Shown here: piece by piece, positions 1 through 64,000 of the stretch
Layout of the letters: every line of letters begins with the position of its first letter
How positions within the stretch are numbered: the stretch's first letter is position 1
Assembly (NCBI GenBank): GCA_029935315.1
Contig: JAOZKN010000001.1
Coordinates: 28,713-92,712, forward strand
Source: Desulfocapsa sp.
GTDB lineage: Bacteria; Desulfobacterota; Desulfobulbia; Desulfobulbales; Desulfocapsaceae
Length of the DNA: 64,000 nt
Direction: 5' to 3'
Position numbers and translations under genes: made by a program
The notes under the pieces: model-generated
Databases searched by the model: none
Seen by the model: the letters and a program-made list of their open reading frames with translations, nothing else
Told to the model about the DNA's origin: nothing

Positions 1-634
1 TAAGCTTGTCTGCACCATCTGCAATTTGATCCACCCGTGCATCAAGCATATAGCAGGGAGTGGTCACCAGTTTTTGTTCTTTGTCTATAACAATTTCAGC
101 CTGCATTGTAGATTCGTGTCGTGCATGCATGGCATGTATCTTTTCGATTACATCCGCATTTTGTCCTGTTGTCAGCAGTGGGTTGTTCAGAACCTTTGCC
201 AGGATGACCGGCGAGATGCAGAGTGCTCCAATTGCCTTGTTTGCCTCTGCCATTTTCAGGATTGCAGCTTCGACATCCTTATTCACACAGCACTCCGCTC
301 CATCAAAGGCAAAAGTAGAGAGGTTTTTTGCAGCTCCAAGCCCTCCAGGAATAACAAGTGCGTCATGATCTTGCGGATTAAATCGGGCAAGATCTATGAC
401 ATTCCCCCTTGCAATACGTGCGGATTCGATGAGTACGTTACGTTTCTCATCCATTGCTTTGCCGGTGAGATGGTTTATGACGTGATGCTGCAGAATATCC
501 GGTGCATAGCATTGGTAATCGGCGTTATTTTTGTGTATGGCCCACAGGGTGAGGGTCGCTTCATGAATTTCAGATCCATCCTGATTGCCGGATCCTGAGA
601 GAATAACTGCAATGGATTTTCTGTTCGTTGTCAT
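1..634 (-). CDS. elbB: ElbB-type DJ-1/PfpI-family protein (glyoxalase/isoprenoid biosynthesis protein ElbB); C-terminal end runs off the left edge
   Basis: Own translation of minus strand from ATG (634-632): MTTNRKSIAVILSGSGNQDGSEIHEATLTLWAI...LVIPGGLGAAKNLSTFAF...GALCISPV...VTTPCYML. This is collinear with E. coli ElbB as I remember it (GVILSGCGVYDGSEIHEAVLTL, IVPGGFGAAKNLS). It is absent from the ORF track because no stop lies in the window. The + ORFs 26-598 and 60-368 are antisense shadows. Confidence 0.85.
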   Translation of the reverse strand, partial: MTTNRKSIAVILSGSGNQDGSEIHEATLTLWAIHKNNADYQCYAPDILQHHVINHLTGKAMDEKRNVLIESARIARGNVIDLARFNPQDHDALVIPGGLGAAKNLSTFAFDGAECCVNKDVEAAILKMAEANKAIGALCISPVILAKVLNNPLLTTGQNADVIEKIHAMHARHESTMQAEIVIDKEQKLVTTPCYMLDARVDQIADGADKL

Positions 635-640
635 GACCAA

Positions 641-1168
641 TCAGCCCAGGTTGAGATGGTAAATTGCTGGCAGGTTACGGTATTTTTCGTCGTAATCCAG
701 GCCATATCCAATAAGAAATCCTTCAGAAATGGGAAAGCCGGGATAATCAATGGTGATGGAGTGTTCCCGACGCTCAGACTTATCGATAAGGGAGCATATG
801 CGGACGGACGCGGCGCCTTCCTTCTCAAAATGTTGTTTCAGCCAGCGCATGGTAAGGCCGGTATCTACAATATCTTCCACCAGCAATATGTGCTGTTCTT
901 TGATCGCTTGGGCGGGGCTGGTCACGAGGGTAATTTCGCCTGAAGAAGATGAACCACTTCCGTAGGAGGAAACCTGTATGAAATCGGTGGATAAAGGAAT
1001 GGAGATAGCCCTTACCAGGTCTGCCATAAAGACAAAAGCCCCTTTTAAAACACCAATGACCACCAGTTCTTTTCCCTGGTAATCGTCGGCTATTGCTTTA
1101 CCCAGTTCCTGGATGCGGTCGTGTATTTCTGTGCTGCTGAGCACTAACTCTTTGTCTGTGGAGTGCAT
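641..1168 (-). CDS. hpt: hypoxanthine phosphoribosyltransferase
   Basis: 175-aa ORF with PRPP loop ILLVEDIVDTGLT and the GYGLDYDEKYRNLP motif. The stop lies 7 nt upstream of the elbB ATG. Confidence 0.9.
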   Translation of the reverse strand: MHSTDKELVLSSTEIHDRIQELGKAIADDYQGKELVVIGVLKGAFVFMADLVRAISIPLSTDFIQVSSYGSGSSSSGEITLVTSPAQAIKEQHILLVEDIVDTGLTMRWLKQHFEKEGAASVRICSLIDKSERREHSITIDYPGFPISEGFLIGYGLDYDEKYRNLPAIYHLNLG

Positions 1169-1278
1169 AATTATAGTGGCTTGTAAAAAGAATAAAAAGC
1201 TGTCTTAAGCTATGTGTATCCATGGTTATTGTGTAACTGGGGGGCAAAGTCAAGAAAAAATGGGGGACTTTCCTTTTG

Positions 1279-1307
1279 TTGACAAGAAACTCCTTTTCCA
1301 GTAGATT
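1279..1307 (+). promoter_or_regulatory. sigma70-like promoter candidate for the HdrC-like/MvhD-like/MetV-like genes
   Basis: TTGACA (1279-1284), 17-nt spacer, TAGATT (1302-1307), about 85 nt upstream of ATG 1393. Sequence pattern only. Confidence 0.4.
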
Positions 1308-1392
1308 ATAAATTTCATTTATGGAAAGTATCAGTTAACGTGGTGAGTCAAATAGTCATCACTTGAACCTTTAAAGAATTAAGAGTTTATTC

Positions 1393-1953
1393 ATGGGAAA
1401 GTCAACAACTACACTTAATCCTGCATTCAATGGAGAAATCACTTCACTTCCGGGTGGAGAACATCTCAACAGCTGTTTTTCCTGCGGTGCATGCAGTGGA
1501 ATCTGCCCTGTCAGCCAGGCCATTCCGGAGTTTGATCCACGAAAAATTATTCACATGATCCGCATGGGAATGAAGGAGCGTCTCCTTACATCCGACATGA
1601 TGTGGTACTGTTCCGGATGCCGGTCTTGTGTGTTTGTTTGTCCTCAGGATGTCAGTTTCGCAGATATCATGGGCGCTACTGCCAAGCTTGCCCTCAAAGA
1701 AGGTTATGTTACAGAAGAAACCCTGATAGAGAAAGGGAAAGCCGCAAAAGTTGAGCGTGATCTGTGCGTGGCCTGTCTCACCTGTGTCCGTACCTGTCCG
1801 TGGGAAATCCCGCAGATTGACAAACTGGGTGTTGCCACCATTAATGTGGAAGAGTGTCGAGCCTGTGGTATCTGTGTGGAAGAGTGCCCGGCCAATGCAA
1901 TTATTTTAAATGAATCAGAAGATGAACGGCTCATAGCAGCCTGTGGTGTCTGA
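1393..1953 (+). CDS. HdrC-like iron-sulfur protein fused to a 2x[4Fe-4S] ferredoxin domain
   Basis: Four CxxCxxCxxxCP cluster motifs: CFSCGACSGICP, CSGCRSCVFVCP, CVACLTCVRTCP and CRACGICVEECP. The N-terminal half resembles heterodisulfide reductase subunit C. Confidence 0.7.
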   Translation: MGKSTTTLNPAFNGEITSLPGGEHLNSCFSCGACSGICPVSQAIPEFDPRKIIHMIRMGMKERLLTSDMMWYCSGCRSCVFVCPQDVSFADIMGATAKLALKEGYVTEETLIEKGKAAKVERDLCVACLTCVRTCPWEIPQIDKLGVATINVEECRACGICVEECPANAIILNESEDERLIAACGV

Positions 1954-1972
1954 GAAAGAGAAGAGGATAGAA

Positions 1973-2386
1973 ATGAGTTTTGATCCTGCAATAACACTGT
2001 TCAGCTGTCATTATACTTCTCAGCAGAGCTGTGCGGAAGAAGGAAAAGAGTTGGAGCGTCTGGGCTTTCCCGCTGGAATTAATCTGGTGCGGGTTGCCTG
2101 TACCGGTAAACTTCAGGTAACCACTTTACTGAAGGCTTTCGAAGATGGCGCCGATGGCGTCTATGTGGTTGGCTGTCCCGAAGATGGTTGTCATAATGTG
2201 AAGGGAAGTATCAGGGCGGCCAAACGGGTTGCTGCTGTACGTGAGGCCCTGGTAGAACTTGGTGTGGAAGGTGAACGTGTTGAAATGTATCATCTGCCAC
2301 GGGGCCTGCATCCTGAGTTTGTTGAAAAAGGCAAGGAAATGGATAGCAGAATTCGGGAGTTAGGGCCGAGCCCGTTCCAGGGCTAG
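1973..2386 (+). CDS. MvhD/FlpD-like (methyl-viologen-reducing hydrogenase delta subunit family) iron-sulfur protein
   Basis: The ORF track starts at 1943 (GTG). ATG 1973 has a GAGGA RBS and gives MSFDPAITLFSCHYTS...VACTGKL...GADGVYVVGCPEDGCHN, the MvhD family signature. Confidence 0.75.
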   Translation: MSFDPAITLFSCHYTSQQSCAEEGKELERLGFPAGINLVRVACTGKLQVTTLLKAFEDGADGVYVVGCPEDGCHNVKGSIRAAKRVAAVREALVELGVEGERVEMYHLPRGLHPEFVEKGKEMDSRIRELGPSPFQG

Positions 2387-2440
2387 GTAACCTGTTTGAG
2401 TTCAGGAACTGGCTTCAGGTCTTGAGCATATATTGATAAA

Positions 2441-2586
2441 TTCGTAAAAAGTATAAATTCGGATGGCTAAATAAAAAACTTCATATGCGAGGAACTCGAA
2501 TTTGTTGGAACGAAGCGTACTTAGGTACGCGGCAGTGACAACAAATTCGAAGTGACGAAGCAGATGAAGAGTTTTTATGACGCCAT
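2441..2586 (+). repeat. intergenic palindromic element, copy 1 (core 2461-2586 plus 5' extension 2441-2460)
   Basis: Termini GGATGGCTAAATAAAAAACTTCATATGCGAGG / GACGAAGCAGATGAAGAGTTTTTATGACGCCAT are mutually inverted. The apex is GCGTACTTAGGTACGC and the inner stem is GAATTTGTTG/CAACAAATTC. Related to 8988-9134, 22982-23107 and 59266-59450. The element ends immediately before the AGGAG RBS of the next gene. Confidence 0.85.
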
Positions 2587-2598
2587 AGGAGTAAAGTA

Positions 2599-3270
2599 AT
2601 GATAGTTGCAGAACGAAAGCCAATGGCAGAAATCATAGAGATGGTTCAGGACTGTAAGAAAGTCCTGGTACTGGCCTGTCGTGGATGTGTTACGGTTTGT
2701 TCAGCTGGTGGTGAGAGGGAAGCTGAGATTCTGTCCTCTCTTATTCGTCTGGGCATGAAAAAGGGTGGCAAGAGTATTGAGGTGGTAACCGCAAGTCTTG
2801 TCCGTCAGTGTGACCGTGAATATATTGACGAAATGGATCAGTTTGAAGACGACGGTTATGATGCCGTGGTTTCCACTGCCTGTGGTGTGGGGGTGAACTT
2901 TATCTCCAATCTTCGTAAAGACACCATGGTATATCCTGCCTTGAACACCAGTTTCATGGGTGGATCTGCCGAGCAGGGCGAGTGGACTGAACAGTGCGCC
3001 GGTTGCGGTGACTGTGTTCTCCATCTTACCGGTGGTCTTTGTCCCGTTGCCCGTTGTGCCAAGAGTCTGATGAATGGCCCATGCGGTGGTTCTGTTGATG
3101 GTACCTGCGAGATCCATAGCGATGTTGAGTGTGTATGGCAGTCCATTTACGATCGTCTTGGTTCCTTTGGTAAGTCTGCGCAGATGGAAGTTATTGCTCC
3201 TATCCGTGACTGGTCTGCTGCTGGACATGGTGGTCCACGCAAAGTTGTGCGTGATGATTTAACAGTGTAA
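2599..3270 (+). CDS. MetV-like protein (methylenetetrahydrofolate reductase C-terminal domain family)
   Basis: 223 aa with a Cys-rich C-terminus: CAGCGDCVLHLTGGLCPVARCAKSLMNGPCGGSVDGTCE. The CxxxMxNGPCGG motif belongs to the MTHFR_C/MetV family. Confidence 0.7.
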   Translation: MIVAERKPMAEIIEMVQDCKKVLVLACRGCVTVCSAGGEREAEILSSLIRLGMKKGGKSIEVVTASLVRQCDREYIDEMDQFEDDGYDAVVSTACGVGVNFISNLRKDTMVYPALNTSFMGGSAEQGEWTEQCAGCGDCVLHLTGGLCPVARCAKSLMNGPCGGSVDGTCEIHSDVECVWQSIYDRLGSFGKSAQMEVIAPIRDWSAAGHGGPRKVVRDDLTV

Positions 3271-3371
3271 TATCTGTTTTGTCAGAGAGTCCCTCGTCGT
3301 CAGGGAATTGAATAATAAATCGCTTTTTGTGCCTCTGGTACTGGGCGATTTTTTTTGTTTGTGAGAACCAC

Positions 3372-4592
3372 ATGCAGGCCAGTTTGAAAACTGAAAAGAG
3401 TATTGATTTAACAACAGCTCAGGATTTGATCCTTGAGACGTGTTCAGTTTTGTCTTCTGAAAAGCTAGGCCTTGCCAAAGCAGTTGGACGGGTTGCTGCA
3501 CAGTCGCATAAGGCTTTGGCGGCACTTCCCGGCTATGATGGATCCTTGCGTGATGGCTATGCGATTGCTCTGGCAGGGGAAAAAACTGATAATTCGGAGT
3601 GTAATGTATTTCGGGTTATTGACGAGGTGGCGGCAGGAGACACAAGAAAATTAGGGCTTAAGAAAGGTGAAGCGATACGAATCATGACCGGTGGTCTGAT
3701 TCCTGCCGGTTGCAGAGCAGTGGTTCCGCAGGAAAAGTGTGAGCGTGTGGGGAAGACAGTGCGGATTCCTGTTCATTCGTTAAACCTGGCCAACACGTTT
3801 ATACACAAAAAAGGCTGTGAGATTGAAAAAGATCAGGTAATCCTCCGGGAAGGTATTGCATTGAATGCAGACCAGCAGATTGCACTTGCCGGGGTGGGCT
3901 ATGAACGTGTCGATGTGGTCAGAAAACCGAAGATAAGTTTTTTTTGTACAGGAAGTGAGCTGGTTACAGAACCCGGTGCAGAAAAACAGGAAGGCCAGCG
4001 ATTCTCTGGGAATAATTACTTGTTGTCAGGCCTTATCCCCGGTTATGGTGCGGTAGTGCACGAGCAGGAAACCGTCGTGGATGAAGTAAAGCAGGTCGTG
4101 GCACTGATGGAGCGTATGGGAAACTCTGGCTGTGATGTCCTTTTATCCACTGGTGGTATGGGCGCAGGAAAATTTGATCTGATTGAAGAGGCTTTTGCAA
4201 GGTGTGGTGGGGAAACGATATATCGATCCTTAACTATGCGCCCGGGGAAATCCACCCTTTTCGGCAAGCTTGGTGACACCCTGTTTTTTGGCCTGCCAGG
4301 TCCTCCGCCGGCAGTACAGTTGCTCTTTCATGAATTGATTCGACCGGCAATTTGTCGTTTGCAGGGGGCTGAAGAGTGCAAGCCTCAGGAAATAACAGCC
4401 ATACTTTGTGAAGACCTTTCTTTTCCACAGCGTGGCTTACTGCGTTTGAAAAGCGGGCAGTTGACTTTAGAGGATGGTACCTGTCGGGTGCGACCTGTAA
4501 AGAAAGGTGAAGTCTCTAACTGTTATATCGTCTGTTCCCCGGAAAAACATTTTCTTGCCAGTGGTGAAAAAGTACTTATTCATCTGCTTTGA
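3372..4592 (+). CDS. moeA: molybdopterin molybdenumtransferase MoeA
   Basis: Shows the pattern LPGYDGSLRDGYA...IMTGGLIP...LLSTGGMGAGKFD...MRPGKSTLFG. The ORF track starts at 3327, but MQASLKTEK at 3372 removes an implausible hydrophobic leader. Confidence 0.85.
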   Translation: MQASLKTEKSIDLTTAQDLILETCSVLSSEKLGLAKAVGRVAAQSHKALAALPGYDGSLRDGYAIALAGEKTDNSECNVFRVIDEVAAGDTRKLGLKKGEAIRIMTGGLIPAGCRAVVPQEKCERVGKTVRIPVHSLNLANTFIHKKGCEIEKDQVILREGIALNADQQIALAGVGYERVDVVRKPKISFFCTGSELVTEPGAEKQEGQRFSGNNYLLSGLIPGYGAVVHEQETVVDEVKQVVALMERMGNSGCDVLLSTGGMGAGKFDLIEEAFARCGGETIYRSLTMRPGKSTLFGKLGDTLFFGLPGPPPAVQLLFHELIRPAICRLQGAEECKPQEITAILCEDLSFPQRGLLRLKSGQLTLEDGTCRVRPVKKGEVSNCYIVCSPEKHFLASGEKVLIHLL

Positions 4593-5425
4593 TCTTCTTG
4601 CTGACATGCGGGACAGAAAAAGCTGGCGCGACCGCCAATGGTCGTTTTCTGAATAATCTCCCGGCACTGGCTACACTGCTCGCCGGCCTTTCCGTAGATC
4701 TGGAAATTCATTTGAAAATAACCGCCTTTCCCCGAGGCGTCGACAAAGTCACTGATGGTCGATCCTCCACATTCTATGGCATGCCTCAAGGTTTTTCGTA
4801 TAATCGTGAGGAGCCGTTTCCATTCTTTTTCGCTGAGAGTGGATGCCGGACGTGTTGGGTGAATGCCAGAGCGAAAGAGCGATTCATTTGCGTATATATT
4901 GCCAATCCCGGCAATGACATGACTGTCCATGATAAAACATTTGACTGCCTGTTTGCGTCTTGCCGCACGTTCTTTCAGGTAGCTAGTGGAGCATGTACGT
5001 GAAAATGGTTCAGGTCCTGTGGCCGCAAACAATGCCTTTTTTTGAGCTTTGGCATCTTTAGCCGCAAGCAACTGCACTGCCCCAAATCTTCTGGTATCAT
5101 TGAATCGAAGCTCCGTCTTATTCTCAAGTGTCCAGCAGACATGATCATGTTTTTTCAGGACCGAACCGTTAGCGAAAATACCCATATTCCCGGTCATGCC
5201 CAGGTGAATGATTAGAAATGCACCATTCTCAAGCTCCATACATAAATATTTAGCACGGCGGCTGAGGTTGAGGATTCGTTGGCCGACAAGTTCCCGGTGC
5301 ATGCTTTCCCTTTCAAGGGGAAGACGTAATCTCTTCCCCGAAGAGTAAATGGCTGTGATCCGTTTGCCGACAATATGTTCCTGCAGACCACGGCATATCA
5401 CTTCTACTTCTGGAAGTTCCGGCAT
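4580..5425 (-). CDS. mutM: formamidopyrimidine-DNA glycosylase
   Basis: MPELPEVE N-terminus (catalytic Pro2) and a C-terminal zinc finger CSQCREIIQKTTIGGRASFFCPACQ. The start was moved from 5461 to 5425. It overlaps the upstream stop as TAATG. Confidence 0.9.
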   Translation of the reverse strand: MPELPEVEVICRGLQEHIVGKRITAIYSSGKRLRLPLERESMHRELVGQRILNLSRRAKYLCMELENGAFLIIHLGMTGNMGIFANGSVLKKHDHVCWTLENKTELRFNDTRRFGAVQLLAAKDAKAQKKALFAATGPEPFSRTCSTSYLKERAARRKQAVKCFIMDSHVIAGIGNIYANESLFRSGIHPTRPASTLSEKEWKRLLTIIRKTLRHAIECGGSTISDFVDASGKGGYFQMNFQIYGKAGEQCSQCREIIQKTTIGGRASFFCPACQQEDQSR

Positions 5426-6210
5426 TATGCAGCACCCGTTTCTGCTCTTGTGGCACAGCAAATAGCAACACCATAGTTATCCCTGGTTATTGTGGCACTC
5501 ACCGGTATGCTATGATCTGTTTTGGTTGAGAAAAAATCGAGGATAAAATCGTCGTTGTTTTCTGGCTCAAGCCTGCAGAGCTGAAGTTCCTGAAACCCGG
5601 GAATGCCACCTGGGCTGAGCATTTTTTTCACAGCCTCTTTGGCACTCCAGAGAAGAGTGAGATGTGATAATGGAGAAAGGTGAGGCAAGCCCTCTTTGAG
5701 AATCAGGGCTTCTTCGGCAGAGCAGAATTTATTCTGCACACGGATCAGATTTTGTGCTGCAAACTGGATGTCAATTCCACAGGCTGTTGAACTGCTGAGA
5801 GCTGCAGCGTATTCGTTTGAGTGGCTGATTGAGAGTTCCGGGAAATTGAAGTTGCTTCCATTGATTGCTGAGAAAAAGGGTTTACCACCTTCCTCAGATT
5901 CTGTGCAGCATTGGGTATGCTCAGGGATTGCGTCTGTGCCTTGCGTATTGTTACGGAGAAACAGTCGTAGGCTCTGTTTTGCACAAATCCGGCCACCAAG
6001 CCATTCGCAGTATCGTTTCTCAAAGCTGAATTTTTCAAGTTGGGTCTTTTCACGCTGATGGAGCCATTCCAGTATATTATCTGTGGCCGGCTGGCTGACA
6101 GTGCGTAGTGGCAGGATGGCCATGGCCGGTGTTGAAGTCTTGAAAAGTTGTTCGGTCAGGTTGATAAAACTGAGCGATAATGTGTTGAAAATCTGTTCTG
6201 TGGGGGGCAT
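5425..6210 (-). CDS. 4'-phosphopantetheinyl transferase superfamily protein (Sfp-type)
   Basis: Motifs ISISHSNEYAAA, GIDIQ and WSAKEAVKK are typical of PPTases. Confidence 0.7.
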   Translation of the reverse strand: MPPTEQIFNTLSLSFINLTEQLFKTSTPAMAILPLRTVSQPATDNILEWLHQREKTQLEKFSFEKRYCEWLGGRICAKQSLRLFLRNNTQGTDAIPEHTQCCTESEEGGKPFFSAINGSNFNFPELSISHSNEYAAALSSSTACGIDIQFAAQNLIRVQNKFCSAEEALILKEGLPHLSPLSHLTLLWSAKEAVKKMLSPGGIPGFQELQLCRLEPENNDDFILDFFSTKTDHSIPVSATITRDNYGVAICCATRAETGAA

Positions 6211-6302
6211 AAATTATATCCTTGCATTTTCAACTATTTCTGCTAACTAATTATAGGTAGAATAACGCAGGTTAAAGGGTTGTTGATACTTCAGGAGGAA
6301 TA

Positions 6303-6914
6303 ATGGGTAGTTCTTTTCAGTTAGCTGGTTTTGATTTTGTTATTATCGGAATCTTGCTTCTTCTTACCATTCGTGGATTTTGGGTTGGCTTTTTACGCCA
6401 GGTAACCACCCTTGTTGCGCTCCTGCTTGCCTACATCATTGCCGGACAGTATCATGACAAACTTTTTCCTTTTTTGCGAGAAGTAACCGAGAACCCCCAT
6501 GCGGTTTTCTGGACTTCCTATGCGATTTTATTTGCCATAACCTACGTGTTAATCATGCTCATGGGCAAGGTGCTGGCTAAGGTTGTGGAACTGACCATTG
6601 CCGGCTGGTTTGATAAACTCCTGGGCGGTGCGCTAGGGGTGGTAAAAGCCTTGCTCCTTATCGTTTTACTGCATATGGTTCTTTCCGGAGTCCTTGCTCC
6701 TGAAAACAAAATGCTTCGCAACTGTTATTTTAGTCCATACCTGCAACAGGCCACGGAAATTTTCCAGTCATTTATCAAAGACAAAAAGATGCGTGAGGCA
6801 TTTTCCCAGAAGATGCCGGCCATACCAGAAAAAGAGCCGGGGCGTTCAGCCGACGGTGTTCGTCCCTTTGTTCCCACCGAGTTTCCCCGGGATACGTCTG
6901 CTCCTGTAGAATGA
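6303..6914 (+). CDS. cvpA: CvpA family membrane protein
   Basis: The N-terminus FDFVIIGILLLLTIRGFWVGFLRQV and four predicted TM helices match the CvpA (colicin V production) pattern. Confidence 0.75.
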   Translation: MGSSFQLAGFDFVIIGILLLLTIRGFWVGFLRQVTTLVALLLAYIIAGQYHDKLFPFLREVTENPHAVFWTSYAILFAITYVLIMLMGKVLAKVVELTIAGWFDKLLGGALGVVKALLLIVLLHMVLSGVLAPENKMLRNCYFSPYLQQATEIFQSFIKDKKMREAFSQKMPAIPEKEPGRSADGVRPFVPTEFPRDTSAPVE

Positions 6915-7568
6915 AGCCAGCTTTTCAGGGGATACTCCCAGGCAGTATCCCAGAATCATCAGCTGATTGATAACTGTGGTGAGGATGGGGCCAAGTGCCT
7001 GCCAGCGTCTGGCGGATGTGGTGACTGTCTGAGGCAGTGTTCGAACCCTTCCCTGTTTTTTTGCCTGTTTTACAAAAACGTAATCTTCCATTATCGGTAT
7101 TTCAGGAAAGCCGCCCAGTGCATGGAAGTCATGCCTTCGTAAGAAAAAAGCCTGGTCACCATAGGGCAGTTGTAAATATCTGGAACGTAAATTGGCACCG
7201 GCACAAAGAGTGCGCAGCAGGAGGTTTTTTGTGTCAAGCTGCAGGGAAAATGATCCGAGGATGGTTGCTTGATCCGCCAGGCATTCCCAGGCCAGATCCG
7301 GGAAATCAGATGGCAGAAGAGTATCTGCATGGAGAAAGAGTAACAGAGCTGAAGAAGCTTTTTCTGCCCCAAGGTTGAGCTGCACGCCACGTCCCTTGTC
7401 CGATGTCAGCACAGTAAATCCAAGGTCTTTTGCTATCTGCACACTTGCATCGCTGCTGCCGCCGTCCACAACAATGATTTCCGCAACCAGATTTGTCAGT
7501 GCCTTGAGGGCAGGGAGGTTTTCTGCTTCATTCAGGGTGGGAATAATGATGGAAATGTTTGAGGTCAT
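6846..7568 (-). CDS. family 2 glycosyltransferase (TIGR04283-like, partner of DUF2064)
   Basis: MTSNISIIIPTLNEAENL...VVDGGSSD is a GT2 N-terminus. It is adjacent to and overlaps a DUF2064 gene. Confidence 0.7.
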   Translation of the reverse strand: MTSNISIIIPTLNEAENLPALKALTNLVAEIIVVDGGSSDASVQIAKDLGFTVLTSDKGRGVQLNLGAEKASSALLLFLHADTLLPSDFPDLAWECLADQATILGSFSLQLDTKNLLLRTLCAGANLRSRYLQLPYGDQAFFLRRHDFHALGGFPEIPIMEDYVFVKQAKKQGRVRTLPQTVTTSARRWQALGPILTTVINQLMILGYCLGVSPEKLASFYRSRRIPGKLGGNKGTNTVG

Positions 7569-8166
7569 CCGGGGTGTCGATATCGTGAAGTTTTTGTAAA
7601 AGATGGACGCGAAAATTCAAATCGTCAGCGCGTTGTCTTGTTTCCTGTAGAACTCTGTCACTCCCCCAGGAAATATCCCGGAAAAGTTTCCTGACTGCTG
7701 TTGCTTTGCTTGAGTTGTTTATGCCGATCAGGTAATAGCCTCCGTCATAGGCCGGCCCCAGGATAAGATCGTATTCTTCAAGCGCTTGAAACGCTTCCTG
7801 GAGAATTTCCGGGCTGATGTCTGGGCAGTCGGAACCTATGAGGACACACTTTTCCGCTGTCTGCAGTTCCCTGGTTATCGCATCCGCCATGCGTTCCCCT
7901 ATATTCTTCCCCTGCTGTTGTGTAAAAATATGTCTGCCAAGCCACTGCTCCATGTCGCTGGCGGAAGCGCCGTTATAATAAATATGATATGTTGTGTCGG
8001 CGTGGAGTGAGCTGAATGTGTTCAGGGTTGTAATACTGTATTCTACAAGCTGCCTGAGAATGTTTGCGGCCCCTTTTTTGCCAAATGCCGGGATTAAACG
8101 CGTTTTACATTTCCCGGGAGACGGGTAGCGTGTAAAAAGAACAACAAGATCCCCGGAAGATGACAT
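7528..8166 (-). CDS. DUF2064 (TIGR04282-like) glycosyltransferase-fold protein
   Basis: VVLFTRYPSPGKCKTRLIPAFG...IGSDCPDISP...GPAYDGGYYLIG are hallmark DUF2064 motifs. Confidence 0.75.
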   Translation of the reverse strand: MSSSGDLVVLFTRYPSPGKCKTRLIPAFGKKGAANILRQLVEYSITTLNTFSSLHADTTYHIYYNGASASDMEQWLGRHIFTQQQGKNIGERMADAITRELQTAEKCVLIGSDCPDISPEILQEAFQALEEYDLILGPAYDGGYYLIGINNSSKATAVRKLFRDISWGSDRVLQETRQRADDLNFRVHLLQKLHDIDTPDDLKHFHHYSHPE

Positions 8167-8180
8167 AACAGATAGTCCCT

Positions 8181-8963
8181 ATGAAAAAAACACGTAAAAA
8201 TAAATCTAAAAAACCGGAATCCTATTCTGACAGATCGTACCGTCAGCTTGCCACTGAGTCAGGTCTTGTCTCCACAATCATAAGGATTGAAGAGACGGAT
8301 TTACATATCCTGGCAGAACGTGACGTGACGACTGCAGCCACCGACCTGATCTTGCAATACAGATCCCAACTTGAAAAATACATTGTAAAGAATCCCGATT
8401 TTTTAGCAACACTTGATCCATTTGTGAACGATAAAATTGCTCCGCCTCTGGTTCGGGATATGCTCCAGGCTGGAATACGTGCAGGTGTCGGCCCCATGGC
8501 TGCAGTGGCTGGTGCCATTGCCGAGTATGTGGGTGTTGGTCTGCTCAAATCCGGATGCGTTGAAGTAATGGTGGAAAACGGCGGGGATATTTTTATGAAC
8601 CGTGTACGGGATTGTTCTGTGGCCATCTTTGCTGGGGAATCTTCGCTCAGCTATAAAATAGGTGTACGATTGACGGCGGATAAAATGCCAGTGGGAATCT
8701 GCACTTCCTCCGGTACCGTTGGCCATTCCCTCAGTCTTGGAGATGCTGATTCTGTGACAGTCATTGCCAGCTCTACTCCACTTGCCGATGCCGCAGCCAC
8801 ACGGCTTGGTAACGAAGTTGGTCAGGGACGCGGAGGGAAATCCGGACTGCAGAAGGCCCTCGATAAGGCTGGGGGAATAGAAGGTATTCGCGGCGTGGTT
8901 GTGATTTGCGGCGAACTCATGGGCGCATGGGGTGATGTGGAATTAGTTGAACTTGACCTTTAG
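8181..8963 (+). CDS. UPF0280 / ApbE-like family protein
   Basis: RIEETDLHI...GVGPMAAVAGAIAEYVG...ENGGDIF resembles the UPF0280 (ApbE-like) family. Assignment is from memory. Confidence 0.55.
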   Translation: MKKTRKNKSKKPESYSDRSYRQLATESGLVSTIIRIEETDLHILAERDVTTAATDLILQYRSQLEKYIVKNPDFLATLDPFVNDKIAPPLVRDMLQAGIRAGVGPMAAVAGAIAEYVGVGLLKSGCVEVMVENGGDIFMNRVRDCSVAIFAGESSLSYKIGVRLTADKMPVGICTSSGTVGHSLSLGDADSVTVIASSTPLADAAATRLGNEVGQGRGGKSGLQKALDKAGGIEGIRGVVVICGELMGAWGDVELVELDL

Positions 8964-8987
8964 CACCAGGGCCTCAACCTTGATGAA

Positions 8988-9134
8988 CTCGTAAAAAGTA
9001 AGAATTCAGATGGCTAATTTTAAAACTTCAGATGCGAGGCGCGTGTTTTTTATTTAATTTCGGCGTACTAGGGTACGTCGTAATTAAATAAAAAATGCAG
9101 CAACGAAGCAGGTGAAGAGTTTTTATTTAGCCAT
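8988..9134 (+). repeat. intergenic palindromic element, copy 2 (core 9008-9134 plus 5' extension 8988-9007)
   Basis: Sequence: CTCGTAAAAAGTAAGAATTC + AGATGGCTAATTTTAAAACTTCAGATGCGAGG ... TTTTTTATTTAATT TCGGCGTACTAGGGTACGTCGT AATTAAATAAAAAA ... CAACGAAGCAGGTGAAGAGTTTTTATTTAGCCATC. It lies between the convergent 3' ends of the UPF0280 gene and rfbD, and touches the rfbD stop. Confidence 0.85.
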
Positions 9135-10015
9135 CAACTGTTGTCAGCTTCGTCGAGCAATTGCCGGCGGTATAATTTGACATAGCTGTCGATATCTTCC
9201 TGCCAGGACGTAAAAACAGAGAGTCCGGCCTCTTTCAGTCGTTTATTCTCAAGGATGGAATTTGCGGGGCGATGGGCTGGTGTCGGGTACTCTTCCGTGC
9301 TGCAGGGCGCCAGGGTATAGGGTACATCCATGGCATCAAGAAAATAACATGCGCCTTCATACCAGGTGCAGGAACCTTCTGCCGTTGCATGGGCGATACC
9401 GATGATATCTGCGTCCAGAGTGACTTCTATCTGTCTGGCCAGGCTGGCTGTCCAGGTAAGAGAGCCGTACTGATCGTTTACCACCTTCCGTTCCTGTGCC
9501 GGATCAGCAAGGGCCAGTCGCAGCATGGTTTTGAGAAAATTATTTCCCCCATGGCCATATAACCAGGCCGTGCGCAGGATAAGAAAATCTGGAGAAAACT
9601 GGGTGATGGCATCTTCTCCAGCAAGCTTGCTCTTTCCATATTCTGATAGCGGTTGCACCAGGTCGCTTTCTATATAGCTCGTGTTTATTGGCTTCTTTCC
9701 ATCAAAAACATAATCTGTGGAAATATGGATCAGCCGGCTTCCAGCGCCAGCTGTAGTCTCTGCCAGGATTTCAGGACCCAGCGCGTTGACACGCCAGGCA
9801 AGTTCTTTTTCTGTCTCGCAGTTGTCCACTGCAGTATAGGCTGCGCAGTTTATGACGATTTCAGGTTGGCGGGCAGTTAACACTTTTTCCACCATCTTCC
9901 TGTTGCCAATATCAAGTTCGCTGGAACTGCATGAGGTGACTTCGTGCTTCTTCGCAAGAAGTGTGCTGAGATCTTGCCCCAGTTGTCCACTACCACCAGT
10001 AATGAGGATTCTCAC
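9134..10015 (-). CDS. rfbD: dTDP-4-dehydrorhamnose reductase
   Basis: [16 protein letters not shown] Rossmann N-terminus with an RmlD-like body. It overlaps rfbA by 4 nt. Confidence 0.9.
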
Positions 10016-10902
10016 GTAAATAATCCTTCAGATTCTTTCTCGGCGACAATATCGAGGATGTACTGACCATACTGGTTTTTAAGCATATCCCTGGCCAGTG
10101 TTTTCATCTGCTCGGTGTTGATATAGCCCTGGTTGAGGGCTATCTCCTCGATACAGGCTACTTTGAGGCCCTGTCTGTTCTGTACAGCTTCCACATAGCT
10201 TGAGGCCTGCTGCAGCGATTCGTGAGTTCCTGTATCCAGCCAGCAGAAACCACGACTGAGGGGCTGAACCTGGAGCTTTCCGCGATGCAGGTACTCCATG
10301 TTGATATCGGTAATTTCCAACTCTCCCCGAGGTGATGGCTTGATGTTTTCTGCAATGTCGATCACATCGTTATCATAAAAATAAAGGCCGGGAACGGCGT
10401 ACTTGGATTTTGCTTGCTCCGGTTTCTCGTCAATTCCAATAACTTTGTTGTCTTTATCAAACTCAACCACACCGTAGCGTTCCGGGTCTTTCACCGGATA
10501 CCCGAAGATAAGAGCACCCTCGCTGAGCGTCGCACTTTTGGACAGAATTTGAGAAAATCCGGATCCGAAGAAAATATTGTCACCAAGAATCAGCGCCACA
10601 CTGTCATCGCCTATAAAATCTTTGCCGATAATAAAGGCCTGAGCCAGTCCTTCCGGTTTGGGTTGCTCTGCGTAGCTGATGGAAATGCCCAGCCAGGATC
10701 CATCTGCAAAAAGTTCTTTAAACTGCGGCAGATCCCGGGGAGTGGAAATGATGAGAATCTCTTTAATCCCTGCCAGCATAAGAACTGATAATGGGTAGTA
10801 AATCATTGGTTTATCATAAACCGGGAGCAACTGTTTGGAGATCACCCGGGTCAGGGGATAGAGTCGTGTGCCGGAGCCTCCGGCGAGAATAATACCTTTC
10901 AT
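10012..10902 (-). CDS. rfbA: glucose-1-phosphate thymidylyltransferase
   Basis: [18 protein letters not shown]...; start trimmed from 11013 to ATG 10902. Confidence 0.9.
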
Positions 10903-11005
10903 ATGAACCGTTTGTTGAATTCGTTCTTTATTTTTGATATGTTTGCCCGGTAACGTGTGTTTCCACGGTTTTACCCGAATAGTTTTACTTTTGAAAGGAT
11001 AAAAA

Positions 11006-12367
11006 ATGAGCATTGAAATTCCGGCCTGCTTTAAGGCCTACGATATTCGTGGCAGAGTTCCGGATGAATTGAATCCTGCACTTGCCCGCAATATCGGGCG
11101 TGCCTTTGCGAAGGTTTTTCAACCACGTAAAATTGCGGTAGGCCACGATATTCGTCTCTCGAGTCCTGAATTAACGGAGTCTTTAATCGGTGGCTTGCTT
11201 GAATCCGGGGTTGATGTCCTCCAGCTTGGACTGTGTGGAACAGAAGAAATTTATCATGCCGCATTCAGTCTTGAAAATCAGGGCGTTGACGGTGGAATAA
11301 TTGTTACCGCCAGTCATAATCCAGCGGATTATAACGGTATGAAATTTGTGACCTCCGGGGCCCGTCCGGTGAGCGGGGAGAGCGGGCTCAGGAAAATGGC
11401 CGAATTAATAGTTGCCGGGGATCTGCCCGCCGCCGCTGCTAACGTCGGAACAGCAACATCAGTCAGCAGTAAAGATGACTACATCCGGCACCTCCTTGGC
11501 TATGTGGATGTGGACCAGCTGGCCCCCCTGAAGCTGGTCGTGAATAACGGCAATGGCTGTGCTGCCCCTGTTGTTGATTTGCTGGAAAAAGAACTGCCCT
11601 TCAGTTTTATCAAGGCCTGCCACGAGCCGGACGGAACCTTTCCAAACGGTGTACCCAATCCCTTACTGCCCGAAAAAAGGGAAGAGACTGCAAAGCTTGT
11701 CAGAGAATACGGTGCGGATATGGGAATTGCCTGGGATGGTGATTTTGACCGCTGTTTCTTTTGGGACGAAAAGGGAAATTTCATTGAAGGCTATTATCTG
11801 GTGGGATTGCTGGGGCTTGAACTTCTTGAACAACACCCTGGAGCAAAAATCCTTCATGATCCCCGCCTTACCTGGAACACCCGGGAGCTTGTAAAAGAGG
11901 CCGGTGGTGTACCTGTTCTGGCCCAGACCGGACATGCCTTTATTAAGGAACGTATGCGCCTCGAAGATGCCATTTATGGCGGGGAAATGTCGGCCCATCA
12001 TTATTTTAAGAGCTTTGGTTATTGTGATTCAGGTATGATCCCCTGGTTGCTGGTGGCTTCCCTGCTCAGTCGTAAAAAGATACCTCTTTCCGCACTTGTT
12101 AAAGAACGTATGGCAGCCTTTCCTGTTTCCGGTGAAATTAACAACGTGGTAAGTGATCCGGACGCTGTTATCCAAAGGATAGAGGAACGATTTAAGGATG
12201 GAGAAAAAGACTATACAGATGGTCTTTCCGTGTCTTTTCCTGAATTTCGTTTTAATGTAAGAAAATCCAATACGGAGCCACTTTTACGCTTAAATGTGGA
12301 GAGTCGTGGAAATCCCGATTTGCTACAGGAAAAAACTGAAGAATTGTTGCAGATTATAAAATCTTAG
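11006..12367 (+). CDS. manB: phosphomannomutase/phosphoglucomutase
   Basis: [10 protein letters not shown], active-site [14 protein letters not shown] and Mg-site [10 protein letters not shown]. Confidence 0.9.
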
Positions 12368-12383
12368 AACCTGGTTATTTATC

Positions 12384-13790
12384 TTGAAAATACAACCTGT
12401 TATCCTTGCCGGAGGAACCGGCTCCAGATTGTGGCCCCTCTCCCGCGAGTTGTATCCCAAACAGCTACTGCAGCTTATCGATGAGACCTCTCTTCTGCAG
12501 ACCACTGTACTACGCGTGTCGCAGCTTATTGATGTCTTGCCTCCTTTACTGGTTGTTGGTGAAGAACACCGGTTTGTCACCAGGAGTCAGATGGGTGGCC
12601 TTGGCCTTGCAGATTCCTGCAATATATTGCTGGAACCGGTGGGGCGTAATACTGCTCCTGCCATTTGTGGGGCCGTGGAGTATTGTGCCCTTGAATCGGA
12701 CGAGGATACCGTTCTCCTTGTTTTGCCTGCAGATCATCTTATTTTGCGTAAGGCCTCTTTTCAGGAAGCTGTCAACCGGGCGGCAGAACTGGCCGCAGAG
12801 GGGAAGATTGTCACCTTTGGTATAGAACCGCAACATCCTGAAACCGGTTATGGCTACATTGAACAGGGGGAAGGAGATTCGGTACGATCTTTTCGTGAAA
12901 AACCGGATCTTGCAACGGCCCAATCCTATCTTGAGCAGGGCAACTATTTCTGGAACAGCGGAATGTTTGCCTTCACCATTAAAACATTTCGGCAGGAAAT
13001 GGAAAATCTGGCCCCCGAAATGCTCAGTGCCATGAAAGATTCGGTTGCCGATGGTGTGCGTGACGATCCGTTTTTCCGACTGGATGAAGCAGCCATGGAA
13101 CGTTGTCCCAGTGACTCCATTGATTATGCTCTGATGGAAAAAACAAAGCGTGCTGCCGTAGTCGCTGCAGATCTGGACTGGAGCGATATCGGCTCCTGGC
13201 ACGCCTTATGGGAGGTCTCTGCCAAAGACAAAGACGGGAATGTCCATCAGGGTGACGTTATTCTGAAAGACACGAAAAATTGTCTTGTACGTGCAGAAAG
13301 TACACTGGTGGCAACAGTTGGTCTTGAAGATACGCTGGTGGTGGAGACATCCGATGCAGTACTGGTCGCCCCCATGTCCCGCTCCCAGGATGTGAAAAAA
13401 ATTGTCACCAGTTTAAAGAAAAGCAAACGTAGTGAATTCAAAGTCCATCGTACTGTTTACAGACCCTGGGGAAGTTATACCGTTCTTGAAGAGCAGCCAC
13501 GTTACCAGATCAAGCGGATTACCGTGAGTCCCGGTTCCAAGCTCTCCCTGCAGATGCACCATCATCGTCACGAGCATTGGGTGGTGGTTTCGGGAACGGC
13601 GCGTATCACGAACGGGGATGATGTCTTTCTGCTCTACGAAAACCAGTCGACTTATATTCCTGCTGGTGTCAACCACCGCCTGGAAAACCCGGGTGTTATC
13701 GAGCTTGAGCTTATTGAGGTGCAAAATGGCAGTTATCTGGGGGAAGATGATATTGTCCGTTTTGAAGATGATTACGGGCGTAACGAATAG
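12384..13790 (+). CDS. manC: mannose-1-phosphate guanylyltransferase/mannose-6-phosphate isomerase
   Basis: PVILAGGTGSRLWPLSR N-terminus and a C-terminal cupin (SLQMHHHRHEHWVVVSGTA). Confidence 0.9.
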   Translation: MKIQPVILAGGTGSRLWPLSRELYPKQLLQLIDETSLLQTTVLRVSQLIDVLPPLLVVGEEHRFVTRSQMGGLGLADSCNILLEPVGRNTAPAICGAVEYCALESDEDTVLLVLPADHLILRKASFQEAVNRAAELAAEGKIVTFGIEPQHPETGYGYIEQGEGDSVRSFREKPDLATAQSYLEQGNYFWNSGMFAFTIKTFRQEMENLAPEMLSAMKDSVADGVRDDPFFRLDEAAMERCPSDSIDYALMEKTKRAAVVAADLDWSDIGSWHALWEVSAKDKDGNVHQGDVILKDTKNCLVRAESTLVATVGLEDTLVVETSDAVLVAPMSRSQDVKKIVTSLKKSKRSEFKVHRTVYRPWGSYTVLEEQPRYQIKRITVSPGSKLSLQMHHHRHEHWVVVSGTARITNGDDVFLLYENQSTYIPAGVNHRLENPGVIELELIEVQNGSYLGEDDIVRFEDDYGRNE

Positions 13791-13801
13791 CTTCTGTTCT
13801 C

Positions 13802-14902
13802 TTATTTCTCCGGAAAGAGCTTGTGTATAGCTTCTCTGGAAGCGTCCACCACACCCCGTTCAGTTATCAACCCACTGACCAGTCGTGCCGGGGTAATGTC
13901 AAAGCTGTAGTTTAAGGCCTTGGTACCCGGCGCGGTGAGCTGCACCGTTTCCACCTCTCCCGTGTCATGTAAGCCACTTATTTTTGTGATTTCATCGCCT
14001 GAGCGTTCCTCGATGGGAATGTCCTGTCCCTTGTCAAGTTCCCAGTCAAATGTGGAAGAGGGCAGGGCCACATAAAAGGGGATGTTGTTGTCTTTTGCTG
14101 CCAGCGCTTTTAAGTATGTACCAATCTTATTGGCCACATCCCCGGTGTGAGTGGTTCGGTCAGTTCCCACGATAACCATATCCACCATTCCAATCTGCAT
14201 AAGATGCCCACCGGCATTATCCGTTATAAGGGTGCAGGGGATGTCTTCCTGTTGCAGTTCCCAGGCAGTGAGTTTCGCTCCCTGGTTCCAGGGGCGTGTC
14301 TCATCCACCCAGACATGCACGTCAATTCCAGCGTCCCGTGCAGCATAAACTGGGGCTGTGGCACTTCCGTAGTCAACAAATGCCAGCCAGCCAGCGTTGC
14401 AATGGGTGAGAATGTTGACTGTCTCCCCCTTCTTTTTCCTGCTTATTTCCTTGATAATCTCAAGCCCGTGCTGGCCCAGAGCCTTGCAGAACGCAGCATC
14501 TTCGTCGGCTATATCACATGCCGTTTGAAAGATAATGGCCAGCTTGTCTTTGTCGTTTTTTCCAGCCTGAGAGGCCAGCAAGATGCGGTCAATGGCCCAT
14601 TTCAGGTTTCTGGCGGTGGGGCGGCTTGCATCCAGTAGTCTGGCTCCTTCTTCCAGGGCTTCCTCAAGACTGTCTTTCTGGTGGTGGGCTGCTGCCAGGT
14701 ACATGCCAAAACCGGCGGTGGCACCAATTAAACCGGCACCCCGAACGTGCATATCCCGTATGGCAACCACGGCATCATTCAGGCAACTCAGTGTTTCAAT
14801 AACAAAATCGTGTGGAAGTTGGCGTTGGTCAATGATGAGAACCTTTTGAGAATCGTCAGGGGATGGCCAGATAGTCCGGTAATGCTTGTCTTTAATATTC
14901 AT
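13802..14902 (-). CDS. mtnA: S-methyl-5-thioribose-1-phosphate isomerase family protein (MtnA/eIF-2B-like)
   Basis: IIDQRQLPHDFV...MHVRGAGLIGATAGFG...VIVGTDR. Start trimmed from 15100 to ATG 14902 (MNIKDKHY). Confidence 0.75.
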   Translation of the reverse strand: MNIKDKHYRTIWPSPDDSQKVLIIDQRQLPHDFVIETLSCLNDAVVAIRDMHVRGAGLIGATAGFGMYLAAAHHQKDSLEEALEEGARLLDASRPTARNLKWAIDRILLASQAGKNDKDKLAIIFQTACDIADEDAAFCKALGQHGLEIIKEISRKKKGETVNILTHCNAGWLAFVDYGSATAPVYAARDAGIDVHVWVDETRPWNQGAKLTAWELQQEDIPCTLITDNAGGHLMQIGMVDMVIVGTDRTTHTGDVANKIGTYLKALAAKDNNIPFYVALPSSTFDWELDKGQDIPIEERSGDEITKISGLHDTGEVETVQLTAPGTKALNYSFDITPARLVSGLITERGVVDASREAIHKLFPEK

Positions 14903-15055
14903 AAGGAAATTTGTAGTTGTTTGTTCTGGAAATGTGACAAATTTGAAATATTTTGAAATAAATACAACAAAAATGTAATAACTTACGGTGCTCTTCAAGC
15001 TGTACTGTAATTGAAAAGATCGTAATGTCAACAAATTGCCATCTATCATTCTTTC

Positions 15056-15071
15056 TGGCACAACTGTTGAA
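15056..15071 (+). promoter_or_regulatory. sigma54-like (-24/-12) promoter candidate upstream of amt
   Basis: TGGCAC-aactg-TTGA compared with the consensus TGGCAC-N5-TTGC. The -12 GC is GA here. It lies 46 nt upstream of ATG 15117. Confidence 0.35.
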
Positions 15072-15116
15072 TATAGTCTGCAGTATTTTTTGAAAAACAA
15101 CTCCAGGGAGGAGAAA

Positions 15117-16340
15117 ATGATTAGTGCTGCAGATACCGCCTTTATTCTGGCGGCGGCAGGTCTGGTGTTATTGATGACCCCAGGGCTTGCCCTGTTTTAT
15201 GCAGGAATGGTTCGAAGTAAAAATGTGCTTGGTACCATGATGCAGAGTTTTTTTATGGTTGCCTTGATTTCCATTGAGTGGGTGTACCTTGGATACTCCA
15301 TGTCCTTTGGGCCTGATGTTGGAGGTGTTATAGGGGATCTGTCCTGGTTTGCCTTGAATGGTGTAACAACTGCGCCGAGTGCTGACTATGCCTCAACGAT
15401 TCCACAACTCCTGTTTATGGTTTACCAATGTATGTTTGCCGTTATTACTCCAGCACTGATCACTGGTGCTTTTGCTGAAAGGGTGCGCTTTGTACCCTTT
15501 CTTGTCTTCGCTCTATTGTGGGCCATTCTTGTCTATAATCCGGTTTGTCACTGGGTATGGGCGAAAGGTGGCTGGCTTGGAAATATGGGTGTGATGGATT
15601 TTGCTGGTGGTCTGGTGGTTCATGTGACTTGTGGTGCTGCAGCTCTTGCAGCCATTCTGGTACTAGGGCCCCGGCGTGGTTACGGGAAGCGAAGCTTTAT
15701 ACCCCATAGTCTTCCCATGACTTTTATCGGGACAGCTCTTCTCTGGTTTGGTTGGTTTGGCTTTAATGGCGGTTCGGCTCTTGCTGCTGATGAGGTTGCA
15801 GTGACTGCTTTTGTGGCAACGTATCTTGCCGGAATGGCTGGTGTCTTTATGTGGGTTGTTATGGAATGGGTCACCCTTGGCAAAGCCACCACCCTTGGTG
15901 CCATGTCAGGTGCCATTGCAGGTCTTGCAACCATCACCCCGGCTGCAGGGTTTGTCGGGCCCAATTCTGCTATCGTTATCGGTTGTGTAGCTGGAATGGC
16001 CTGCTTCGGCGCAGTAAATTTAAAGGTTAAGTTAAAGCTTGACGATTCCCTTGACGTGGTCGGAATTCACGGAGTGGGAGGCGTAATCGGAACCCTCTGT
16101 CTTGGAATCTTTGCCTCAACAGCGGTAAATCCAGGAGGTGTGGACGGTCTGCTTGCCGGAAACATTTCACAGCTCTGGAAACAGGCTTTTGGGGTTATCG
16201 TTGTGGGGAGTTACACCCTGGTTGTGAGCTGGGTTTTGCTGAAAATTATACACAGCACCATGGGGCTGAGACTCTCTGAAGAAAATGAAGTCGTGGGGCT
16301 GGATTATAGTGAACATTCAGAAACTGCCTATAATGATTAA
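15117..16340 (+). CDS. amt: ammonium transporter (Amt family), copy 1
   Basis: LLMTPGLALFYAGMVRSKNVL, DFAGGLVVHV and GIHGVGGVIG. AGGGAGGAG RBS. Start trimmed from 15036. Confidence 0.9.
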   Translation: MISAADTAFILAAAGLVLLMTPGLALFYAGMVRSKNVLGTMMQSFFMVALISIEWVYLGYSMSFGPDVGGVIGDLSWFALNGVTTAPSADYASTIPQLLFMVYQCMFAVITPALITGAFAERVRFVPFLVFALLWAILVYNPVCHWVWAKGGWLGNMGVMDFAGGLVVHVTCGAAALAAILVLGPRRGYGKRSFIPHSLPMTFIGTALLWFGWFGFNGGSALAADEVAVTAFVATYLAGMAGVFMWVVMEWVTLGKATTLGAMSGAIAGLATITPAAGFVGPNSAIVIGCVAGMACFGAVNLKVKLKLDDSLDVVGIHGVGGVIGTLCLGIFASTAVNPGGVDGLLAGNISQLWKQAFGVIVVGSYTLVVSWVLLKIIHSTMGLRLSEENEVVGLDYSEHSETAYND

Positions 16341-16375
16341 TCGTCTTAGGCTATTTTACTTTGGAGGGATAGAAA

Positions 16376-17593
16376 ATGGATAGTGGAGATACAGCATTTA
16401 TGCTCATTGCTACGGCAATGGTAATGCTTATGACGCCGGGATTGGCGCTTTTTTACAGTGGGTTGGTACGGAGTAAGAACGTGCTGTCCACCACCATGCA
16501 GAGCTTTGTCTGTCTGGGGGTTATCACGGTTATATGGGTTTTGTACGGATATTCTCTGGCCTTTGGCCCGGATGTGGGCCATTTTGTGGGGAATCTGGAT
16601 TTCGCCGGCCTGAAAAATGTTGGCCTGACTCCCGGGCCATACTCAGACACCATCCCTGACCTGCTGTTTTGTGCCTTTCAGCTGATGTTTGCTGTTATCA
16701 CCCCGGCTCTGATCACTGGTGCAATTGCAGAACGAATGAAGTTTTCAGCCTACCTGCTTTTTATTGTCTTCTGGGCTACTTTTGTTTATTTTCCCGTGTG
16801 TCACTGGGTATGGGGACAAGGTGGCTGGCTTGGCGAAATGGGAGCGCTTGATTTTGCAGGCGGTACCGTTATACATATTAACTCAGGCGCCGCGGCACTT
16901 GTTGCCTGTCTTATGCTTGGTAAACGAAAAGGCTATGGTCGTGATGCCATGCATCCCCACAGTTTGCCGCTGACAGTACTTGGTGCTGGCCTGCTCTGGT
17001 TTGGCTGGTTCGGCTTTAATGCCGGTTCTGCCCTGTCTGCAGGGCCAGTCGCCGTGCTTGCACTTATGACTACCCAGGTTGCAACCGGTGCCGGACTTCT
17101 GGCCTGGGTTCTTGCCGAGTGGAAAATGCAGGGAAAACCCACTGTGCTTGGCGCGGCGTCCGGTGCACTCGCAGGTCTGGTAGCAATAACACCGGGAGCT
17201 GGTTTTGTAAGCCCGGTTTCGGCTATGATCATGGGTGGAGTTGCCGGTGTCCTCTGCTACGCAGCTGTTGTTGCCAAGGGAAGGTTCGGCTATGATGATT
17301 CACTTGATGTTGTGGGTATTCATGGTGTCGGTGGATTGTGGGGAGCATTGGCCACAGGTCTTTTTGCCTCCACGGCCGCAAATCCTGATGGGGCAAACGG
17401 GCTTTTCTTTGGAAATCCCGGGCAGTTCGTCACCCAGGCCATTGGTGCAGGAGCTGCAATTGCCTATTCTGTGGTTCTGACCTTTGTGATCTTGAAAGTG
17501 ATTGATCTAAGCATTGGTCTTCGTGTGGATGTCGATGATGAAACCCAGGGGCTGGATGTTACGTCACACGGGGAAGTAGGCTATAATATATGA
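16376..17593 (+). CDS. amt: ammonium transporter (Amt family), copy 2 (tandem paralog)
   Basis: MLMTPGLALFYSGLVRSKNVL, DFAGGTVIHI and GIHGVGGLWG; collinear with copy 1. Confidence 0.9.
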   Translation: MDSGDTAFMLIATAMVMLMTPGLALFYSGLVRSKNVLSTTMQSFVCLGVITVIWVLYGYSLAFGPDVGHFVGNLDFAGLKNVGLTPGPYSDTIPDLLFCAFQLMFAVITPALITGAIAERMKFSAYLLFIVFWATFVYFPVCHWVWGQGGWLGEMGALDFAGGTVIHINSGAAALVACLMLGKRKGYGRDAMHPHSLPLTVLGAGLLWFGWFGFNAGSALSAGPVAVLALMTTQVATGAGLLAWVLAEWKMQGKPTVLGAASGALAGLVAITPGAGFVSPVSAMIMGGVAGVLCYAAVVAKGRFGYDDSLDVVGIHGVGGLWGALATGLFASTAANPDGANGLFFGNPGQFVTQAIGAGAAIAYSVVLTFVILKVIDLSIGLRVDVDDETQGLDVTSHGEVGYNI

Positions 17594-17595
17594 AA

Positions 17596-17632
17596 TTTTT
17601 TACTTAGCCATTTAAATTTACTTTTTACGAGT
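17596..17632 (-). repeat. isolated inverted fragment of the palindromic-element 5' extension/left terminus
   Basis: The reverse complement reads CTCGTAAAAAGTAAATTTAAATGGCTAAGTAAAAAA. Compare 8988-9024, which reads CTCGTAAAAAGTAAGAATTCAGATGGCTAATTTTAAAA. Confidence 0.6.
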
Positions 17633-17676
17633 ATTAATAAGTACGCACTCCCCGTCGGGAGATACTTTGAAAATAG

Positions 17677-18024
<348 letters not shown>

Positions 18025-18106
18025 GGGGCAAAGTTAAAGGTTCAAGGTTAAAAGACCTAAGGCCTTTTCTTGTACCTTAAACCTCGTACCTTCCTACCTA
18101 TAAAAT

Positions 18107-20668
18107 ATGTCAAAATTGCGTACACAAAGAGAAACTCTGGAAGAATTGTGGAAGCAGGGGCTGAGTGGTCAGGCCCTGCTGCTGGAACAGAGTCGTCTTG
18201 CCGATGAATTTATCGCGGAACATTTTCAGGCGTCAGCCGACGATTCTTCCCCGGATTCCCTGGCCATAATAGCCCTTGGCGGGTATGGGCGCAGTGAGCT
18301 TTTTCCCTACTCCGACATTGATCTTCTTATTTTATATAAAGAAGATGCAAAAGAAGAGATGGAGAGGGTGGTTAACGGTGTGCTCTATCCTCTTTGGGAT
18401 ACCGGGCTGGACGTGGGGCACGGTGTACGTACCGTTGATGAGTGCATCAGTTTTGCCGAAGAGGATTTCTTTTTCCGGGTCGCCATGCTCGATGCCAGGT
18501 TGCTGGCAGGCTCTTCCACGCTTTTTTCCCAGTTGCAGGAACGCTACAAGAGCAGGTTTGTAGAGGGTGAGCGAAAGGGTTTTGTGGATGCAATGAAACG
18601 TTTTAAAGGGGAAAGGCGAAAACGATTTGGCAGTCACAGCTATCTTCTTGAGCCCAATATCAAAGAAAGTAAAGGCGGTATGCGTGATATCCAGGCCATG
18701 CTCTGGACAGCCATTGTGGTTTTTGGTTTGCGTGGCGTTGAGGCGATCAGCAGTGCCGGGATTTTACAGGAAGATGAGAAAATCGCATTTCTTGAGGCCT
18801 GGAATATGCTGGTCAGGATACGTAATCGTCTGCATTACATCAGTGGTCGCAAGAACGAACAGTTGTATTTTGAACAGCAGGAAGAGATGGCCGTTGCCTT
18901 TGGTTATAAAGATGACAAGGGTGTACTCGGTGTTGAAAGTTTTATGCGGGAGCTTTACGGCCACCTGCAGACCATCGCTGTGACAACGGATCTCTTTTTC
19001 GGCCATGTGGAAGATGTGCTCGGAGCAGCAGCTGGTGCTCAGGAGAACAACAGGCTTGTGGAAAAAGGGATAGAGATTCGTGCAAATCGTGTGCATCTGG
19101 TGGCTCAGGCCGATGACCTGCGCATCCGTCCCTACCTGCTGATGCGTGTTTTTCTGCTTGCTGCGAAAACCGGACTGCCGATTCATTATAGAAGTCGAAA
19201 ACTCATACGCAGTACTCTTGGATTGGTGACAGACAACCTGCGTTCTTCGGCCAGGATGTCAAAGCCCTTTTTTGAAATTCTTGAGTCTGGTCAGAATGTC
19301 TTATCTGTCCTGGAAATGATGCTGGAAACAGGTCTTCTCTCTGCGTATATTCCCGAGTTTTCCCGTATTGAATCCCTTGCACAACACGATGTCTATCATA
19401 TTTATACCGTGGACCGTCACCTCTTGCAGAGTGTTGCTGAGCTGCGCAATGTCATGAGGACCGAGACGTTGGTCTGGCAGAATGTATCTTCCCTCAAGGT
19501 TCTATTTCTTGCAACATTGCTCCACGATATTGGAAAGGGCGAAGGCGGGGATCACTCTTCCATCGGTGCCGGCAGGATAGCAGAGGTGGGCAGGCGACTT
19601 GGCCTGGACAAGAAGGGGCAGGCAGACCTGGAGTTTGTGCTGCGTTATCATCTTTTTATGCCCGAAAATGCGATGCGTCGTGATCTCAGTGACGAAGCCT
19701 TTATCAGGCAGTGTGCCGAAAAGGTAGGGAGCAGTGACAGGCTGGCCATGCTCTATCTTATTTCTGTTGCTGATTCCCGTGCCACCGGGCCTTCCGCCTG
19801 GAGTGACTGGAAGGCCACCCTCCTCTTTGAGATGTACCAGAAAATTCATCCGTATCTGCAGCTTTCATCTGCGGCTGAGGTGCAGCAGCAGGTTGATCAG
19901 GGAGTGAACTGGCTGCGGGAGCAGGTTGCTGTGCATCTGGAGTCTGATCCAGAGGCAATGGTGATGGTTGATGAGTTGCCCGATGATTATTTACTCAGTT
20001 ATACACCGGAAACTATTGCCGAGCACGTTCGTGTGCACCACAAAAACAGCACACTTCTCAAACAGAAGTCACTTCTTTTTCCCAGGAAAATGCGTTTGCA
20101 ATGGTCACTGCTGGTGATGTGTCAGGACAGGCGTGGGTTACTGGCCAAAATATGCGGGGTATTAAGTCTGCACAATTTATCTGTGTTGAATGCCCATGTC
20201 TTTACCTGGAAAAATGGCAGTGCCGTGGATGTGCTTGAAGTGCGTGCCGAAGACAGTCTTGAATTTGAAGATATGGATTGGGCGGCAGTGGAGAATGACC
20301 TGAACCTTGCCCTCAGTCACCGGCTGGGGTTAGGGCACAGATTGTATAAAAAACTTCAGAGCGCCCGTACGAAACGAAGGCGTCCCGCAGGGCTTGGTGA
20401 AACAAGGGTACTTATAGACAATGAAGCCTCGGAAAAATATACAGTTGTGGAGGTGTATTCCACGGACAGCCCCGGTCAGTTGTATCGTATTACCCAGACC
20501 CTCGCTGATTTTGGCGTGGCCATTTATCGGGCCTATATTGCCACAGAGGTGGAGCAGCTTATTGACGTATTTTATGTGCTGGATAGCCGTGGGCAGCAAA
20601 TCACCGACACAGCTTTTGTAGAAGAGCTGCGCGATGGGATTTTGTATGGAATCGAGGCGACAGTGTGA
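18107..20668 (+). CDS. glnD: [protein-PII] uridylyltransferase/uridylyl-removing enzyme
   Basis: 853 aa with a nucleotidyltransferase domain (ALGGYGRSELFPYSDIDLL), an HD domain (LLHDIGKG) and two C-terminal ACT-like repeats. Confidence 0.9.
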   Translation: MSKLRTQRETLEELWKQGLSGQALLLEQSRLADEFIAEHFQASADDSSPDSLAIIALGGYGRSELFPYSDIDLLILYKEDAKEEMERVVNGVLYPLWDTGLDVGHGVRTVDECISFAEEDFFFRVAMLDARLLAGSSTLFSQLQERYKSRFVEGERKGFVDAMKRFKGERRKRFGSHSYLLEPNIKESKGGMRDIQAMLWTAIVVFGLRGVEAISSAGILQEDEKIAFLEAWNMLVRIRNRLHYISGRKNEQLYFEQQEEMAVAFGYKDDKGVLGVESFMRELYGHLQTIAVTTDLFFGHVEDVLGAAAGAQENNRLVEKGIEIRANRVHLVAQADDLRIRPYLLMRVFLLAAKTGLPIHYRSRKLIRSTLGLVTDNLRSSARMSKPFFEILESGQNVLSVLEMMLETGLLSAYIPEFSRIESLAQHDVYHIYTVDRHLLQSVAELRNVMRTETLVWQNVSSLKVLFLATLLHDIGKGEGGDHSSIGAGRIAEVGRRLGLDKKGQADLEFVLRYHLFMPENAMRRDLSDEAFIRQCAEKVGSSDRLAMLYLISVADSRATGPSAWSDWKATLLFEMYQKIHPYLQLSSAAEVQQQVDQGVNWLREQVAVHLESDPEAMVMVDELPDDYLLSYTPETIAEHVRVHHKNSTLLKQKSLLFPRKMRLQWSLLVMCQDRRGLLAKICGVLSLHNLSVLNAHVFTWKNGSAVDVLEVRAEDSLEFEDMDWAAVENDLNLALSHRLGLGHRLYKKLQSARTKRRRPAGLGETRVLIDNEASEKYTVVEVYSTDSPGQLYRITQTLADFGVAIYRAYIATEVEQLIDVFYVLDSRGQQITDTAFVEELRDGILYGIEATV

Positions 20669-20871
20669 AAATGCAATGTATTACAATTGTGTAAATAAAA
20701 TATTTTTTAATTGAATTTTTCACTCAAAATGGTAATGAGTGACTGTGTGTTTGCTTGGTGCTTTTCACACGAAAATTCAGGTATAAAACCCGTTACGGGA
20801 ACTTCTTTTATTTGTTGTCTGAGAAAGTAAATAAAAGAGATATATTTAACTTTTAGCAAGGAGATTTTGCA

Positions 20872-22200
20872 ATGACCAGAGACGAAATTATGAGAACCAT
20901 TGAGGAGGAAAATATCCATTATTTTCGCCTCCAGTTTGTTGATATTTTTGGTTTTATGAAGAACGTTGCCATTCCCAGAAGCCAGGTTGAAAAGGCCCTT
21001 GATGGTATGATGATGTTTGATGGCTCTTCCATTGACGGTTTTGTCCGCATCAATGAATCCGATATGTACCTGAAGCCGGATTATGATACCTTTACCGTTC
21101 TTCCCTGGAGAAATCAGGATGGTGTTGCTGCAGCTCGTATTATTTGTGATGTTGCTAAATCTGATGGAACTCCTTTTGCAGGCTGTCCAAGAAATAACCT
21201 CAAGCGCGTTCTGGCCGAAGCCAAAGAACTTGGTTACACCATGAACGTTGGTACCGAAGCTGAATTCTTCCTTTTTGAGAAGGATGAAGAAGGACGTGCC
21301 ACCACAATCACCAACGATGTTGCCGGATACTTCAGCCTTGATCCTGAAGATACTGGAAATGATTGTCGTCGTGAGATTATCGAGACCCTCGAAGAGATGG
21401 GTTTTGAGATTGAAGCATCTCATCACGAAGTTGCAGAAGGCCAGCATGAGATTAACTTCAAGTACTCCGATGCCCTTACCGCAGCCGATAATACCATCAC
21501 CTTCAAGTGGGTTGTAAAATCCGTTGCTGCACGTTATGGGCTGTACGCTACCTTTATGCCAAAGCCAATCTTTGGTATCAATGGTTCCGGTATGCATACC
21601 AACCAGTCACTCTTCAACGCAGACGGCACAAACGCTTTCTTTGAAGAAGGTGCACCTCTTCAGCTTTCTGAAACCGCGTATCAGTATATCGCCGGATCTT
21701 TGAAGAATGCCCGTGGCTTTGCAGCAGTTACCAATCCATTGGTAAACTCTTACAAGCGTCTTGTCCCAGGTTATGAGGCTCCTGTTTATGCAGCATGGTC
21801 AGCTTCCAACCGTTCTGCTCTTGTTCGTATTCCTGCATCTCGTGGGCTGGGAACTCGTACCGAGGTTCGTTGTCCGGATCCAACCTGTAACCCTTATCTT
21901 GCACTGGCCATGATGTTGAATTCCGGTCTGGATGGTGTGAAGAACAAGATGGATCCACCTCCATCTGTTGACAAGGACATCTTCAAGATGAGCCCTGCTG
22001 AGATGGATGAGGCCGGTATCCACGTGATGCCAGGCAGCTTGAAAGAGGCCATTGAAGAACTCAAGGCCAATCCCATTGCCAAAGATACTCTTGGCGAGCA
22101 TATCTTTGAGAAATATATTGAGGCCAAAGAGGCCGAGTGGGACAGGTATCGTACTGCAGTTACCGATTGGGAACTCGAGGAGTATCTTGATATTTATTAG
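20872..22200 (+). CDS. glnA: glutamine synthetase, type I (alpha-like, 442 aa)
   Basis: [23 protein letters not shown] and GSGMHTNQS. The position equivalent to the adenylylation Tyr is Phe (DKDIFKMSP, codon at 21982-21984). Confidence 0.95.
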
Positions 22201-22242
22201 TTGATCTTCTCCCTTAGAATAAGGGAAAGTATGTTGTTCCGG

Positions 22243-22283
22243 GAACCCCCAACAGCCTTTTGGTTGTTGGGGGTTCTTTTTTT
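22243..22283 (+). terminator. rho-independent terminator of glnA
   Basis: GAACCCCCAACAGCC-tttt-GGTTGTTGGGGGTTC followed by T7. Confidence 0.85.
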
Positions 22284-22337
22284 GTATGCAGCAGTTTCAG
22301 CTGTTGATATCTGGTGAAGAAATGTTGGAAATTGTTG

Positions 22338-22943
22338 TTAACGCAATATGATACCACGCTCACGAAGTTCTGAAATAACAACGTTGACACACTCCTGTAG
22401 AGGACGTGTGCCTGTATTCAAGTCAATATCAGGATTTTCAGGTGCCTCATAAGGAGAGGAAATACCGGTATAGTTTTTGATTTCTCCGGCACGGGCTTTC
22501 TTGTACAATCCTTTTACGTCTCGTTCTTCGCAGATTTCAAGGGGACAGTTACAGTAGACTTCGATCAGGTTTTCTTCGCCGATGATCTCTTTCACTTTTT
22601 CACGGTCAGCCGTTAAGGGAGAGATAAAGGCAGTGAGTGAAATAACGCCTGAGTCAAGAAAAAGGCAGACCATTTCTGCAATACGTCGCATGTTTTCACA
22701 GCGGTCATCAAGGCTGAAGCCTAAGTCATTACAGAGTCCGTGCCGTACATTGTCTCCATCAAAAACATAGGTTCTGCAGCCCATCATATGTAATCGCTCT
22801 TCCACCGCATGGGCAAGAGTCGATTTGCCGGAACCGGACAAGCCGGTAAACCAGAGATTAATACTCATGTGGCCATTTAAGGTCTCGCGGCGGGGACGAC
22901 TTACGGCCGCACGATGTTTAACGATATTTGTCGGAGGGATCAT
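22338..22943 (-). CDS. cysC: adenylylsulfate kinase
   Basis: WFTGLSGSGKSTLA P-loop and LDGDNVRHGL-type motif (FDGDNVRHGL). Confidence 0.9.
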   Translation of the reverse strand: MIPPTNIVKHRAAVSRPRRETLNGHMSINLWFTGLSGSGKSTLAHAVEERLHMMGCRTYVFDGDNVRHGLCNDLGFSLDDRCENMRRIAEMVCLFLDSGVISLTAFISPLTADREKVKEIIGEENLIEVYCNCPLEICEERDVKGLYKKARAGEIKNYTGISSPYEAPENPDIDLNTGTRPLQECVNVVISELRERGIILR

Positions 22944-22981
22944 TGTGGATCTCTTAATTCAAGGTTCAAGGCTGAGGGTTT

Positions 22982-23107
22982 GGATGGTTAGTAAAAAACT
23001 TCATATTCGAGGCGCAGAAATTTAAAATTATTTCGGCGTACTGAGGTACGTTGTAATGATTTTAAATTTCCAGCAACGAAGAAGATGAAGAGTTTTTACT
23101 AACCATC
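22982..23107 (+). repeat. intergenic palindromic element, copy 3 (core only)
   Basis: Sequence: GGATGGTTAGTAAAAAACTTCATATTCGAGG ... GAAATTTAAAAT TATTTCGGCGTACTGAGGTACGTTGTAATG ATTTTAAATTTC ... CAACGAAGAAGATGAAGAGTTTTTACTAACCATC. It lies between the galU stop (which it touches) and the cysC start. Confidence 0.85.
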
Positions 23108-23973
23108 TAGCAGAACATATTTTTAAGGTAAGGGAGCAATGTGTCTTTGATTTCAGGATGTTCAAGGGCAAAAGCCAGGTTGGCCATCTGGAAACCGGCT
23201 TTATCTCCACAGTCAAAACGCGTTCCTTCAAAGCGATACCCGAAGATGGGTTGCTCCTGCAGCAGTTGGGACATGGCGTCAGTCAGCTGAATTTCACCCC
23301 CTGCACCGGTTTGCTGCTGGCCAAGGATGTCAAAAATTCTGGGTGTGAGTATATATCTGCCAATCACGGCCATATTGGAAGGCGCTTCATCTGCCGGTGG
23401 CTTTTCGACCATTGCCCGGATCCGGAATGTCTCGTCACTTGGATTTTCGGCGTCCAGTATGCCATAGCGGGAGGTCTCTTCCTTTGGCACTTCAATAACA
23501 GCTACAGTTGATGCACGCAGTCTGTCGTACTCTTTCATCATCTGATGGAGAACCGGAGTATCACTTTTGATGAGATCATCTGCGAGCAAAACGGCGAAGG
23601 GTTCGTCGCCAATGATATCACGGGCACACCATATTGCGTGTCCAAGGCCCAGGGGTTCGCTTTGTCGGGTGTAAATGATGGTTCCGGATTTGGGGACGAG
23701 GGATTCGATCTCTTTTAAGATTTCGACTTTCTGGCGTTTTCTGAGAGTTTCTTCCAGTTGAAAGGATCTGTCAAAATGGTTTTCCAGTGATCCTTTTCCT
23801 CCGCCGGTAACAAAAATGAGTTGCTCAATGCCTGAGGCCAGGGCTTCCTCAACAGCGTATTGGATCAAGGGTTTGTCAACAATAGGCAGCATTTCCTTGG
23901 GCATTGCTTTGGTGGCAGGAAGGAATCTGGTGCCGAGTCCAGCAACCGGGAAGACAGCTTTTTTTATTTTCAT
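23107..23973 (-). CDS. galU: UTP--glucose-1-phosphate uridylyltransferase
   Basis: MKIKKAVFPVAGLGTRFLPATKAMPKEMLPIVDKPLIQY; start trimmed from 24006. Confidence 0.9.
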   Translation of the reverse strand: MKIKKAVFPVAGLGTRFLPATKAMPKEMLPIVDKPLIQYAVEEALASGIEQLIFVTGGGKGSLENHFDRSFQLEETLRKRQKVEILKEIESLVPKSGTIIYTRQSEPLGLGHAIWCARDIIGDEPFAVLLADDLIKSDTPVLHQMMKEYDRLRASTVAVIEVPKEETSRYGILDAENPSDETFRIRAMVEKPPADEAPSNMAVIGRYILTPRIFDILGQQQTGAGGEIQLTDAMSQLLQEQPIFGYRFEGTRFDCGDKAGFQMANLAFALEHPEIKDTLLPYLKNMFC

Positions 23974-24225
23974 AGAAATTCCAGAGTAATGATGGTTTCG
24001 TAACAACCTGAAAGCAGGATGATTAAGTAAAAAGAACTCACCTGCATTGATAACACAGGAAGAAAAAATTGGCGATACAACTGGCTATAGTTTAGTACAA
24101 AAATCGTATAAATTCAAAAAGGAAATAACTGTAGAAGTTTTAAAAGCTGATGTAAATAGGCATAAATACTAGTTTTCAGATACTTTATGCAATTTTGTGC
24201 ACTCCTGCGTTCTTTTCACAGAAAT

Positions 24226-25314
24226 CTAGATCTTTGGGCCCATGAAATTGCTGAGAAGGGAGAGGGTATTTGCCAGCAATAAACCGGTCGCAGCCCCGCC
24301 CATGTCAATGAGCAGATCGGTGAGGAGTGGTGAGCGGTTTTCAATGAAAAACTGGCTGAATTCCGTTGCGCAGGCAAGCATAAAAACATCGGTGATTAAG
24401 AAGCCGACAGGTCTGGACGGGTTGCTGCGGCGTAACAGAAGTACGAGGAAGGCAAAGAGGATAAAGTGAGCAATTTTGCTGATATCTATCATATCACCTG
24501 TTGATTGTTGCCATTGGGATTGTGGGGGCATTCCTGTCGCTGCAGGATGTGGAGCACTGATTTTACTCACCTGCGTTGTCAGTTGACTATCTATTTGTGT
24601 TTTAAGTTTATTTTTCAATTCTGCTGGCATAGTGGTGCCGATAAGGATAACCGCCACCGTCACAAGCAAGAGGAACCTGGGGACTGCAAGCCGTTGATGC
24701 GTCATGTATGGGGCAAAAAGTAAAAAGGAAAACAGTACCCATGCACTCCTCAGCAGCCATTTTGTTTTCTGGTAAAGGGAGGTTTCTGCCACCTGGTAGA
24801 GGCTGAGGTTTTTGAGAAAGAATTCACCACTGCAATGACTCATCTGTACGACAACCCGAAAAACGCTGCAGTCGGGTGCAATTGTGAAAACGCTACTTAC
24901 TTCCTGCCAGGCATTTGTGCCGTTTAAAGCTGCCACCTGGTACGGGATGCTGTATCTGGCCACGTCTCCAAAATACTGAACCAGGAGAAGGCGTGCCCGG
25001 TGGTGTGCTTTACTTCCTGCCACGGTATCGTAGCTTCGCAGCACAGCATTGAGTTGTACTTTTTTACCGGCAAAACGATTTGGAATGGTCTGATAAAAGG
25101 ATAGACTTGTCTTTGCATCGGCAGAATGCATTGCAAGTTTTCCATTTTGGGCAATTATTGTATCTGTGTCTGCTTTATGTGACTGCCACTGTTCCAGGCC
25201 AGAGGAAAAGTTTGTATCATTTAGTATTTGTTGGCCAGTTGTATAGTATTGAGGGAGAAATGCAGCACAGCAAAGTGTGGTAAGTGCGAGGAGGAGGAAG
25301 ATACCTGTTTTCAT
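24226..25314 (-). CDS. membrane protein with an N-terminal CBM-like beta-sandwich region and a C-terminal VanZ-like domain
   Basis: Signal peptide MKTGIFLLLALTTLCCAAF. NDTNFSSGLEQWQSH...VFRVVVQ resembles CBM4_9-type modules. The C-terminal TM region KIAHFILFAFLVLLL...DLLIDMGGAATG is VanZ-like. Weak, pattern-based assignment. Confidence 0.4.
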   Translation of the reverse strand: MKTGIFLLLALTTLCCAAFLPQYYTTGQQILNDTNFSSGLEQWQSHKADTDTIIAQNGKLAMHSADAKTSLSFYQTIPNRFAGKKVQLNAVLRSYDTVAGSKAHHRARLLLVQYFGDVARYSIPYQVAALNGTNAWQEVSSVFTIAPDCSVFRVVVQMSHCSGEFFLKNLSLYQVAETSLYQKTKWLLRSAWVLFSFLLFAPYMTHQRLAVPRFLLLVTVAVILIGTTMPAELKNKLKTQIDSQLTTQVSKISAPHPAATGMPPQSQWQQSTGDMIDISKIAHFILFAFLVLLLRRSNPSRPVGFLITDVFMLACATEFSQFFIENRSPLLTDLLIDMGGAATGLLLANTLSLLSNFMGPKI

Positions 25315-25403
25315 TCCATCGTCATCTGTGTTGAGATTTTTCGGAGATGGGTTGGCAGCAAGTGGACAAAATTTGATGCCCGTGGGGAAGGGGAAGGTAA
25401 AAG

Positions 25404-25480
25404 TGGTACGCCAAGCAGGATTCGAACCTGCGACCTACGGCTTAGAAGGCCGTTGCTCTATCCAGCTGAGCTATTGGCGC
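25404..25480 (-). tRNA. tRNA-Arg (anticodon UCU), CCA encoded
   Basis: Reverse complement: GCGCCAATAGCTCAGCTGGATAGAGCAACGGCCTTCTAAGCCGTAGGTCGCAGGTTCGAATCCTGCTTGGCGTACCA. It folds as a cloverleaf with D stem GCTC/GAGC, anticodon stem ACGGC/GCCGT, loop CT-TCT-AA and T arm GCAGG-TTCGAAT-CCTGC. Confidence 0.9.
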
Positions 25481-25656
25481 ACAATGTATGAGCCTGTGAG
25501 TTTACAAGTCCATAACAACATACTTGCTATAAAATATAGTACTCAAAAAATCAACCCCATTCTTGATCGTTTGAGGAAGCAGGGCAATCTTGACAGATCT
25601 ATTTCGTGTAACCTTACAATATCAACTGCTAAGTGCATTTGCTACTTGAATTCACC

Positions 25657-28005
25657 TTATAGTTTTTTTGAACCTGGGCAATCTTCCCCGATAGGTTTCC
25701 ATACCGGGCCAGTGACGGTGTCGATGATCTGTATTCCATGCCGGATCAGTTCGTCCCGTGCTTCATCTGCAGCCTGCCAGTTTTTCTCATTGCGTGCCTG
25801 CTCACGTCGCTGGATCAGGGCATTGGCAGACGGTGCCAGTGGACAGCCTTTGAGACGGAAAATCTGTAGAATTTTGTTAATTTGCCCCAAACTTTCCAGG
25901 ATATATTTTTTCTGATCGCCGTCCAGATGGTTCACATGCAGGATGGGGTTCGTCTGCTTAATAAACCTGTATATTGCGCTCATTGCTTTTGAAACATTGA
26001 GATCGTCATCCATGGCGGCAAAAAAATGATCCTCCATGGCAGAAACGTAAGCAGTTACCTCAGGATGAGGTTTACCGGGGGGCAGACAGAGGAGCTTGCA
26101 GGTGAATTCATCTATCCTTCTCAGGGCTGTGCGCACATTGGTCAGGCGGCGTAAAGAAAAGTTGAGTGGTTTGCGGTAATGAACGGAAAGCAGCATAAAA
26201 CGAACATCACGAGGAGTAAATCCACGAAGTAAAACATCCTTGAGGGTCACAACATTGTTGGCCTCGGTGGACATCTTTTTGCCATCCACCAGCAGGAGTT
26301 CCGAGTGTAGCCAGTACTTTGCCAGGGGTTTACCGGTAAGTGCTTCGGCAATGGCGATTTCATTTTCATGGTGAGGGAAGATAAGATCACGGCTGGAGGT
26401 ATGGATATCCATGGTCTCACCAAGATATTTGGTGGACATGGCGGAACACTCAATGTGCCAGCCCGGTCGAACATTTCCCCAGTCGGTCTCATAAAAGATG
26501 CCTTTTTTCAGTTCGGCCAGGGTCGAACGTTTGAGCAGGGTGAAGTCGCGCGGATTGTCTTTCTCATAATTATCAAGATCAACTGTTTTGCCCAGCTGAA
26601 TTTTGCCAAGATCAATGCCTGACAGGCGGCCATATTTCTTGAATTTCGAGATGTCAAAATAGATGGAGCCATGCTTTTCATAGGCAAAGCCCTTGTGCAG
26701 CAATTCGTGGGCTATTTCAATCATATTCCCCACGTGTTCGGAAGCCTTGGGGTACGTCGTTGCCCGCTTAACACTGAGAGAATCGATGTCCTCCATAAAA
26801 CTTTCGATATATTTCTCGGTAAAATCCTTAAGAGATTTTCCGGCATTGTTTGCGCCATCGATGGTGTTATCATCCAGGTCGGTGAAATTCATGCAGGAAT
26901 TTACGTCATAGCCTTTGTATTCCAGGTGGCGGGTGATAAGATCCGAGACCACAAATCTTCGGCACAGAGAAAGGTTTGTCGGTTCGTAAGCTGTTGGGCC
27001 ACAGGTGTAGAATGTCACCGATTTTTCCTGCTGTGATACAAACTTTTCTTTCTTTTTGGTCAGGGTATTAAAAAAACAGAGGCCTGCCTTCTTCTCTGTC
27101 GCCTTGTTTTTACGGGTAAACAGAGGAGTGGAAAGGTAGCGTTCACCACCGTCCGGGAAAATTGTCACAATAAAACCCTCATCCAGGGTGTTCGCCAGTT
27201 CAAGGGTAGAGAACATGGCTGCACCGCTACTCATCCCAACCAGTAAACCTTCTTTTCTGGCAAGGAGTCTGGCCATGCGAAAGGCATCTTCGTCGTGAAT
27301 GGTGACAATTTCGTGGGGTAATGATTTGTCAAAGATTCCCGGGCGATAGGATTCTTTCATGTTTTTCAGGCCCTGGATCTTATGACCAAGGTAGGGCTCA
27401 ACCGCAACTATGTTTACCTGTGGCTGGTGCTCTGAAAACCATTTGCAGAGACCCATCACTGTTCCGGATGTGCCAAGGGTAGCAACTATATGGGTTACTT
27501 TGCCTTCGGTTTGTTCCCAGATTTCAGGTGCTGTGTGGTTGTAATGTGCTTTCCAGTTGGCTTCATTGTTGAACTGGTCGGTGAGGAAATAACGGTCTGG
27601 AAATTCACGAGCCATGGCGTAGGTTTTTTCGATGGCTCCGTCTGTACTTCTTTTTGCAGGGGTGAGCAGGATTTCTGCCCCGTAGGCCTGCATAATTTTT
27701 CTGCGTTCAAGGGATGCGGATTCTGGCATGACCAGCTGGCAGCGATATCCTTTTGCTGCGCAGACCATGGCAAGGCCGATTCCGGTGTTGCCGCTGGTGG
27801 CCTCAAGAACGATTTTGCTGGAAGTTAATTCTCCGCTGGCCTCTCCTGCTTCAATAAGGGACAGGGAGATTCGTTCTTTTACTGATCCGCCAGGGTTTCT
27901 GGATTCTAACTTGCCGTACACGAGGGCATTGGATGTGTTGAGACGGTTGATGCGTACCAGGGGAGTGTCACCGATGGCATCTAAAACAGTGTCGCAGAGG
28001 CTCAT
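25657..28005 (-). CDS. fusion protein: CysK-type PLP-dependent cysteine synthase (aa 1-~296) + CysRS-like domain with degenerate class-I signatures (aa ~309-782)
   Basis: N-terminal domain: NPGGSVKER (PLP Lys43), TSGNTGIGLA, GTSGT and GMSSGAA. C-terminal domain is collinear with E. coli CysRS from residue 2 (LCFFNTLTKKKEKF). It retains CGPT, GWHIECSAM, FPHHENEIA and AMDDDLN. HIGH is replaced by NLSL (aa 344-347), KIIK by NTID, and KMSKS by KMSTE (aa 577-581). Confidence 0.8.
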   Translation of the reverse strand: MSLCDTVLDAIGDTPLVRINRLNTSNALVYGKLESRNPGGSVKERISLSLIEAGEASGELTSSKIVLEATSGNTGIGLAMVCAAKGYRCQLVMPESASLERRKIMQAYGAEILLTPAKRSTDGAIEKTYAMAREFPDRYFLTDQFNNEANWKAHYNHTAPEIWEQTEGKVTHIVATLGTSGTVMGLCKWFSEHQPQVNIVAVEPYLGHKIQGLKNMKESYRPGIFDKSLPHEIVTIHDEDAFRMARLLARKEGLLVGMSSGAAMFSTLELANTLDEGFIVTIFPDGGERYLSTPLFTRKNKATEKKAGLCFFNTLTKKKEKFVSQQEKSVTFYTCGPTAYEPTNLSLCRRFVVSDLITRHLEYKGYDVNSCMNFTDLDDNTIDGANNAGKSLKDFTEKYIESFMEDIDSLSVKRATTYPKASEHVGNMIEIAHELLHKGFAYEKHGSIYFDISKFKKYGRLSGIDLGKIQLGKTVDLDNYEKDNPRDFTLLKRSTLAELKKGIFYETDWGNVRPGWHIECSAMSTKYLGETMDIHTSSRDLIFPHHENEIAIAEALTGKPLAKYWLHSELLLVDGKKMSTEANNVVTLKDVLLRGFTPRDVRFMLLSVHYRKPLNFSLRRLTNVRTALRRIDEFTCKLLCLPPGKPHPEVTAYVSAMEDHFFAAMDDDLNVSKAMSAIYRFIKQTNPILHVNHLDGDQKKYILESLGQINKILQIFRLKGCPLAPSANALIQRREQARNEKNWQAADEARDELIRHGIQIIDTVTGPVWKPIGEDCPGSKKL

Positions 28006-28104
28006 TATTGTGGAAGTACCTTTCTTGAGAAATGATTAATCAAATGGAATTTTACTCTATTGTTAATTCCAGTCAGATGCAAGCAGGAAGATTACGGCTG
28101 TTCC

Positions 28105-28575
28105 TTATCCATTCTTAACCGCTTTGGAAATATACCAGAAACGCAGGAGCGCCTCCCTTGAATCTTTGTCCACGATAGAAGAAACCTGCGCCTCAAAATC
28201 CGCAAGCTCCTGTGCTGGCGGTGGTACATATCGCAGGGGAGGGGCTTTTGTTTCTTCTGCAAACTCCTTTCCAGCTACGTAAAAGCGAATCCCTTTTAAC
28301 TTTGTTGATCCCAGAGATTGATTTAAGGTTTCCAGAAAGAACGGACTTTGGTACTGAAACTGCTGCAGCCAGGCCGAGTTTTCCGCTTCCACCCACAGTA
28401 CTTTTTTAACAATCTTCAGGGGTTTACAGTGTGCTGTGATTTCACGGTCAAGCAGGTTTTCCCAGTCCAGGAACAAAGAATGCAACTCAAGCTGCTCCTT
28501 CCAGCCTTGCTGGCGCGAAAGCTGTGGCAGAAGATTTACCAGCCCCTGTAAAGTGGTTTTTTTCTTTTTTACCAA
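28105..28575 (-). CDS. DUF721 (DciA-like) domain protein
   Basis: VLWVEAENSAWLQQFQYQSPFFLETLNQSLGSTKLKGIRFYV fits the DUF721 pattern. A TTG start follows the SNF2 TAG stop directly. Confidence 0.65.
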   Translation of the reverse strand: MVKKKKTTLQGLVNLLPQLSRQQGWKEQLELHSLFLDWENLLDREITAHCKPLKIVKKVLWVEAENSAWLQQFQYQSPFFLETLNQSLGSTKLKGIRFYVAGKEFAEETKAPPLRYVPPPAQELADFEAQVSSIVDKDSREALLRFWYISKAVKNG

Positions 28576-31500
28576 CTATTTTCTGCGAATTAAGTCCAGC
28601 AGGGCTTCGCTACTCATTTTGGCACTCATATCAGAGCCTTCAAGTAAGCTTCCTGCCAGGTCACGCTTCTCCATATGCAGCCGGACAATTTTTTCCTCGA
28701 TGGTATTTTTGCAGACCAGGCGATAGATGGTCACAGGCCGTGTCTGGCCAATGCGATGTGCACGATCTGAGGCCTGGTCCTCAACGGCCGGATTCCACCA
28801 GGGATCCATGTGAATGACATAGTCAGCCGCAGTGAGGTTGAGACCAAGGCCTCCGGCCTTCAGGCTGATAAGAAAAAGATCCCCTTCACCGGCCTGGAAT
28901 GCATCCACCTGCTGCTTCCGCTTGGGGCTGCTCGTGGAGCCGTCAAGGTAGCGGTAGTCAATGCCTTTACCGTCCAGGTGCTCCCGCAATATTGACAGGT
29001 GGCCGATAAACTGGCTGAAAATAAGTGCCTTATGTCCACCCGCCAGTAACTCATCAATGACTGAGGCGAAAACTTTGAGCTTGGCACTCTCTATGTTTGT
29101 ATCTTCTGTGATCAGGCGCGGATTACAACAGGCCTGGCGCAGCTTCATGATCTCTGTCAGGATTTGTAAATGCCGCGCCTTTTTCTCCTGATTGTTTTCA
29201 AGAACTTCCAGGGCGTTTTGGCGTAAGGCTTCGTAGAAGAGTTTTTCCTCCTCACTCATTTCCACTTCAAGGGTGATTTCTGTACGCGGTGGCAACTCTT
29301 CCAGTACCTGAGATTTAATACGACGCAGGATAAAAGGCTGAATAAGTTTCTTCAGCTTGAGTCTGGCTTCACGGTTATGGTAACGCTCGATGGGGATGGC
29401 AAAGCGTTCATTGAAACGGTTCAGGGTCCCAAGGAGGCCAGGGTTTATAAAATGGAACAGATTCCAGAGTTCACCAAGATGGTTTTCAACGGGAGTCCCC
29501 GTGGTGAGCAGTTTGAACTTTGCCTGCAGCGCCATGGCAGCTTTTGAGCGTTTGGTGGCAGCATTTTTGATGGCTTGCGCCTCGTCAAGGATAACAGTTT
29601 GCCATTTGACTGCAGAAAGAAGCTCGTTTTCCTGCTGTAATAGGGTGTAGGTGGTGATAAGGAGATCGAATTTACCCAGGCCGGAGATAGTCTCAGCCCT
29701 GTTTTTTCCCATCAGGCTCTTTATGTTCAGTGTTGGCGTGAAGCGATTGCATTCAGATTCCCAGTTGCTGGAAACGGACGTCGGGGCAATCACCAGGGAT
29801 GGGCCATCAGATGCCAGGGAGAGCATTACGGCCAGGGCCTGAATGGTTTTACCGAGACCCATGTCGTCGGCAAGGCATCCGCCTACTCCCCAGTGGGCGA
29901 GGCGAGAGAGCCAGTGAAATCCTTCTTCCTGGTATTCACGCAGTTCTGCACGCAGGGTTGTGGGAAGCTCCGGTTTAAAGCTTTGACTGTCGTGGATGCG
30001 TTTTATCTGGTCCTTCCATCCGTCGTCAACCTGTGCTTTTGCCTGGTCTACCAGTTTCTCAAGCGGAATGGCGGCAAGATGATGGATAAGAACCTCGTCA
30101 TCTTCACCTTTGGCATCCAGTCCTTCCGAGTAAAGGTTGATCTCTTCCAGTTTTTTCTTGAACTCCTGGGTCAGGGCGAGAAATTGACCTTCTCCAATCT
30201 GTATAAAGTGGCCGTGGGCGGTTTTGACTTTTTTCAGCAGTTCGCGCAGGTCAATAACCGTATCCTGATCAAGTTTTAACTCTCCCGAAAGGGCAAACCA
30301 GTTCTGCTGGCTGGTACGCACTTTAAGATTCAGGTTTTTCAGTGAGGCCTGATGGGTGATATTGAGTTTTTCACCTTCCGGCCACTCAATAACGACCTGG
30401 TCCTGGATGGTCTGCAATTCCTGCAATGCCTGGAGGCAGTCGTCCGGATCCTGCAGGTGCCATTCTCTGTCATTTTCCTGTTCGAGATCAACGGCAAGAT
30501 CAAGGATGGGGCATGATTCTTCAACCTCCCTGGCCATATGTTCTTCAAGGCCAAGGTCCCGTTTTGTCTGTAGCCGTTTCCCCCGTACTTCGGCAATGAT
30601 GTTTTCAACTCCCTGTCCGGGTTTGAGGTAGTGACCTCCGTTGAAAAAAGGTTTCACAAACATTTCCAGTCTGAAACCTGTACCGTATGGAATCAGGTGC
30701 ATGTAAATGGTGGGGTCTGCTTCAACTTGTTCGATACTGGCGTAGTTTCCACTGGTTGTGTCGGCTGCAATTGCCGAATGAACAGTCATAAAGGAGGAAA
30801 TATTACCGATGGCCGTGAGTACCTGCTCGCTGGCTTCTATGGGGACCACAAGGCCGCTCTTTCCGGTTATCTGGGCAATTCGACGATGGTTGTCGTTTAT
30901 CTCTATTATTTTATAGCGGGTGGGTGTTTCCTGGAAAATAGTTATTTTGTCTGCGGTTACATCCTGGGCAAAGCAGATATGGAGTTGTGAACCTCGTTCT
31001 TCCACCAGCAGTTCAGGCTCTCCGGTAACAAATTCAACAGGTGTCCCAGGTGATTTGGCGAAAAAGAGTAAGGGGTGGTTCACCATGGCCAGTAAGGTCT
31101 TGTCCATGTCGAACTGGTAGTTTACGCCATGGGTCTCCGGGTTGACTTGTTTTTCGATGCAGGCAGATATTTTTCGATCCTGTATGCTCAGGTAACCCAG
31201 CTTGCCGGAGTAAAGCCGGGAAAGCGATATGGGACGTCCCTTGCTCCAGTTACCGGATGCTCCCTGTTTCTGTTCTTTGGGACTGATATGCATGTTGCCG
31301 TTCACATATTCAACCAGCCATATAAGTCTTTCTGTCTGCAGGGACTCAGCCCCGTGTGGAGAGGCAGTCACTTGGATAAGCGCCTGCAGATTGCGTTTCC
31401 ATGGCTCTTCGGAGGCAAGAATAGTAGTGAGTGGGCTCAGTCCTGTTTCCTGCTGCAGCTGCTCTATTACGGAGCTATAATCTTCTTCCCCATGTTCTGT

Positions 31501-32844
31501 CCCCTCCAGAATGGCTGCCATATTCAGGGTAAAGAAGTGAAATCCATTTTTCTTGGCCTGTCTGTAGAGGGCTACCACCCGCTTGCTTACTTCGGGCTGC
31601 AGGCTGGAATTGAGCCAGTACTGGCCAAGGGCAGTAAAGAGAATGGTGAGGCTGTGTGGTTCGTCGTCTTTATGAAAGCTCATCTCTTCACCGGGAAGTG
31701 CATGGGACGCCCTTACCTGGAGAAATCCTGCAAATGCCTGGTAGGCCTTTTCTTCAGCACTGCCTGTGAAAAGGGACAGGGCGATTCCAATTTGCTGCGC
31801 TACTTTTTGTCCCTGGTCACCCTGATTGTTCTGCAGGGTGGAAAGTGCATGGAAAAGGCCTGTGGGTCCAAAAAAAGCGGCATTTTCGCTGCCGCTCAGG
31901 TCCCGGAGAAAGTCGAGGTCATGTTCAAATAACTCGGTGGTGGTCTCAGGGGCGCCCTGGAGAAAGGCAAGGGTGCCAGTTGCTCCGGTTCCGGAAAAGC
32001 TATCCCTGTTTTCTTCGACCAGCTTTGCTGCATTGTCTATCTGCCCTCTGAATATATACTGGCTAAAGAGGAGGCGATGGAAGGGGAGTTTTTCGTCACT
32101 GCTCAGGTCCTCAAGTCCTGTTTCATCCTGCAGGTAGGCAAGAATTTCAGGGAAGCTGTGCAGGGTTGATATCTCGTACTTTGCAATCTGATCAAGGAGA
32201 AAAAATTGAAAAGAAGGAGCCATGGATTTGAACCATACAGGATCAAAAGGGCGTGTGGTTACCTGAATAGTGGGGGGCAGCGGAGAGAGGATATCCCGGC
32301 ACTGTCCTGTAAGGAACTCAAGGGCATCATCGATGAGGTCAAAATCCTGTGTATATACGCCGATGCGCATTTCCCGCATGGCTCGCCAGCAGCGCGTTGT
32401 CCATTTTCCGTAGTAGTAGGATACCGGCGCTTCTTTGCGAATAACTTTTGCGTATGTTGCGAAAGTATCATCCTTGACTGCCATCCGGCTCAGCTGCTCA
32501 ACGATCAGTGGTGCGCACTGTTTTTCTTTGGTGAGAAGGCCGGTTTCCTGGAATTTGGAAAAATAGTGGTTCAGATTGGCAGCTGTGGGCCGATTTCCGC
32601 GCGGGCTGCGGATATCAAGTTTACGCAAACAGTTGACGATGAGCGTTGAATGAGCAGGCTCGTAAACAATTGATTGAAATTGCAGGAGAGTTTGCTCAAA
32701 AGGAGTGAGTTTGTCGTAGTGCTGAAGTAATTCGGTGCTGGGGTCTGACATATCGTATTTAGGATGTGGTGCAATTTGTGGCACGGGCTTTACGGCCATG
32801 AACCATGGACCTGAGGTAACAGGCTGAAACAAACTATTCAACAT
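28576..32844 (-). CDS. SNF2-family ATPase/helicase, 1422 aa, with a long N-terminal extension
   Basis: The C-terminal third carries LREYQEEGFHWL, DDMGLGKTIQ, ILDEAQAIKN, LLTGTPVENHL and DRAHRIGQTRPV. The middle resembles the bacterial SNF2-associated domain. I do not recognise the first ~450 aa. Confidence 0.85.
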   Translation of the reverse strand: MLNSLFQPVTSGPWFMAVKPVPQIAPHPKYDMSDPSTELLQHYDKLTPFEQTLLQFQSIVYEPAHSTLIVNCLRKLDIRSPRGNRPTAANLNHYFSKFQETGLLTKEKQCAPLIVEQLSRMAVKDDTFATYAKVIRKEAPVSYYYGKWTTRCWRAMREMRIGVYTQDFDLIDDALEFLTGQCRDILSPLPPTIQVTTRPFDPVWFKSMAPSFQFFLLDQIAKYEISTLHSFPEILAYLQDETGLEDLSSDEKLPFHRLLFSQYIFRGQIDNAAKLVEENRDSFSGTGATGTLAFLQGAPETTTELFEHDLDFLRDLSGSENAAFFGPTGLFHALSTLQNNQGDQGQKVAQQIGIALSLFTGSAEEKAYQAFAGFLQVRASHALPGEEMSFHKDDEPHSLTILFTALGQYWLNSSLQPEVSKRVVALYRQAKKNGFHFFTLNMAAILEGTEHGEEDYSSVIEQLQQETGLSPLTTILASEEPWKRNLQALIQVTASPHGAESLQTERLIWLVEYVNGNMHISPKEQKQGASGNWSKGRPISLSRLYSGKLGYLSIQDRKISACIEKQVNPETHGVNYQFDMDKTLLAMVNHPLLFFAKSPGTPVEFVTGEPELLVEERGSQLHICFAQDVTADKITIFQETPTRYKIIEINDNHRRIAQITGKSGLVVPIEASEQVLTAIGNISSFMTVHSAIAADTTSGNYASIEQVEADPTIYMHLIPYGTGFRLEMFVKPFFNGGHYLKPGQGVENIIAEVRGKRLQTKRDLGLEEHMAREVEESCPILDLAVDLEQENDREWHLQDPDDCLQALQELQTIQDQVVIEWPEGEKLNITHQASLKNLNLKVRTSQQNWFALSGELKLDQDTVIDLRELLKKVKTAHGHFIQIGEGQFLALTQEFKKKLEEINLYSEGLDAKGEDDEVLIHHLAAIPLEKLVDQAKAQVDDGWKDQIKRIHDSQSFKPELPTTLRAELREYQEEGFHWLSRLAHWGVGGCLADDMGLGKTIQALAVMLSLASDGPSLVIAPTSVSSNWESECNRFTPTLNIKSLMGKNRAETISGLGKFDLLITTYTLLQQENELLSAVKWQTVILDEAQAIKNAATKRSKAAMALQAKFKLLTTGTPVENHLGELWNLFHFINPGLLGTLNRFNERFAIPIERYHNREARLKLKKLIQPFILRRIKSQVLEELPPRTEITLEVEMSEEEKLFYEALRQNALEVLENNQEKKARHLQILTEIMKLRQACCNPRLITEDTNIESAKLKVFASVIDELLAGGHKALIFSQFIGHLSILREHLDGKGIDYRYLDGSTSSPKRKQQVDAFQAGEGDLFLISLKAGGLGLNLTAADYVIHMDPWWNPAVEDQASDRAHRIGQTRPVTIYRLVCKNTIEEKIVRLHMEKRDLAGSLLEGSDMSAKMSSEALLDLIRRK

Positions 32845-33096
32845 ATCACGTATTGCAGAGAAACAAAAGGAGATCCTGCACAGAAAGCGACGAAGGTGCC
32901 AGAATTGTTAAAAGTGACAATGCTTTTTGTTGTTTTGTCTCTTCTGCGTGCAGTGTCGTCGCATTATTACAGCATAATGTGGAGTATGTCCGGATGACGA
33001 AGGGCGTGAAATAACAATAATCGGGGATGTTTTGCCAAATTCAGGATGGCGGGAAGTACTGTTGTTGAAATGGCGATATTGTTGGAGGTGGTAAAT

Positions 33097-33135
33097 AAAA
33101 AAAATCGCAGCCGCCTTTTAGAAGAAGGTGGCTGC
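33097..33135 (-). terminator. rho-independent terminator of the ppiD-like gene
   Basis: On the minus strand: GCAGCCACC-ttcttctaaaa-GGCGGCTGC (one A.C mismatch) followed by a U-rich tract (GATTTTTTTT). It begins about 50 nt past the stop at 33188. Confidence 0.6.
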
Positions 33136-33187
33136 GAAAACAGGAAACAATGAAAAATGGGTGCCGGCCTGTGTGCCGGTTGGGAGC

Positions 33188-34648
33188 TTACTGTAAATTT
33201 CTATTGGTAAAGATATCCGCATTCTTTTCCTGGTTGCGAATCCAGGCGATGAGCAGGCGTTCCTGCTTTGTATTGATGATTTGTGCGCGGAACTGCTCTC
33301 TTTCCTCATTTGTCATTGTAGCACTGTCGGGCAGGATTCTTTCTGTGAATTTGTAGAGGTAGAGGGTGTTGCCAACGCTGGCAACTTCATCGGGGTATGC
33401 ATTGTTGTCACTGAGCGCAAATACCTTCATCAGCAGGCTGGGTGGAAATCCATTACTCGTATCAGTACTATTGTCACGTGACAGGGTTGCCTCTTTGAGC
33501 TCCAGATCATTATTTTTGCTTAGCTCACTGAAGTTGCCATCTGTCCGAAGGGAGGCAAGAATTTCTTCACCTTTTGTGAGAGCCAGTGTTCTGGCTTCGT
33601 CATTCTTGTAATCGTCGATAACCTTTTCTTTCACTTCGCTGAGTGCGGGAAATTGAGGCTCTTGGATGGCGTCGGCAAAAAGAATTGAATATCCGGCAGG
33701 AGATTCGATAAGGGAACTGAGCTCTCCCGATTTAAGAGAAAATGCTGTTGCCTGTACAGAAGGCGCATTGTCTATAGTCGAGGGAGGTGTGGATCTGGAG
33801 AAAAAATCGGTTTGGAGAATCTCTGCTTCGGGCTGAAGTGTTGCGTACTCGTTCAGGCTGCCGGCTGAAATAATTCCTTCGTAGGCATCATTTGCTTTCT
33901 TGAAAGTAGCTGCTCTGCTTTCTGTGTCCGCGTTGTCATAAGGAAAAGAAAGGAATTTTAGTTTTACTTGAGGGGCTGTTTTGTATTTGGCTTTATTTAA
34001 TTCGTACCAGGCGGCAAGGGCATTCTCTTCTATGGTGACTTTATCAATAAATGTTGCAGGATTGATTTCAGCATAGGAGACAGTGATTGTCTCTTTGCTT
34101 TGTTGATAGAGATCATCGATCTCTGCATCTGTCACATTGGTGGCAAAATCACCAATTGCCTGGACACCCTTACTTGAAAGCGTATCGTAACGCATTGAGT
34201 TTTCAAACTTATGTGGTGTCAGGCGGTTTGATTGCAAAATGGACTTGTATTTGTCCATATTAAAGGTACCGTTTTCCTGGAATTGAACCATTTCCTGGAT
34301 GTTTTGTTGTATTTCAGGGCCGGAGACAGTGATTCCCATGGTTTGAGCACCCTGTCGCAGGAGGGCCTGCTGGATCAGCTGTGTTTTTATCTGTTCCTTC
34401 ACGCCCAGGCTTTTGAGCAGCGATTCCGGTACAGCGCCACCAAGCTGTTGACGGTAGGAGGCAAGGAGCTGGTCGTAAGCACGTTGGTATTGCTGAAAGC
34501 TTATGTCTTCATCGTTAACAACAATCGCAGCTTCCTGGCTGTCCATCATGTTTGCTCCGACACCCCAGAAGACAAATACAAGGGCAATAACCAGAACAAT
34601 TGCCTGGATAAAAGTGGATTGGGCTTTGTCACGAAAAATCTGCAGCAT
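33188..34648 (-). CDS. ppiD: PpiD-like periplasmic chaperone (SurA N-terminal domain + degenerate parvulin region)
   Basis: MLQIFRDKAQSTFIQAIVLVIALVFVFWG membrane anchor, then VVNDEDISFQQYQRAY...QLL, typical of the PpiD N-terminus. Confidence 0.7.
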   Translation of the reverse strand: MLQIFRDKAQSTFIQAIVLVIALVFVFWGVGANMMDSQEAAIVVNDEDISFQQYQRAYDQLLASYRQQLGGAVPESLLKSLGVKEQIKTQLIQQALLRQGAQTMGITVSGPEIQQNIQEMVQFQENGTFNMDKYKSILQSNRLTPHKFENSMRYDTLSSKGVQAIGDFATNVTDAEIDDLYQQSKETITVSYAEINPATFIDKVTIEENALAAWYELNKAKYKTAPQVKLKFLSFPYDNADTESRAATFKKANDAYEGIISAGSLNEYATLQPEAEILQTDFFSRSTPPSTIDNAPSVQATAFSLKSGELSSLIESPAGYSILFADAIQEPQFPALSEVKEKVIDDYKNDEARTLALTKGEEILASLRTDGNFSELSKNNDLELKEATLSRDNSTDTSNGFPPSLLMKVFALSDNNAYPDEVASVGNTLYLYKFTERILPDSATMTNEEREQFRAQIINTKQERLLIAWIRNQEKNADIFTNRNLQ

Positions 34649-34877
34649 ATTATTCTCTATGGCTAATGGTTAATAAATGGAAATGATCCAAATGATATGG
34701 TTGAAAAAAATTTACATGTTATGGAAGATCAGTGCAAGAAAAATCATATAATTTCTATGTCCTTATCTTGTTAATATATAATTGTTTTCTTAAATATCTT
34801 TGCATGCTTGTGAAATAATGGCGTTTTCAGAAGGGGATAGCTCAAGTCTGAGATAGGGAAAATGATTGACCATTCAC

Positions 34878-34906
34878 TTGACAAAAATCCTGGTGTATAG
34901 TATTTA
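34878..34906 (+). promoter_or_regulatory. sigma70-like promoter candidate for dsrC
   Basis: TTGACA (34878-34883), 17 nt, TATTTA (34901-34906). Pattern only. Confidence 0.4.
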
Positions 34907-34969
34907 CCTCTCACTACTTAAGAAGCAGAAACGGTGAAAGCCACAAACAATATTTTTACGGAGGGTAAA

Positions 34970-35290
34970 ATGCCTACAATAGAACACAACGGAAACAGCT
35001 ACAACTGTGATGAAGATGGATTCCTGCTCAATGGTATGGATGACATGAACGACGATTGGATTGATTATGTGAAAAGTGTTGAGGGTATTTCTGAACTCAC
35101 CGATGAGCATCATAAAGTGATCGACGCTCTTCGTGAGTACTACAAGAAGAATGGTATTGCTCCAATGGTACGTATTCTTTCCAAGACCACTGGTTTCCCA
35201 CTTAAGAGAATCTATGAGCTGTTCCCATCAGGACCTGGTAAAGGTGCTTGTAAGATGGCTGGTCTTCCAAAACCTACCGGTTGTGTATAA
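34970..35290 (+). CDS. dsrC: DsrC (dissimilatory sulfite reductase gamma-type sulfur carrier)
   Basis: 106 aa. The C-terminal arm CKMAGLPKPTGCV has both conserved cysteines. GGAGGG RBS. Start trimmed from GTG 34934 to ATG 34970. Confidence 0.9.
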   Translation: MPTIEHNGNSYNCDEDGFLLNGMDDMNDDWIDYVKSVEGISELTDEHHKVIDALREYYKKNGIAPMVRILSKTTGFPLKRIYELFPSGPGKGACKMAGLPKPTGCV

Positions 35291-35322
35291 GTAACAACCG
35301 AAGTTTTGAAGAGTTAAGAGAG

Positions 35323-35360
35323 GGGCGTTGTTCTTTTTATAGAACGACGCCCTTTTTTTT
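35323..35360 (+). terminator. rho-independent terminator of dsrC
   Basis: GGGCGTTGTTCT-ttttat-AGAACGACGCCC followed by T8. Confidence 0.9.
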
Positions 35361-35455
35361 GCTTATCGCTTTGTGAAAGGATTTACAGCCTGGCTTCTGT
35401 TTCTGTCCGTTTTGAGCGTCTCAGACAAATTGTGAGTGTATATGGGGGGAGGGTG

Positions 35456-36226
35456 TTACTGCTCGAGCTTTTTGGCTAAAAGCTGTTCTTTGAGTGCCGC
35501 GATTTTTGATTGATATGTCCCGGGGTCGATGGTGGCTCCTCTCATACCTCCCCGCAGGTTTATTTCCGCTAGAAATGTTTCTTCCTTGTCAGTAATCATC
35601 AGGTCGATATGGGCGTAAGAGTATTTTCCACGTTCCATGGCCATTTTACAGAGTTGTAACTGCTCGGTGCTCAGTGTGTAGGGTGTGGACTTACCGCCGC
35701 AGTGGAGGTTGTTGCGGAAATTATCCGGATTGTCCCGTTCGTAGGCTTCAATAAAGTCATCAATCATGATTACACGTACATCACGGCTGTTTTCGATAAA
35801 TGGCTGCAGAACAAAGGGGTAGGCCAGAACCTTATTTGCAGCCTGGGTGTAGACATCTTCAATGTCCCTGAATAAGTGTATCCCAAAACCAGCATTCTTT
35901 CGGTCGTGCTTGAAGACTACTTTTTGTATGGAGTTTTTTCCGTAACGTGAGACAGCATCAAGGATGCCATGGATATCATATATAACTGTGGTCTGGGGGA
36001 TCATCAGTGGTGCAAGCAGGCGTGCCTGAAATGTCTTTGAGCGGCTGGCGAGCTGGGATGTGGCAGAAGGAATCAGGTGGATACCGCGCTGGATGAGATC
36101 GAGGAGCAGATGTTCTTCCCCGGTTTTCAGGCGCAGTCGACAGGTGATGATATCTCCGGCCTGCAGTTCATGGTAGGTCGCAAGCAACTCATCGTTGTTA
36201 TTGATGATTTGAGGGGCTGGGCTCAA
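35456..36226 (-). CDS. ATP-grasp ligase, RimK/LysX-like
   Basis: VVFKHDRKNAGFGIHLF...PFVLQPFIENSRDVRVIMID...AHIDLMI...FLAEINLRGGM is an ATP-grasp pattern. The ORF track starts at ATG 36277, which overlaps the upstream gene by 55 nt. An in-frame TTG at 36226 overlaps the upstream stop as TTGA, so the start is uncertain. Confidence 0.7.
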   Translation of the reverse strand: MSPAPQIINNNDELLATYHELQAGDIITCRLRLKTGEEHLLLDLIQRGIHLIPSATSQLASRSKTFQARLLAPLMIPQTTVIYDIHGILDAVSRYGKNSIQKVVFKHDRKNAGFGIHLFRDIEDVYTQAANKVLAYPFVLQPFIENSRDVRVIMIDDFIEAYERDNPDNFRNNLHCGGKSTPYTLSTEQLQLCKMAMERGKYSYAHIDLMITDKEETFLAEINLRGGMRGATIDPGTYQSKIAALKEQLLAKKLEQ

Positions 36227-36468
36227 AAGAGCATCTCCGCAAATCGTCCGTGAAACTGTGAGATATCTGCTTCGCACTGTGCGCAGAGAAGTTTTATTGC
36301 TCCCAAAACCTGGGAGTCATCCTCCTGAAGAGTGAAGCTGCCATCCTTGTTCTGGGTGTAGAGGGTCGTAATGACAACATTTTCAGCTACTTCGATAAAG
36401 TCTTCATCATTGCCGCACTCAGGGCAGATGATTCGATTGGCTGCCGGAGCCAGGTCCGTTGGCTGCAA
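36223..36468 (-). CDS. small (81 aa) zinc-ribbon-like protein
   Basis: CPEC (aa 15-18) and CAQC (aa 62-65). Tightly packed between the bactofilin and ATP-grasp genes. Confidence 0.55.
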   Translation of the reverse strand: MQPTDLAPAANRIICPECGNDEDFIEVAENVVITTLYTQNKDGSFTLQEDDSQVLGAIKLLCAQCEADISQFHGRFAEMLF

Positions 36469-36470
36469 AA

Positions 36471-36905
36471 TCAGCCTTCGGCAACTTGTGTTGAATCGTT
36501 AGCTGGCGATTCTTTGTCATTCACCAGATGCAGTTCTCTGGAAGAGACTTTCATCTCTCCGTTGAGGCCGGCACCAGGTTCAACTGTAAGACTGTTGCCT
36601 TCAATCCGTCCATGGATGTGGCAACTTTTCCGGGCCGTAATAAGGCTTGCCTTGACGTTGCCTTCCAGGGTGCCGTGGCAGACGAATGTGGATACCTGGA
36701 TATCGCCGGTGACCTTGCCGCTTTCACTGAGAATCAGGTGTTCGCCCTTGATATCTCCTTCGATAGAGCCATCTATCCTGGCCTTTCCTTTGAAAACAAG
36801 TTCCCCTTTCATCACCATGTTTGCGTCGATAATAGAAGAAATGACTTCTTTTTCCGCTTTCTGGCTTTCTTCTTCAAAGTCGTCTTTTTGATTAAAAAGC
36901 CCCAT
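36471..36905 (-). CDS. bactofilin (DUF583) cytoskeletal protein
   Basis: Repetitive beta-helix pattern: VMKGELVFKGKARIDGSIEGDIKGEHLILSESGKVTGDIQVSTFVCHGTLEGNVKA...IHGRIEGN. Confidence 0.85.
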   Translation of the reverse strand: MGLFNQKDDFEEESQKAEKEVISSIIDANMVMKGELVFKGKARIDGSIEGDIKGEHLILSESGKVTGDIQVSTFVCHGTLEGNVKASLITARKSCHIHGRIEGNSLTVEPGAGLNGEMKVSSRELHLVNDKESPANDSTQVAEG

Positions 36906-36906
36906 G

Positions 36907-37932
36907 TTAATTCTCCGCTTTAGGTGTGGGTTGCTGATGATTGTCTACAACCAGAAGATTCTTGATTTTCTTGGTTTTGGTTGTGTTCAGTTGTGCGATA
37001 CCTGCTGCCTTATTGAGTTTGCTCGTATACATAAACTTGGCAGGGTTTACCGGCTTGTTGTGCAGGCAGATTTCGTAATGGAGATGGGATCCCGTGGAAC
37101 GTCCTGTGTTGCCAACGGTACCAATTGTCTGTCCTCGTGTGACTTTGTCACCGCGTTTCACCAGGAACTTATGCATATGTGCAAATTTGGTGATGTATCC
37201 GTTGCCATGGTCAATTTCAATATATTTTCCGTAGCCACCGTTCCGGAATGCCTTCTTGACAACACCATCTGCCGTGGCGATAATCTTATCCCCCGTGCGA
37301 CCCCGCATATCAACGCCGGAGTGAAACCCTTTTTTGCCATTGACAGGATCTGAGCGATGACCAAAACGAGATGATACCTGTCCGGGTACAGGGCGTCCGA
37401 GAGGGACAACGTTGATGGTGTTTAGGAAGGTGTCTGAACGAAAAAGAAGTTCTTTGCCAATATTTTCCCGCGGCTCCAAAAAGGGGCCACCAGAGTTACT
37501 GGTATCTGCTTTGCGGGTATCTTTGATGTCTACCCCGATGTTACACATGATGCGTTCAATCATGTCACTGCGTTCTTCAAGCTCTGATACGGCAGTGTCG
37601 AGGAGGTTCTGTTTTTCCAGCTGAAAGGTTTCGGCCTGAATGCTGTTGCGTTCTTCCAGGCTGTTTATCCTCAGGGTGAGGCTGGCATTTGCAGTTTTAT
37701 TCTCAGACAGCTGCTCGGTCAGGGATGTGATTTTATCGTGTAAGGCGTCAGTTTGACTGCTTAAATGAGTATTTTCTTTAATGCTGTGGAACGAGTTGTA
37801 GCTGGTTAGGCTGAAAGTCAGGAGTAAACCGGCCATGCACAGGACGCCGCCCTTGAGTTTGTATTTTGAAAGAACAAAATTACGTCCTTTTCCTTCTTCC
37901 CCGGTGATGAGAATATGTAAGTGGTCGCTCAT
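36907..37932 (-). CDS. M23 (LytM-domain) metallopeptidase with N-terminal TM anchor and coiled coil
   Basis: HSGVDMRG...GGYGKYIEIDHGNGYITKFAHMH...GNTGRSTGSHLHYEI (HxxxD and HxH zinc motifs). Confidence 0.9.
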   Translation of the reverse strand: MSDHLHILITGEEGKGRNFVLSKYKLKGGVLCMAGLLLTFSLTSYNSFHSIKENTHLSSQTDALHDKITSLTEQLSENKTANASLTLRINSLEERNSIQAETFQLEKQNLLDTAVSELEERSDMIERIMCNIGVDIKDTRKADTSNSGGPFLEPRENIGKELLFRSDTFLNTINVVPLGRPVPGQVSSRFGHRSDPVNGKKGFHSGVDMRGRTGDKIIATADGVVKKAFRNGGYGKYIEIDHGNGYITKFAHMHKFLVKRGDKVTRGQTIGTVGNTGRSTGSHLHYEICLHNKPVNPAKFMYTSKLNKAAGIAQLNTTKTKKIKNLLVVDNHQQPTPKAEN

Positions 37933-38092
37933 TGTGATTTGGCTGGTTGTAGTGTATATATCAGATGATTTATGCTACTATAAAATTTTTCCATGAACCT
38001 ACTCCCAGATGGTGTAAATTTCAATATAAAAGCGACTTTTCACCTGCTTGGGAATAGTTCTTCTCTCCCTTGTAAACAATTTCCGGAAATAT

Positions 38093-39943
38093 ATGTCACA
38101 TTTACTTACCTGTCAGGAGCTGTCTAAATCTTTTGGCGCAGATCGCCTGTTTGAAAATATTAATCTTGTTGTGCATCAGGGTGACAGGATTGGGCTTATC
38201 GGCCCCAACGGCAGTGGAAAGTCAACGCTGTTGAAAATCGTGTGTGAGCGTCTGGAGCCCGATGAAGGAAAAATCATCAGGCGTAAAAATGTGAGCACTG
38301 CTTATTTGTCGCAGTCCGATGTCTTTGTGGAAGAGGCGAGTGTGGAGGAAAATCTTGATGCTGCTCTGCTGGCACTGGATCTGGATGCTGTAGAACGGCA
38401 TAACCGGGTGCAGGCCATGCTTTCGCGGGCTGAGTTCCCGGATTCGCGTGTTTCCGTGAAACTCCTTTCCGGCGGCTGGCGTAAAAGGCTTTCCATCTGT
38501 CGCAGTCTTGTGCTGCAACCAAGCATTCTGGTACTTGATGAGCCCACCAACCATCTGGATATCGAGGGGATTCTCTGGCTGGAGAAAATCTTGTCCGGTG
38601 TGCTGCCAGGCAGCCCTGAGGCCTATTTAATTGTCAGCCATGATCGGCGTTTTCTGGAAAATATTGCAAATCGTATTGTTGAGATCTCAGCGGTGTATCC
38701 CGAAGGGTCTTTTCAGGTGGAGGGAAATTACTCCAGCTTTCTGAAAGAACGTGTTGATTTTCTTACTAACCAGGAACGTCTGGAGGATCGTCTCGCCAAT
38801 AAAATGCGAAGGGAGGCGGAGTGGCTAAGTCGTGGTCCTAAAGCCCGTGCCACGAAAGCGCAGTATCGGATTGATGAAGCTCATAAATTACAAGGCCATC
38901 TCAGCGAAGTGAAGGGACGGAATCGTGCCTTAAAGCAAGTACGTATCACGTTTGACTCAACGGGTCGTAAAACAAAAAAACTTCTTGAGGCCAAAGGAAT
39001 CAGTAAGAATTATGAGGAGAAGGCTCTTTTCTCAGATCTTGATATTGTACTTTCACCCGGTAGCAGGCTTGGGCTCCTTGGTCGGAATGGATGCGGAAAG
39101 TCGAGCCTGATGCAGATTCTGGCATCCAGTTGTGGGGATGGAGTCTACAAGCCGGATGCTGGCACAATACATACAGCACCCGATATAAAACTTGTGAGTT
39201 TTGATCAGAAACGTGAAGGGGTCGATCCAACACTGACCCTTCGTCGGGCGTTGGCCCCGGAAGGCGATTCCATTCTCTTTCAGGATCAGTCTATCCATGT
39301 CGTTTCCTGGGCGCAGCGTTTTCTTTTTCGTGCGGATCAACTTGAAACTCCGGTGGGGCAACTCTCAGGAGGTGAGCAGGCGCGTATTCTCATTGCCGAG
39401 CTTATGCGACAGCCAGCAGATATCCTCCTCCTGGATGAACCCACCAATGATCTTGATATCCCGTCCCTTGATGTGCTGGAGGAGAGTCTGCATGATTTTC
39501 CCGGAGCACTTGTACTGGTAAGTCATGACAGATATCTTCTGGATTCTGTCTGCGAGCAGGTGCTCGGCTTTGATAATATGGGGGGTGTTATCTATTATGC
39601 TGATTATGAACAATGGCTTGCCGATATACGAAAGCGTGATAAGACCGAAAACGGGGAGCAGGACGCGGCTGAGAAAAAGCAGCCGTCTGTAAAGAAAAAA
39701 AAGAGCAAGGTGGGCAAACTCTCGTATCTGGATCAGCGTGAATATGAGCAGATGGAAGAAAAAATCATGGAAGCTGAAGAGGTAAAAGAATCTTTGCAGG
39801 CAACCCTCGATGATCCTGAAACCGCCCAAAACCCGCAGCAGCTGGAATCAGTCTGGGCGGATCTTGAACAGGCAACGCGTCAGGTGGAGCGTTTGTATGA
39901 GCGCTGGGATGAGTTGGAAGAACTAAAACACAGCGATCAATGA
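38093..39943 (+). CDS. ABC-F family ATPase (Uup-like)
   Basis: Two cassettes (GPNGSGKST/LSGGWRKRLSI; GRNGCGKSS/LSGGEQARILI), no TM domain, and a Lys/Glu-rich coiled-coil C-terminus. Start trimmed from 38048. Confidence 0.85.
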   Translation: MSHLLTCQELSKSFGADRLFENINLVVHQGDRIGLIGPNGSGKSTLLKIVCERLEPDEGKIIRRKNVSTAYLSQSDVFVEEASVEENLDAALLALDLDAVERHNRVQAMLSRAEFPDSRVSVKLLSGGWRKRLSICRSLVLQPSILVLDEPTNHLDIEGILWLEKILSGVLPGSPEAYLIVSHDRRFLENIANRIVEISAVYPEGSFQVEGNYSSFLKERVDFLTNQERLEDRLANKMRREAEWLSRGPKARATKAQYRIDEAHKLQGHLSEVKGRNRALKQVRITFDSTGRKTKKLLEAKGISKNYEEKALFSDLDIVLSPGSRLGLLGRNGCGKSSLMQILASSCGDGVYKPDAGTIHTAPDIKLVSFDQKREGVDPTLTLRRALAPEGDSILFQDQSIHVVSWAQRFLFRADQLETPVGQLSGGEQARILIAELMRQPADILLLDEPTNDLDIPSLDVLEESLHDFPGALVLVSHDRYLLDSVCEQVLGFDNMGGVIYYADYEQWLADIRKRDKTENGEQDAAEKKQPSVKKKKSKVGKLSYLDQREYEQMEEKIMEAEEVKESLQATLDDPETAQNPQQLESVWADLEQATRQVERLYERWDELEELKHSDQ

Positions 39944-39960
39944 TGGCATTGGAAAACGCT

Positions 39961-40302
39961 TTATCCCGGAGGCCAGCTCAATGAGCGGCCACCCAGGACG
40001 TGCATGTGGATATGGAAGACGGTTTGTCCGGCATCCGCACCATTGTTGAAGACCAGACGAAAGTCGGTGATGCCATTTTCTCCGGCCACCTGTGATCCCA
40101 CCCGCATCATCTTCCCCATAAGGGCCTCATCCTCAGCGCTGATAGCTGCCGGATCCTGAATATGTTTTTTGGGTATAACCAGGAAATGGACAGGAGCCTG
40201 GGGGGCGATGTCACGAAAGGCCAGCATGTCATCATCTTCATAGAGTTTTTCTGCAGGGATATCACCGGCAGCTATTTTACAGAAGAGGCAGTTGCTGCTC
40301 AC
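39961..40302 (-). CDS. HIT-family (histidine triad) nucleotide hydrolase
   Basis: CLFCKIAAGDIPA and the HIHMHVLGG triad. Confidence 0.9.
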   Translation of the reverse strand: MSSNCLFCKIAAGDIPAEKLYEDDDMLAFRDIAPQAPVHFLVIPKKHIQDPAAISAEDEALMGKMMRVGSQVAGENGITDFRLVFNNGADAGQTVFHIHMHVLGGRSLSWPPG

Positions 40303-40865
40303 GGGGATTCCTTTTTTGCATGCTCGCAGGAGTCGATAAACAGTTTTTCAATTGCTTCGCGTCCCGCATCATTTAAGTAGCGGGTTCCAGAGCCGACAAA
40401 GGTATCATATTCAATGATGGGAGTATCTTCCTGCCACTCATTGCTTTTCCAGGTAAACCACATTTTAGCAGGCTGATCAAAAACATGAAGGGGGCGGTTG
40501 AAGAGTTTGGCAAGTTCCACTGCCCATCCGGTACCACCTTTAACGGTCTTGTCTTCCATGATGCTTCCGATAACAAAGACCTGGTGGCCATTGTTGACCA
40601 TATGGAAGATAGTCTGCAGGACTTTTCTGATTTTTTCAGTCTCGTAATACGTGCGGTTAAGCATGCGGGATGCCAGTTCCATGGAAATATCTCCACGCTC
40701 CAGGTCATCTTTGCTGAGGGTTACAGAATTTTTATTACGATTCAGCTTGTGTCCCTCAAAGGTATAAATAATTTCTTTAAGGCCGTACTTCTCTGCTGAT
40801 TCACCAAAAGTTGCTTCGGCTCCCTTCAGGCCACCACTATATAGAGTACAGGTTTTCTTGTCCAT
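40299..40865 (-). CDS. hypothetical protein, possibly a DprA/SLOG-like Rossmann fold
   Basis: YSGGLKGAEATFGESAEKYG and KGGTGWAVELAKLFNRPLHVFD loosely resemble the SGxxxGxDxxA...SG(T/S)xxT(A)xxAxxxG(R/K)x(V/L)F(A/V) layout of DprA/YpsA-type SLOG domains. It overlaps the HIT start by 4 nt. Confidence 0.3.
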   Translation of the reverse strand: MDKKTCTLYSGGLKGAEATFGESAEKYGLKEIIYTFEGHKLNRNKNSVTLSKDDLERGDISMELASRMLNRTYYETEKIRKVLQTIFHMVNNGHQVFVIGSIMEDKTVKGGTGWAVELAKLFNRPLHVFDQPAKMWFTWKSNEWQEDTPIIEYDTFVGSGTRYLNDAGREAIEKLFIDSCEHAKKESP

Positions 40866-40961
40866 CTTGCATGCTCCCATTTTAAAAAAATCTCATCAAT
40901 AATCACCACAAACAAGTTTACCACACTCACAAGCAAAGGCAAGAAAGAGCTGAAAAGGCAG

Positions 40962-41921
40962 TTATTTTTTCCTGGCCCGGACGAAAATGCGATCCGGTGC
41001 CGGATATCCTTCAATGGTCCTGCTGCTGTCTGACGGGTCTAAAAAATCTGTATATGATTCAAAGGTCATCCAGTCAGTGCGCCGCTGTTCTATGGATGAC
41101 ATGGGGTGCTGACAAAAGACGTCGATTCCACTGAAACCGGCACGAGACAGCCAGTTTTTGAGGCAACTGGCGGTGGGAACAAAATAGGTCCCTGGTACTT
41201 TGGCGTATGTTTTTTCAGGGAAAAGTGCTGTTGCTGTCTCTCCCGGAATGGCCTGGGATTCAAGGATCAGTGTTCCTCCGGGGCGAAGGGAGGTGAAGAT
41301 CTGCCGCAGACATTCCACCGGTGAGCTGCGGTGGTAAATAATGCCCATAAGAAAGAGGACGTCAAAACATTCAGGGAAAAGAGTGAGGTGTTCAACGCCC
41401 AGCAGGTCGATGTGCAGGTTTTCCTGCCCTGCCATGCTGTTGAGCCCCTTGAAACAGTAATAGTGCTGGATGGATGGCTCAAAGCCGATAACGATTTCAG
41501 GTTCATACGGCGTCATACGGAACATATAGTAGCCGTTGCTGCAGCCGATGTCGGCTACAATTTTTCCTTTCATATCTGGCAGGTAATCAGCAAGCCGTTG
41601 CCATTTTCGATGGCTTTGCCATTCAGAGTCAACCCGCGTTCCGTAGATGGAAAATGGTCCCTTGCGCCAGGGGATAAATTTGCGCAGGTGGGATTTGACT
41701 TCCTGTTGTGCTGCCTCTTCGAGTTCGTCGCCTTTTCCTATCTGTACCCAGTCATTGTTGCAGTCAACGTGTTGTGCCGGGAATTTCCGCAAGGCCTCAA
41801 AAGGGGTCCGGTAGCGGAGAAATCCTTTTTTGTTCTGATTGACCCATGTCTGCAGCTGCTTGTGGGTTTTGATTATTTCGTCATGTTTTGCCGAGGCAGG
41901 CAGGTGATCAATATAGGTCAT
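40962..41921 (-). CDS. cmoB: tRNA U34 carboxymethyltransferase
   Basis: PWRKGPFSIYGTRVDSEWQSHRKW motif; downstream of cmoA. Confidence 0.85.
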   Translation of the reverse strand: MTYIDHLPASAKHDEIIKTHKQLQTWVNQNKKGFLRYRTPFEALRKFPAQHVDCNNDWVQIGKGDELEEAAQQEVKSHLRKFIPWRKGPFSIYGTRVDSEWQSHRKWQRLADYLPDMKGKIVADIGCSNGYYMFRMTPYEPEIVIGFEPSIQHYYCFKGLNSMAGQENLHIDLLGVEHLTLFPECFDVLFLMGIIYHRSSPVECLRQIFTSLRPGGTLILESQAIPGETATALFPEKTYAKVPGTYFVPTASCLKNWLSRAGFSGIDVFCQHPMSSIEQRRTDWMTFESYTDFLDPSDSSRTIEGYPAPDRIFVRARKK

Positions 41922-41935
41922 GGCGTGGAGGTTGG

Positions 41936-42763
41936 TTAGACGTTTGGTTTTACAGCCAGGAAAGAGACAAAGTTAAACCACTGGAAGAAAGGCTCAACTT
42001 CAACAAAGCCAGCAGACTGGAGCATGGATTTGTTTTCTTCAAGGGAGCAGGGAATAAGTATGTTCTCAAGGGCTTCTCGTTTTTTTGCGATTTCAAGTTC
42101 GGAGTAGCCTTTTTCCTTCTTGAATTTATGATAAATATCGATATACGTCCGGTTTAAACCGGGATGGTGGGAGATGATTTTTTCACTGAGGATACAAATA
42201 CCACCGGGACGAAGATTGTTGAAGAGGCGGGTAAGGAATTTTTCGCGGTGCAGGGGGCGAATAAATTGCAGGGTATAATTGAGAATAAATGCAGAGGTGT
42301 CGGGCTGTTCCAGCTCCATGATGTCTGCATGGCTAAAGCTTAGATTCTCCTGTTTGGAGAAGAGTTCTGCCTTGAGTATTGCTTTGTCGAGCATGGCTGA
42401 AGAGTTGTCAATCCCAGTGTAACGAAACTGCTTTGTGGCCAGCAGGCTGCTCAGCTGTATCAGGGTGCTGCCTGTTGCACAACCCAGATCAACAACGGTA
42501 TCACCATCCTGCAGCAGAGTCTCCAGGATTCTGGCCATGGAGACAATCCCCTCTTTATAAAAGGGGACAGAACGGTCGAGCATATCGTCGAAGACCTGCG
42601 CAACACGTTCATTAAAAACAAAATCCGCCTCAATTGCGCCCACCTGAAAGATTGAGTCTTTGCTGTCGTTTCCTTGTGTGTGTTTCATACGCTTCCTATA
42701 CCACTGTCCGTCCTCATGTGAAAGACTAAATTGATCGATTAGCTGGCTCAAAGGCAGGCTCAT
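41936..42763 (-). CDS. cmoA: carboxy-S-adenosyl-L-methionine synthase
   Basis: VAQVFDDMLDRSVPFYKE and DLGCATGS. Confidence 0.85.
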   Translation of the reverse strand: MSLPLSQLIDQFSLSHEDGQWYRKRMKHTQGNDSKDSIFQVGAIEADFVFNERVAQVFDDMLDRSVPFYKEGIVSMARILETLLQDGDTVVDLGCATGSTLIQLSSLLATKQFRYTGIDNSSAMLDKAILKAELFSKQENLSFSHADIMELEQPDTSAFILNYTLQFIRPLHREKFLTRLFNNLRPGGICILSEKIISHHPGLNRTYIDIYHKFKKEKGYSELEIAKKREALENILIPCSLEENKSMLQSAGFVEVEPFFQWFNFVSFLAVKPNV

Positions 42764-42940
42764 GATGAGAAAAATAATTATATGGAAAGGTTAAAAACTT
42801 CGTAAGGGTTTTTGCGATGCCATCACGAATAGGGCTTGCCAACAGAGCATTATCCAGCTATAAATAAACAGTTTTAATGGAACATAGTCACATAACTGAG
42901 CGTATTTATATACTGTATTAATTGTGAGAGGAGGGGTCTT

Positions 42941-43480
42941 ATGAACGGAAAATTTTGGGGAAATGTTGGGCTTGGTGCGGTTATCGTCTGCCTCGTTGCC
43001 TTTGCTGTTACAAAACTAAGTGCATCCTCAGGTGTTGAAGGCCTGTTTCTGCCCGAGGTGAAAGTGTCTGATTCAACGACTGAATTGTTGCATTCTGTGG
43101 AGCTTGTTCGCTCTGCTGTGAAGGTGCCCAAAAGCGGACATATTGTTGATGCTTCTTTTGCCATTGAAAACCGGGGAGGACATGATATAAAAAATATATC
43201 TATTCTCTGTACCCTTTTTAATGCCGCCGGCAAAGAACAGGGACGGAATAAATGGACTGTTTTTGACACTGTGAAGTCCCAGGGACGCGGGATGTTCGCT
43301 TTTTCCGATAAAAAATTTATCAGTGCTTCTGCTACTCGATTGGAATGTCAGATCGTGGACCTTGAAGTAGTGAAGGGCCCTCTTTTTACCGTACATCGTG
43401 GCTCAGCCGGACATGGCGCTGAGGCTGCTGATGGTCACAATGATGCTGCTCAACAGGGCGGACATGGTAGCGCACACTGA
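42941..43480 (+). CDS. hypothetical membrane-anchored protein with a His/Gly/Ala-rich tail
   Basis: N-terminal TM segment (GLGAVIVCLVAFAV). C-terminal tail HRGSAGHGAEAADGHNDAAQQGGHGSAH. No family recognised. Confidence 0.4.
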   Translation: MNGKFWGNVGLGAVIVCLVAFAVTKLSASSGVEGLFLPEVKVSDSTTELLHSVELVRSAVKVPKSGHIVDASFAIENRGGHDIKNISILCTLFNAAGKEQGRNKWTVFDTVKSQGRGMFAFSDKKFISASATRLECQIVDLEVVKGPLFTVHRGSAGHGAEAADGHNDAAQQGGHGSAH

Positions 43481-43524
43481 TTGTTTAAAAATTACGGGCT
43501 TATGTCCGGAAGTTTATAAAAAAT

Positions 43525-44184
43525 ATGTCTGAAGAAATAGATTTTGACCAAATTCTGGGGAAGTATCACTCGGACCCCTTTGAGTACGTGGATATTTTTG
43601 CCGAGCACACCGGAACAGTACGTTTTCTGGTGGAGAAGGGGAATGATGTTGAAGCTGTAAGTGGAGAATGGAAACATATCCCCGGCACAGCTCTTTTTGA
43701 AATCACCCGGGAGCGAAACCCCAAGAAAAATACTGCAACGACCAACGGTGTTGTTTCCGAGGTTTGCAGTGAGCTTGAGGGAAGTTTTGTCGAGGCTGGT
43801 GAAAAGCTGATGACTATTCGTCATCCGCTGAAGAAAAAAGAGATCATTGAGCGGATTCTGCAGGAAGTTCTGTTTATTTTTCCAGCTCCTGAGCGAGCCA
43901 AATATTTTTTCACACTTGATATACAATCAAGGATCAAGAAAAAGGGCGCCCGCGAGATTTCCGTTAAACCAGGTGACGAGATTATTATTATGTCTCTGAT
44001 GAAGCGTGATACACCTGTGTATTACAACGGCGAGCCTGGCGTTATTCATTCCGTATATTTCCAGCCAGGTGTCTCGGTGGATCAGGGTGCGCCACTGATT
44101 GGTGTGTGTCCAACTGAAAAGCTGCCGATGATACAAAAGATTATTACCAGGGTGAAGGCTGATTGGGATCAACAGCCGAAATAA
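43525..44184 (+). CDS. protein with two biotinyl/lipoyl-like hybrid-barrel domains
   Basis: Second domain: VKPGDEIIIMSLMKRDTPVYYNGEPGVIHSVYFQPGVSVDQGAPLIGV, matching the layout PGD..(E)AMK(M)...G.V..V.V..G..V..G..L with an LMK at the attachment position. The first domain has the same fold pattern but no MK motif. Confidence 0.5.
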   Translation: MSEEIDFDQILGKYHSDPFEYVDIFAEHTGTVRFLVEKGNDVEAVSGEWKHIPGTALFEITRERNPKKNTATTNGVVSEVCSELEGSFVEAGEKLMTIRHPLKKKEIIERILQEVLFIFPAPERAKYFFTLDIQSRIKKKGAREISVKPGDEIIIMSLMKRDTPVYYNGEPGVIHSVYFQPGVSVDQGAPLIGVCPTEKLPMIQKIITRVKADWDQQPK

Positions 44185-45107
44185 ATAGCCTCTCTCTGCT
44201 CTCTTCTGCTGTCCTTGATGATTATTTTTTCTCTGTGGAGCTTCCTGCCCGGTTGCGGGAGGGGAATAAGGCGGATTGTGATGCAATTGCCCGTTACGGT
44301 GCGATTGTAGGCTCTGAAATTCGCGTGTATCCATCCCTTGATCGTACCATGGATCGGGCACGTTCGTATATCACCGCCAGGGAACAAAAAGGTCTGTCTG
44401 TTGCCAGCGGCAGCCTGATTCTCGCCTCTACTCTCAACCACTCCAAAGGGCGTTTTCAGCGTTCCTGGCACGCTCCTCCTGGTGGAATCTGGGGCTGTCT
44501 TATTCTGGCAGATACCTTTCTTGCTCTGTTTCGAAATATCCTTCCTCTTATTCCCGGTATTGCCTGTTGTGAGGCTGCTATGCAGGAAGGTGTCTCCGGA
44601 GCAGCAGTTCGCTGGGTAAATGATGTTCTTATTCAGGGGAAAAAACAGGCCGGTTTTCTTATCGAAGGTTTTTCCAGTCCTGTCCACCACGAACAGTATC
44701 ACCTCCTTGGTTTTGGTCTCAATGTAAATAACAGTGTTTTTCCAGAGGATTTGCAGGAAAGTGCGACTTCTCTGTCTCTTGTGTGTGGTCATTCCCTTGA
44801 CCTCTGCTCCTTTGCCTTATCTTTTTTTGCGAAAATGCGTTGGTATACAGGTCTGCTTTTTCATGAAGAAGTGCAGTGGCTGGCGCGGGGAGGGGGGGAT
44901 GAGTACCAGGGGGAACATCCTATTCTGAAAAGATGGAAGGCCTTGTCAGACACTCCCGGGAAGCGGGTGCGTTTTGGCTATGATGTCATGCAAAGTCCGC
45001 AGTATGAGGCTGTCGTTACAGGGCTAAGCTCTGACGGAGGGCTTGTTTTACGTCATGATGATGGTAGCGTATCAATTGAGCATAGTGGAGAGATTCGTTA
45101 TTGCTGA
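44163..45107 (+). CDS. biotin--protein ligase (BPL family, no recognisable N-terminal HTH)
   Basis: GRFQRSWHAPPGGIW (compare GRGRRGRxWxSPxG) and VRWVNDVLIQGKKQAGFLIE. Start uncertain (TTG at 44163 overlaps the upstream gene). Confidence 0.7.
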   Translation: MGSTAEINSLSLLSSAVLDDYFFSVELPARLREGNKADCDAIARYGAIVGSEIRVYPSLDRTMDRARSYITAREQKGLSVASGSLILASTLNHSKGRFQRSWHAPPGGIWGCLILADTFLALFRNILPLIPGIACCEAAMQEGVSGAAVRWVNDVLIQGKKQAGFLIEGFSSPVHHEQYHLLGFGLNVNNSVFPEDLQESATSLSLVCGHSLDLCSFALSFFAKMRWYTGLLFHEEVQWLARGGGDEYQGEHPILKRWKALSDTPGKRVRFGYDVMQSPQYEAVVTGLSSDGGLVLRHDDGSVSIEHSGEIRYC

Positions 45108-45145
45108 TGGCTTTGTTGTGGTGTCATGTTATTTTCCAACATCCC

Positions 45146-45940
45146 CTAAGTCTGATTTGTGGCTGCATCCATAAAAGCCCAGGAAATAATTTCCCGCTGG
45201 AATAACTGGCGGCCATAGAGATGGAGAAAAGAGAGCGCCTCCTGCCTGCTCTGCTCGGTGAACTGCAGACGTTGCAGGCGTTCAATGGGTTGCTTGAGTG
45301 CCATATCAAGAGAGCGCAGGGTGCCGCAGGAAAGTTGTATTCGCGTGCTCTTCTGCTCCCTGTTGCATCTTGTGCAGTGTATGCTGCCGTTTTGCGGATG
45401 AAAGCTGTAGCTCTCGTTTTCAATAAGTTTCTTGCCACAGCCGTGACAGCTTGCAAGGCTCGGGCAGTAGCCGATAATCGCATAAAAGCGGATAAGAAAG
45501 AAAATGAGTACGGAGACTGGAGGGTGCTGATTTTCTAAATTGTGGAAGGCCCAGAGAAGTAGCGGGTAGAGTTCATCGTCGCCTTCCATATCCTTGGTTG
45601 CCAGGAGGATGATTTCCTGCATGACGCTTGCCGTGGTATAGCAGGAAAAATCGGTACGCAGGGTGAGGAATCCATCTAAAAGATCGGCTTCGGCAATAAA
45701 AGCCAGGCGGCCATTTTGGGGAAGCGTATGGGTAATGCGCAGCGAGCTGAAGATTTCCAGCTTGTTGACAAAGCGTTTTTTGCTGCGTTTGGCTCCTTTG
45801 GCAATACCAGTTATACGACCCAGTTTCTCGCAGAAAAAAGTGATAATCTTATCCGATTCACCATGGTCACGGCAGTCGAGGACAATGGCAGCTGTTTCTA
45901 TCTGCTGTTTTGTTCCTTTGTCAGAATTTGCTGCAGCCAT
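45146..45940 (-). CDS. recO: DNA repair protein RecO
   Basis: OB-fold N-terminus AAIVLDCRDHGESDKIITFFCEKLGRITGIAKGAKRSKKRF and zinc motif CHGCG...CTRC. Confidence 0.85.
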   Translation of the reverse strand: MAAANSDKGTKQQIETAAIVLDCRDHGESDKIITFFCEKLGRITGIAKGAKRSKKRFVNKLEIFSSLRITHTLPQNGRLAFIAEADLLDGFLTLRTDFSCYTTASVMQEIILLATKDMEGDDELYPLLLWAFHNLENQHPPVSVLIFFLIRFYAIIGYCPSLASCHGCGKKLIENESYSFHPQNGSIHCTRCNREQKSTRIQLSCGTLRSLDMALKQPIERLQRLQFTEQSRQEALSFLHLYGRQLFQREIISWAFMDAATNQT

Positions 45941-45965
45941 ACCGGATGTAGACAGATATTCAGGT

Positions 45966-46784
45966 TTAATTCAGAATATCTTCTGGCAGGGAGAGCATGC
46001 GTCGCCCATCTGCAGGCTCAGGCAGGGGAAGTTCTGCTCCGTTCAGGAGAATAGTGGCGTCGATTTCTTCCGGCATTTCAAGGAGGAGTGATTTGCCTAT
46101 GTCCCATTCCAGGGTCTCGCCGTCAACGTAGTGCTTGTCAATGTAACTTGCATTGTCGAGGGTAATGGCCAGGACGCCTGAACTGTGAAAAGTTATTGCA
46201 AGGTGGTAGGACTCCTCTACTGCTTCTTCCGGGATGATAGGTTCTTCAGCAACTATAACGGGCGGTGCTTCAATTACCGGCTCAATCACATCCTGTTGAG
46301 GAGGGATGGGCGTTGTCTGTTGCGTAGAGGGCAATTGGGCACTGATATAACGTATTGGATTCCAACTCAAGTACCAGCATATACCTATGATTACTGTAAA
46401 ACAGGCCACTAAGAGAATTGTTGCGCTGGTACGTGGAGATATGGCAGAAGCCTCAGCGTAGCTGCTGAACTTTCCACTTTTGCTTATGGGTGGCGCCGGC
46501 TGGTCTTTTGAGGGCGTCGGAGGAAGACCTCTGTTTTCGAGGTATCTCGCCAGTACATTTTCGGAATCAAGTTCTAAGAAGTCGGCGTAAATCACATAGA
46601 AACCACGACAAAATGCCACTGCAGGCATATTGTCATAATCATCGGCCTCAATGGCTTCTAGAATAGGTTTGCTTATTTTGGTGGTTTCCCGGACATCATC
46701 CAGTGACAGATTTTTTTTCTTACGGGTGTCACGGAGCAGTGCTCCAAGTGTCTGTGTCTCGTTCTCTTTTTCTTCTTCAGACAT
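45966..46784 (-). CDS. RodZ-like HTH/DUF4115 membrane protein
   Basis: HTH region LGALLRDTRKKKNLSLDDVRETTKISKPILEAIE, one TM segment and a C-terminal DUF4115-like beta domain. Start trimmed to MSEEEK. Confidence 0.7.
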   Translation of the reverse strand: MSEEEKENETQTLGALLRDTRKKKNLSLDDVRETTKISKPILEAIEADDYDNMPAVAFCRGFYVIYADFLELDSENVLARYLENRGLPPTPSKDQPAPPISKSGKFSSYAEASAISPRTSATILLVACFTVIIGICWYLSWNPIRYISAQLPSTQQTTPIPPQQDVIEPVIEAPPVIVAEEPIIPEEAVEESYHLAITFHSSGVLAITLDNASYIDKHYVDGETLEWDIGKSLLLEMPEEIDATILLNGAELPLPEPADGRRMLSLPEDILN

Positions 46785-46792
46785 TTTTTTAC

Positions 46793-47809
46793 CTACAGCC
46801 TTTTTATATATGCTTCTTTTTTGATTTTTGTGACCCACTCAGTAAAACGTTCTTTCAGTTGCTGTTCGTAGAGCTGTGTTCTTATTTCTTCTTTCACCGA
46901 TGCAAAAGAGGCCTGTACGACAATTTGGCCATCCTGGGCGGAAAGAAGTTTAAAGAACTGGTAACCGGAAGGTGTTTCAATGACTTCACTTATTTCGCCG
47001 GGGCTAAGTGAAAGTACAGCATCTTTCATATATTGCGCCATTTCATCTTCCTGGAAAACGCCAAGGTCTCCACCGTCAGCTGCTGAAGGAAAATCCGAGA
47101 ATCTTTTGGCCAGTATTCTGAAATCCTGTCCGTTTTTCACAAGGGCATGCACCCTGTCGGCACGTTCTTTTGCGTCAACTTTATTCGCATATTGGGCTGG
47201 CCCGGAATTGTTGGCCGGGTTGGCTTGTTCCCAGACAAAGCCCATCTGCATAAGGTAATACCCGCCACCGCTTATGTGTTTGGTGTAGTTACTGTCATAA
47301 TAATCGAGAATCATATCATCGGTGATGATGAGTTTTGAGCGGATTTCAAAATTAACCAGTTTGGATTGCAGAATCTGATTACGAAGAGTATCCAGGTAGT
47401 CTTCGTAGCTCATGCCCATCTGCGCCAGCTGATCATCCAGTATCTCCCTCGTTATATTATTGCTGAGCATCATCTGTTCTGCAGCAGCCTGGACTTCTTC
47501 CTCAGAGATTACTATTCCCTGTTTTTCTGCTTCCAGGGTAATCAGGCGTTTGTCTATCAGGTTGTTGAGCACTTCCTGTCTTGCCCTGCGCAGGGCGTCT
47601 TCGAGCTGGGCCGATGGCGCTTCCTGTGTGATTTTTTTGAAATAGCCTTTCCCGGCGTCATTGACTTCTGAGAGCGTGATAACGTCGTCGTTCACAACAG
47701 CTACCACACGATCAACAAGTTGTGTGGAGTAAAGAGGGCTGGTGCTCAGTATACAGAAAAGAGTTATTATGATTTTTATAGGAAAAAGGTGTGTGGAACG
47801 TCTATTCAT
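46793..47809 (-). CDS. SurA-like periplasmic chaperone / parvulin PPIase
   Basis: Signal peptide, DRVVAVVNDDVITLSEV (SurA_N) and a parvulin domain (DGGDLGVFQEDEM...PSGYQFFKL). Start trimmed to MNRRST. Confidence 0.75.
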   Translation of the reverse strand: MNRRSTHLFPIKIIITLFCILSTSPLYSTQLVDRVVAVVNDDVITLSEVNDAGKGYFKKITQEAPSAQLEDALRRARQEVLNNLIDKRLITLEAEKQGIVISEEEVQAAAEQMMLSNNITREILDDQLAQMGMSYEDYLDTLRNQILQSKLVNFEIRSKLIITDDMILDYYDSNYTKHISGGGYYLMQMGFVWEQANPANNSGPAQYANKVDAKERADRVHALVKNGQDFRILAKRFSDFPSAADGGDLGVFQEDEMAQYMKDAVLSLSPGEISEVIETPSGYQFFKLLSAQDGQIVVQASFASVKEEIRTQLYEQQLKERFTEWVTKIKKEAYIKRL

Positions 47810-48223
47810 GTGAGAGTCTTTTTTGATTTTGAAAAAAATAATGTAAAAGGTGTCCCTACTTAAAACAAGAAGTACTTTACCATAAAATGATTTTCTGAAC
47901 AGCATTTACAGATAATTTTTTTCTGATTAAGATTCATTTGCAGGAAAAGGCCTGACCAGCTCCTGAGAACGCGGAACTGTCGATATGTTTTGTGTTCCTG
48001 CTGAAGGTTGACTTTTTCAATTCTGTCATTGTTGACGAAGCTTTTTTGCAGGGAATGTGGTACAGCTGGATTCCTGTTTTACCCTTTACGGGTTGAAAAA
48101 ACTGCCGATGTAGAATGTTTATGTGTTTGCAGAGAGGATGTTTGCCGGTTGACATTCTCAAAAGAGGGAATAGTTTTAAGATTGAATATTAAAAGTCTGG
48201 TTTTCTTATTTAGCAAAAGGATT

Positions 48224-48733
48224 ATGGTTATGAAACAATTTTTGGTTTTACGTAATTTGAGCGTGTTTTTCACAGCGCTTCTGTTTTTCTTTGTGTCTGT
48301 ACACACGGTTTCGGCCGCCAGCAAAATGCCTGGGTTCTCCCTTGAGAATGTCGTAACGGGAAAGACTGTGGATAGTTCGGTTTTTAAAGGTAAAGCTTTA
48401 CTGGTGACTTTTTTTGCGACCTGGTGCCCGCCTTGTATGCAGGAGATTCCGGATCTGATTAAACTGCAGGATGAGTATGCTGCAAAGGGTTTTTCTGTGC
48501 TGGGTCTGTCTGTGGATCAGGGTGGAGCCGGGATTGTGAAGAAACTGGTTGAAAAACGCTCTATTAATTACCCGGTGTTGTTGGCTGATGGTGCGATTGC
48601 AAGAGAGTTTGGTGGTGTGGTTGGCATTCCCACTTCCTTCCTGGTGAACGGCAAAGGGCAGATTGTGAAGAAATACCCCGGTTATGTTCCCCATATGGTA
48701 CTGGAGAATGACATTCAGCATGTAATGCAATAG
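48224..48733 (+). CDS. TlpA/ResA-like periplasmic thiol:disulfide oxidoreductase
   Basis: Signal peptide plus LVTFFATWCPPCMQEIP (WCxxC). Confidence 0.8.
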   Translation: MVMKQFLVLRNLSVFFTALLFFFVSVHTVSAASKMPGFSLENVVTGKTVDSSVFKGKALLVTFFATWCPPCMQEIPDLIKLQDEYAAKGFSVLGLSVDQGGAGIVKKLVEKRSINYPVLLADGAIAREFGGVVGIPTSFLVNGKGQIVKKYPGYVPHMVLENDIQHVMQ

Positions 48734-48859
48734 TTCCCCTCTTTTTTGTTTATAAGTTGACAACCCTCAGGGGGCTTTATATACTTATGTCTATTATGTT
48801 GGATCACTAATTCTGGAATCATCCAGAGAATATAAATCCGTTATTTTAGGAGAGACACA

Positions 48860-49063
48860 ATGAAAAAAGGTATCGTAGCTGTTGTATTGGCCCTCACTTT
48901 CGCAGTAAGTACCGTAGCTGTTGCTGCAACTGTTAAATGTACCGTTGATTCCGTAGCCGGAGACACAGTGACCATGACTTGTAAGGGTGCTGATAAGCTG
49001 AAAGCTGGTGACAAGGTAAAAGTTAAAGCTCCAAAGAAGGCTGCTGCTATTGAGGGTTGCTAA
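48860..49063 (+). CDS. small secreted Lys-rich protein (67 aa, 3 Cys in the mature part)
   Basis: Signal peptide MKKGIVAVVLALTFAVSTVAVA. AGGAGAG RBS and a strong terminator downstream. No family recognised. Confidence 0.55.
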   Translation: MKKGIVAVVLALTFAVSTVAVAATVKCTVDSVAGDTVTMTCKGADKLKAGDKVKVKAPKKAAAIEGC

Positions 49064-49096
49064 TTGACATAACCCTGTTTTTTAGTTAGTTTGTCG

Positions 49097-49132
49097 AGGC
49101 CGGTTGATATCTGATATCAACCGGCCTTTTTT
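49097..49132 (+). terminator. rho-independent terminator
   Basis: AGGCCGGTTGATAT-ctg-ATATCAACCGGCCT with a T6 run. Confidence 0.9.
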
Positions 49133-49170
49133 GATGGTGTTGTCTTCATACCCCGTGGAGTGGCAGAAAA

Positions 49171-50025
49171 GTGTCACTTTTTTCGGGCTGTTTATCTTAT
49201 TCGCGGTGCACATGTTTGGAACTTGTTAAGGCAATAATACTTGGAGCAGTACAGGGACTGACAGAATTTCTTCCCATATCAAGTTCCGGGCATCTGGTTC
49301 TGGGAGCAGAACTTTTGAGTTTTCAGGAGCAGGGACTGGCTTTTGATGTCTTTGTTCACCTGGGGACACTGGTCTCAGTGTGTATCGTTTTTCGGAAGGA
49401 ACTGTCGGCCATGATACGAGCACCCCTCGCCGTTCTGCAAAAACGAGCGGATAAAGAGTTGACTGACTTCTTCTACTGGGACATTTATGTCGTCATAGCC
49501 ACTTTGCCCGCAGTGGGAGTAGGGTTGTTTCTGAAAGATTCCATTGCTGGTATTTTTACAAATATTCTGCTGGTTTATTGCATGCTTTTTGTCACAGGTC
49601 TGATTATGGTGACCACTCCGTACATTCGTGAACGAAAAGTAAGGCTGAACTGTCCACGGGCGCTTTTAATTGGTTGTGCTCAGGCCATGGCAATCTTGCC
49701 AGGCTTGTCCAGATCCGGGGCAACGATTTTTACAGGGATGCTCCTTGGCGTAAACCGGGAAACGGTTGCCAGGTTTTCTTTTGTCATGTCCATCCCTGCA
49801 ATTCTTGGTGCTGTGGTGCTGCAGTCTGGTGATCTGTTGGCCAATCCGCCGGAGTCTGGCATTCTGCTGCTTATTTGTGCTGGAATGCTCAGTGCTGCCA
49901 TCAGTGGGTATTTTGCTATTATTTTATTGTTGAATGTGATTCGTAAAAATAAACTGCAATATTTTGGCTATTATTGTCTCCTGCTCGCTTCCAGCGGGCT
50001 TCTGTACACGTATTTTACTGCTTAA
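49171..50025 (+). CDS. uppP: undecaprenyl-diphosphate phosphatase
   Basis: KAIILGAVQGLTEFLPISSSGHL and PGLSRSGATI. The true start is probably downstream of GTG 49171 (for example in-frame TTG 49216). Confidence 0.85.
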   Translation: MSLFSGCLSYSRCTCLELVKAIILGAVQGLTEFLPISSSGHLVLGAELLSFQEQGLAFDVFVHLGTLVSVCIVFRKELSAMIRAPLAVLQKRADKELTDFFYWDIYVVIATLPAVGVGLFLKDSIAGIFTNILLVYCMLFVTGLIMVTTPYIRERKVRLNCPRALLIGCAQAMAILPGLSRSGATIFTGMLLGVNRETVARFSFVMSIPAILGAVVLQSGDLLANPPESGILLLICAGMLSAAISGYFAIILLLNVIRKNKLQYFGYYCLLLASSGLLYTYFTA

Positions 50026-50051
50026 TAATTTTATTCCGGTATCATTACCCC

Positions 50052-50744
50052 ATGGATATTCGATCATTCCCCGAAGAAGAACGCGAAATTTATAATCGTA
50101 TACGTACAAAATATAAGCTTACCTTTGATAAACTGACGGTGCGTGAACAGACCATTCGTCTCCTGAAGGTGGCCGATATTGAAGAATTCCTGGATGGCAG
50201 GGATCCCTTTGCCGATGTGACGGAATTTCCGTTCTGGGTTAAGCTTTGGGAATCCGCCATGATTTTGTCACAGGCGCTGGTCACGCTCCCGGAACCGCAT
50301 GGGAAAACAATGCTTGAACTCGGTGCAGGCTTAGGTGCTCCAGGTATCACTGCCGCAGCCTGTGGTTTTGATGTAACCCTCTCTGACTATGAAGATATTA
50401 TCATGGATTTCCAGAAAGTGAGCATTGCCGCCTCCGGCCTTGATAATGTCAAATGTATTCATCTGGACTGGCTTGATCCACCGGATATTGAGCCCTTTGA
50501 TTATCTGGTGGCTGCCGAGGTACTCTTTAGAGAAGAGTTTTTTGAACCCCTGTTGACTGTTTTTGATAAATACCTCAAACCTGGAGGCTCAATCTTTCTG
50601 GCCCACGATGCCAGGCGCAAATGCCTGCCGCTTTTTATGGAACGAGCGAAGGAGCAGTATAGTATCGCAGGTAAGAAACAGGTTATGCGAAAAGATGGTC
50701 AGGATATTTCTATTATTATAAATCGTTTGCAGAGAAAGCCGTAA
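50052..50744 (+). CDS. class I SAM-dependent methyltransferase (Methyltransf_16/protein-lysine MTase-like)
   Basis: LELGAGLGAPGITAA...DVTLSDY...ADVLF-type layout (VAAEVLF). Start trimmed to MDIRSF. Confidence 0.55.
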   Translation: MDIRSFPEEEREIYNRIRTKYKLTFDKLTVREQTIRLLKVADIEEFLDGRDPFADVTEFPFWVKLWESAMILSQALVTLPEPHGKTMLELGAGLGAPGITAAACGFDVTLSDYEDIIMDFQKVSIAASGLDNVKCIHLDWLDPPDIEPFDYLVAAEVLFREEFFEPLLTVFDKYLKPGGSIFLAHDARRKCLPLFMERAKEQYSIAGKKQVMRKDGQDISIIINRLQRKP

Positions 50745-50755
50745 CTGTTATAGCC

Positions 50756-51457
50756 ATGCATCTATACCCTGTAAATATGGATATTCGGAATCAGCTTTGT
50801 CTGGTTGTTGGCGGGGGAAATGTGGCCAGGCGTAAGATTGAAGCGCTGCTGCCCTGTGGGCCAAGGATTCGTGTAATCAGTCCTGTGGTATGTACGCAGA
50901 TTGCAGTGCTGGCAGAAGAAAAGCGTGTTGAATTGCAGCAGCGGAAGTATCAGCAGGGTGATCTTGCAGGTGCAAAACTTGTGTTTGCAGCAACGGATAG
51001 CCCTGGCACCCAGGAACAGGTGCTGACTGAGGCTGGTGCTGCCGGGATCTTAGTGAATGTTATTACGGCCCCTGATGCCTGCACTTTTCAGGTTCCGGCA
51101 ATGTGCAGACAGGGTGATTTGCTGATTACTGTGGCCACCGGGGGGGCGAGTCCTGCCCTTGCCGCACGTATCAGAAAAGAACTTGAGGAACAGTATGGGC
51201 CGGAGTACAGCATCCTTTTACATTTGATGGCATGTGTACGTAAACAGGTTGTTGCTGCCAGTGATGTGCCAGCGCAGCATAAAATCATATTTGAAAAGCT
51301 GCTGGATAGTGATATCCTGCGCTATATTAAAATCAGGCAATGGACACGACTGGCTGAAATACTGCATGATATCCTGCCGGCTGAAGTTGAGATATCTGCA
51401 CTTATCCATAAACTGCAAACACAGGAAGAAACAGAGATGGAGACATTATCATGTTGA
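50756..51457 (+). CDS. precorrin-2 dehydrogenase/sirohydrochlorin ferrochelatase (SirC/CysG N-domain type)
   Basis: CLVVGGGNVARRKIEALL Rossmann motif and ITVATGGASPALAARIRKELE. Confidence 0.8.
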   Translation: MHLYPVNMDIRNQLCLVVGGGNVARRKIEALLPCGPRIRVISPVVCTQIAVLAEEKRVELQQRKYQQGDLAGAKLVFAATDSPGTQEQVLTEAGAAGILVNVITAPDACTFQVPAMCRQGDLLITVATGGASPALAARIRKELEEQYGPEYSILLHLMACVRKQVVAASDVPAQHKIIFEKLLDSDILRYIKIRQWTRLAEILHDILPAEVEISALIHKLQTQEETEMETLSC

Positions 51458-52281
51458 GTGAGGTCAACTACCTTTTGTTCAACGGTGTGCTGCTGGTTAG
51501 TTTTGTCGCCTGTGCCGTATACCTTGTGTTCTTCTTCAGTCAAAAGGAACATCTGCGTAAAGTTGCCAGAATTATCTTTCTCACTTCGGGCGTGTTACAG
51601 ACACTCTATATCCTTTCCCGTTACCTGATCGCCGGCTACACCCCCATTACTTCTCAACATGAAGCGGTCACCTTTTTCGCATGGTCTGTCACCTGGGCCT
51701 ATCTTTCTTTTCACTGGCGTTACTCGGTGAGAAACTTTGGAACCTTTGTCTCCATTCTGGTTCTGATTATGTTGGTCATTGCAGCTTTTGCCTCCCGTGC
51801 CTTTAATCCTCTGGCACCCGCTCTGCAATCCATGTGGCTGCCTGTGCATGCCGGTGTTTCTGTAATGGCCTATGGCTTTCTGGCCCTCGCCTTTTGTGGC
51901 GGTCTGATGTATCTGCTGCAGGAGCGTGAACTTAAATCAAAACGTTTTGGTTTCTTTTTTAATCGTCTGCCCTCGCTTGAGTCCCTTGATCAGCTGAATA
52001 GTCACTGTCTTACCATTGGCTTTGTTTTTCTCACCCTGGGCATCATCAGCGGTTCGGTGTGGGCCAGACAGGCATGGGGGACCTACTGGCATTGGGATCC
52101 CAAGGAAACCTGGTCTCTTATTACCTGGTTTTTGTACGCGGCCCAGATTCATCAGCGCATGACTGCCGGGTGGCGTGGTAAACGTGCTGCGGTGATGACC
52201 ATTATCGGCTTCTGTTCCGTGGTGTTTACGCTCTGGGGAGTTACATTCTTGCTCGGGGGTGTTCACAGCTATGCCCGGTGA
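51451..52281 (+). CDS. CcsA/ResC-family (HemX-type) cytochrome c assembly membrane protein
   Basis: Polytopic, with the Trp-rich motif WARQAWGTYWHWDPKETWSLITW. It sits directly upstream of hemA, as in hemAX-type operons. Confidence 0.75.
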   Translation: MLSEVNYLLFNGVLLVSFVACAVYLVFFFSQKEHLRKVARIIFLTSGVLQTLYILSRYLIAGYTPITSQHEAVTFFAWSVTWAYLSFHWRYSVRNFGTFVSILVLIMLVIAAFASRAFNPLAPALQSMWLPVHAGVSVMAYGFLALAFCGGLMYLLQERELKSKRFGFFFNRLPSLESLDQLNSHCLTIGFVFLTLGIISGSVWARQAWGTYWHWDPKETWSLITWFLYAAQIHQRMTAGWRGKRAAVMTIIGFCSVVFTLWGVTFLLGGVHSYAR

Positions 52282-52282
52282 A

Positions 52283-53545
52283 ATGATTTTACTTCTTGGG
52301 GTTAATCACAAGAAAACCCCCCTTGAGGTGCGTGAAAAACTCGCGTTGTCCAGTGGCTATGATGAGCCCCTGGAGGCCCTTGGCAAGATAGAGGGGATCA
52401 AAGAGTATTACCTTCTTTCCACCTGCAATCGTGTGGAAATCCTGGTTTCAGTGCATGACGGTGCAGATGTGCAGCATGCGTTGTCCAGATTTCTTTTTGG
52501 TGACGCCCTTTCTCCCGAAGAGTTCGATAAGTATTTATACTGTTACCATAATGCAGAGGCCGTTCACCATCTGTTTATGGTGGCGGCCAGCCTGGATTCC
52601 ATGATCGTTGGTGAATCCCAGATTCTTGGTCAGCTCAAAGAGGCGTATCGCCACTCTGCAGAAAAGAAATCTACCGGTCCAATCCTCAACAGGCTGTTGC
52701 ATAAATCGTTTTCCGTTGCTAAGCGGGTACGCAGCGAAACCCAAATCGGTTCTTCTGCTGTTTCCATTAGTTATGCAGCCATTGAACTTGCTAAAAAGAT
52801 TTTTGGCAGTATCGAAAATAAGCGGGTACTGCTCATTGGCGCTGGAGAAATGGCAGAACTTGCTGCGGAACATCTGGTTGGCAATGGAGCCAAAGATGTG
52901 GTGGTTTGCAATAGAACCCTTGAGCGTGCCCTTGATCTTGCCAAGCGTTTTAATGGCAGTGCGGTGGGACTTGATGAACTGCATGAACAGTTGGAATATG
53001 TGGATATTATAGTAAGTTCCACTGGTGCACCGGGTGTTATTCTGCAGAGGGATGAGGTAAAACCGATCATGCGTGAGCGGCGCAATAAACCTCTGTTTTT
53101 TATCGATATTGCAGTTCCAAGGGATTTGGATCCCGGCCTTAATGATCTTGAGAATGTCTATCTCTACGATATTGATGATCTCAACAATGTTGTAGAGTTA
53201 AATAAGGCAGAACGGGATAAAGAGGCGATAAAGGCCAGCAGGATTGTAGATGAAGAGGCCCTGAAGTTTAAAGACTGGCTGGCAGGGCTTGGGATCACCC
53301 CAACCATTGCGGCTCTCAGGGAAAAAGGGAATCAGGTGATGCAGCTTGAGCTTGAGCGTACCCTGCCTCGACTGAAGAATCTCACTGTCAAAGAACAAAA
53401 AAGTGTCGAAAAAATGGCCTCGGCCATTGTTTCACGGATGCTCCATGACCCTATGATTTTTCTGAAAAGTGAAAACTGTAAGGATCAGTCGGCAATGAAG
53501 GTTGATGTTTTTCGTTCTGTCTTTGCTCTGGAGAAAAAAGAGTGA
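52283..53545 (+). CDS. hemA: glutamyl-tRNA reductase
   Basis: MILLLGVNHKKTPLEVREK, STCNRVE (catalytic Cys) and GAGEMAEL. ATG 52271 and GTG 52259 are alternative starts. Confidence 0.9.
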   Translation: MILLLGVNHKKTPLEVREKLALSSGYDEPLEALGKIEGIKEYYLLSTCNRVEILVSVHDGADVQHALSRFLFGDALSPEEFDKYLYCYHNAEAVHHLFMVAASLDSMIVGESQILGQLKEAYRHSAEKKSTGPILNRLLHKSFSVAKRVRSETQIGSSAVSISYAAIELAKKIFGSIENKRVLLIGAGEMAELAAEHLVGNGAKDVVVCNRTLERALDLAKRFNGSAVGLDELHEQLEYVDIIVSSTGAPGVILQRDEVKPIMRERRNKPLFFIDIAVPRDLDPGLNDLENVYLYDIDDLNNVVELNKAERDKEAIKASRIVDEEALKFKDWLAGLGITPTIAALREKGNQVMQLELERTLPRLKNLTVKEQKSVEKMASAIVSRMLHDPMIFLKSENCKDQSAMKVDVFRSVFALEKKE

Positions 53546-54045
53546 CGGAAGAAGAACGTGCAGAACTACTTGATGATGAGTGGTTGATTGTTCGAAATTC
53601 CGGAGAAATTCCTGAAATTACCTACCATTCAGTTCTGTATTTTGTCTCAGTTGACCCCGAAGGCCCGGGGATTGACCTGAGTGAAAACGAGAAAAAACAT
53701 CTGAAGGATGCTGCAGTTCAGCGCTATCATGAGATAATTCTTCGTGATATACAGCTTGAAAATTTCCATAAAACTATTTATCGCGGTATTAAACGGACAA
53801 TCTATAACTGGTATCGCTGCAAGGCCTTTGGCGAAAGACAGAATCTGGATTGTAATGCCTTTCGTGAAACTGCTGCCCGGATATTGCTCCTGTTTCTGGA
53901 ACAGGGAATGCAGGCAGCGGGAGAGAGCCTGCCTGAGAATTTTCTCAATTGTCATTTTGACGAGTTAGTCGCGTTTACAAAAGAATTGAGTATTGCGCCC
54001 GAAAAACTGTCCCCCGATCTGGTGCAGTTCTGTTTGCCAGTCTGA
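53542..54045 (+). CDS. hypothetical protein (167 aa)
   Basis: GTG start overlaps the hemA stop (GTGA). No family recognised. Confidence 0.4.
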   Translation: MTEEERAELLDDEWLIVRNSGEIPEITYHSVLYFVSVDPEGPGIDLSENEKKHLKDAAVQRYHEIILRDIQLENFHKTIYRGIKRTIYNWYRCKAFGERQNLDCNAFRETAARILLLFLEQGMQAAGESLPENFLNCHFDELVAFTKELSIAPEKLSPDLVQFCLPV

Positions 54046-54072
54046 CACAAAAAAATCAAAGAAGGAGATATC

Positions 54073-56261
<2,189 letters not shown>

Positions 56262-56387
56262 AAAGTGACTTGTTTATTTGATTTCAGGTGCCTGATTATG
56301 GCACAATAAAAGCAGGTAGTCATGACTGACCAGATGTGCAGCTACCTCTAACCATATACAGCGATAAACATATACGTCGGAGTATGC

Positions 56388-58604
56388 ATGAAACGTTTAC
56401 TTATCTGGGGTGGATCCATCCTGTTACTGATGATTCTGGCCTTTGTTGGCCTGCTTGTTGCCCTGCCTTTTATTCTTGATCCAAATGATTACAAAGAAAA
56501 AATTGAAACCCTGGTGTTTGAAAAAAGTGGTTACCAGCTGCACATTCCAGGAGATATTGATCTTAAAATAACACCCGGTCTTGATGTTCTTTTCTCATTG
56601 GGAGAGGTTCAGGTGCAATCGGGGGCTGATTTTTCTGGTATGCCTCTGTTAAGCAGTGAAGAAGTCAGAGTGGAGTTCTCGCTTATGCCTTTGCTGCGGG
56701 AAAAACGGCTGGCTATTCAGGGAATAAAACTCCATGGTGTGTATTGCAACCTGATACGAAATAAAGCCGGAAAGGGTAACTGGGAAGTTGCCCCTGTAGC
56801 TGGGGCAACCGGCAAAGCACCGCAAGTAAAAACACCATCCCCACAAGATGTTTCTCAAAAAGAAAAGAGTAGTGCTCCCCCTTCCTTCGATCTTGGCTCC
56901 CTTGATTTGTCCAGAATCACGGTACGCTATGAAGATCAGCAGGCCAGTAAACGCTTTACCCTGAAAGACTTCAGTGTACAGACCGGTCATGTGCAGGATG
57001 GTCAATCTTTTCATGTGCAATCTGCTTTTACCCTGATTTCTTCAACTGAAGGCAGTGCTGCTCTTTCTGTTGCCAGTGAACTGGAAAGTGATGTTTTGCT
57101 GAAACTTGCCAGTAAAACAGTGGGCCTGGATAGCTTTGTCCTGCAAAGTACAGTCAACGGTTTCGGGCTGCAGGAAACAAAATTGCAGCTGGCGCTGGAT
57201 GCCTCCCTTGATCTTGCCAGTAAAAATGCTTTATTGAAAACTGCAACGCTCAGCAGTGGTCTATTCACCGTGCAACTGGAAGCAGAGGTGCTTAACTTCG
57301 ATAATCCTGCATTTCAGGGGAGTCTTACCATTCCGGCATTTTCCCTGCGTCAGTTTTTGGCTGACAATAAGCTGAATCAGCCCTTGTGGAAGGATGATTC
57401 TGCTTTGACTCAAGTAGGATTTTCCTGCAATCTGGCAGGTGATAAGCAGAAGATTAGTGTCTCCGATATGAGCATTATCTTTGATGGTGCGCAGGGTAAG
57501 GGGAGTTTTGAACTGCTTGAACCGGAACATCCTTCCTATGATTTTACAATGCATTTTGATAGATTGAACCTGGATCGTTACGCTGTGCAGGTAGCAGAAT
57601 CAACTCCTGCATCATCATCTGCACCGGCAACAGAAGTGGGGGCGACGGTCTCGCCTGGCATAGCGGGTGAGGGGACGGCTGCACCCGCATCCCTGCGGCC
57701 TCTTTTTCCCGTGGAAATGCTGCGAAAGTTGAACTTTCAATTGAATCTTGCCACGGATTCCATGCAGATGAGGGGCGCCCAGTTGCATAAGGTTGAGCTG
57801 AAAGCAGAAGGCAATAATGGTCGGTTGGAGCTTGAACCGTTCCGGGCCGAATTGTACGGTGGCTCTATTCAGGCGAAATCAACCCTGGATGTATCCGGAA
57901 ATGTTCCTCAACTGACATTACAAAGCAATCTGGACAGTGTGCAGATCGGGCCATTGCTTAAAGATGTGACGGGAAAGGAGGAAGTCACCGGTACCGCAGT
58001 TTTTGCTCTGCAAGTTGAGGGGCAGGGGAATATGAAACAACAGTTTCTTCGTCATTTGAATGGTAAAATAAACCTGTCGTTTAAGGATGGGGTAATACGA
58101 AAACTTTATATTCTCCAGGGGATTCGACAGGCCAAAGCCCTGTATGAAGGTGATCTGGTCGTGGCGGCAGCCAAAGAAGAACCCACCGGTTTTGCCCATA
58201 TTTCTGCCACCGGAGTGATTAAAAATGGTGTCCTGATCAATAAGGATTTGCAGGCAAAATCTGATTTGATGAAAGTTACAGGCAGCGGCACAGTTGACCT
58301 GGGGAAGGAGTATGTTGATTATCTGTTGCAAGTGTCTCTTACAAGGGCACTGGATAGAGATGCAAAAACCGGAAAAACAGATTTTGGTAAATACGTCGTT
58401 CCGTATAAGATCAAAGGACATTTTTCTGAGATAAAGCAGGATGCGGATCTTGCAGGTTTGCTGAAATCGCAGGCCACAAATCTGTTAGTCAATGAGTTGC
58501 AGAGGCAGTTGAATAAAGACGATGGCAACAGCAAATCAGGTTCTGATAAAAGCAGCACAGAGAAGTTGCTGGAGTCGGGGCTGAAAAGTCTGTTTGGTAA
58601 TTAG
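56388..58604 (+). CDS. AsmA family outer-membrane biogenesis protein
   Basis: N-terminal anchor, long beta-rich body, and a C-terminal AsmA_2-like region (GKINLSFKDGVIRKLYI...). Confidence 0.75.
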   Translation: MKRLLIWGGSILLLMILAFVGLLVALPFILDPNDYKEKIETLVFEKSGYQLHIPGDIDLKITPGLDVLFSLGEVQVQSGADFSGMPLLSSEEVRVEFSLMPLLREKRLAIQGIKLHGVYCNLIRNKAGKGNWEVAPVAGATGKAPQVKTPSPQDVSQKEKSSAPPSFDLGSLDLSRITVRYEDQQASKRFTLKDFSVQTGHVQDGQSFHVQSAFTLISSTEGSAALSVASELESDVLLKLASKTVGLDSFVLQSTVNGFGLQETKLQLALDASLDLASKNALLKTATLSSGLFTVQLEAEVLNFDNPAFQGSLTIPAFSLRQFLADNKLNQPLWKDDSALTQVGFSCNLAGDKQKISVSDMSIIFDGAQGKGSFELLEPEHPSYDFTMHFDRLNLDRYAVQVAESTPASSSAPATEVGATVSPGIAGEGTAAPASLRPLFPVEMLRKLNFQLNLATDSMQMRGAQLHKVELKAEGNNGRLELEPFRAELYGGSIQAKSTLDVSGNVPQLTLQSNLDSVQIGPLLKDVTGKEEVTGTAVFALQVEGQGNMKQQFLRHLNGKINLSFKDGVIRKLYILQGIRQAKALYEGDLVVAAAKEEPTGFAHISATGVIKNGVLINKDLQAKSDLMKVTGSGTVDLGKEYVDYLLQVSLTRALDRDAKTGKTDFGKYVVPYKIKGHFSEIKQDADLAGLLKSQATNLLVNELQRQLNKDDGNSKSGSDKSSTEKLLESGLKSLFGN

Positions 58605-58775
58605 TACCTTGTACATTCTTTTAAAGTCTACGCGTATCTCGGATATTTTCACCCCTCAAGGGGGGCTGAACTGAGTGAAAAGAATGTGCTGAAGCTGCTT
58701 ATACTCCCTTGTGGGGTACCAGGGGATGCACTGTTCCCAAAATGTGGAGTCGCTTGACGGCTCCAAGGAGATGAT

Positions 58776-59264
58776 ATGAAGCGAATAGATCAGGTTAAGA
58801 CGGTTGTAACCCCAGTCGATTTTTCAGATAATTCCAAGCTGATTGCTGAATCTGCTGCCTTTATGGCTGGGAAATTGGATGCCTCTCTCGTGCTGCTTTT
58901 TATAGTACAGAAGTTTGAGGATTATTCCGGTTTTTTTGTTCCTCAAATGAATATTCCTGATTTTGAGCAGGATTTGTTGAGCCAGGCAAAAGAAAAGATG
59001 GACACATTTAAGACAGAACTTGAAACCTTTGCCCAGGAACAGGGTGTCTCTAAAGTTATAGGAACAGTGGTTGTGGGAGATGTGGCAGAGGCGATTGTTG
59101 GTTTTTCTTCTGAACAGGAACATGCTCTTATCGCCATGGGAACCCACGGTTACAAAGGGCTTGAAAAAATCATGTTTGGCAGTGTGGCGGATAAGGTAGT
59201 GAAATCTGCATCTTGTCCGGTGCTGACTATTAATCCTTATACCTGTTGTACTGAGAAAGAATGA
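58776..59264 (+). CDS. universal stress protein (UspA family)
   Basis: VVTPVDFSDNS...IAMGTHGYKGLEKIMFGSVADKVVKSASCPVLTI. Confidence 0.85.
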   Translation: MKRIDQVKTVVTPVDFSDNSKLIAESAAFMAGKLDASLVLLFIVQKFEDYSGFFVPQMNIPDFEQDLLSQAKEKMDTFKTELETFAQEQGVSKVIGTVVVGDVAEAIVGFSSEQEHALIAMGTHGYKGLEKIMFGSVADKVVKSASCPVLTINPYTCCTEKE

Positions 59265-59265
59265 T

Positions 59266-59450
59266 GATGGCGTAGTAAAAACTCTTCGTCCAGAGTCTTA
59301 CAGATTCGCGTACTCGCTTCGTTGCTACATTTTTTGTTTGATAACACGACGTACTGTAGTACGCCGAAATCAAATAAAAATGCACCCTAAGGGCCTCGTA
59401 TCCGTAGTTAGGGTGATTCCTGCGGGGCACGCGCTTCGCATACAAAGTTT
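59266..59450 (-). repeat. intergenic palindromic element, copy 4 (inverted orientation, expanded/degenerate)
   Basis: Reads GATGGCGTAGTAAAAACTCTTC ... CGCTTCGTTGC ... CATTTTTTGTTTGAT AACACGACGTACTGTAGTACGCCGAA ATCAAATAAAAATG ... CGCTTCGCATACAAAGTTTTC. There are two extra segments, at about 59288-59315 and about 59385-59429. It fills the gap between the usp stop and the toxin stop. Confidence 0.7.
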
Positions 59451-59750
59451 TCAATTGTTTTCGGTCAATCTTGTGTTTATCCAGTTAGGGTCTCTTCTGG
59501 TGTCCAGGATAGCTGAGACTACTATTATTCCATCTGCAATGTCATAATAGATGGCACAGGAAAATTTTTTGGTCAATAATCTGTGAAAACCAAACTGCTT
59601 AATATGGATACCCGCTAAAAAGGCTAAAGAGTCGATGTCAGCATAAAGAGTGCTAAGAAAATAATCACCGAGACCTGGCTGATTATCTTCATAAAACCTG
59701 GCCTCGGCTTTTAAGTCATCTTTAGCACTTGCTAAAAGTCTTATTAGCAT
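59451..59750 (-). CDS. type II toxin, RelE/ParE family
   Basis: 99 aa, with small-toxin architecture and an IIVVSAILDTRRDP C-terminal pattern. It overlaps the upstream antitoxin ORF by 7 nt. Confidence 0.7.
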   Translation of the reverse strand: MLIRLLASAKDDLKAEARFYEDNQPGLGDYFLSTLYADIDSLAFLAGIHIKQFGFHRLLTKKFSCAIYYDIADGIIVVSAILDTRRDPNWINTRLTENN

Positions 59751-59971
59751 AGAGCGTCTTTTTTTATTTTTGCCTTCAACTCATCTGACCAATCAAGTGT
59801 TTTTGCGTGACCACTAGTTAATTCTGCTCTGCGTTTTGCAAGAATTGGTTCGTGCCAATCTGGACTTTTAAAATCCTCTTCATTTTGAGTGAGATCGTTC
59901 CAAATGCTCTCGAGTAAGTCAAACTTTTGTTCTCGACTATATTCTTGTAGAGGTAACTTGATTCGTTCCAT
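59744..59971 (-). CDS. addiction-module antitoxin (TIGR02574-like)
   Basis: 75 aa; EQKFDLLESIWNDL...W..IL.KR..EL resembles the 'putative addiction module component' family. Confidence 0.65.
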   Translation of the reverse strand: MERIKLPLQEYSREQKFDLLESIWNDLTQNEEDFKSPDWHEPILAKRRAELTSGHAKTLDWSDELKAKIKKDALC

Positions 59972-60172
59972 GTCTTCACCTACTGTTTTTTAAATTACCA
60001 GGCATAAATATTGTAATTATAGTTGCTTACATTCTAACGTAGAAAGAAAAATTGTCAATTACACCTTTAGTTTCGTTGTGCTGTCAATTTGCCTTAAGCT
60101 TATGCACCAGCTGTATTTGAGAGATGACCACCTAAAACATATAACTTGAGTTGGAATTAGCCTTTTGGATGT

Positions 60173-61288
60173 CTATTCCCGACAGAGGGCTACAATTCCG
60201 TGACAGAGCTCACCTGACTGTGTGTCTGCTTCGTCGCGGCAAAGCTGGTCCAGTGAAATGTTGGCCAAAAATTGCAGATCAAGGATTTTACAGCCGAAAC
60301 GCTCTTTAGGAAAGTAGTATTCAACAAGATCATTCCAGTCACGGGCAAGAATACCTGCATCGGGAAGCAGAGCCACAGGATCTACCAGATCAAGGTGGCC
60401 CTGTTTGACAATTGCGCTCAGTTTATCATTAATCTCCTGCCGCACTGTTTTCGATTTTTCATGAAACTGGAGGATTGCTTCCATGGCATCTGCTTCTCTC
60501 ATCTGCATTTGGGCCGGTAGGTTGAGGCGCAAAAGAGGAACAGATACCCGGCCACTTTTTTCCTCATAATGACTGATAAGGATCTCCCCAGCCTCTTCAA
60601 TGGCAGTTGTCCATAGCCAGAAGTTTTCCGGAAGGTCGCCCGAAGCATAAAAAGTTTTCCATGCCTGGAATCGTCTTTTTATGGTGCCAGGCCGTTGCTG
60701 GTTCAGTTTGGCTCTGATACGTGTCACTTCCGCAAAAGGATTGTCCGTATCCTCTCCTGGTTCCCTGTCAAGATCACCTTTTAGCTCCTGGAACAGATCA
60801 AGTTCAGTCGAGTCAATATCTGAAAATTGCTCCGCCAGTTCAGCTTCTTCTCTGTCCAGGATTTCGGCAAGAACCAGAATGAGGCGGGCCTGCCACAGCT
60901 TTTCCGCCTGTTGCTTAGCATCTTCTTCCGGATTGCTTGTAACCCTCCCATCTGCCAGTTTAGCCATAATACTGCGATGGTTTTGATCACCCTGCTGCAA
61001 TTCTTCTGAAAGATGAGCAAGGGTCAGGTGGCTGAACTGCTCAGCATTGGTACTTTTCTGTTCCTGTATTTCCTGAATGAGTGCCAGGAAACGGTCTTTA
61101 TCTTTTCCAAGGGGAGATGGAGTATGGACTTGACAGATTCCCTTTTCCATGAAAAGATCATTAGCTGTGAAATTCTCTCCTTCCACAGCCTGCAAAAAAT
61201 GCAGCGTATCCGGGAGGAGGAGCAGAGTGTTGCGTAAGTGATGGGGAAGGACAGTTTCAGGAAAATAAAGACTATTAAGAGATTGCAT
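60173..61288 (-). CDS. hypothetical protein (371 aa, acidic)
   Basis: Long ORF with no competing ORF. No family recognised and no obvious SD upstream of the ATG. Confidence 0.45.
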   Translation of the reverse strand: MQSLNSLYFPETVLPHHLRNTLLLLPDTLHFLQAVEGENFTANDLFMEKGICQVHTPSPLGKDKDRFLALIQEIQEQKSTNAEQFSHLTLAHLSEELQQGDQNHRSIMAKLADGRVTSNPEEDAKQQAEKLWQARLILVLAEILDREEAELAEQFSDIDSTELDLFQELKGDLDREPGEDTDNPFAEVTRIRAKLNQQRPGTIKRRFQAWKTFYASGDLPENFWLWTTAIEEAGEILISHYEEKSGRVSVPLLRLNLPAQMQMREADAMEAILQFHEKSKTVRQEINDKLSAIVKQGHLDLVDPVALLPDAGILARDWNDLVEYYFPKERFGCKILDLQFLANISLDQLCRDEADTQSGELCHGIVALCRE

Positions 61289-61603
61289 ATGGAAAGCACC
61301 GAAGAGAAGAAGAATAGTAGTATGTCATTTTATGTTACGGCTGTCGTGTACCTGTTATTTAATCTGCGTATCGCTGCGGATCCCATCAGCAGTGCAATTG
61401 CAACGCTCAAACAGATAGTACTGATGGGTCCCTATGTCGCAGGTATTACGTTTGTGGTTGTGTCGTTTATCCAGTATGCGGCAGAAGGGGAAAAAGTACC
61501 CTGGCCCCAGCGTTTCAGACTGTTTTTTACCATAGGAATTTTTGCCGGACTTGTCTATGGAATTTATGATTATACTGGTGGAGCAACGGCAACCTTGCAG
61601 TAG
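61289..61603 (+). CDS. hypothetical small membrane protein (3 predicted TM segments)
   Basis: MESTEEKK..SFYVTAVVYLLFNL...GPYVAGITFVVVSFI...FFTIGIFAGLVYGIY. An alternative start is ATG 61322. Confidence 0.45.
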   Translation: MESTEEKKNSSMSFYVTAVVYLLFNLRIAADPISSAIATLKQIVLMGPYVAGITFVVVSFIQYAAEGEKVPWPQRFRLFFTIGIFAGLVYGIYDYTGGATATLQ

Positions 61604-61608
61604 TTTAT

Positions 61609-62106
61609 CTACACTTTTCTGCCGTAAATAAATTGGCCACAAATTCTGTCCGGGAATTCAGCGATCTGCGGCAGGTGTCCCCATTGGGTGAAACTGTTTT
61701 TTTCAAGGAGTGCAATGCTCACCTGATTGATATCGAGCAGGATGGCGAAGAGGTTGTGTAATCCGTACTTTGGCGCTTCCTGTATGGCGTGGGCCATAAG
61801 TTGTTTGCCAATTCCCTGCTGCTGATGGTTTTCGTCCACGTAGTAACTTATTTCAGCAACATTGGCCAGAGCCATTCGTCCTTTGCGGTGAGCGCTGAGA
61901 CTGCACCAGCCGCGTATATCTCCTTCCTGGTCTCCAACGAATACAAAGAGTGGATATTTCTCGGGAGTGTGTTCATGGAACCATTCTTTTTGCTCTGCCG
62001 TGTGTAAAGGGGTTGTGTCGGCTGTACAGTGTCCCCGTACAACTGCCTGATTATAAATGGCAACGATTTGTTCGAGATCATTGAGTGTGGCTATTCGTAT
62101 TTGCAT
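61609..62106 (-). CDS. GNAT N-acetyltransferase (phosphinothricin-acetyltransferase-like)
   Basis: IRIATLNDLEQIVAIYNQAV...HQQQGIGKQLM (Q/RxxGxG/A acetyl-CoA motif). Confidence 0.8.
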   Translation of the reverse strand: MQIRIATLNDLEQIVAIYNQAVVRGHCTADTTPLHTAEQKEWFHEHTPEKYPLFVFVGDQEGDIRGWCSLSAHRKGRMALANVAEISYYVDENHQQQGIGKQLMAHAIQEAPKYGLHNLFAILLDINQVSIALLEKNSFTQWGHLPQIAEFPDRICGQFIYGRKV

Positions 62107-62191
62107 GGTAAAGAGTTATTAAGAAGGGTATAGTTTTTCTTGAATGGCACTGGTGTTAAGCTTTTCATTCGAGAGCTCTTCTGCAACCGCA

Positions 62192-62269
62192 GTGTTACAA
62201 CTGGTCACCGACAAATGTCCACGCTCGTACCTCGCTGCGGGATTATTTGTCGGTGACCAGTTGTAACAC
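62192..62269. repeat. perfect 25-bp inverted repeat with a 28-nt spacer
   Basis: GTGTTACAACTGGTCACCGACAAAT (62192-62216) and its exact complement ATTTGTCGGTGACCAGTTGTAACAC (62245-62269). Extends by GCA/TGC past a 1-nt bulge, to 62189-62273. Confidence 0.9.
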
Positions 62270-62383
62270 CTGCTATCAGCTGAATTAGAGAATGCTGTTT
62301 GTTGTTAGCTGAATTTAGTGGTCATTGGATAGATTTTTGCGTCATCATACTCGACAAGCTCGTTAAAAGTAAAACATTTCATA

Positions 62384-64000
62384 ATGTTCTATCTCCATCT
62401 CTCAAATAAAACAGAAAACCTTATCCGCCAACTGACGGAAGTCCTGAGTCTTGTCAGCAATCGGGATCCCTTTCACCCCGAATACTTTCTCATTCAGAGT
62501 CAGGGCATGGAACGTATGCTTTCCCAGCATCTGTCCGAACGCTTTGTCTCCTGGTGTAATTATGAATATTTGTTGCCCACACGATTTTTTGCCCTGATGG
62601 CGGATCGTCTGGGCCTTGAAAACGGACCGGAAGACTACGCGCGTGAAAAACTCAGCTGGCGGCTGGAACAGATTCTCCGTTCTGTGGACGGGGAAGAGTT
62701 TTCAGCTCTTCGTGCTTACGTGAGTGGGGACGCTGCAGAAATGAAACGTTACCAGCTTGCCGGTCATCTGGCATATGTTTTTGATCAATATCAGATTATG
62801 CGGCCTGATATGGTTGATGGTTGGGAGAACGGGCGCTTATCGTGCAGGAATAATAAATCTGCTGAGCAGTATCAGATGAAACTCTGGAATATCCTGCGTG
62901 CAGCAATTGGACATTCCAGACATCGAGGCGTTTTTCTGCGTGATCTGGTACAGCAGTTGCGCCGGAAAAAAAATCTTAGCGAACTGCTTCCCGAGAGACT
63001 TTCGGTTTTTGGCCTGCACAGTATGCCACCTGTTTTTCTCCAGTGCATACAGGCCTTATCACTCCACTGCCATGTGCATTTTTACCTTTTATCCCCCTGT
63101 GAAAATTATTGGGGGGACCAGATGCGGGTGCAGTCGCATCTGCGGCAGGACAATATGGAGTCTTTGGCGAATGGCCACCCCTTGTTGCAATCCCTTGGAC
63201 AACAGGGCAGGGAATTTCAGAACATGCTGTCTGATGTTGATGTCGGGGGTGAGTTCAAAAGTTTTGCTGAAGTGTTCAGGGAAGAGCGTCCCCGGCTGTT
63301 GCAAAAAATCCAGTCTGACCTGTTAGGGGGAGAGGTGTTGCAGACTGGAACGTCATTTCCCAAAAAAGATGATTCTCTGGCCATTGTCTCTGCCCATTCT
63401 CCCCATCGGGAGATGATGATTTTACGGGATCGCATCTTATACTGGCTTGACCATGATCCTGATCTTGAGCTTAAGGATATTGTGGTGATGGCACCTGAAA
63501 TTCAGGACTACTCTGCTCTTATTCCCGCCTTGTTTCACGATATCCCTCACTCCATAGCGGATAGGAATCCAGTTTTCAGCAATACATATATTGCAACATT
63601 TATCCAGTTGCTGAAGCTTTGTTCCGGCCGTTTTGGCTGGGGGGACGTTCTTGACCTCCTGGAGAGAGAAGAGGTCTATCCACGATTTGAAATTGCTGAG
63701 AATGATTTGGGACAGATCCGCCACTGGGTGCAGTCATCCGGGATTCGCTGGGGCTTGTCAGGTAAACAAAGAGGGGAGATGGGACTTCCCGGGGGCGAGG
63801 AGTGTACCTGGAAGTCAGGCCTTGAACGGCTGCTTATGGGATATGCTGTAAATGCAGACGAGACTGTGCATTCCATTCTTCCCTACGAGGATATTGAGGG
63901 CGGTATGGCAGCTCCTCTTGGTGGCCTGTCCCGCTTTTGTGAAATTCTTGAGCAGACACAGAAACAATTTTCCCGCTCTCGCAAGCTGGCAGACTGGAGT
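62384..64000 (+). CDS. recC: exodeoxyribonuclease V gamma subunit (RecC), N-terminal 539 codons; continues past the right edge
   Basis: Own translation from ATG 62384: MFYLHLSNKTENLIRQL...DPFHPEYFLIQSQGMERMLSQHL...FDQYQIMRPDMV...SPCENYWGD...HSPHREMMILRDRIL...IRWGL...LLMGYA. It is collinear with E. coli RecC (MLRVYHSNRLD..., DQYLVYRPDW, NPCRYYWGD, HSPQREVEVLHDRLL, IRWGI, MLLGYA). Absent from the ORF track because there is no stop in the window. Confidence 0.9.
   Translation, partial: MFYLHLSNKTENLIRQLTEVLSLVSNRDPFHPEYFLIQSQGMERMLSQHLSERFVSWCNYEYLLPTRFFALMADRLGLENGPEDYAREKLSWRLEQILRSVDGEEFSALRAYVSGDAAEMKRYQLAGHLAYVFDQYQIMRPDMVDGWENGRLSCRNNKSAEQYQMKLWNILRAAIGHSRHRGVFLRDLVQQLRRKKNLSELLPERLSVFGLHSMPPVFLQCIQALSLHCHVHFYLLSPCENYWGDQMRVQSHLRQDNMESLANGHPLLQSLGQQGREFQNMLSDVDVGGEFKSFAEVFREERPRLLQKIQSDLLGGEVLQTGTSFPKKDDSLAIVSAHSPHREMMILRDRILYWLDHDPDLELKDIVVMAPEIQDYSALIPALFHDIPHSIADRNPVFSNTYIATFIQLLKLCSGRFGWGDVLDLLEREEVYPRFEIAENDLGQIRHWVQSSGIRWGLSGKQRGEMGLPGGEECTWKSGLERLLMGYAVNADETVHSILPYEDIEGGMAAPLGGLSRFCEILEQTQKQFSRSRKLADWS

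Follow-up and report, generated by a model that had tools for sequence, protein, structure and literature searches.

Bacterial MITEs with long hairpins are a well-known kind of repeat, with Correia/NEMIS in Neisseria, RUP in Streptococcus pneumoniae, Chunjie in Geobacter and MITEAba12 among the described families. Like the element described here, these are small, non-coding, intergenic and multicopy, and they also carry the terminal inverted repeats (TIRs) of a resident insertion sequence (IS), have a duplication of fixed length and a long hairpin, and lie flush with gene ends. Another close counterpart is bcr1, known from bacteria of the Bacillus cereus group (Økstad 2004, Klevan 2007), which is presented in PMC3184786 as a mobile repeat of ~155 bp with short direct repeats of 5 bp, a distribution that is unconserved between relatives, a predicted structure of two stem-loops that is kept by compensatory base-pair changes, and transcription that was shown experimentally.

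The window analysed here, i.e. a whole stretch of 64 kb from a Desulfocapsa sp. contig, contains four copies and three fragments of an AT-rich element of ~165 bp that has a hairpin fold of ~60 bp. The element is very probably a Desulfocapsaceae MITE that is moved in trans by an IS1182-like DDE transposase encoded elsewhere. It is short and non-coding, is bounded by TIRs, has a fixed 4-bp duplication, occurs in multiple copies alongside empty sites, and has a matching IS. The kind of element is familiar; the family is new and so far unnamed, and a search of the literature on MITEs and repeats in Desulfobulbaceae and related genera found no description of it. The element has no coding capacity, and the ORFs that run across it are spurious; the peptide KTLHLLR shared by several of them, which a first-pass annotation of the window had used as an independent flag of the repeat, is simply what the conserved right arm reads when translated from the reverse strand.

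Read from its left end, the element consists of an outer left terminal repeat, a short spacer and a foldback hairpin of ~126 nt that has the right terminal repeat as its 3' end, such that the complete unit extends from the left module to CCATCA with the 126-nt hairpin nested within it. The TIRs read TGATGGnnTCGTAAAAA … TTTTTACGnnGCCATCA. Across the family, the outer left terminal repeat has the form TGAT(A/G)(A/G)ACTCGTAAAAA, with the right end TTTTTACGACGCCATCA as its inverted counterpart, and the left end of the element is made up of two tandem TIR-like repeats. The 5' module TCGTAAAAAG, which the first-pass annotation considered peculiar to two of the copies, is in reality this family-wide outer left terminal repeat. 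The conserved parts of the hairpin are its termini, a purine-rich asymmetric internal loop of CGAGG opposite ACGAAG, and the apex CGTAC-N4-GTACG.

All four copies that had been reported in the window are present at their given positions and align with one another from end to end. Copy 1 (2434..2586, + strand; nhmmer E 6e-36) comprises the outer left TIR TGATAAATTCGTAAAAAG at 2434..2451, which has its motif in common with the IS termini TGATGGnnTCGTAAAAAG discussed below, a spacer, and the long hairpin at 2461-2586. Within that hairpin, the inner TIR-like repeat GATGGCTAAATAAAAAACTTCAT (2462..2484, + strand) forms the outer stem by pairing with the right TIR, the apex CGTAC-TTAG-GTACG (2516..2529, + strand) is recognized both by pattern match and in the fold, and the end of the right arm together with the right TIR, GAAGAGTTTTTATGACGCCAT, occupies 2566..2586 on the + strand. 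Copy 2 (8981..9136, + strand; E 5e-42) is the nearest of the copies to the family consensus. Copy 3 is represented by its hairpin part (22982..23107, + strand), its outer left TIR region (~22953-22981) having decayed. Copy 4 (59265..~59460, - strand; E 2e-19) is old and rearranged, with a decayed left terminus that may reach ~59478 and with two extra modules of ~30-50 nt; its left arm includes a module that forms a side hairpin (GTGCCCCGCAGG...GGGTGCA), its right arm an insert of ~29 nt. Three lesser matches complete the set: an outer left TIR with an inner TIR-like repeat, truncated past TTTCATAT (17588..17632, - strand; E 3e-4), a weakly matching left-terminus-like segment TGATGGTTTCGTAACAA...GATGATTAAGTAAAAAG (23990..24034, + strand; E 4e-3), and a mini TIR-TIR palindrome without assigned strand, GATGGCATCGCAAAAACCC..GAAGTTTTTAACC (42803..42832; E 0.12, also a weak match), which is possibly a deletion derivative of the element. 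Simple motif counts in the window are likewise far above chance, with eight matches to GAAGAGTTTTTA at no more than one mismatch (0.5 expected) and six to the apex pattern (0.04 expected).

The earlier remark that copies abut gene ends holds as well. The right end of copy 1 is CCAT, the terminal CA being missing, and is followed at once by the AGGAG ribosome-binding site of the ORF at 2599..3270; copy 2 provides, in its last three bases TCA (9134-9136), the TGA stop codon of the - strand ORF 9134..10015; and the TGA stop of the ORF 58776..59264 immediately precedes the start of copy 4.

Beyond the window, more than 118 genome stretches matched in one pattern scan of a collection of species-representative genomes, and the taxa of the matches listed are nearly all Desulfocapsa, Desulforhopalus, Desulfopila, or other Desulfocapsaceae or Desulfobulbales. 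The genome search for further copies that the first-pass annotation had suggested, done with nhmmer and an HMM built from 42 copies, returned at least 176 copies, none overlapping another, from 864 kb of DNA belonging to Desulfocapsa, Desulforhopalus and Desulfopila, and empty sites in relatives were found. None of the 176 copies lies within a long ORF. There is also a divergent sister family, in which the TIRs, the CGAGG/ACGAAG loop and a GTAC apex are kept while the stems are unrelated in sequence. With copy 2 as the blastn query, there was no match among the plasmids of PLSDB or the phages of INPHARED. The element was also seen on contigs that are binned to unrelated taxa. Many matches lie at contig ends, as is to be expected of a repeat at which assemblies break; in TAG_MAG_00006, perfect inverted-repeat flanks located ~115-125 nt from contig ends had the look of palindromic insertion targets, but were judged to be assembler fold-back artefacts, and these cases were left out.

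The insertion footprint is that of a transposon. The 4-bp target-site duplication is perfect, at four of four positions, in 30 of 49 copies as against 1.2 expected, and the four bases flanking the element on the left agree with those on the right at 0.75-0.85 per position, compared with 0.28-0.38 in shuffled pairs. Outside the duplication, the left flank tends towards TCA and the right flank towards TGA, i.e. a preferred target like TCA-NNNN-TGA. Since the element itself begins with TGA and ends with TCA, insertion beside a TGA stop codon or beside another copy recreates the flanking triplet, and insertion just 5' of a TGA stop brings in a TGA from the element that is read in frame with the original one. 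The recreation of the triplet at a TGA explains why copies are flush with gene ends and leave ORFs unbroken; of 18 ORFs that lie downstream and converge on the element in the loci sampled, 7 end exactly within its terminal TCA. The same effect beside a resident copy accounts for the near-constant gap of ~4 nt between adjacent copies, the termini of close neighbours being 4 or 5 nt apart in 7 of the 11 pairs listed, in any relative orientation. A candidate IHF site at the right junction (ATCA-N4-T) was dropped on inspection by eye, its spacing being one off from WATCAANNNNTTR. Orthologous loci document both occupied and vacant states: the site of copy 3 is empty in the ortholog of Desulfocapsa sp. 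MC-05 (L034) and, conversely, elements present in two other MAGs (L025 and L021) correspond to empty sites in the window at ~10945 and ~650, respectively, these being comparisons between species at ~75 % identity, in which exact excision junctions are unreadable.

A partner IS was sought among the fetched loci by looking for longer segments that have these termini at both ends and an identical 4-mer on either side. One such segment (L091, 1725-3612) is an IS of 1.89 kb with the TIRs TGATGGCGTCGTAAAAAG / CTTTTTACGAGTCCATCA and the duplication AATG, and its one ORF encodes a protein of 579 aa that contains the Pfam domains DUF772, DDE_Tnp_1 and DDE_Tnp_1_6, all above their cut-offs. Three more copies of the IS, from other genomes (L120-L122, 470-2358), measure 1889 bp each and have the same TIRs, TGATGGnnTCGTAAAAAG; in two of these the 4-bp duplication is clean (CATA in one, AGAC in the other), and one copy splits a gene. 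The copy in L120 has no clean duplication, which leaves the duplication intact in three of the four IS copies. In having one long DDE transposase with these three domains, a length of ~1.9 kb and TIRs, the partner resembles the IS1182 family, and IS1182 is the best NCBIfam model for the transposase, with positions 40-484 of 488 covered. However, the score of 148.5 bits is well under the curated cut-off of 270, so that the assignment is a loose one, to either a distant relative or a separate subgroup. Relatives of the transposase number in the thousands, and the few that are named come from Desulfobulbus, Desulfopila and Desulfocapsaceae. No relative of it is encoded in the 64-kb window, in keeping with the first-pass statement that the window lacks a transposase, and solo TIRs elsewhere (in L016 and L075), considered as possible neighbours of a transposase gene, have only housekeeping genes beside them.

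The IS and the MITE occur in the same bacterial family and have termini of 17-18 bp in common, and it is these shared termini, together with the length of the duplication, that suggest mobilization of the element by the 579-aa transposase. Descent of the MITE interior from the IS was rejected, as local alignment of the two confines homology to the terminal 17-24 nt. Compared with Correia/NEMIS, RUP, Chunjie and MITEAba12, the element differs in belonging to another sequence family, in its IS1182-like DDE partner, in its 4-bp target of the TCA-NNNN-TGA type, in the two tandem TIR-like repeats at its left end, and in its heavy covariation and clear strand asymmetry. The element and bcr1 are presumably unrelated in sequence but are alike in size, direct-repeat flanks, patchy distribution and compensatory changes; the element differs in having repeats of 4 bp rather than 5 bp and one hairpin rather than two stem-loops, and it is for bcr1 that transcription has been shown. 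The first-pass annotation had offered a REP/MITE-like element as one reading, of which the MITE half is borne out by the TIRs, 4-bp duplications, empty sites and partner IS; the REP half falls away, REPs being without these features. It is extremely improbable that the element is a REP/BIME-type palindrome spread by a RAYT (an IS200/IS605-like TnpA) or a site akin to integron attC since, although it is intergenic, palindromic, multicopy and strand-specific in its fold, and although attC sites likewise have conserved ends around a variable self-complementary centre, neither of those systems makes target-site duplications, whereas the element has 4-bp duplications and 17-bp TIRs in common with a DDE IS, is AT-rich and ~165 bp long rather than a GC-rich REP of 20-40 nt, has consensus termini (TGATGG... 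/ ...CCATCA) in which no GTTRRRY/RYYYAAC core sites were read by eye, and is flanked by ordinary core genes rather than by cassettes.

The three clean copies in the window each fold into a single hairpin, with energies between -50 and -54 kcal/mol and z between -8.7 and -10.8, whereas copy 4, which has additional sequence in both arms, folds less cleanly; optional small side hairpins or short inserts of this sort occur in some copies of the family. Covariation was assessed in an alignment of 71 distinct copies from many genomes, for which the consensus fold has 31 pairs. Double-sided changes were seen at 19 of the 31 pairs, 96.2 % of the paired cells are complementary as opposed to 83.1 % in column shuffles, and 247 cells are compensated, a value compared with 68 in the shuffles and reached by none of 500 of them; sliding the partner by 1-3 columns lowers pairing to 40-54 %. 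The earlier claim of a covarying inner stem is therefore sustained, with complementarity beyond that expected of AT-rich sequence, and no family in Rfam was matched. The CGTAC-N4-GTAC apex was found in 137 of 176 copies, 101 of the 137 having UARR as the loop.

The complementarity might be a by-product of template switching in quasi-palindromes, arising without any function of the hairpin. Templated correction of quasi-palindromes is an established mutational mechanism in bacteria, the element is palindromic DNA, is replicated as such and is randomly oriented relative to genes, and the stems differ blockwise between subfamilies, beyond scattered single pairs, all of which favours such an origin. 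But template switching should erase unpaired loops, and the CGAGG/ACGAAG loop and the apex-proximal T·T and G·T persist in almost every copy, as they do in the sister family. Nor would the mechanism lead one to expect that G·U outnumbers A·C, as described next. Template switching is rather unlikely to be the explanation, if the least unlikely of the alternatives.

The two strands of the hairpin are not equivalent. In the 71 copies, G·U pairs on the + strand outnumber A·C mismatches by 161 to 16, or by 97 to 16 when one fixed G·U is set aside, and columns with at least three such sequences number 12 for G·U and 2 for A·C; an A·C mismatch on the + strand corresponds to a G·U on the other strand. 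The + strand is the more stable in all 71 copies, the difference being 11.4 kcal/mol under RNA parameters and 5.0 kcal/mol under DNA parameters. Relative to neighbouring genes, as defined by crude ORF calls, the element has no orientation bias (29 sense, 28 antisense, 23 convergent and 27 divergent), a stricter count (13 sense and 17 antisense) agrees with the first, and the asymmetry of the hairpin is equal in sense and antisense copies. Selection on an RNA at the level of the host was rejected on these grounds, i.e. the lack of orientation bias and of any sense/antisense difference in asymmetry; the random orientation relative to genes weakens a host-level RNA role of the hairpin.

Because the purine-rich loops and the CGUAC-UARR-GUACG apex are conserved while the spacer stems between them covary freely, the constraint on the hairpin appears to act on the propagating lineages of the element, via either + strand RNA or single-stranded DNA, and not on individual insertions that serve the host. 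From the same tandem-purine loops and apex, freely covarying stems and optional side hairpins, a bolder proposal can be drawn, namely that the hairpin is a strand-specific functional nucleic acid selected at the transposon level, either as a + strand RNA that acts in trans or as a single-stranded DNA fold required for transposition. This proposal is an unlikely one. In its RNA form, the + strand RNA would act in trans on the partner IS, e.g. on expression of the transposase, and some IS copies have a transposase mRNA whose Shine-Dalgarno region is matched by the MITE arm ATGCGAGGCG. In its DNA form, the single-stranded fold would be needed by the IS1182-like transposition machinery. Cut-and-paste DDE transposons are not known to need an internal hairpin that is strand-specific, and either form, if true, would make for a requirement that is new among DDE-type MITEs.

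More doubtful still is the view that the element is first of all a gene for a structured RNA or a cis-acting RNA module (an sRNA, 3' stabilizer or terminator), with mobility being secondary and with the conserved loops, apex and covarying stems owed to an RNA of use to the host. Several features would suit an RNA: the strong covariation, the large excess of G·U over A·C together with the 11.4 kcal/mol advantage of the + strand as RNA in 71 of 71 copies, a purine-rich internal loop that resembles tandem G·A pairs, the UARR loop, optional side hairpins at internal loops such as many RNA families have, and A- and T-runs that bracket the stem in both orientations. There is also a precedent, in that bcr1 repeats are described in PMC3184786 as both transcribed and subject to compensatory changes. 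Against these stand the lack of orientation bias, with divergent (promoter) insertions as common as convergent ones, and a strand asymmetry that is the same in sense and antisense copies. Searches for a promoter point the same way. No conserved sigma-70 promoter was found at the left end of the element; a -35-like TTGAYA is located there in 31 of the 71 copies, but only five of the 71 have an acceptable -10 at 16-18 nt downstream, so that an own promoter was rejected, and promoter scans of the three clean copies were blank at the left terminus, the sole promoter-like site lying inside the hairpin of copy 3. In addition, a covariance-model search of Rfam, at the gathering threshold and at E<=10, returned no family overlapping any copy and gave only a tRNA and chance matches elsewhere, which rules out the Desulfotalea-1 motif that the first-pass annotation had raised as a possible match, provided that this motif is in Rfam.

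The flanking runs invite comparison with SPRITE, terminator-like repeats and bidirectional intrinsic terminators. As in those, a stable hairpin lies between an A-run and a T-run, so that either strand ends in U5-6, with T5-6 following the CTTCAT/ATGAAG stem on both strands, and, as with terminator-like repeats, the element is often situated between convergent genes. If transcribed, a hairpin flanked in this way could serve as a bidirectional terminator or RNA stabilizer, which might make insertions tolerable. However, the full hairpin was not picked up in a consensus scan for terminators, and the element departs from terminators in that the base of its stem is AT-rich and divergent promoter regions are hit equally often. 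Moreover, the T-run and A-run are part of transposase-type TIRs and are also present in the IS, so that they need no RNA explanation.

As a MITE with an IS partner, the element is a repeat that abounds in the sulfur-disproportionating and sulfate-reducing bacteria of the Desulfocapsaceae and had gone unannotated there. Metagenome assemblies break at it, and it gives rise to fold-back and chimeric contigs. Its TGA/TCA termini mimic its target, such that it can sit on stop codons, which matters for the 3' ends of genes and for intergenic signals. The element is of an ordinary kind, and the remaining interest lies in its long hairpin, of which one strand has kept its fold unusually well. Selection on MITE hairpins has so far been argued mostly from single examples such as bcr1 and Correia. 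With a MITE, its IS partner, a deep set of compensatory mutations and a strand-biased fold, the Desulfocapsaceae family offers a convenient system for asking whether, and at what level, MITE hairpins are selected.

At locus L091 (contig CAVSJK010000001.1, 1600-3800), a nest of related elements surrounds a full-length 1.89-kb IS1182-like insertion sequence (IS), with a deletion-derivative MITE on one side and a MITE of a sister family on the other; a gap of 4 nt separates each of them from the adjoining end of the IS. Such an arrangement fits a preference for insertion beside existing termini. Members of the sister family, which are ~170 bp in length, share their termini and the CGAGG/ACGAAG internal loop with the main MITE but differ from it in having another stem and the apex GTAC-ATRTG-GTAC; they occur at L091 (3617-3780 and 5170-5341), L075 (3032-3197), L064 (2608-2780), L102 (3911-4082) and L108 (6518-6698). 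Short mini-elements consisting of terminal inverted repeat (TIR), loop and TIR are also present, at L005 (3403-3453), L084 (about 984-1030), L071 (1243-1318) and L010 (4399-4488).

Two further IS-bearing loci, L121 and L122, offer a view of the region immediately 5' of the transposase start (~540-600). There, the transposase leader can fold into a CTCGCAT...ATGCGAG hairpin that masks the Shine-Dalgarno region, and it has ATGCGAGGCG in common with the left arm of the MITE, where the sequence reads CATATGCGAGGCGCG. A good sigma-70-like promoter (TTGTCA-17-TAATAT), which the MITE lacks, lies within the IS at ~65-100 nt.

In two MAGs, orthologous MITE insertions (L011, 1255-1429; L076, 1022-1210) share the same flanks; their outer left TIRs are sharply unlike (TGATAATCTCGCAAAAA in L011 vs TGATGGCGTCGTAAAAAA in L076) and their right arms differ further by an insert of ~24 nt. 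Because of these differences, copy-to-copy conversion or re-insertion at the same site is suggested.

 At L006, L015, L085, L093, L096, L103 and L104, either the flanks are mutually perfect inverted repeats or the arms come from different subfamilies, which look like fold-back or chimeric joins made by the assembler at a palindromic repeat rather than biology. On the TAG_MAG_00006 contigs (L006, L015, L093, L096 and L104), MITE copies sit ~115-125 nt from contig ends. A single public contig (L119; GCA_029940435.1, contig JAPOGY010177409.1, 1650 bp) was found whose encoded protein matches that of window ORF 2599..3270 exactly. It begins within the right end of MITE copy 1 (window 2434-2586, +), and that assembly therefore broke at the repeat.

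The window has a GC content of 47.2 %, and Desulfocapsa MAG loci share ~75-78 % identity with its flanks. Its only gathering-level Rfam match is a tRNA gene (25407-25480, -; 74.7 bits). Typical MITE copies also occur on short contigs of unrelated bins, namely a Marinilabilia MAG (L030), a Sulfurovum MAG (L101), a Gammaproteobacteria MAG (L114) and a 'Pseudomonadota' MAG (L020, L021 and L031). These are likely mis-binned Desulfocapsaceae contigs, and the MITE could therefore serve as a marker of contamination.

Follow-up and report, generated by a model that had tools for sequence, protein, structure and literature searches.

The 64,000-nucleotide stretch of Desulfocapsa sp. DNA analysed here (the window) encodes, at positions 25657..28005 of the minus strand, on which all features named below also lie, a 782-aa protein in which a CysM-like cysteine synthase is followed in frame by a paralogue of cysteinyl-tRNA synthetase (CysRS). 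The CysRS-like part has selectively lost the motifs of the ATP site and retained the Zn/cysteine pocket and the anticodon-binding domain; the architecture is conserved order-wide under purifying selection, and both a split pair and a fusion with intact synthetase motifs exist among its relatives. We infer from the sequence that aminoacylation has probably been lost, and that the domain may bind cysteine and tRNA-Cys and exert a regulatory effect on the synthase. The reading that we prefer, put forward as a serious possibility rather than as the probable answer, is that of a non-charging CysRS paralogue whose binding of cysteine and/or tRNA-Cys serves to regulate or couple the synthase to which it is fused, by a logic like that of HisZ or GCN2. 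No published description of the fusion was found in the literature, and NCBI, UniRef and JGI all name the protein "cysteine--tRNA ligase".

Domain layout and authenticity of the fusion

A sequence-only reading of this DNA had described a single uninterrupted 782-aa frame, which is borne out by translation (zero internal stops), Pfam, and NCBIfam. The profile searches that it had proposed fixed the domain limits: PALP matched aa 8-285 (E 1e-68), tRNA-synt_1e aa 323-624 (E 1.5e-93, covering profile positions 3-299 of 301), and DALR_2 and CysS_C aa 660-716 and 723-759, respectively, both over their cutoffs, with full CysRS homology spanning aa 309-770. The N-terminal PLP domain of the CysK/CysM family (aa 1-296; 27118..28005) leads through a basic linker (aa 297-308, TRKNKATEKKAG; 27082..27117) into a CysRS-like domain of Rossmann/CP catalytic fold with a degenerate ATP site (aa 309-640; 26086..27081), which is followed by a helical DALR bundle and a C-terminal anticodon-binding domain (aa 641-770; 25696..26085). 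The linker is flanked by F296 and L309, the latter aligned by tblastn to L2 of E. coli CysRS, so that the CysRS-like part begins where the earlier reading had placed it. Its further claim that the junction is no simple read-through of two genes also holds, since the linker contains neither a start nor a stop codon and the fusion is kept in relatives, in which the linker varies in length and sequence and is always in frame.

The N-terminal domain had been called a CysK with intact motifs, of which the motifs stood and the label did not. The PLP catalytic apparatus is apparently intact, with GSVKER, TSGNTG, GTSGT, and GMSSGAA all present; the PLP Schiff-base lysine of GSVKER, Lys43 (codon 27877..27879), was assigned by translation and by alignment to solved cysteine synthases and is conserved in relatives. 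Both TSGNTG and GS[VI]K[ED]R occur in 77/77 of the fusion genomes. The domain scores above the cysKM subfamily cutoff (TIGR01136, 354.7 vs. 344.15) and below the equivalog cutoffs of both CysM (TIGR01138, 344.3 vs. 394.2) and CysK (TIGR01139, 319.9 vs. 350.95). Since only the subfamily cutoff is passed and the CysK loop insertion is missing, the domain is, as judged from these features, CysM-like or intermediate and not CysK proper. In the PDB it is matched best by M. tuberculosis CysK1 and by the CysM proteins of E. coli and Salmonella; E. coli CysM (2BHT) and M. tuberculosis CysK1 (2Q3B), matched at 250-265 bits, share the full catalytic apparatus with it, whereas the window protein falls under both equivalog cutoffs, carries a family-specific mobile loop (GHKIQGLKNMKESYRPG, pLDDT <50), and has a 480-aa CysRS-like C-terminal extension.

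The fusion is real and not an assembly artefact. The possibility of an assembly error, raised by the earlier reading, was tested in the 80 best species-representative genomes, all Desulfobulbales: a single ORF with both domains was found in 77, and in the other three the fusion ORF is cut by contig ends. Relatives are encoded at no fewer than 596 species-level genome loci, and at least 120 protein clusters, at 75-100% identity, have its length and domains. The host bacteria, Desulfobulbales that disproportionate sulfur or oxidise sulfide, cable bacteria among them, include the cultured Desulfosediminicola flagellatus, Desulfopila sp. IMCC35008, and Desulfofustis limnaeus, with complete genomes, and Desulfogranum marinum DSM 2058, also cultured, with a draft assembly. 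The conservation survey that had been suggested thus finds the fusion throughout the order, with degenerate slots that vary between genomes. Purifying selection acts equally on the CysRS-like and synthase domains, and the former shows no decay: both evolve slowly, with dN values of 0.07-0.14, and their mean identity to the window protein over 69 genomes is 75% (CysM) and 74% (CysRS-like).

Structure prediction, likewise suggested earlier, returned an AF2 model in which a disordered linker connects two domains of confident fold (pTM 0.59), pLDDT being mostly >90 over the CysRS-like catalytic-fold domain and <50 over aa 287-306. The model displays no fixed interface between the domains for allostery to act through, and two predicted folds on a flexible linker would fit tethered modules able to work as separate proteins.

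Motifs lost and kept in the CysRS-like domain

The CysRS-like part passes the NCBIfam cysS equivalog TIGR00435 (409.9 vs. a cutoff of 340, aa 310-770). The motif register was established by tblastn with E. coli CysRS (38% identity over E. coli aa 2-367), phmmer against the PDB CysRS chains 8qhp, 3tqo, and 1li5 (E 8e-83 for 1li5), MAFFT alignment with 89 diverse canonical CysRS, 68 positions of which are at least 90% invariant, and Pfam coverage. Because these four independent alignments agree on one register, mis-alignment of HIGH and KMSKS, which the earlier reading had feared, is ruled out, and the four replacements that it reported all lie at their assigned places. The HIGH slot, which in canonical CysRS supplies H37, G39, and H/N40 for ATP binding, reads NLSL (aa 344-347; 26965..26976) and the KMSKS slot KMSTE (aa 577-581; 26263..26277); DIHGGGxD is replaced by DIHTSSRD (aa 533-540; 26386..26409) with the loss of the glycine-rich ATP/ribose loop, and KIIK by NTID.

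Across the fusion family, 14 of the 68 canonical invariants are altered, most of them being either ATP-site signatures (H37, G39, G226, G227, D229, K266, K269, and S270, in E. coli numbering) or K73, and the remainder W184, W194, G201, Q241, and A355. H37 and G39, which are 100% conserved in the 89 canonical enzymes, become Asn in 86% of the family and Ser or Leu, respectively. In the GGGxD loop, G226 and G227 are both replaced by Ser and D229 is Asn in 68%, the window protein reading TSSRD. K73 is Asn in 100% of the family and the KIIK slot reads NTI[AEDQ], with K76 being Asp in the window protein. In the KMSKS slot, K266 is Lys or Met (Met in ~40% of relatives, Lys in the window protein), K269 is Ala, Thr, or Gln, and S270 is Glu or Asp; the second KMSKS lysine is not restored in any listed motif variant of the 80 genomes. 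Close relatives differ among themselves at these slots (NLSL, NLAH, SLSL, or HLAH for HIGH; KMS[x][E/D] for KMSKS), from which relaxed constraint on the ATP site is deduced, and the residues flanking the lost slots are invariant among the same relatives. HLGH or HLAH is retained in some early-branching Desulfobulbia copies.

The Zn/cysteine pocket and the anticodon-domain invariants were, by contrast with the lost slots, 100% retained in the fusion family in the MAFFT alignment with the 89 canonical CysRS. The Zn ligands C335, C520, H545, and E549, corresponding to E. coli C28, C209, H234, and E238, are all present in the window protein as the earlier reading had stated, within a span (26359..27003) that also holds G336, T375, and W516; these positions are invariant in both the family and canonical CysRS. 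Among the canonical invariants kept by the family are C28, G29, T68, W205, H206, E208, C209, H224, H234, H235, and E238; over the 80 genomes, CGPT and FPHHENE are each found in 80/80 and WH[IV]EC in 79/80. The anticodon domain keeps R423, D436, R439, D451, and G455, which are R734, D747, R750, D762, and G766 in the window protein. The family additionally bears clade-specific signatures absent from canonical CysRS (NPRDFTLLKR, WGNVRP[GS]W, and AYEK[HL]xS[IV]YFD). Compared with E. coli CysRS (CysS, EC 6.1.1.16; PDB 1LI5/1U0B), the window protein therefore shares full-length homology, the domain order from Rossmann/CP through DALR bundle to anticodon-binding domain, the Zn/cysteine ligands, and the anticodon-domain invariants, but differs in its replaced and variable HIGH, GGGxD, and KMSKS slots and in its position behind a cysteine synthase within a distinct paralogue clade. 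The selective loss and retention, together with the purifying selection, fit the earlier suggestion that charging of tRNA-Cys is probably not among the functions of the domain, which may instead serve as a cysteine- and/or tRNA-binding module coupled to cysteine synthesis.

Wider family and gene neighbourhood

Outside the window type, related proteins form a decay series running from intact motifs through partly decayed forms and the window type to fully dead members in the cultured Desulfovibrio ferrophilus. At one end, the fusion of a Nanoarchaeota MAG (P0123) has all its synthetase motifs intact; at the other, the D. ferrophilus-type fusions have lost the Zn ligands and the cysteine pocket. 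Only anticodon-domain residues survive through the whole series: in three fully degenerate fusions, R423, D436, and D451 are present in 3/3 and R439 in 2/3, with Lys in the third. That these residues persist even where the Zn pocket is gone suggests that what the family has in common is tRNA binding, and cysteine sensing cannot be shared by all of it given that the D. ferrophilus-type proteins lack the pocket.

The earlier reading had also asked whether relatives might carry two separate genes. One such case was found in a distant lineage, a genuine adjacent pair in which 2 nt separate a CysRS-like paralogue (P0133) from the cysM-like gene upstream of it, which has 59% identity to the N-terminal domain of the window protein. 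A canonical CysRS with HIGH and KMSKS (P0254) is encoded on the same 269,753-bp contig, and the CysRS-like paralogue is hence an addition to the real synthetase and not its replacement. No canonical cysS was found within the window or at the 80 fusion loci, and no canonical CysRS from Desulfobulbales was among the matches listed in wider searches. Another cysteine-pathway fusion to CysRS, P0459, carries a Hexapep domain.

Immediately upstream of the fusion lies dciA, of the helicase-loader family (28105..28575; Pfam DciA E 9e-20), which occupies this position at 60 loci, separated from the fusion by a median of 147 nt; it is a conserved neighbour and not obviously part of the function of the fusion. 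The gene context amt-glnB-glnD-glnA-dciA offers no link to sulfur metabolism, sulfur relay, or translation. ARAGORN and Rfam found no T-box, riboswitch, or tRNA-Cys gene attached to the fusion; the downstream tRNA gene (25404..25480) encodes tRNA-Arg(TCT), not tRNA-Cys.

Proposed function and rival explanations

Under the preferred reading of a non-charging, ligand-binding paralogue, the N-terminal module would be a working CysM-type PLP enzyme that uses a reduced sulfur donor for beta-replacement on O-acetyl- or O-phospho-serine, with cysteine as the product. The C-terminal module would have lost ATP binding and activation, and with them aminoacylation, and would retain the CysRS fold, the Zn-thiolate cysteine pocket, and the tRNA-Cys anticodon-binding domain. 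Its Zn site may hold cysteine, either free or as the cysteinyl end of Cys-tRNA-Cys, and its anticodon domain tRNA-Cys, so that the module would act as a ligand sensor or adaptor which tunes or couples the synthase to cysteine and tRNA-Cys status, Cys-tRNA-Cys itself presumably being made by a separate canonical CysRS. Counting against this reading are the absence of a predicted fixed interface, the early-branching copies with HLGH or HLAH, the reported behaviour of the E. coli lysine mutants described below, and a gene context unrelated to sulfur metabolism or translation. A bolder version, to which we give less credence and which we regard as tentative, is that the dead domain is a dedicated reader of tRNA-Cys or Cys-tRNA-Cys hard-wired to the synthase, with cysteine output set by the charging state of a single tRNA, or with cysteine made on or beside it.

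Two known systems suggest this logic by analogy. HisZ is a catalytically dead HisRS paralogue that serves as the regulatory subunit of the short-form ATP-phosphoribosyltransferase HisG and gives it histidine feedback. The window protein resembles it as a synthetase paralogue with its catalytic motifs lost and its amino-acid site kept, coupled to the cognate biosynthetic enzyme either by fusion or by genes 2 nt apart. The two differ in synthetase class and amino acid; HisZ is a separate subunit without an anticodon-binding domain, whereas here the partners are usually fused (split in one lineage) and such a domain is kept, and regulation, known for HisZ, is only proposed for the window protein. 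The HisRS-like domain of GCN2 is a sensor of uncharged tRNA and offers a second possible parallel, namely a pseudo-synthetase domain with tRNA-binding features fused to an enzyme tied to amino-acid supply. GCN2 is, however, eukaryotic, with a kinase as effector and a HisRS-like domain that binds many tRNAs, whereas the effector of the window protein would be the biosynthetic enzyme itself and the anticodon-domain invariants retained are specific to CysRS.

Two further candidates were rejected. MshC (Cys:GlcN-Ins ligase) is likewise a CysRS paralogue whose Zn/cysteine pocket is used outside translation, but it keeps ATP-dependent cysteine activation and has no anticodon-binding domain; the window protein is its opposite on both counts, with the anticodon domain present and the ATP motifs absent, and scores 197.6 against a TIGR03447 cutoff of 485.1. 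The SepRS-SepCysS transsulfursome of methanogens (with SepCysE) couples PLP-dependent cysteine formation to a tRNA-Cys-binding synthetase-type protein (PMC8762117, PMC5424206; neither mentions the fusion), and a physical coupling of this kind is shared with the window protein. SepCysS nonetheless belongs to fold type I and works on Sep-tRNA, and SepRS is an active class II synthetase, whereas the window protein pairs a PALP enzyme of fold type II, of the free-amino-acid kind, with a probably dead class I synthetase-like part.

Among the rival explanations, one that we consider rather unlikely holds that the dead domain is not regulatory at all and recruits tRNA-Cys, possibly holding new cysteine on its Zn site, for hand-over to canonical CysRS; cysteine would be made beside its translation substrate and a reactive, toxic amino acid shielded in a sulfide-rich cell, an aim that seems to us no likelier. 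The intact-motif fusion of the Nanoarchaeota MAG makes synthesis-charging coupling a plausible ancestral logic, and the retained cysteine pocket and anticodon domain, as well as other cysteine-pathway/CysRS fusions such as that with Hexapep, speak for it. There is no sign of contact with canonical CysRS in these data, however, competition between two proteins for one tRNA anticodon would impede the hand-over, not promote it, and the D. ferrophilus-type members have no pocket on which to hold cysteine. Cyclodipeptide synthases, class-I-like enzymes that take aminoacyl-tRNA in place of ATP, and SepCysS provide precedents for chemistry on aminoacyl-tRNA, and the fusion could similarly use Cys-, Ser-, or Sep-tRNA-Cys instead of ATP. 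Loss of the ATP site with retention of the amino-acid pocket and the tRNA-binding domain is the pattern of such enzymes, the predicted flexible linker would let the tRNA 3' end reach the PLP domain, and anticodon-domain residues survive in fully degenerate members. We nevertheless judge unlikely both this choice of substrate and the steps that it would entail, in which the anticodon domain docks the tRNA and the PLP domain or Zn site performs on-tRNA conversion, cysteinyl transfer, deacylation, or persulfidation: the carboxylate-binding Asn loop TSGNTG, complete in 77/77 genomes, is typical of free-amino-acid enzymes, the PLP domain does not have the SepCysS fold, and W184, W194, G201, and Q241, which surround the acceptor-end pocket, are among the lost residues.

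CysM-type enzymes take larger sulfur nucleophiles and the hosts live by sulfur disproportionation or sulfide oxidation, which favours a role in making or handling cysteine persulfide, S-sulfocysteine, or another thiol, with the Zn site binding the product of the CysM-type enzyme. Persulfide synthase activity has indeed been reported for CysRS, with K73, K76, K266, and K269 necessary for it in CARS (PMC5660078). The window protein lacks this KIIK/KMSK lysine set, K73 and K269 being replaced family-wide and K76 by Asp, and K266, which it keeps, is Met in ~40% of relatives; the persulfide suggestion of the earlier reading is to that extent weakened for the C-terminal domain. There are also no sulfur-relay genes nearby, and sequence cannot tell a persulfide from a thiol ligand, and we consider the explanation improbable. 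Least probable of all, in our estimation, is that the protein is a still working, perhaps the sole, CysRS, that is, a bifunctional cysteine synthase/CysRS with non-canonical ATP-binding residues. It passes the TIGR00435 equivalog cutoff and bears the database name, no second cysS was seen in the window or at the 80 loci, and some relatives have HLGH or HLAH; moreover, the K73A, K76A, K266A, and K269A mutants of E. coli CysRS are reported to remain able to sustain cell-free translation (PMC5660078), and lysine loss alone is therefore no proof of inactivity. Against it, neither HIGH histidine is left, the GGG loop and the second KMSKS lysine have been lost, and the phosphate-binding loop contains an acidic residue; the ATP-site slots vary freely between close relatives, unlike an essential active site, the family grades into the Zn-ligand-free members of cultured D. 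ferrophilus, and the closest standalone relative shares its contig with a canonical CysRS.

If the tRNA-reader version of the preferred reading is true, the protein would be the first example in bacteria of a metabolic enzyme under a fused pseudo-synthetase tRNA sensor, found across a whole order including the cable bacteria, and the family would form a natural evolutionary series from bifunctional synthase-synthetase to pure sensor. Cysteine would be added to the few amino acids for which the biosynthetic pathway has taken over an inactive copy of the cognate synthetase, HisZ being the classic example, and, as the anticodon domain is kept here, unlike in HisZ, the idea of a tRNA-responsive metabolic enzyme is directly testable. 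Every stage is preserved, namely the intact fusion, the split pair with canonical cysS, the loss of the ATP site, and the loss of all but the anticodon domain, making the family a good system for studying the change from aminoacyl-tRNA synthetase to pseudo-enzyme. The name "cysteine--tRNA ligase" would be a systematic misnaming of a widespread and strongly conserved protein that passes the curated cysS equivalog HMM, with consequences for pathway reconstruction and for marker-gene schemes that count TIGR00435 matches.

Architecture and motif loss of the fused protein

The fusion is encoded at 25657-28005 on the reverse strand as an ORF of 782 codons, and its translation contains no internal stop. 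Pfam places a PALP domain at aa 8-285 (E 1e-68), tRNA-synt_1e at aa 323-624 (E 1.5e-93, spanning profile positions 3-299 of 301), DALR_2 at aa 660-716, and CysS_C, the CysRS anticodon-binding domain, at aa 723-759. When scored against NCBIfam, the N-terminal half exceeds the cutoff of the cysKM subfamily (354.7 versus 344) and falls under the equivalog cutoffs of both CysK and CysM; judged on these scores, it is a cysKM subfamily member. The C-terminal half exceeds the cutoff of the curated cysS equivalog, TIGR00435, over aa 310-770 (409.9 versus 340). The sequence-only reading, which had described a cysteine synthase fused to a CysRS-like domain devoid of HIGH and KMSKS, was borne out in its particulars: the PLP-domain motifs (GSVKER with K43, TSGNTG, GTSGT, and GMSSGAA) were recovered by translation, the linker TRKNKATEKKAG was confirmed with L309 pairing with L2 of E. 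coli CysRS in the alignment, and the degenerate motifs lie where it had placed them (NLSL at aa 344-347, KMSTE at aa 577-581, DIHTSS, and NTID). A weak RuBisCO_large Pfam match was also noted in the CP region of the CysRS-like half (aa 404-542, approximately nt 26380-26796; E 3e-4, 20.5 bits against a cutoff of 30.1); many members of the family show it as well in their precomputed Pfam annotation and, though consistent, it is almost certainly spurious.

Misalignment of the motifs was ruled out, as four independent alignments share one register: tblastn with E. coli CysRS, phmmer against 8qhp, 3tqo, and 1li5, MAFFT with 89 canonical CysRS sequences, and Pfam profile coverage. The motif loss claimed from sequence alone is hence upheld. 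The E. coli query, of 461 aa, reproduces the published numbering of C28, C209, H234, E238, W205, and T68; the window protein also aligns directly to PDB 1li5 by phmmer.

Across 89 diverse canonical CysRS sequences (library clustered at 50% identity), 68 positions show at least 90% invariance; 59 members of the window protein's family were compared at these positions, of which approximately 54 are unchanged in the family. The changes, in E. coli numbering, comprise H37 to N and G39 to S/L in the HIGH signature, K73 to N in the KIIK motif, G226 to S, G227 to S, and D229 to N/D in the glycine loop, and K266 to K/M, K269 to A/T/Q, and S270 to E/D in the KMSKS loop, together with W184 to L, W194 to Y/F, G201 to V, Q241 to I, and A355 to G. 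The Zn/cysteine pocket is retained in all 59 members (C28, G29, T68, W205, H206, E208, C209, H224, H234, H235, and E238), as are the C-terminal invariants R423, D436, R439, G446, D451, and G455. On this comparison, the motif loss is both real and selective.

Close relatives have NLSL, NLLL, SLSL, DLSL, NLAH, or HLAH in the HIGH slot and KMSAE, MMSAE, KMSSD, or NMSSD, among others, in the KMSKS slot, with the residues flanking both slots fixed; such drift is not how an essential ATP site behaves. The E. coli CysRS mutants K73A, K76A, K266A, and K269A were reported still to support cell-free translation (PMC5660078), so the argument for inactivity cannot stand on the lysines alone. It is instead drawn from three features: HIGH, the glycine loop, and KMSKS are lost together, the KMSKS loop holds an acidic residue, and every one of these slots varies.

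AlphaFold2 modelling with a 64-sequence alignment returned a mean pLDDT of 81.8 and a pTM of 0.59, the CysRS-like domain being mostly above 90 and values below 50 falling in the linker (aa 287-306) and a family-specific loop of the CysM domain (aa 207-223). In the model, each of the two modules is folded and a flexible tether joins them; as the inter-domain geometry is not confident, no interface can be stated from it.

Conservation, decay series, and the split pair

More than 120 protein clusters of 75-100% identity share the length and domains of the window protein in the protein database, originating from Desulfotalea, Desulfocapsa, Desulfofustis limnaeus (a complete genome), Desulfoprunum, and Desulfobulbaceae, and every named cluster among them is labelled cysteine--tRNA ligase. 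Using two peptide patterns specific to the paralogue clade of the fusion, a scan of one genome per species yielded at least 596 confirmed genome matches. The best 80 of these all belong to Desulfobulbales, including the cultured Desulfosediminicola flagellatus, Desulfopila sp. IMCC35008, and Desulfogranum marinum, as well as Desulfobulbus, Desulfurivibrio, and the cable bacteria Ca. Electrothrix and Ca. Electronema. Both domains occupy one ORF in 77 of the 80, the remaining three being cut by contig ends; as these assemblies are independent, an assembly or read-through artefact is ruled out. This survey of relatives agrees with the earlier claim of a one-ORF fusion.

The two halves have the same dN (0.07-0.15), and mean identity to the window protein across 69 genomes comes to 75% in the CysM domain and 74% in the CysRS-like catalytic-fold domain; with dS saturated (>2), only dN and identity are meaningful. 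This equality places the CysRS-like domain under strong purifying selection for some function; it is not a decaying remnant.

An exhaustive search of 50%-identity representatives, read for motifs and names, arranges the wider family in a series. A fusion from a Nanoarchaeota MAG (P0123) has fully canonical motifs (HIGN, KTIK, GWHLEC, DIHTGG, and KMSKS), the fusion P0121 has HLGN and KMSRS, and that of a Deltaproteobacteria MAG (P0294) has HIGL, NTID, and KMSRS. The window protein's type stands between P0121/P0294 and P0122, a type also without one Zn cysteine. No catalytic or Zn residues at all are left in P0127, P0128, and P0126, the last being from the cultured Desulfovibrio ferrophilus and named "cysteine synthase" in its record; these three still have R423, D436, and D451, with R439 kept or conservatively replaced by Lys. 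The anticodon-binding domain is, on these alignments, the one feature common to the whole fusion family. Drift of the HIGH slot inside Desulfobulbales parallels that of the wider family, from HLGH in a deep Desulfobulbia MAG and HLAH in Desulfurivibrio to NLAH in Desulfobulbus and the cable bacteria, and NLSL in Desulfocapsaceae including the window.

The closest standalone relative of the C-terminal domain, P0133 (484 aa, 47% identity, with HIGT and KMARS), was located on the 269,753-bp JGI contig Ga0377239_000086 (3300037047, GC 67%). A PALP gene of 296 aa sits directly upstream of it, with a TGA stop and 2 nt between the two; this gene is 59% identical to the window N-domain and shares its GHKIQGLKN loop. 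The same contig carries, approximately 165 kb away, a canonical CysRS (P0254) with HIGH, KIIE, DIHGGG, and KMSKS; the split pair and this canonical cysS were fetched as loci L005 (9108-11455) and L003 (10001-11482). The partnership of the CysM and CysRS-like modules is thus conserved in both the fused and the split form, and at least one lineage has the paralogue alongside a real synthetase rather than in place of one. That canonical cysS has no relative above 52% identity among its 120 best database matches.

No second, canonical cysS was found by tblastn with E. coli CysRS within the 64-kb window, nor was one present in the 80 fetched loci of Desulfobulbales fusions. The matches listed for the closest canonical representative, P0137, were from Acidobacteriota and Omnitrophota, and those listed for P0254 were from Aquificota, Geobacterales, and Desulfobacterota, with no Desulfobulbales canonical CysRS in either set; the supplementary tables of a Desulfurivibrio paper yielded no information on a canonical cysS.

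Other composite CysRS proteins were encountered in the course of the search. P0452 and P0453 (652 aa), close to Elusimicrobia-labelled CysRS, are of canonical type with an extra PF08915 domain (tRNA-Thr_ED, ThrRS-type editing). Mukai et al. reportedly found an editing domain of this type fused to bacterial SepRS, to which the present case may be a parallel. P0459 (705 aa), a CysRS extended by a PF00132 hexapeptide-repeat domain, may be a fusion to a serine-acetyltransferase-like CysE, in which case cysteine synthesis and CysRS would be physically linked here too.

Genomic neighbourhood

Neighbour clustering across loci revealed a conserved gene order of amt-glnB-glnD-glnA-dciA-fusion, collinear in other Desulfobulbales, with dciA immediately upstream of the fusion in 60 loci and nothing conserved downstream. 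As this conserved neighbourhood holds no sulfur or translation genes, gene context was dropped as a functional hint. In the window, two tandem ammonium transporter genes, glnD, and glnA occupy 15036-22200 on the forward strand, and the block dciA-fusion-tRNA-Arg-VanZ-galU-like-cysC (22338-28575, reverse strand) is inverted relative to glnA. Sulfur assimilation is represented near the fusion by cysC alone, which encodes an APS kinase (22338-22943, reverse strand; Pfam E 1.6e-64) 2.7 kb downstream, with genes for a VanZ-like membrane protein and a GalU-like nucleotidyltransferase in between; it is not a conserved neighbour in the clustering. Directly upstream of dciA lies a gene for a SNF2-family helicase of 1422 aa (28576-32844, reverse strand), the first ~970 residues of which have no Pfam match at E 1e-5. 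A 296-aa ORF with an odd, low-complexity translation (20707-21597, reverse strand) runs antisense to glnA (20872-22200, forward strand) and is most likely a shadow ORF rather than a gene.

An adjacent tRNA-Cys, T-box, or riboswitch was ruled out: the sole tRNA detected by ARAGORN in the window is a tRNA-Arg(TCT) near the fusion, and Rfam at E up to 1 returned nothing besides this tRNA in 24000-29500. The spacer upstream of the fusion, approximately 100 nt long, is not conserved by eye in two loci of relatives (L001 and L002); the idea that the mRNA mimics the tRNA-Cys anticodon arm was also weighed and is unsupported.

Proposed function and classification

The protein joins a CysM-type synthase of intact appearance to a CysRS fold in which the ATP site is lost and the Zn/cysteine pocket and anticodon-domain invariants are kept; both halves are under equal constraint. 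From this pattern of conservation, and by analogy with HisZ for HisG and the HisRS-like domain for GCN2, we tentatively propose that the C-terminal module does not aminoacylate; it would bind cysteine, or the cysteinyl end of Cys-tRNA, plus tRNA-Cys, and such binding would regulate the synthase or couple it to these ligands. The same module might serve as a channelling adaptor without any regulatory part, which is considered unlikely. Chemistry on an aminoacyl-tRNA-Cys, suggested by analogy with cyclodipeptide synthases and SepCysS, is quite unlikely, as the carboxylate-binding loop of the PLP domain is fully conserved. A role in handling sulfur species is very improbable in view of the persulfide-synthase lysines reported for CysRS (PMC5660078), which are largely lost here, and a still-active, unorthodox CysRS, at odds with the joint motif loss, is given the least credence.

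The nearest functional precedents for the favoured cysteine/tRNA-Cys-binding module, HisZ and the HisRS-like domain of GCN2, are analogous and not homologous to it. The fusion is not MshC, scoring far under the MshC cutoff with the opposite pattern of retention. No account of a CysK/CysM-CysRS fusion turned up in full-text literature searching, which included articles on aaRS paralogues and cysteine-coding systems (PMC2922099, PMC9437257, PMC8762117, and PMC5424206). The fusion is rated as a pseudo-synthetase coupled to its cognate biosynthetic enzyme, an already known kind; what is unusual is that the anticodon domain is retained and that every stage of its evolution is preserved.

NCBI, UniRef, and JGI all call the fusion a cysteine--tRNA ligase. 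Its C-terminal half is homologous to canonical CysRS, yet it lacks two defining features, HIGH and KMSKS, and the protein should therefore not be filed under that name. Since it exceeds the TIGR00435 cutoff, Desulfobulbales genomes probably show two cysS matches, and the extra match may disturb single-copy marker counts built on that model.
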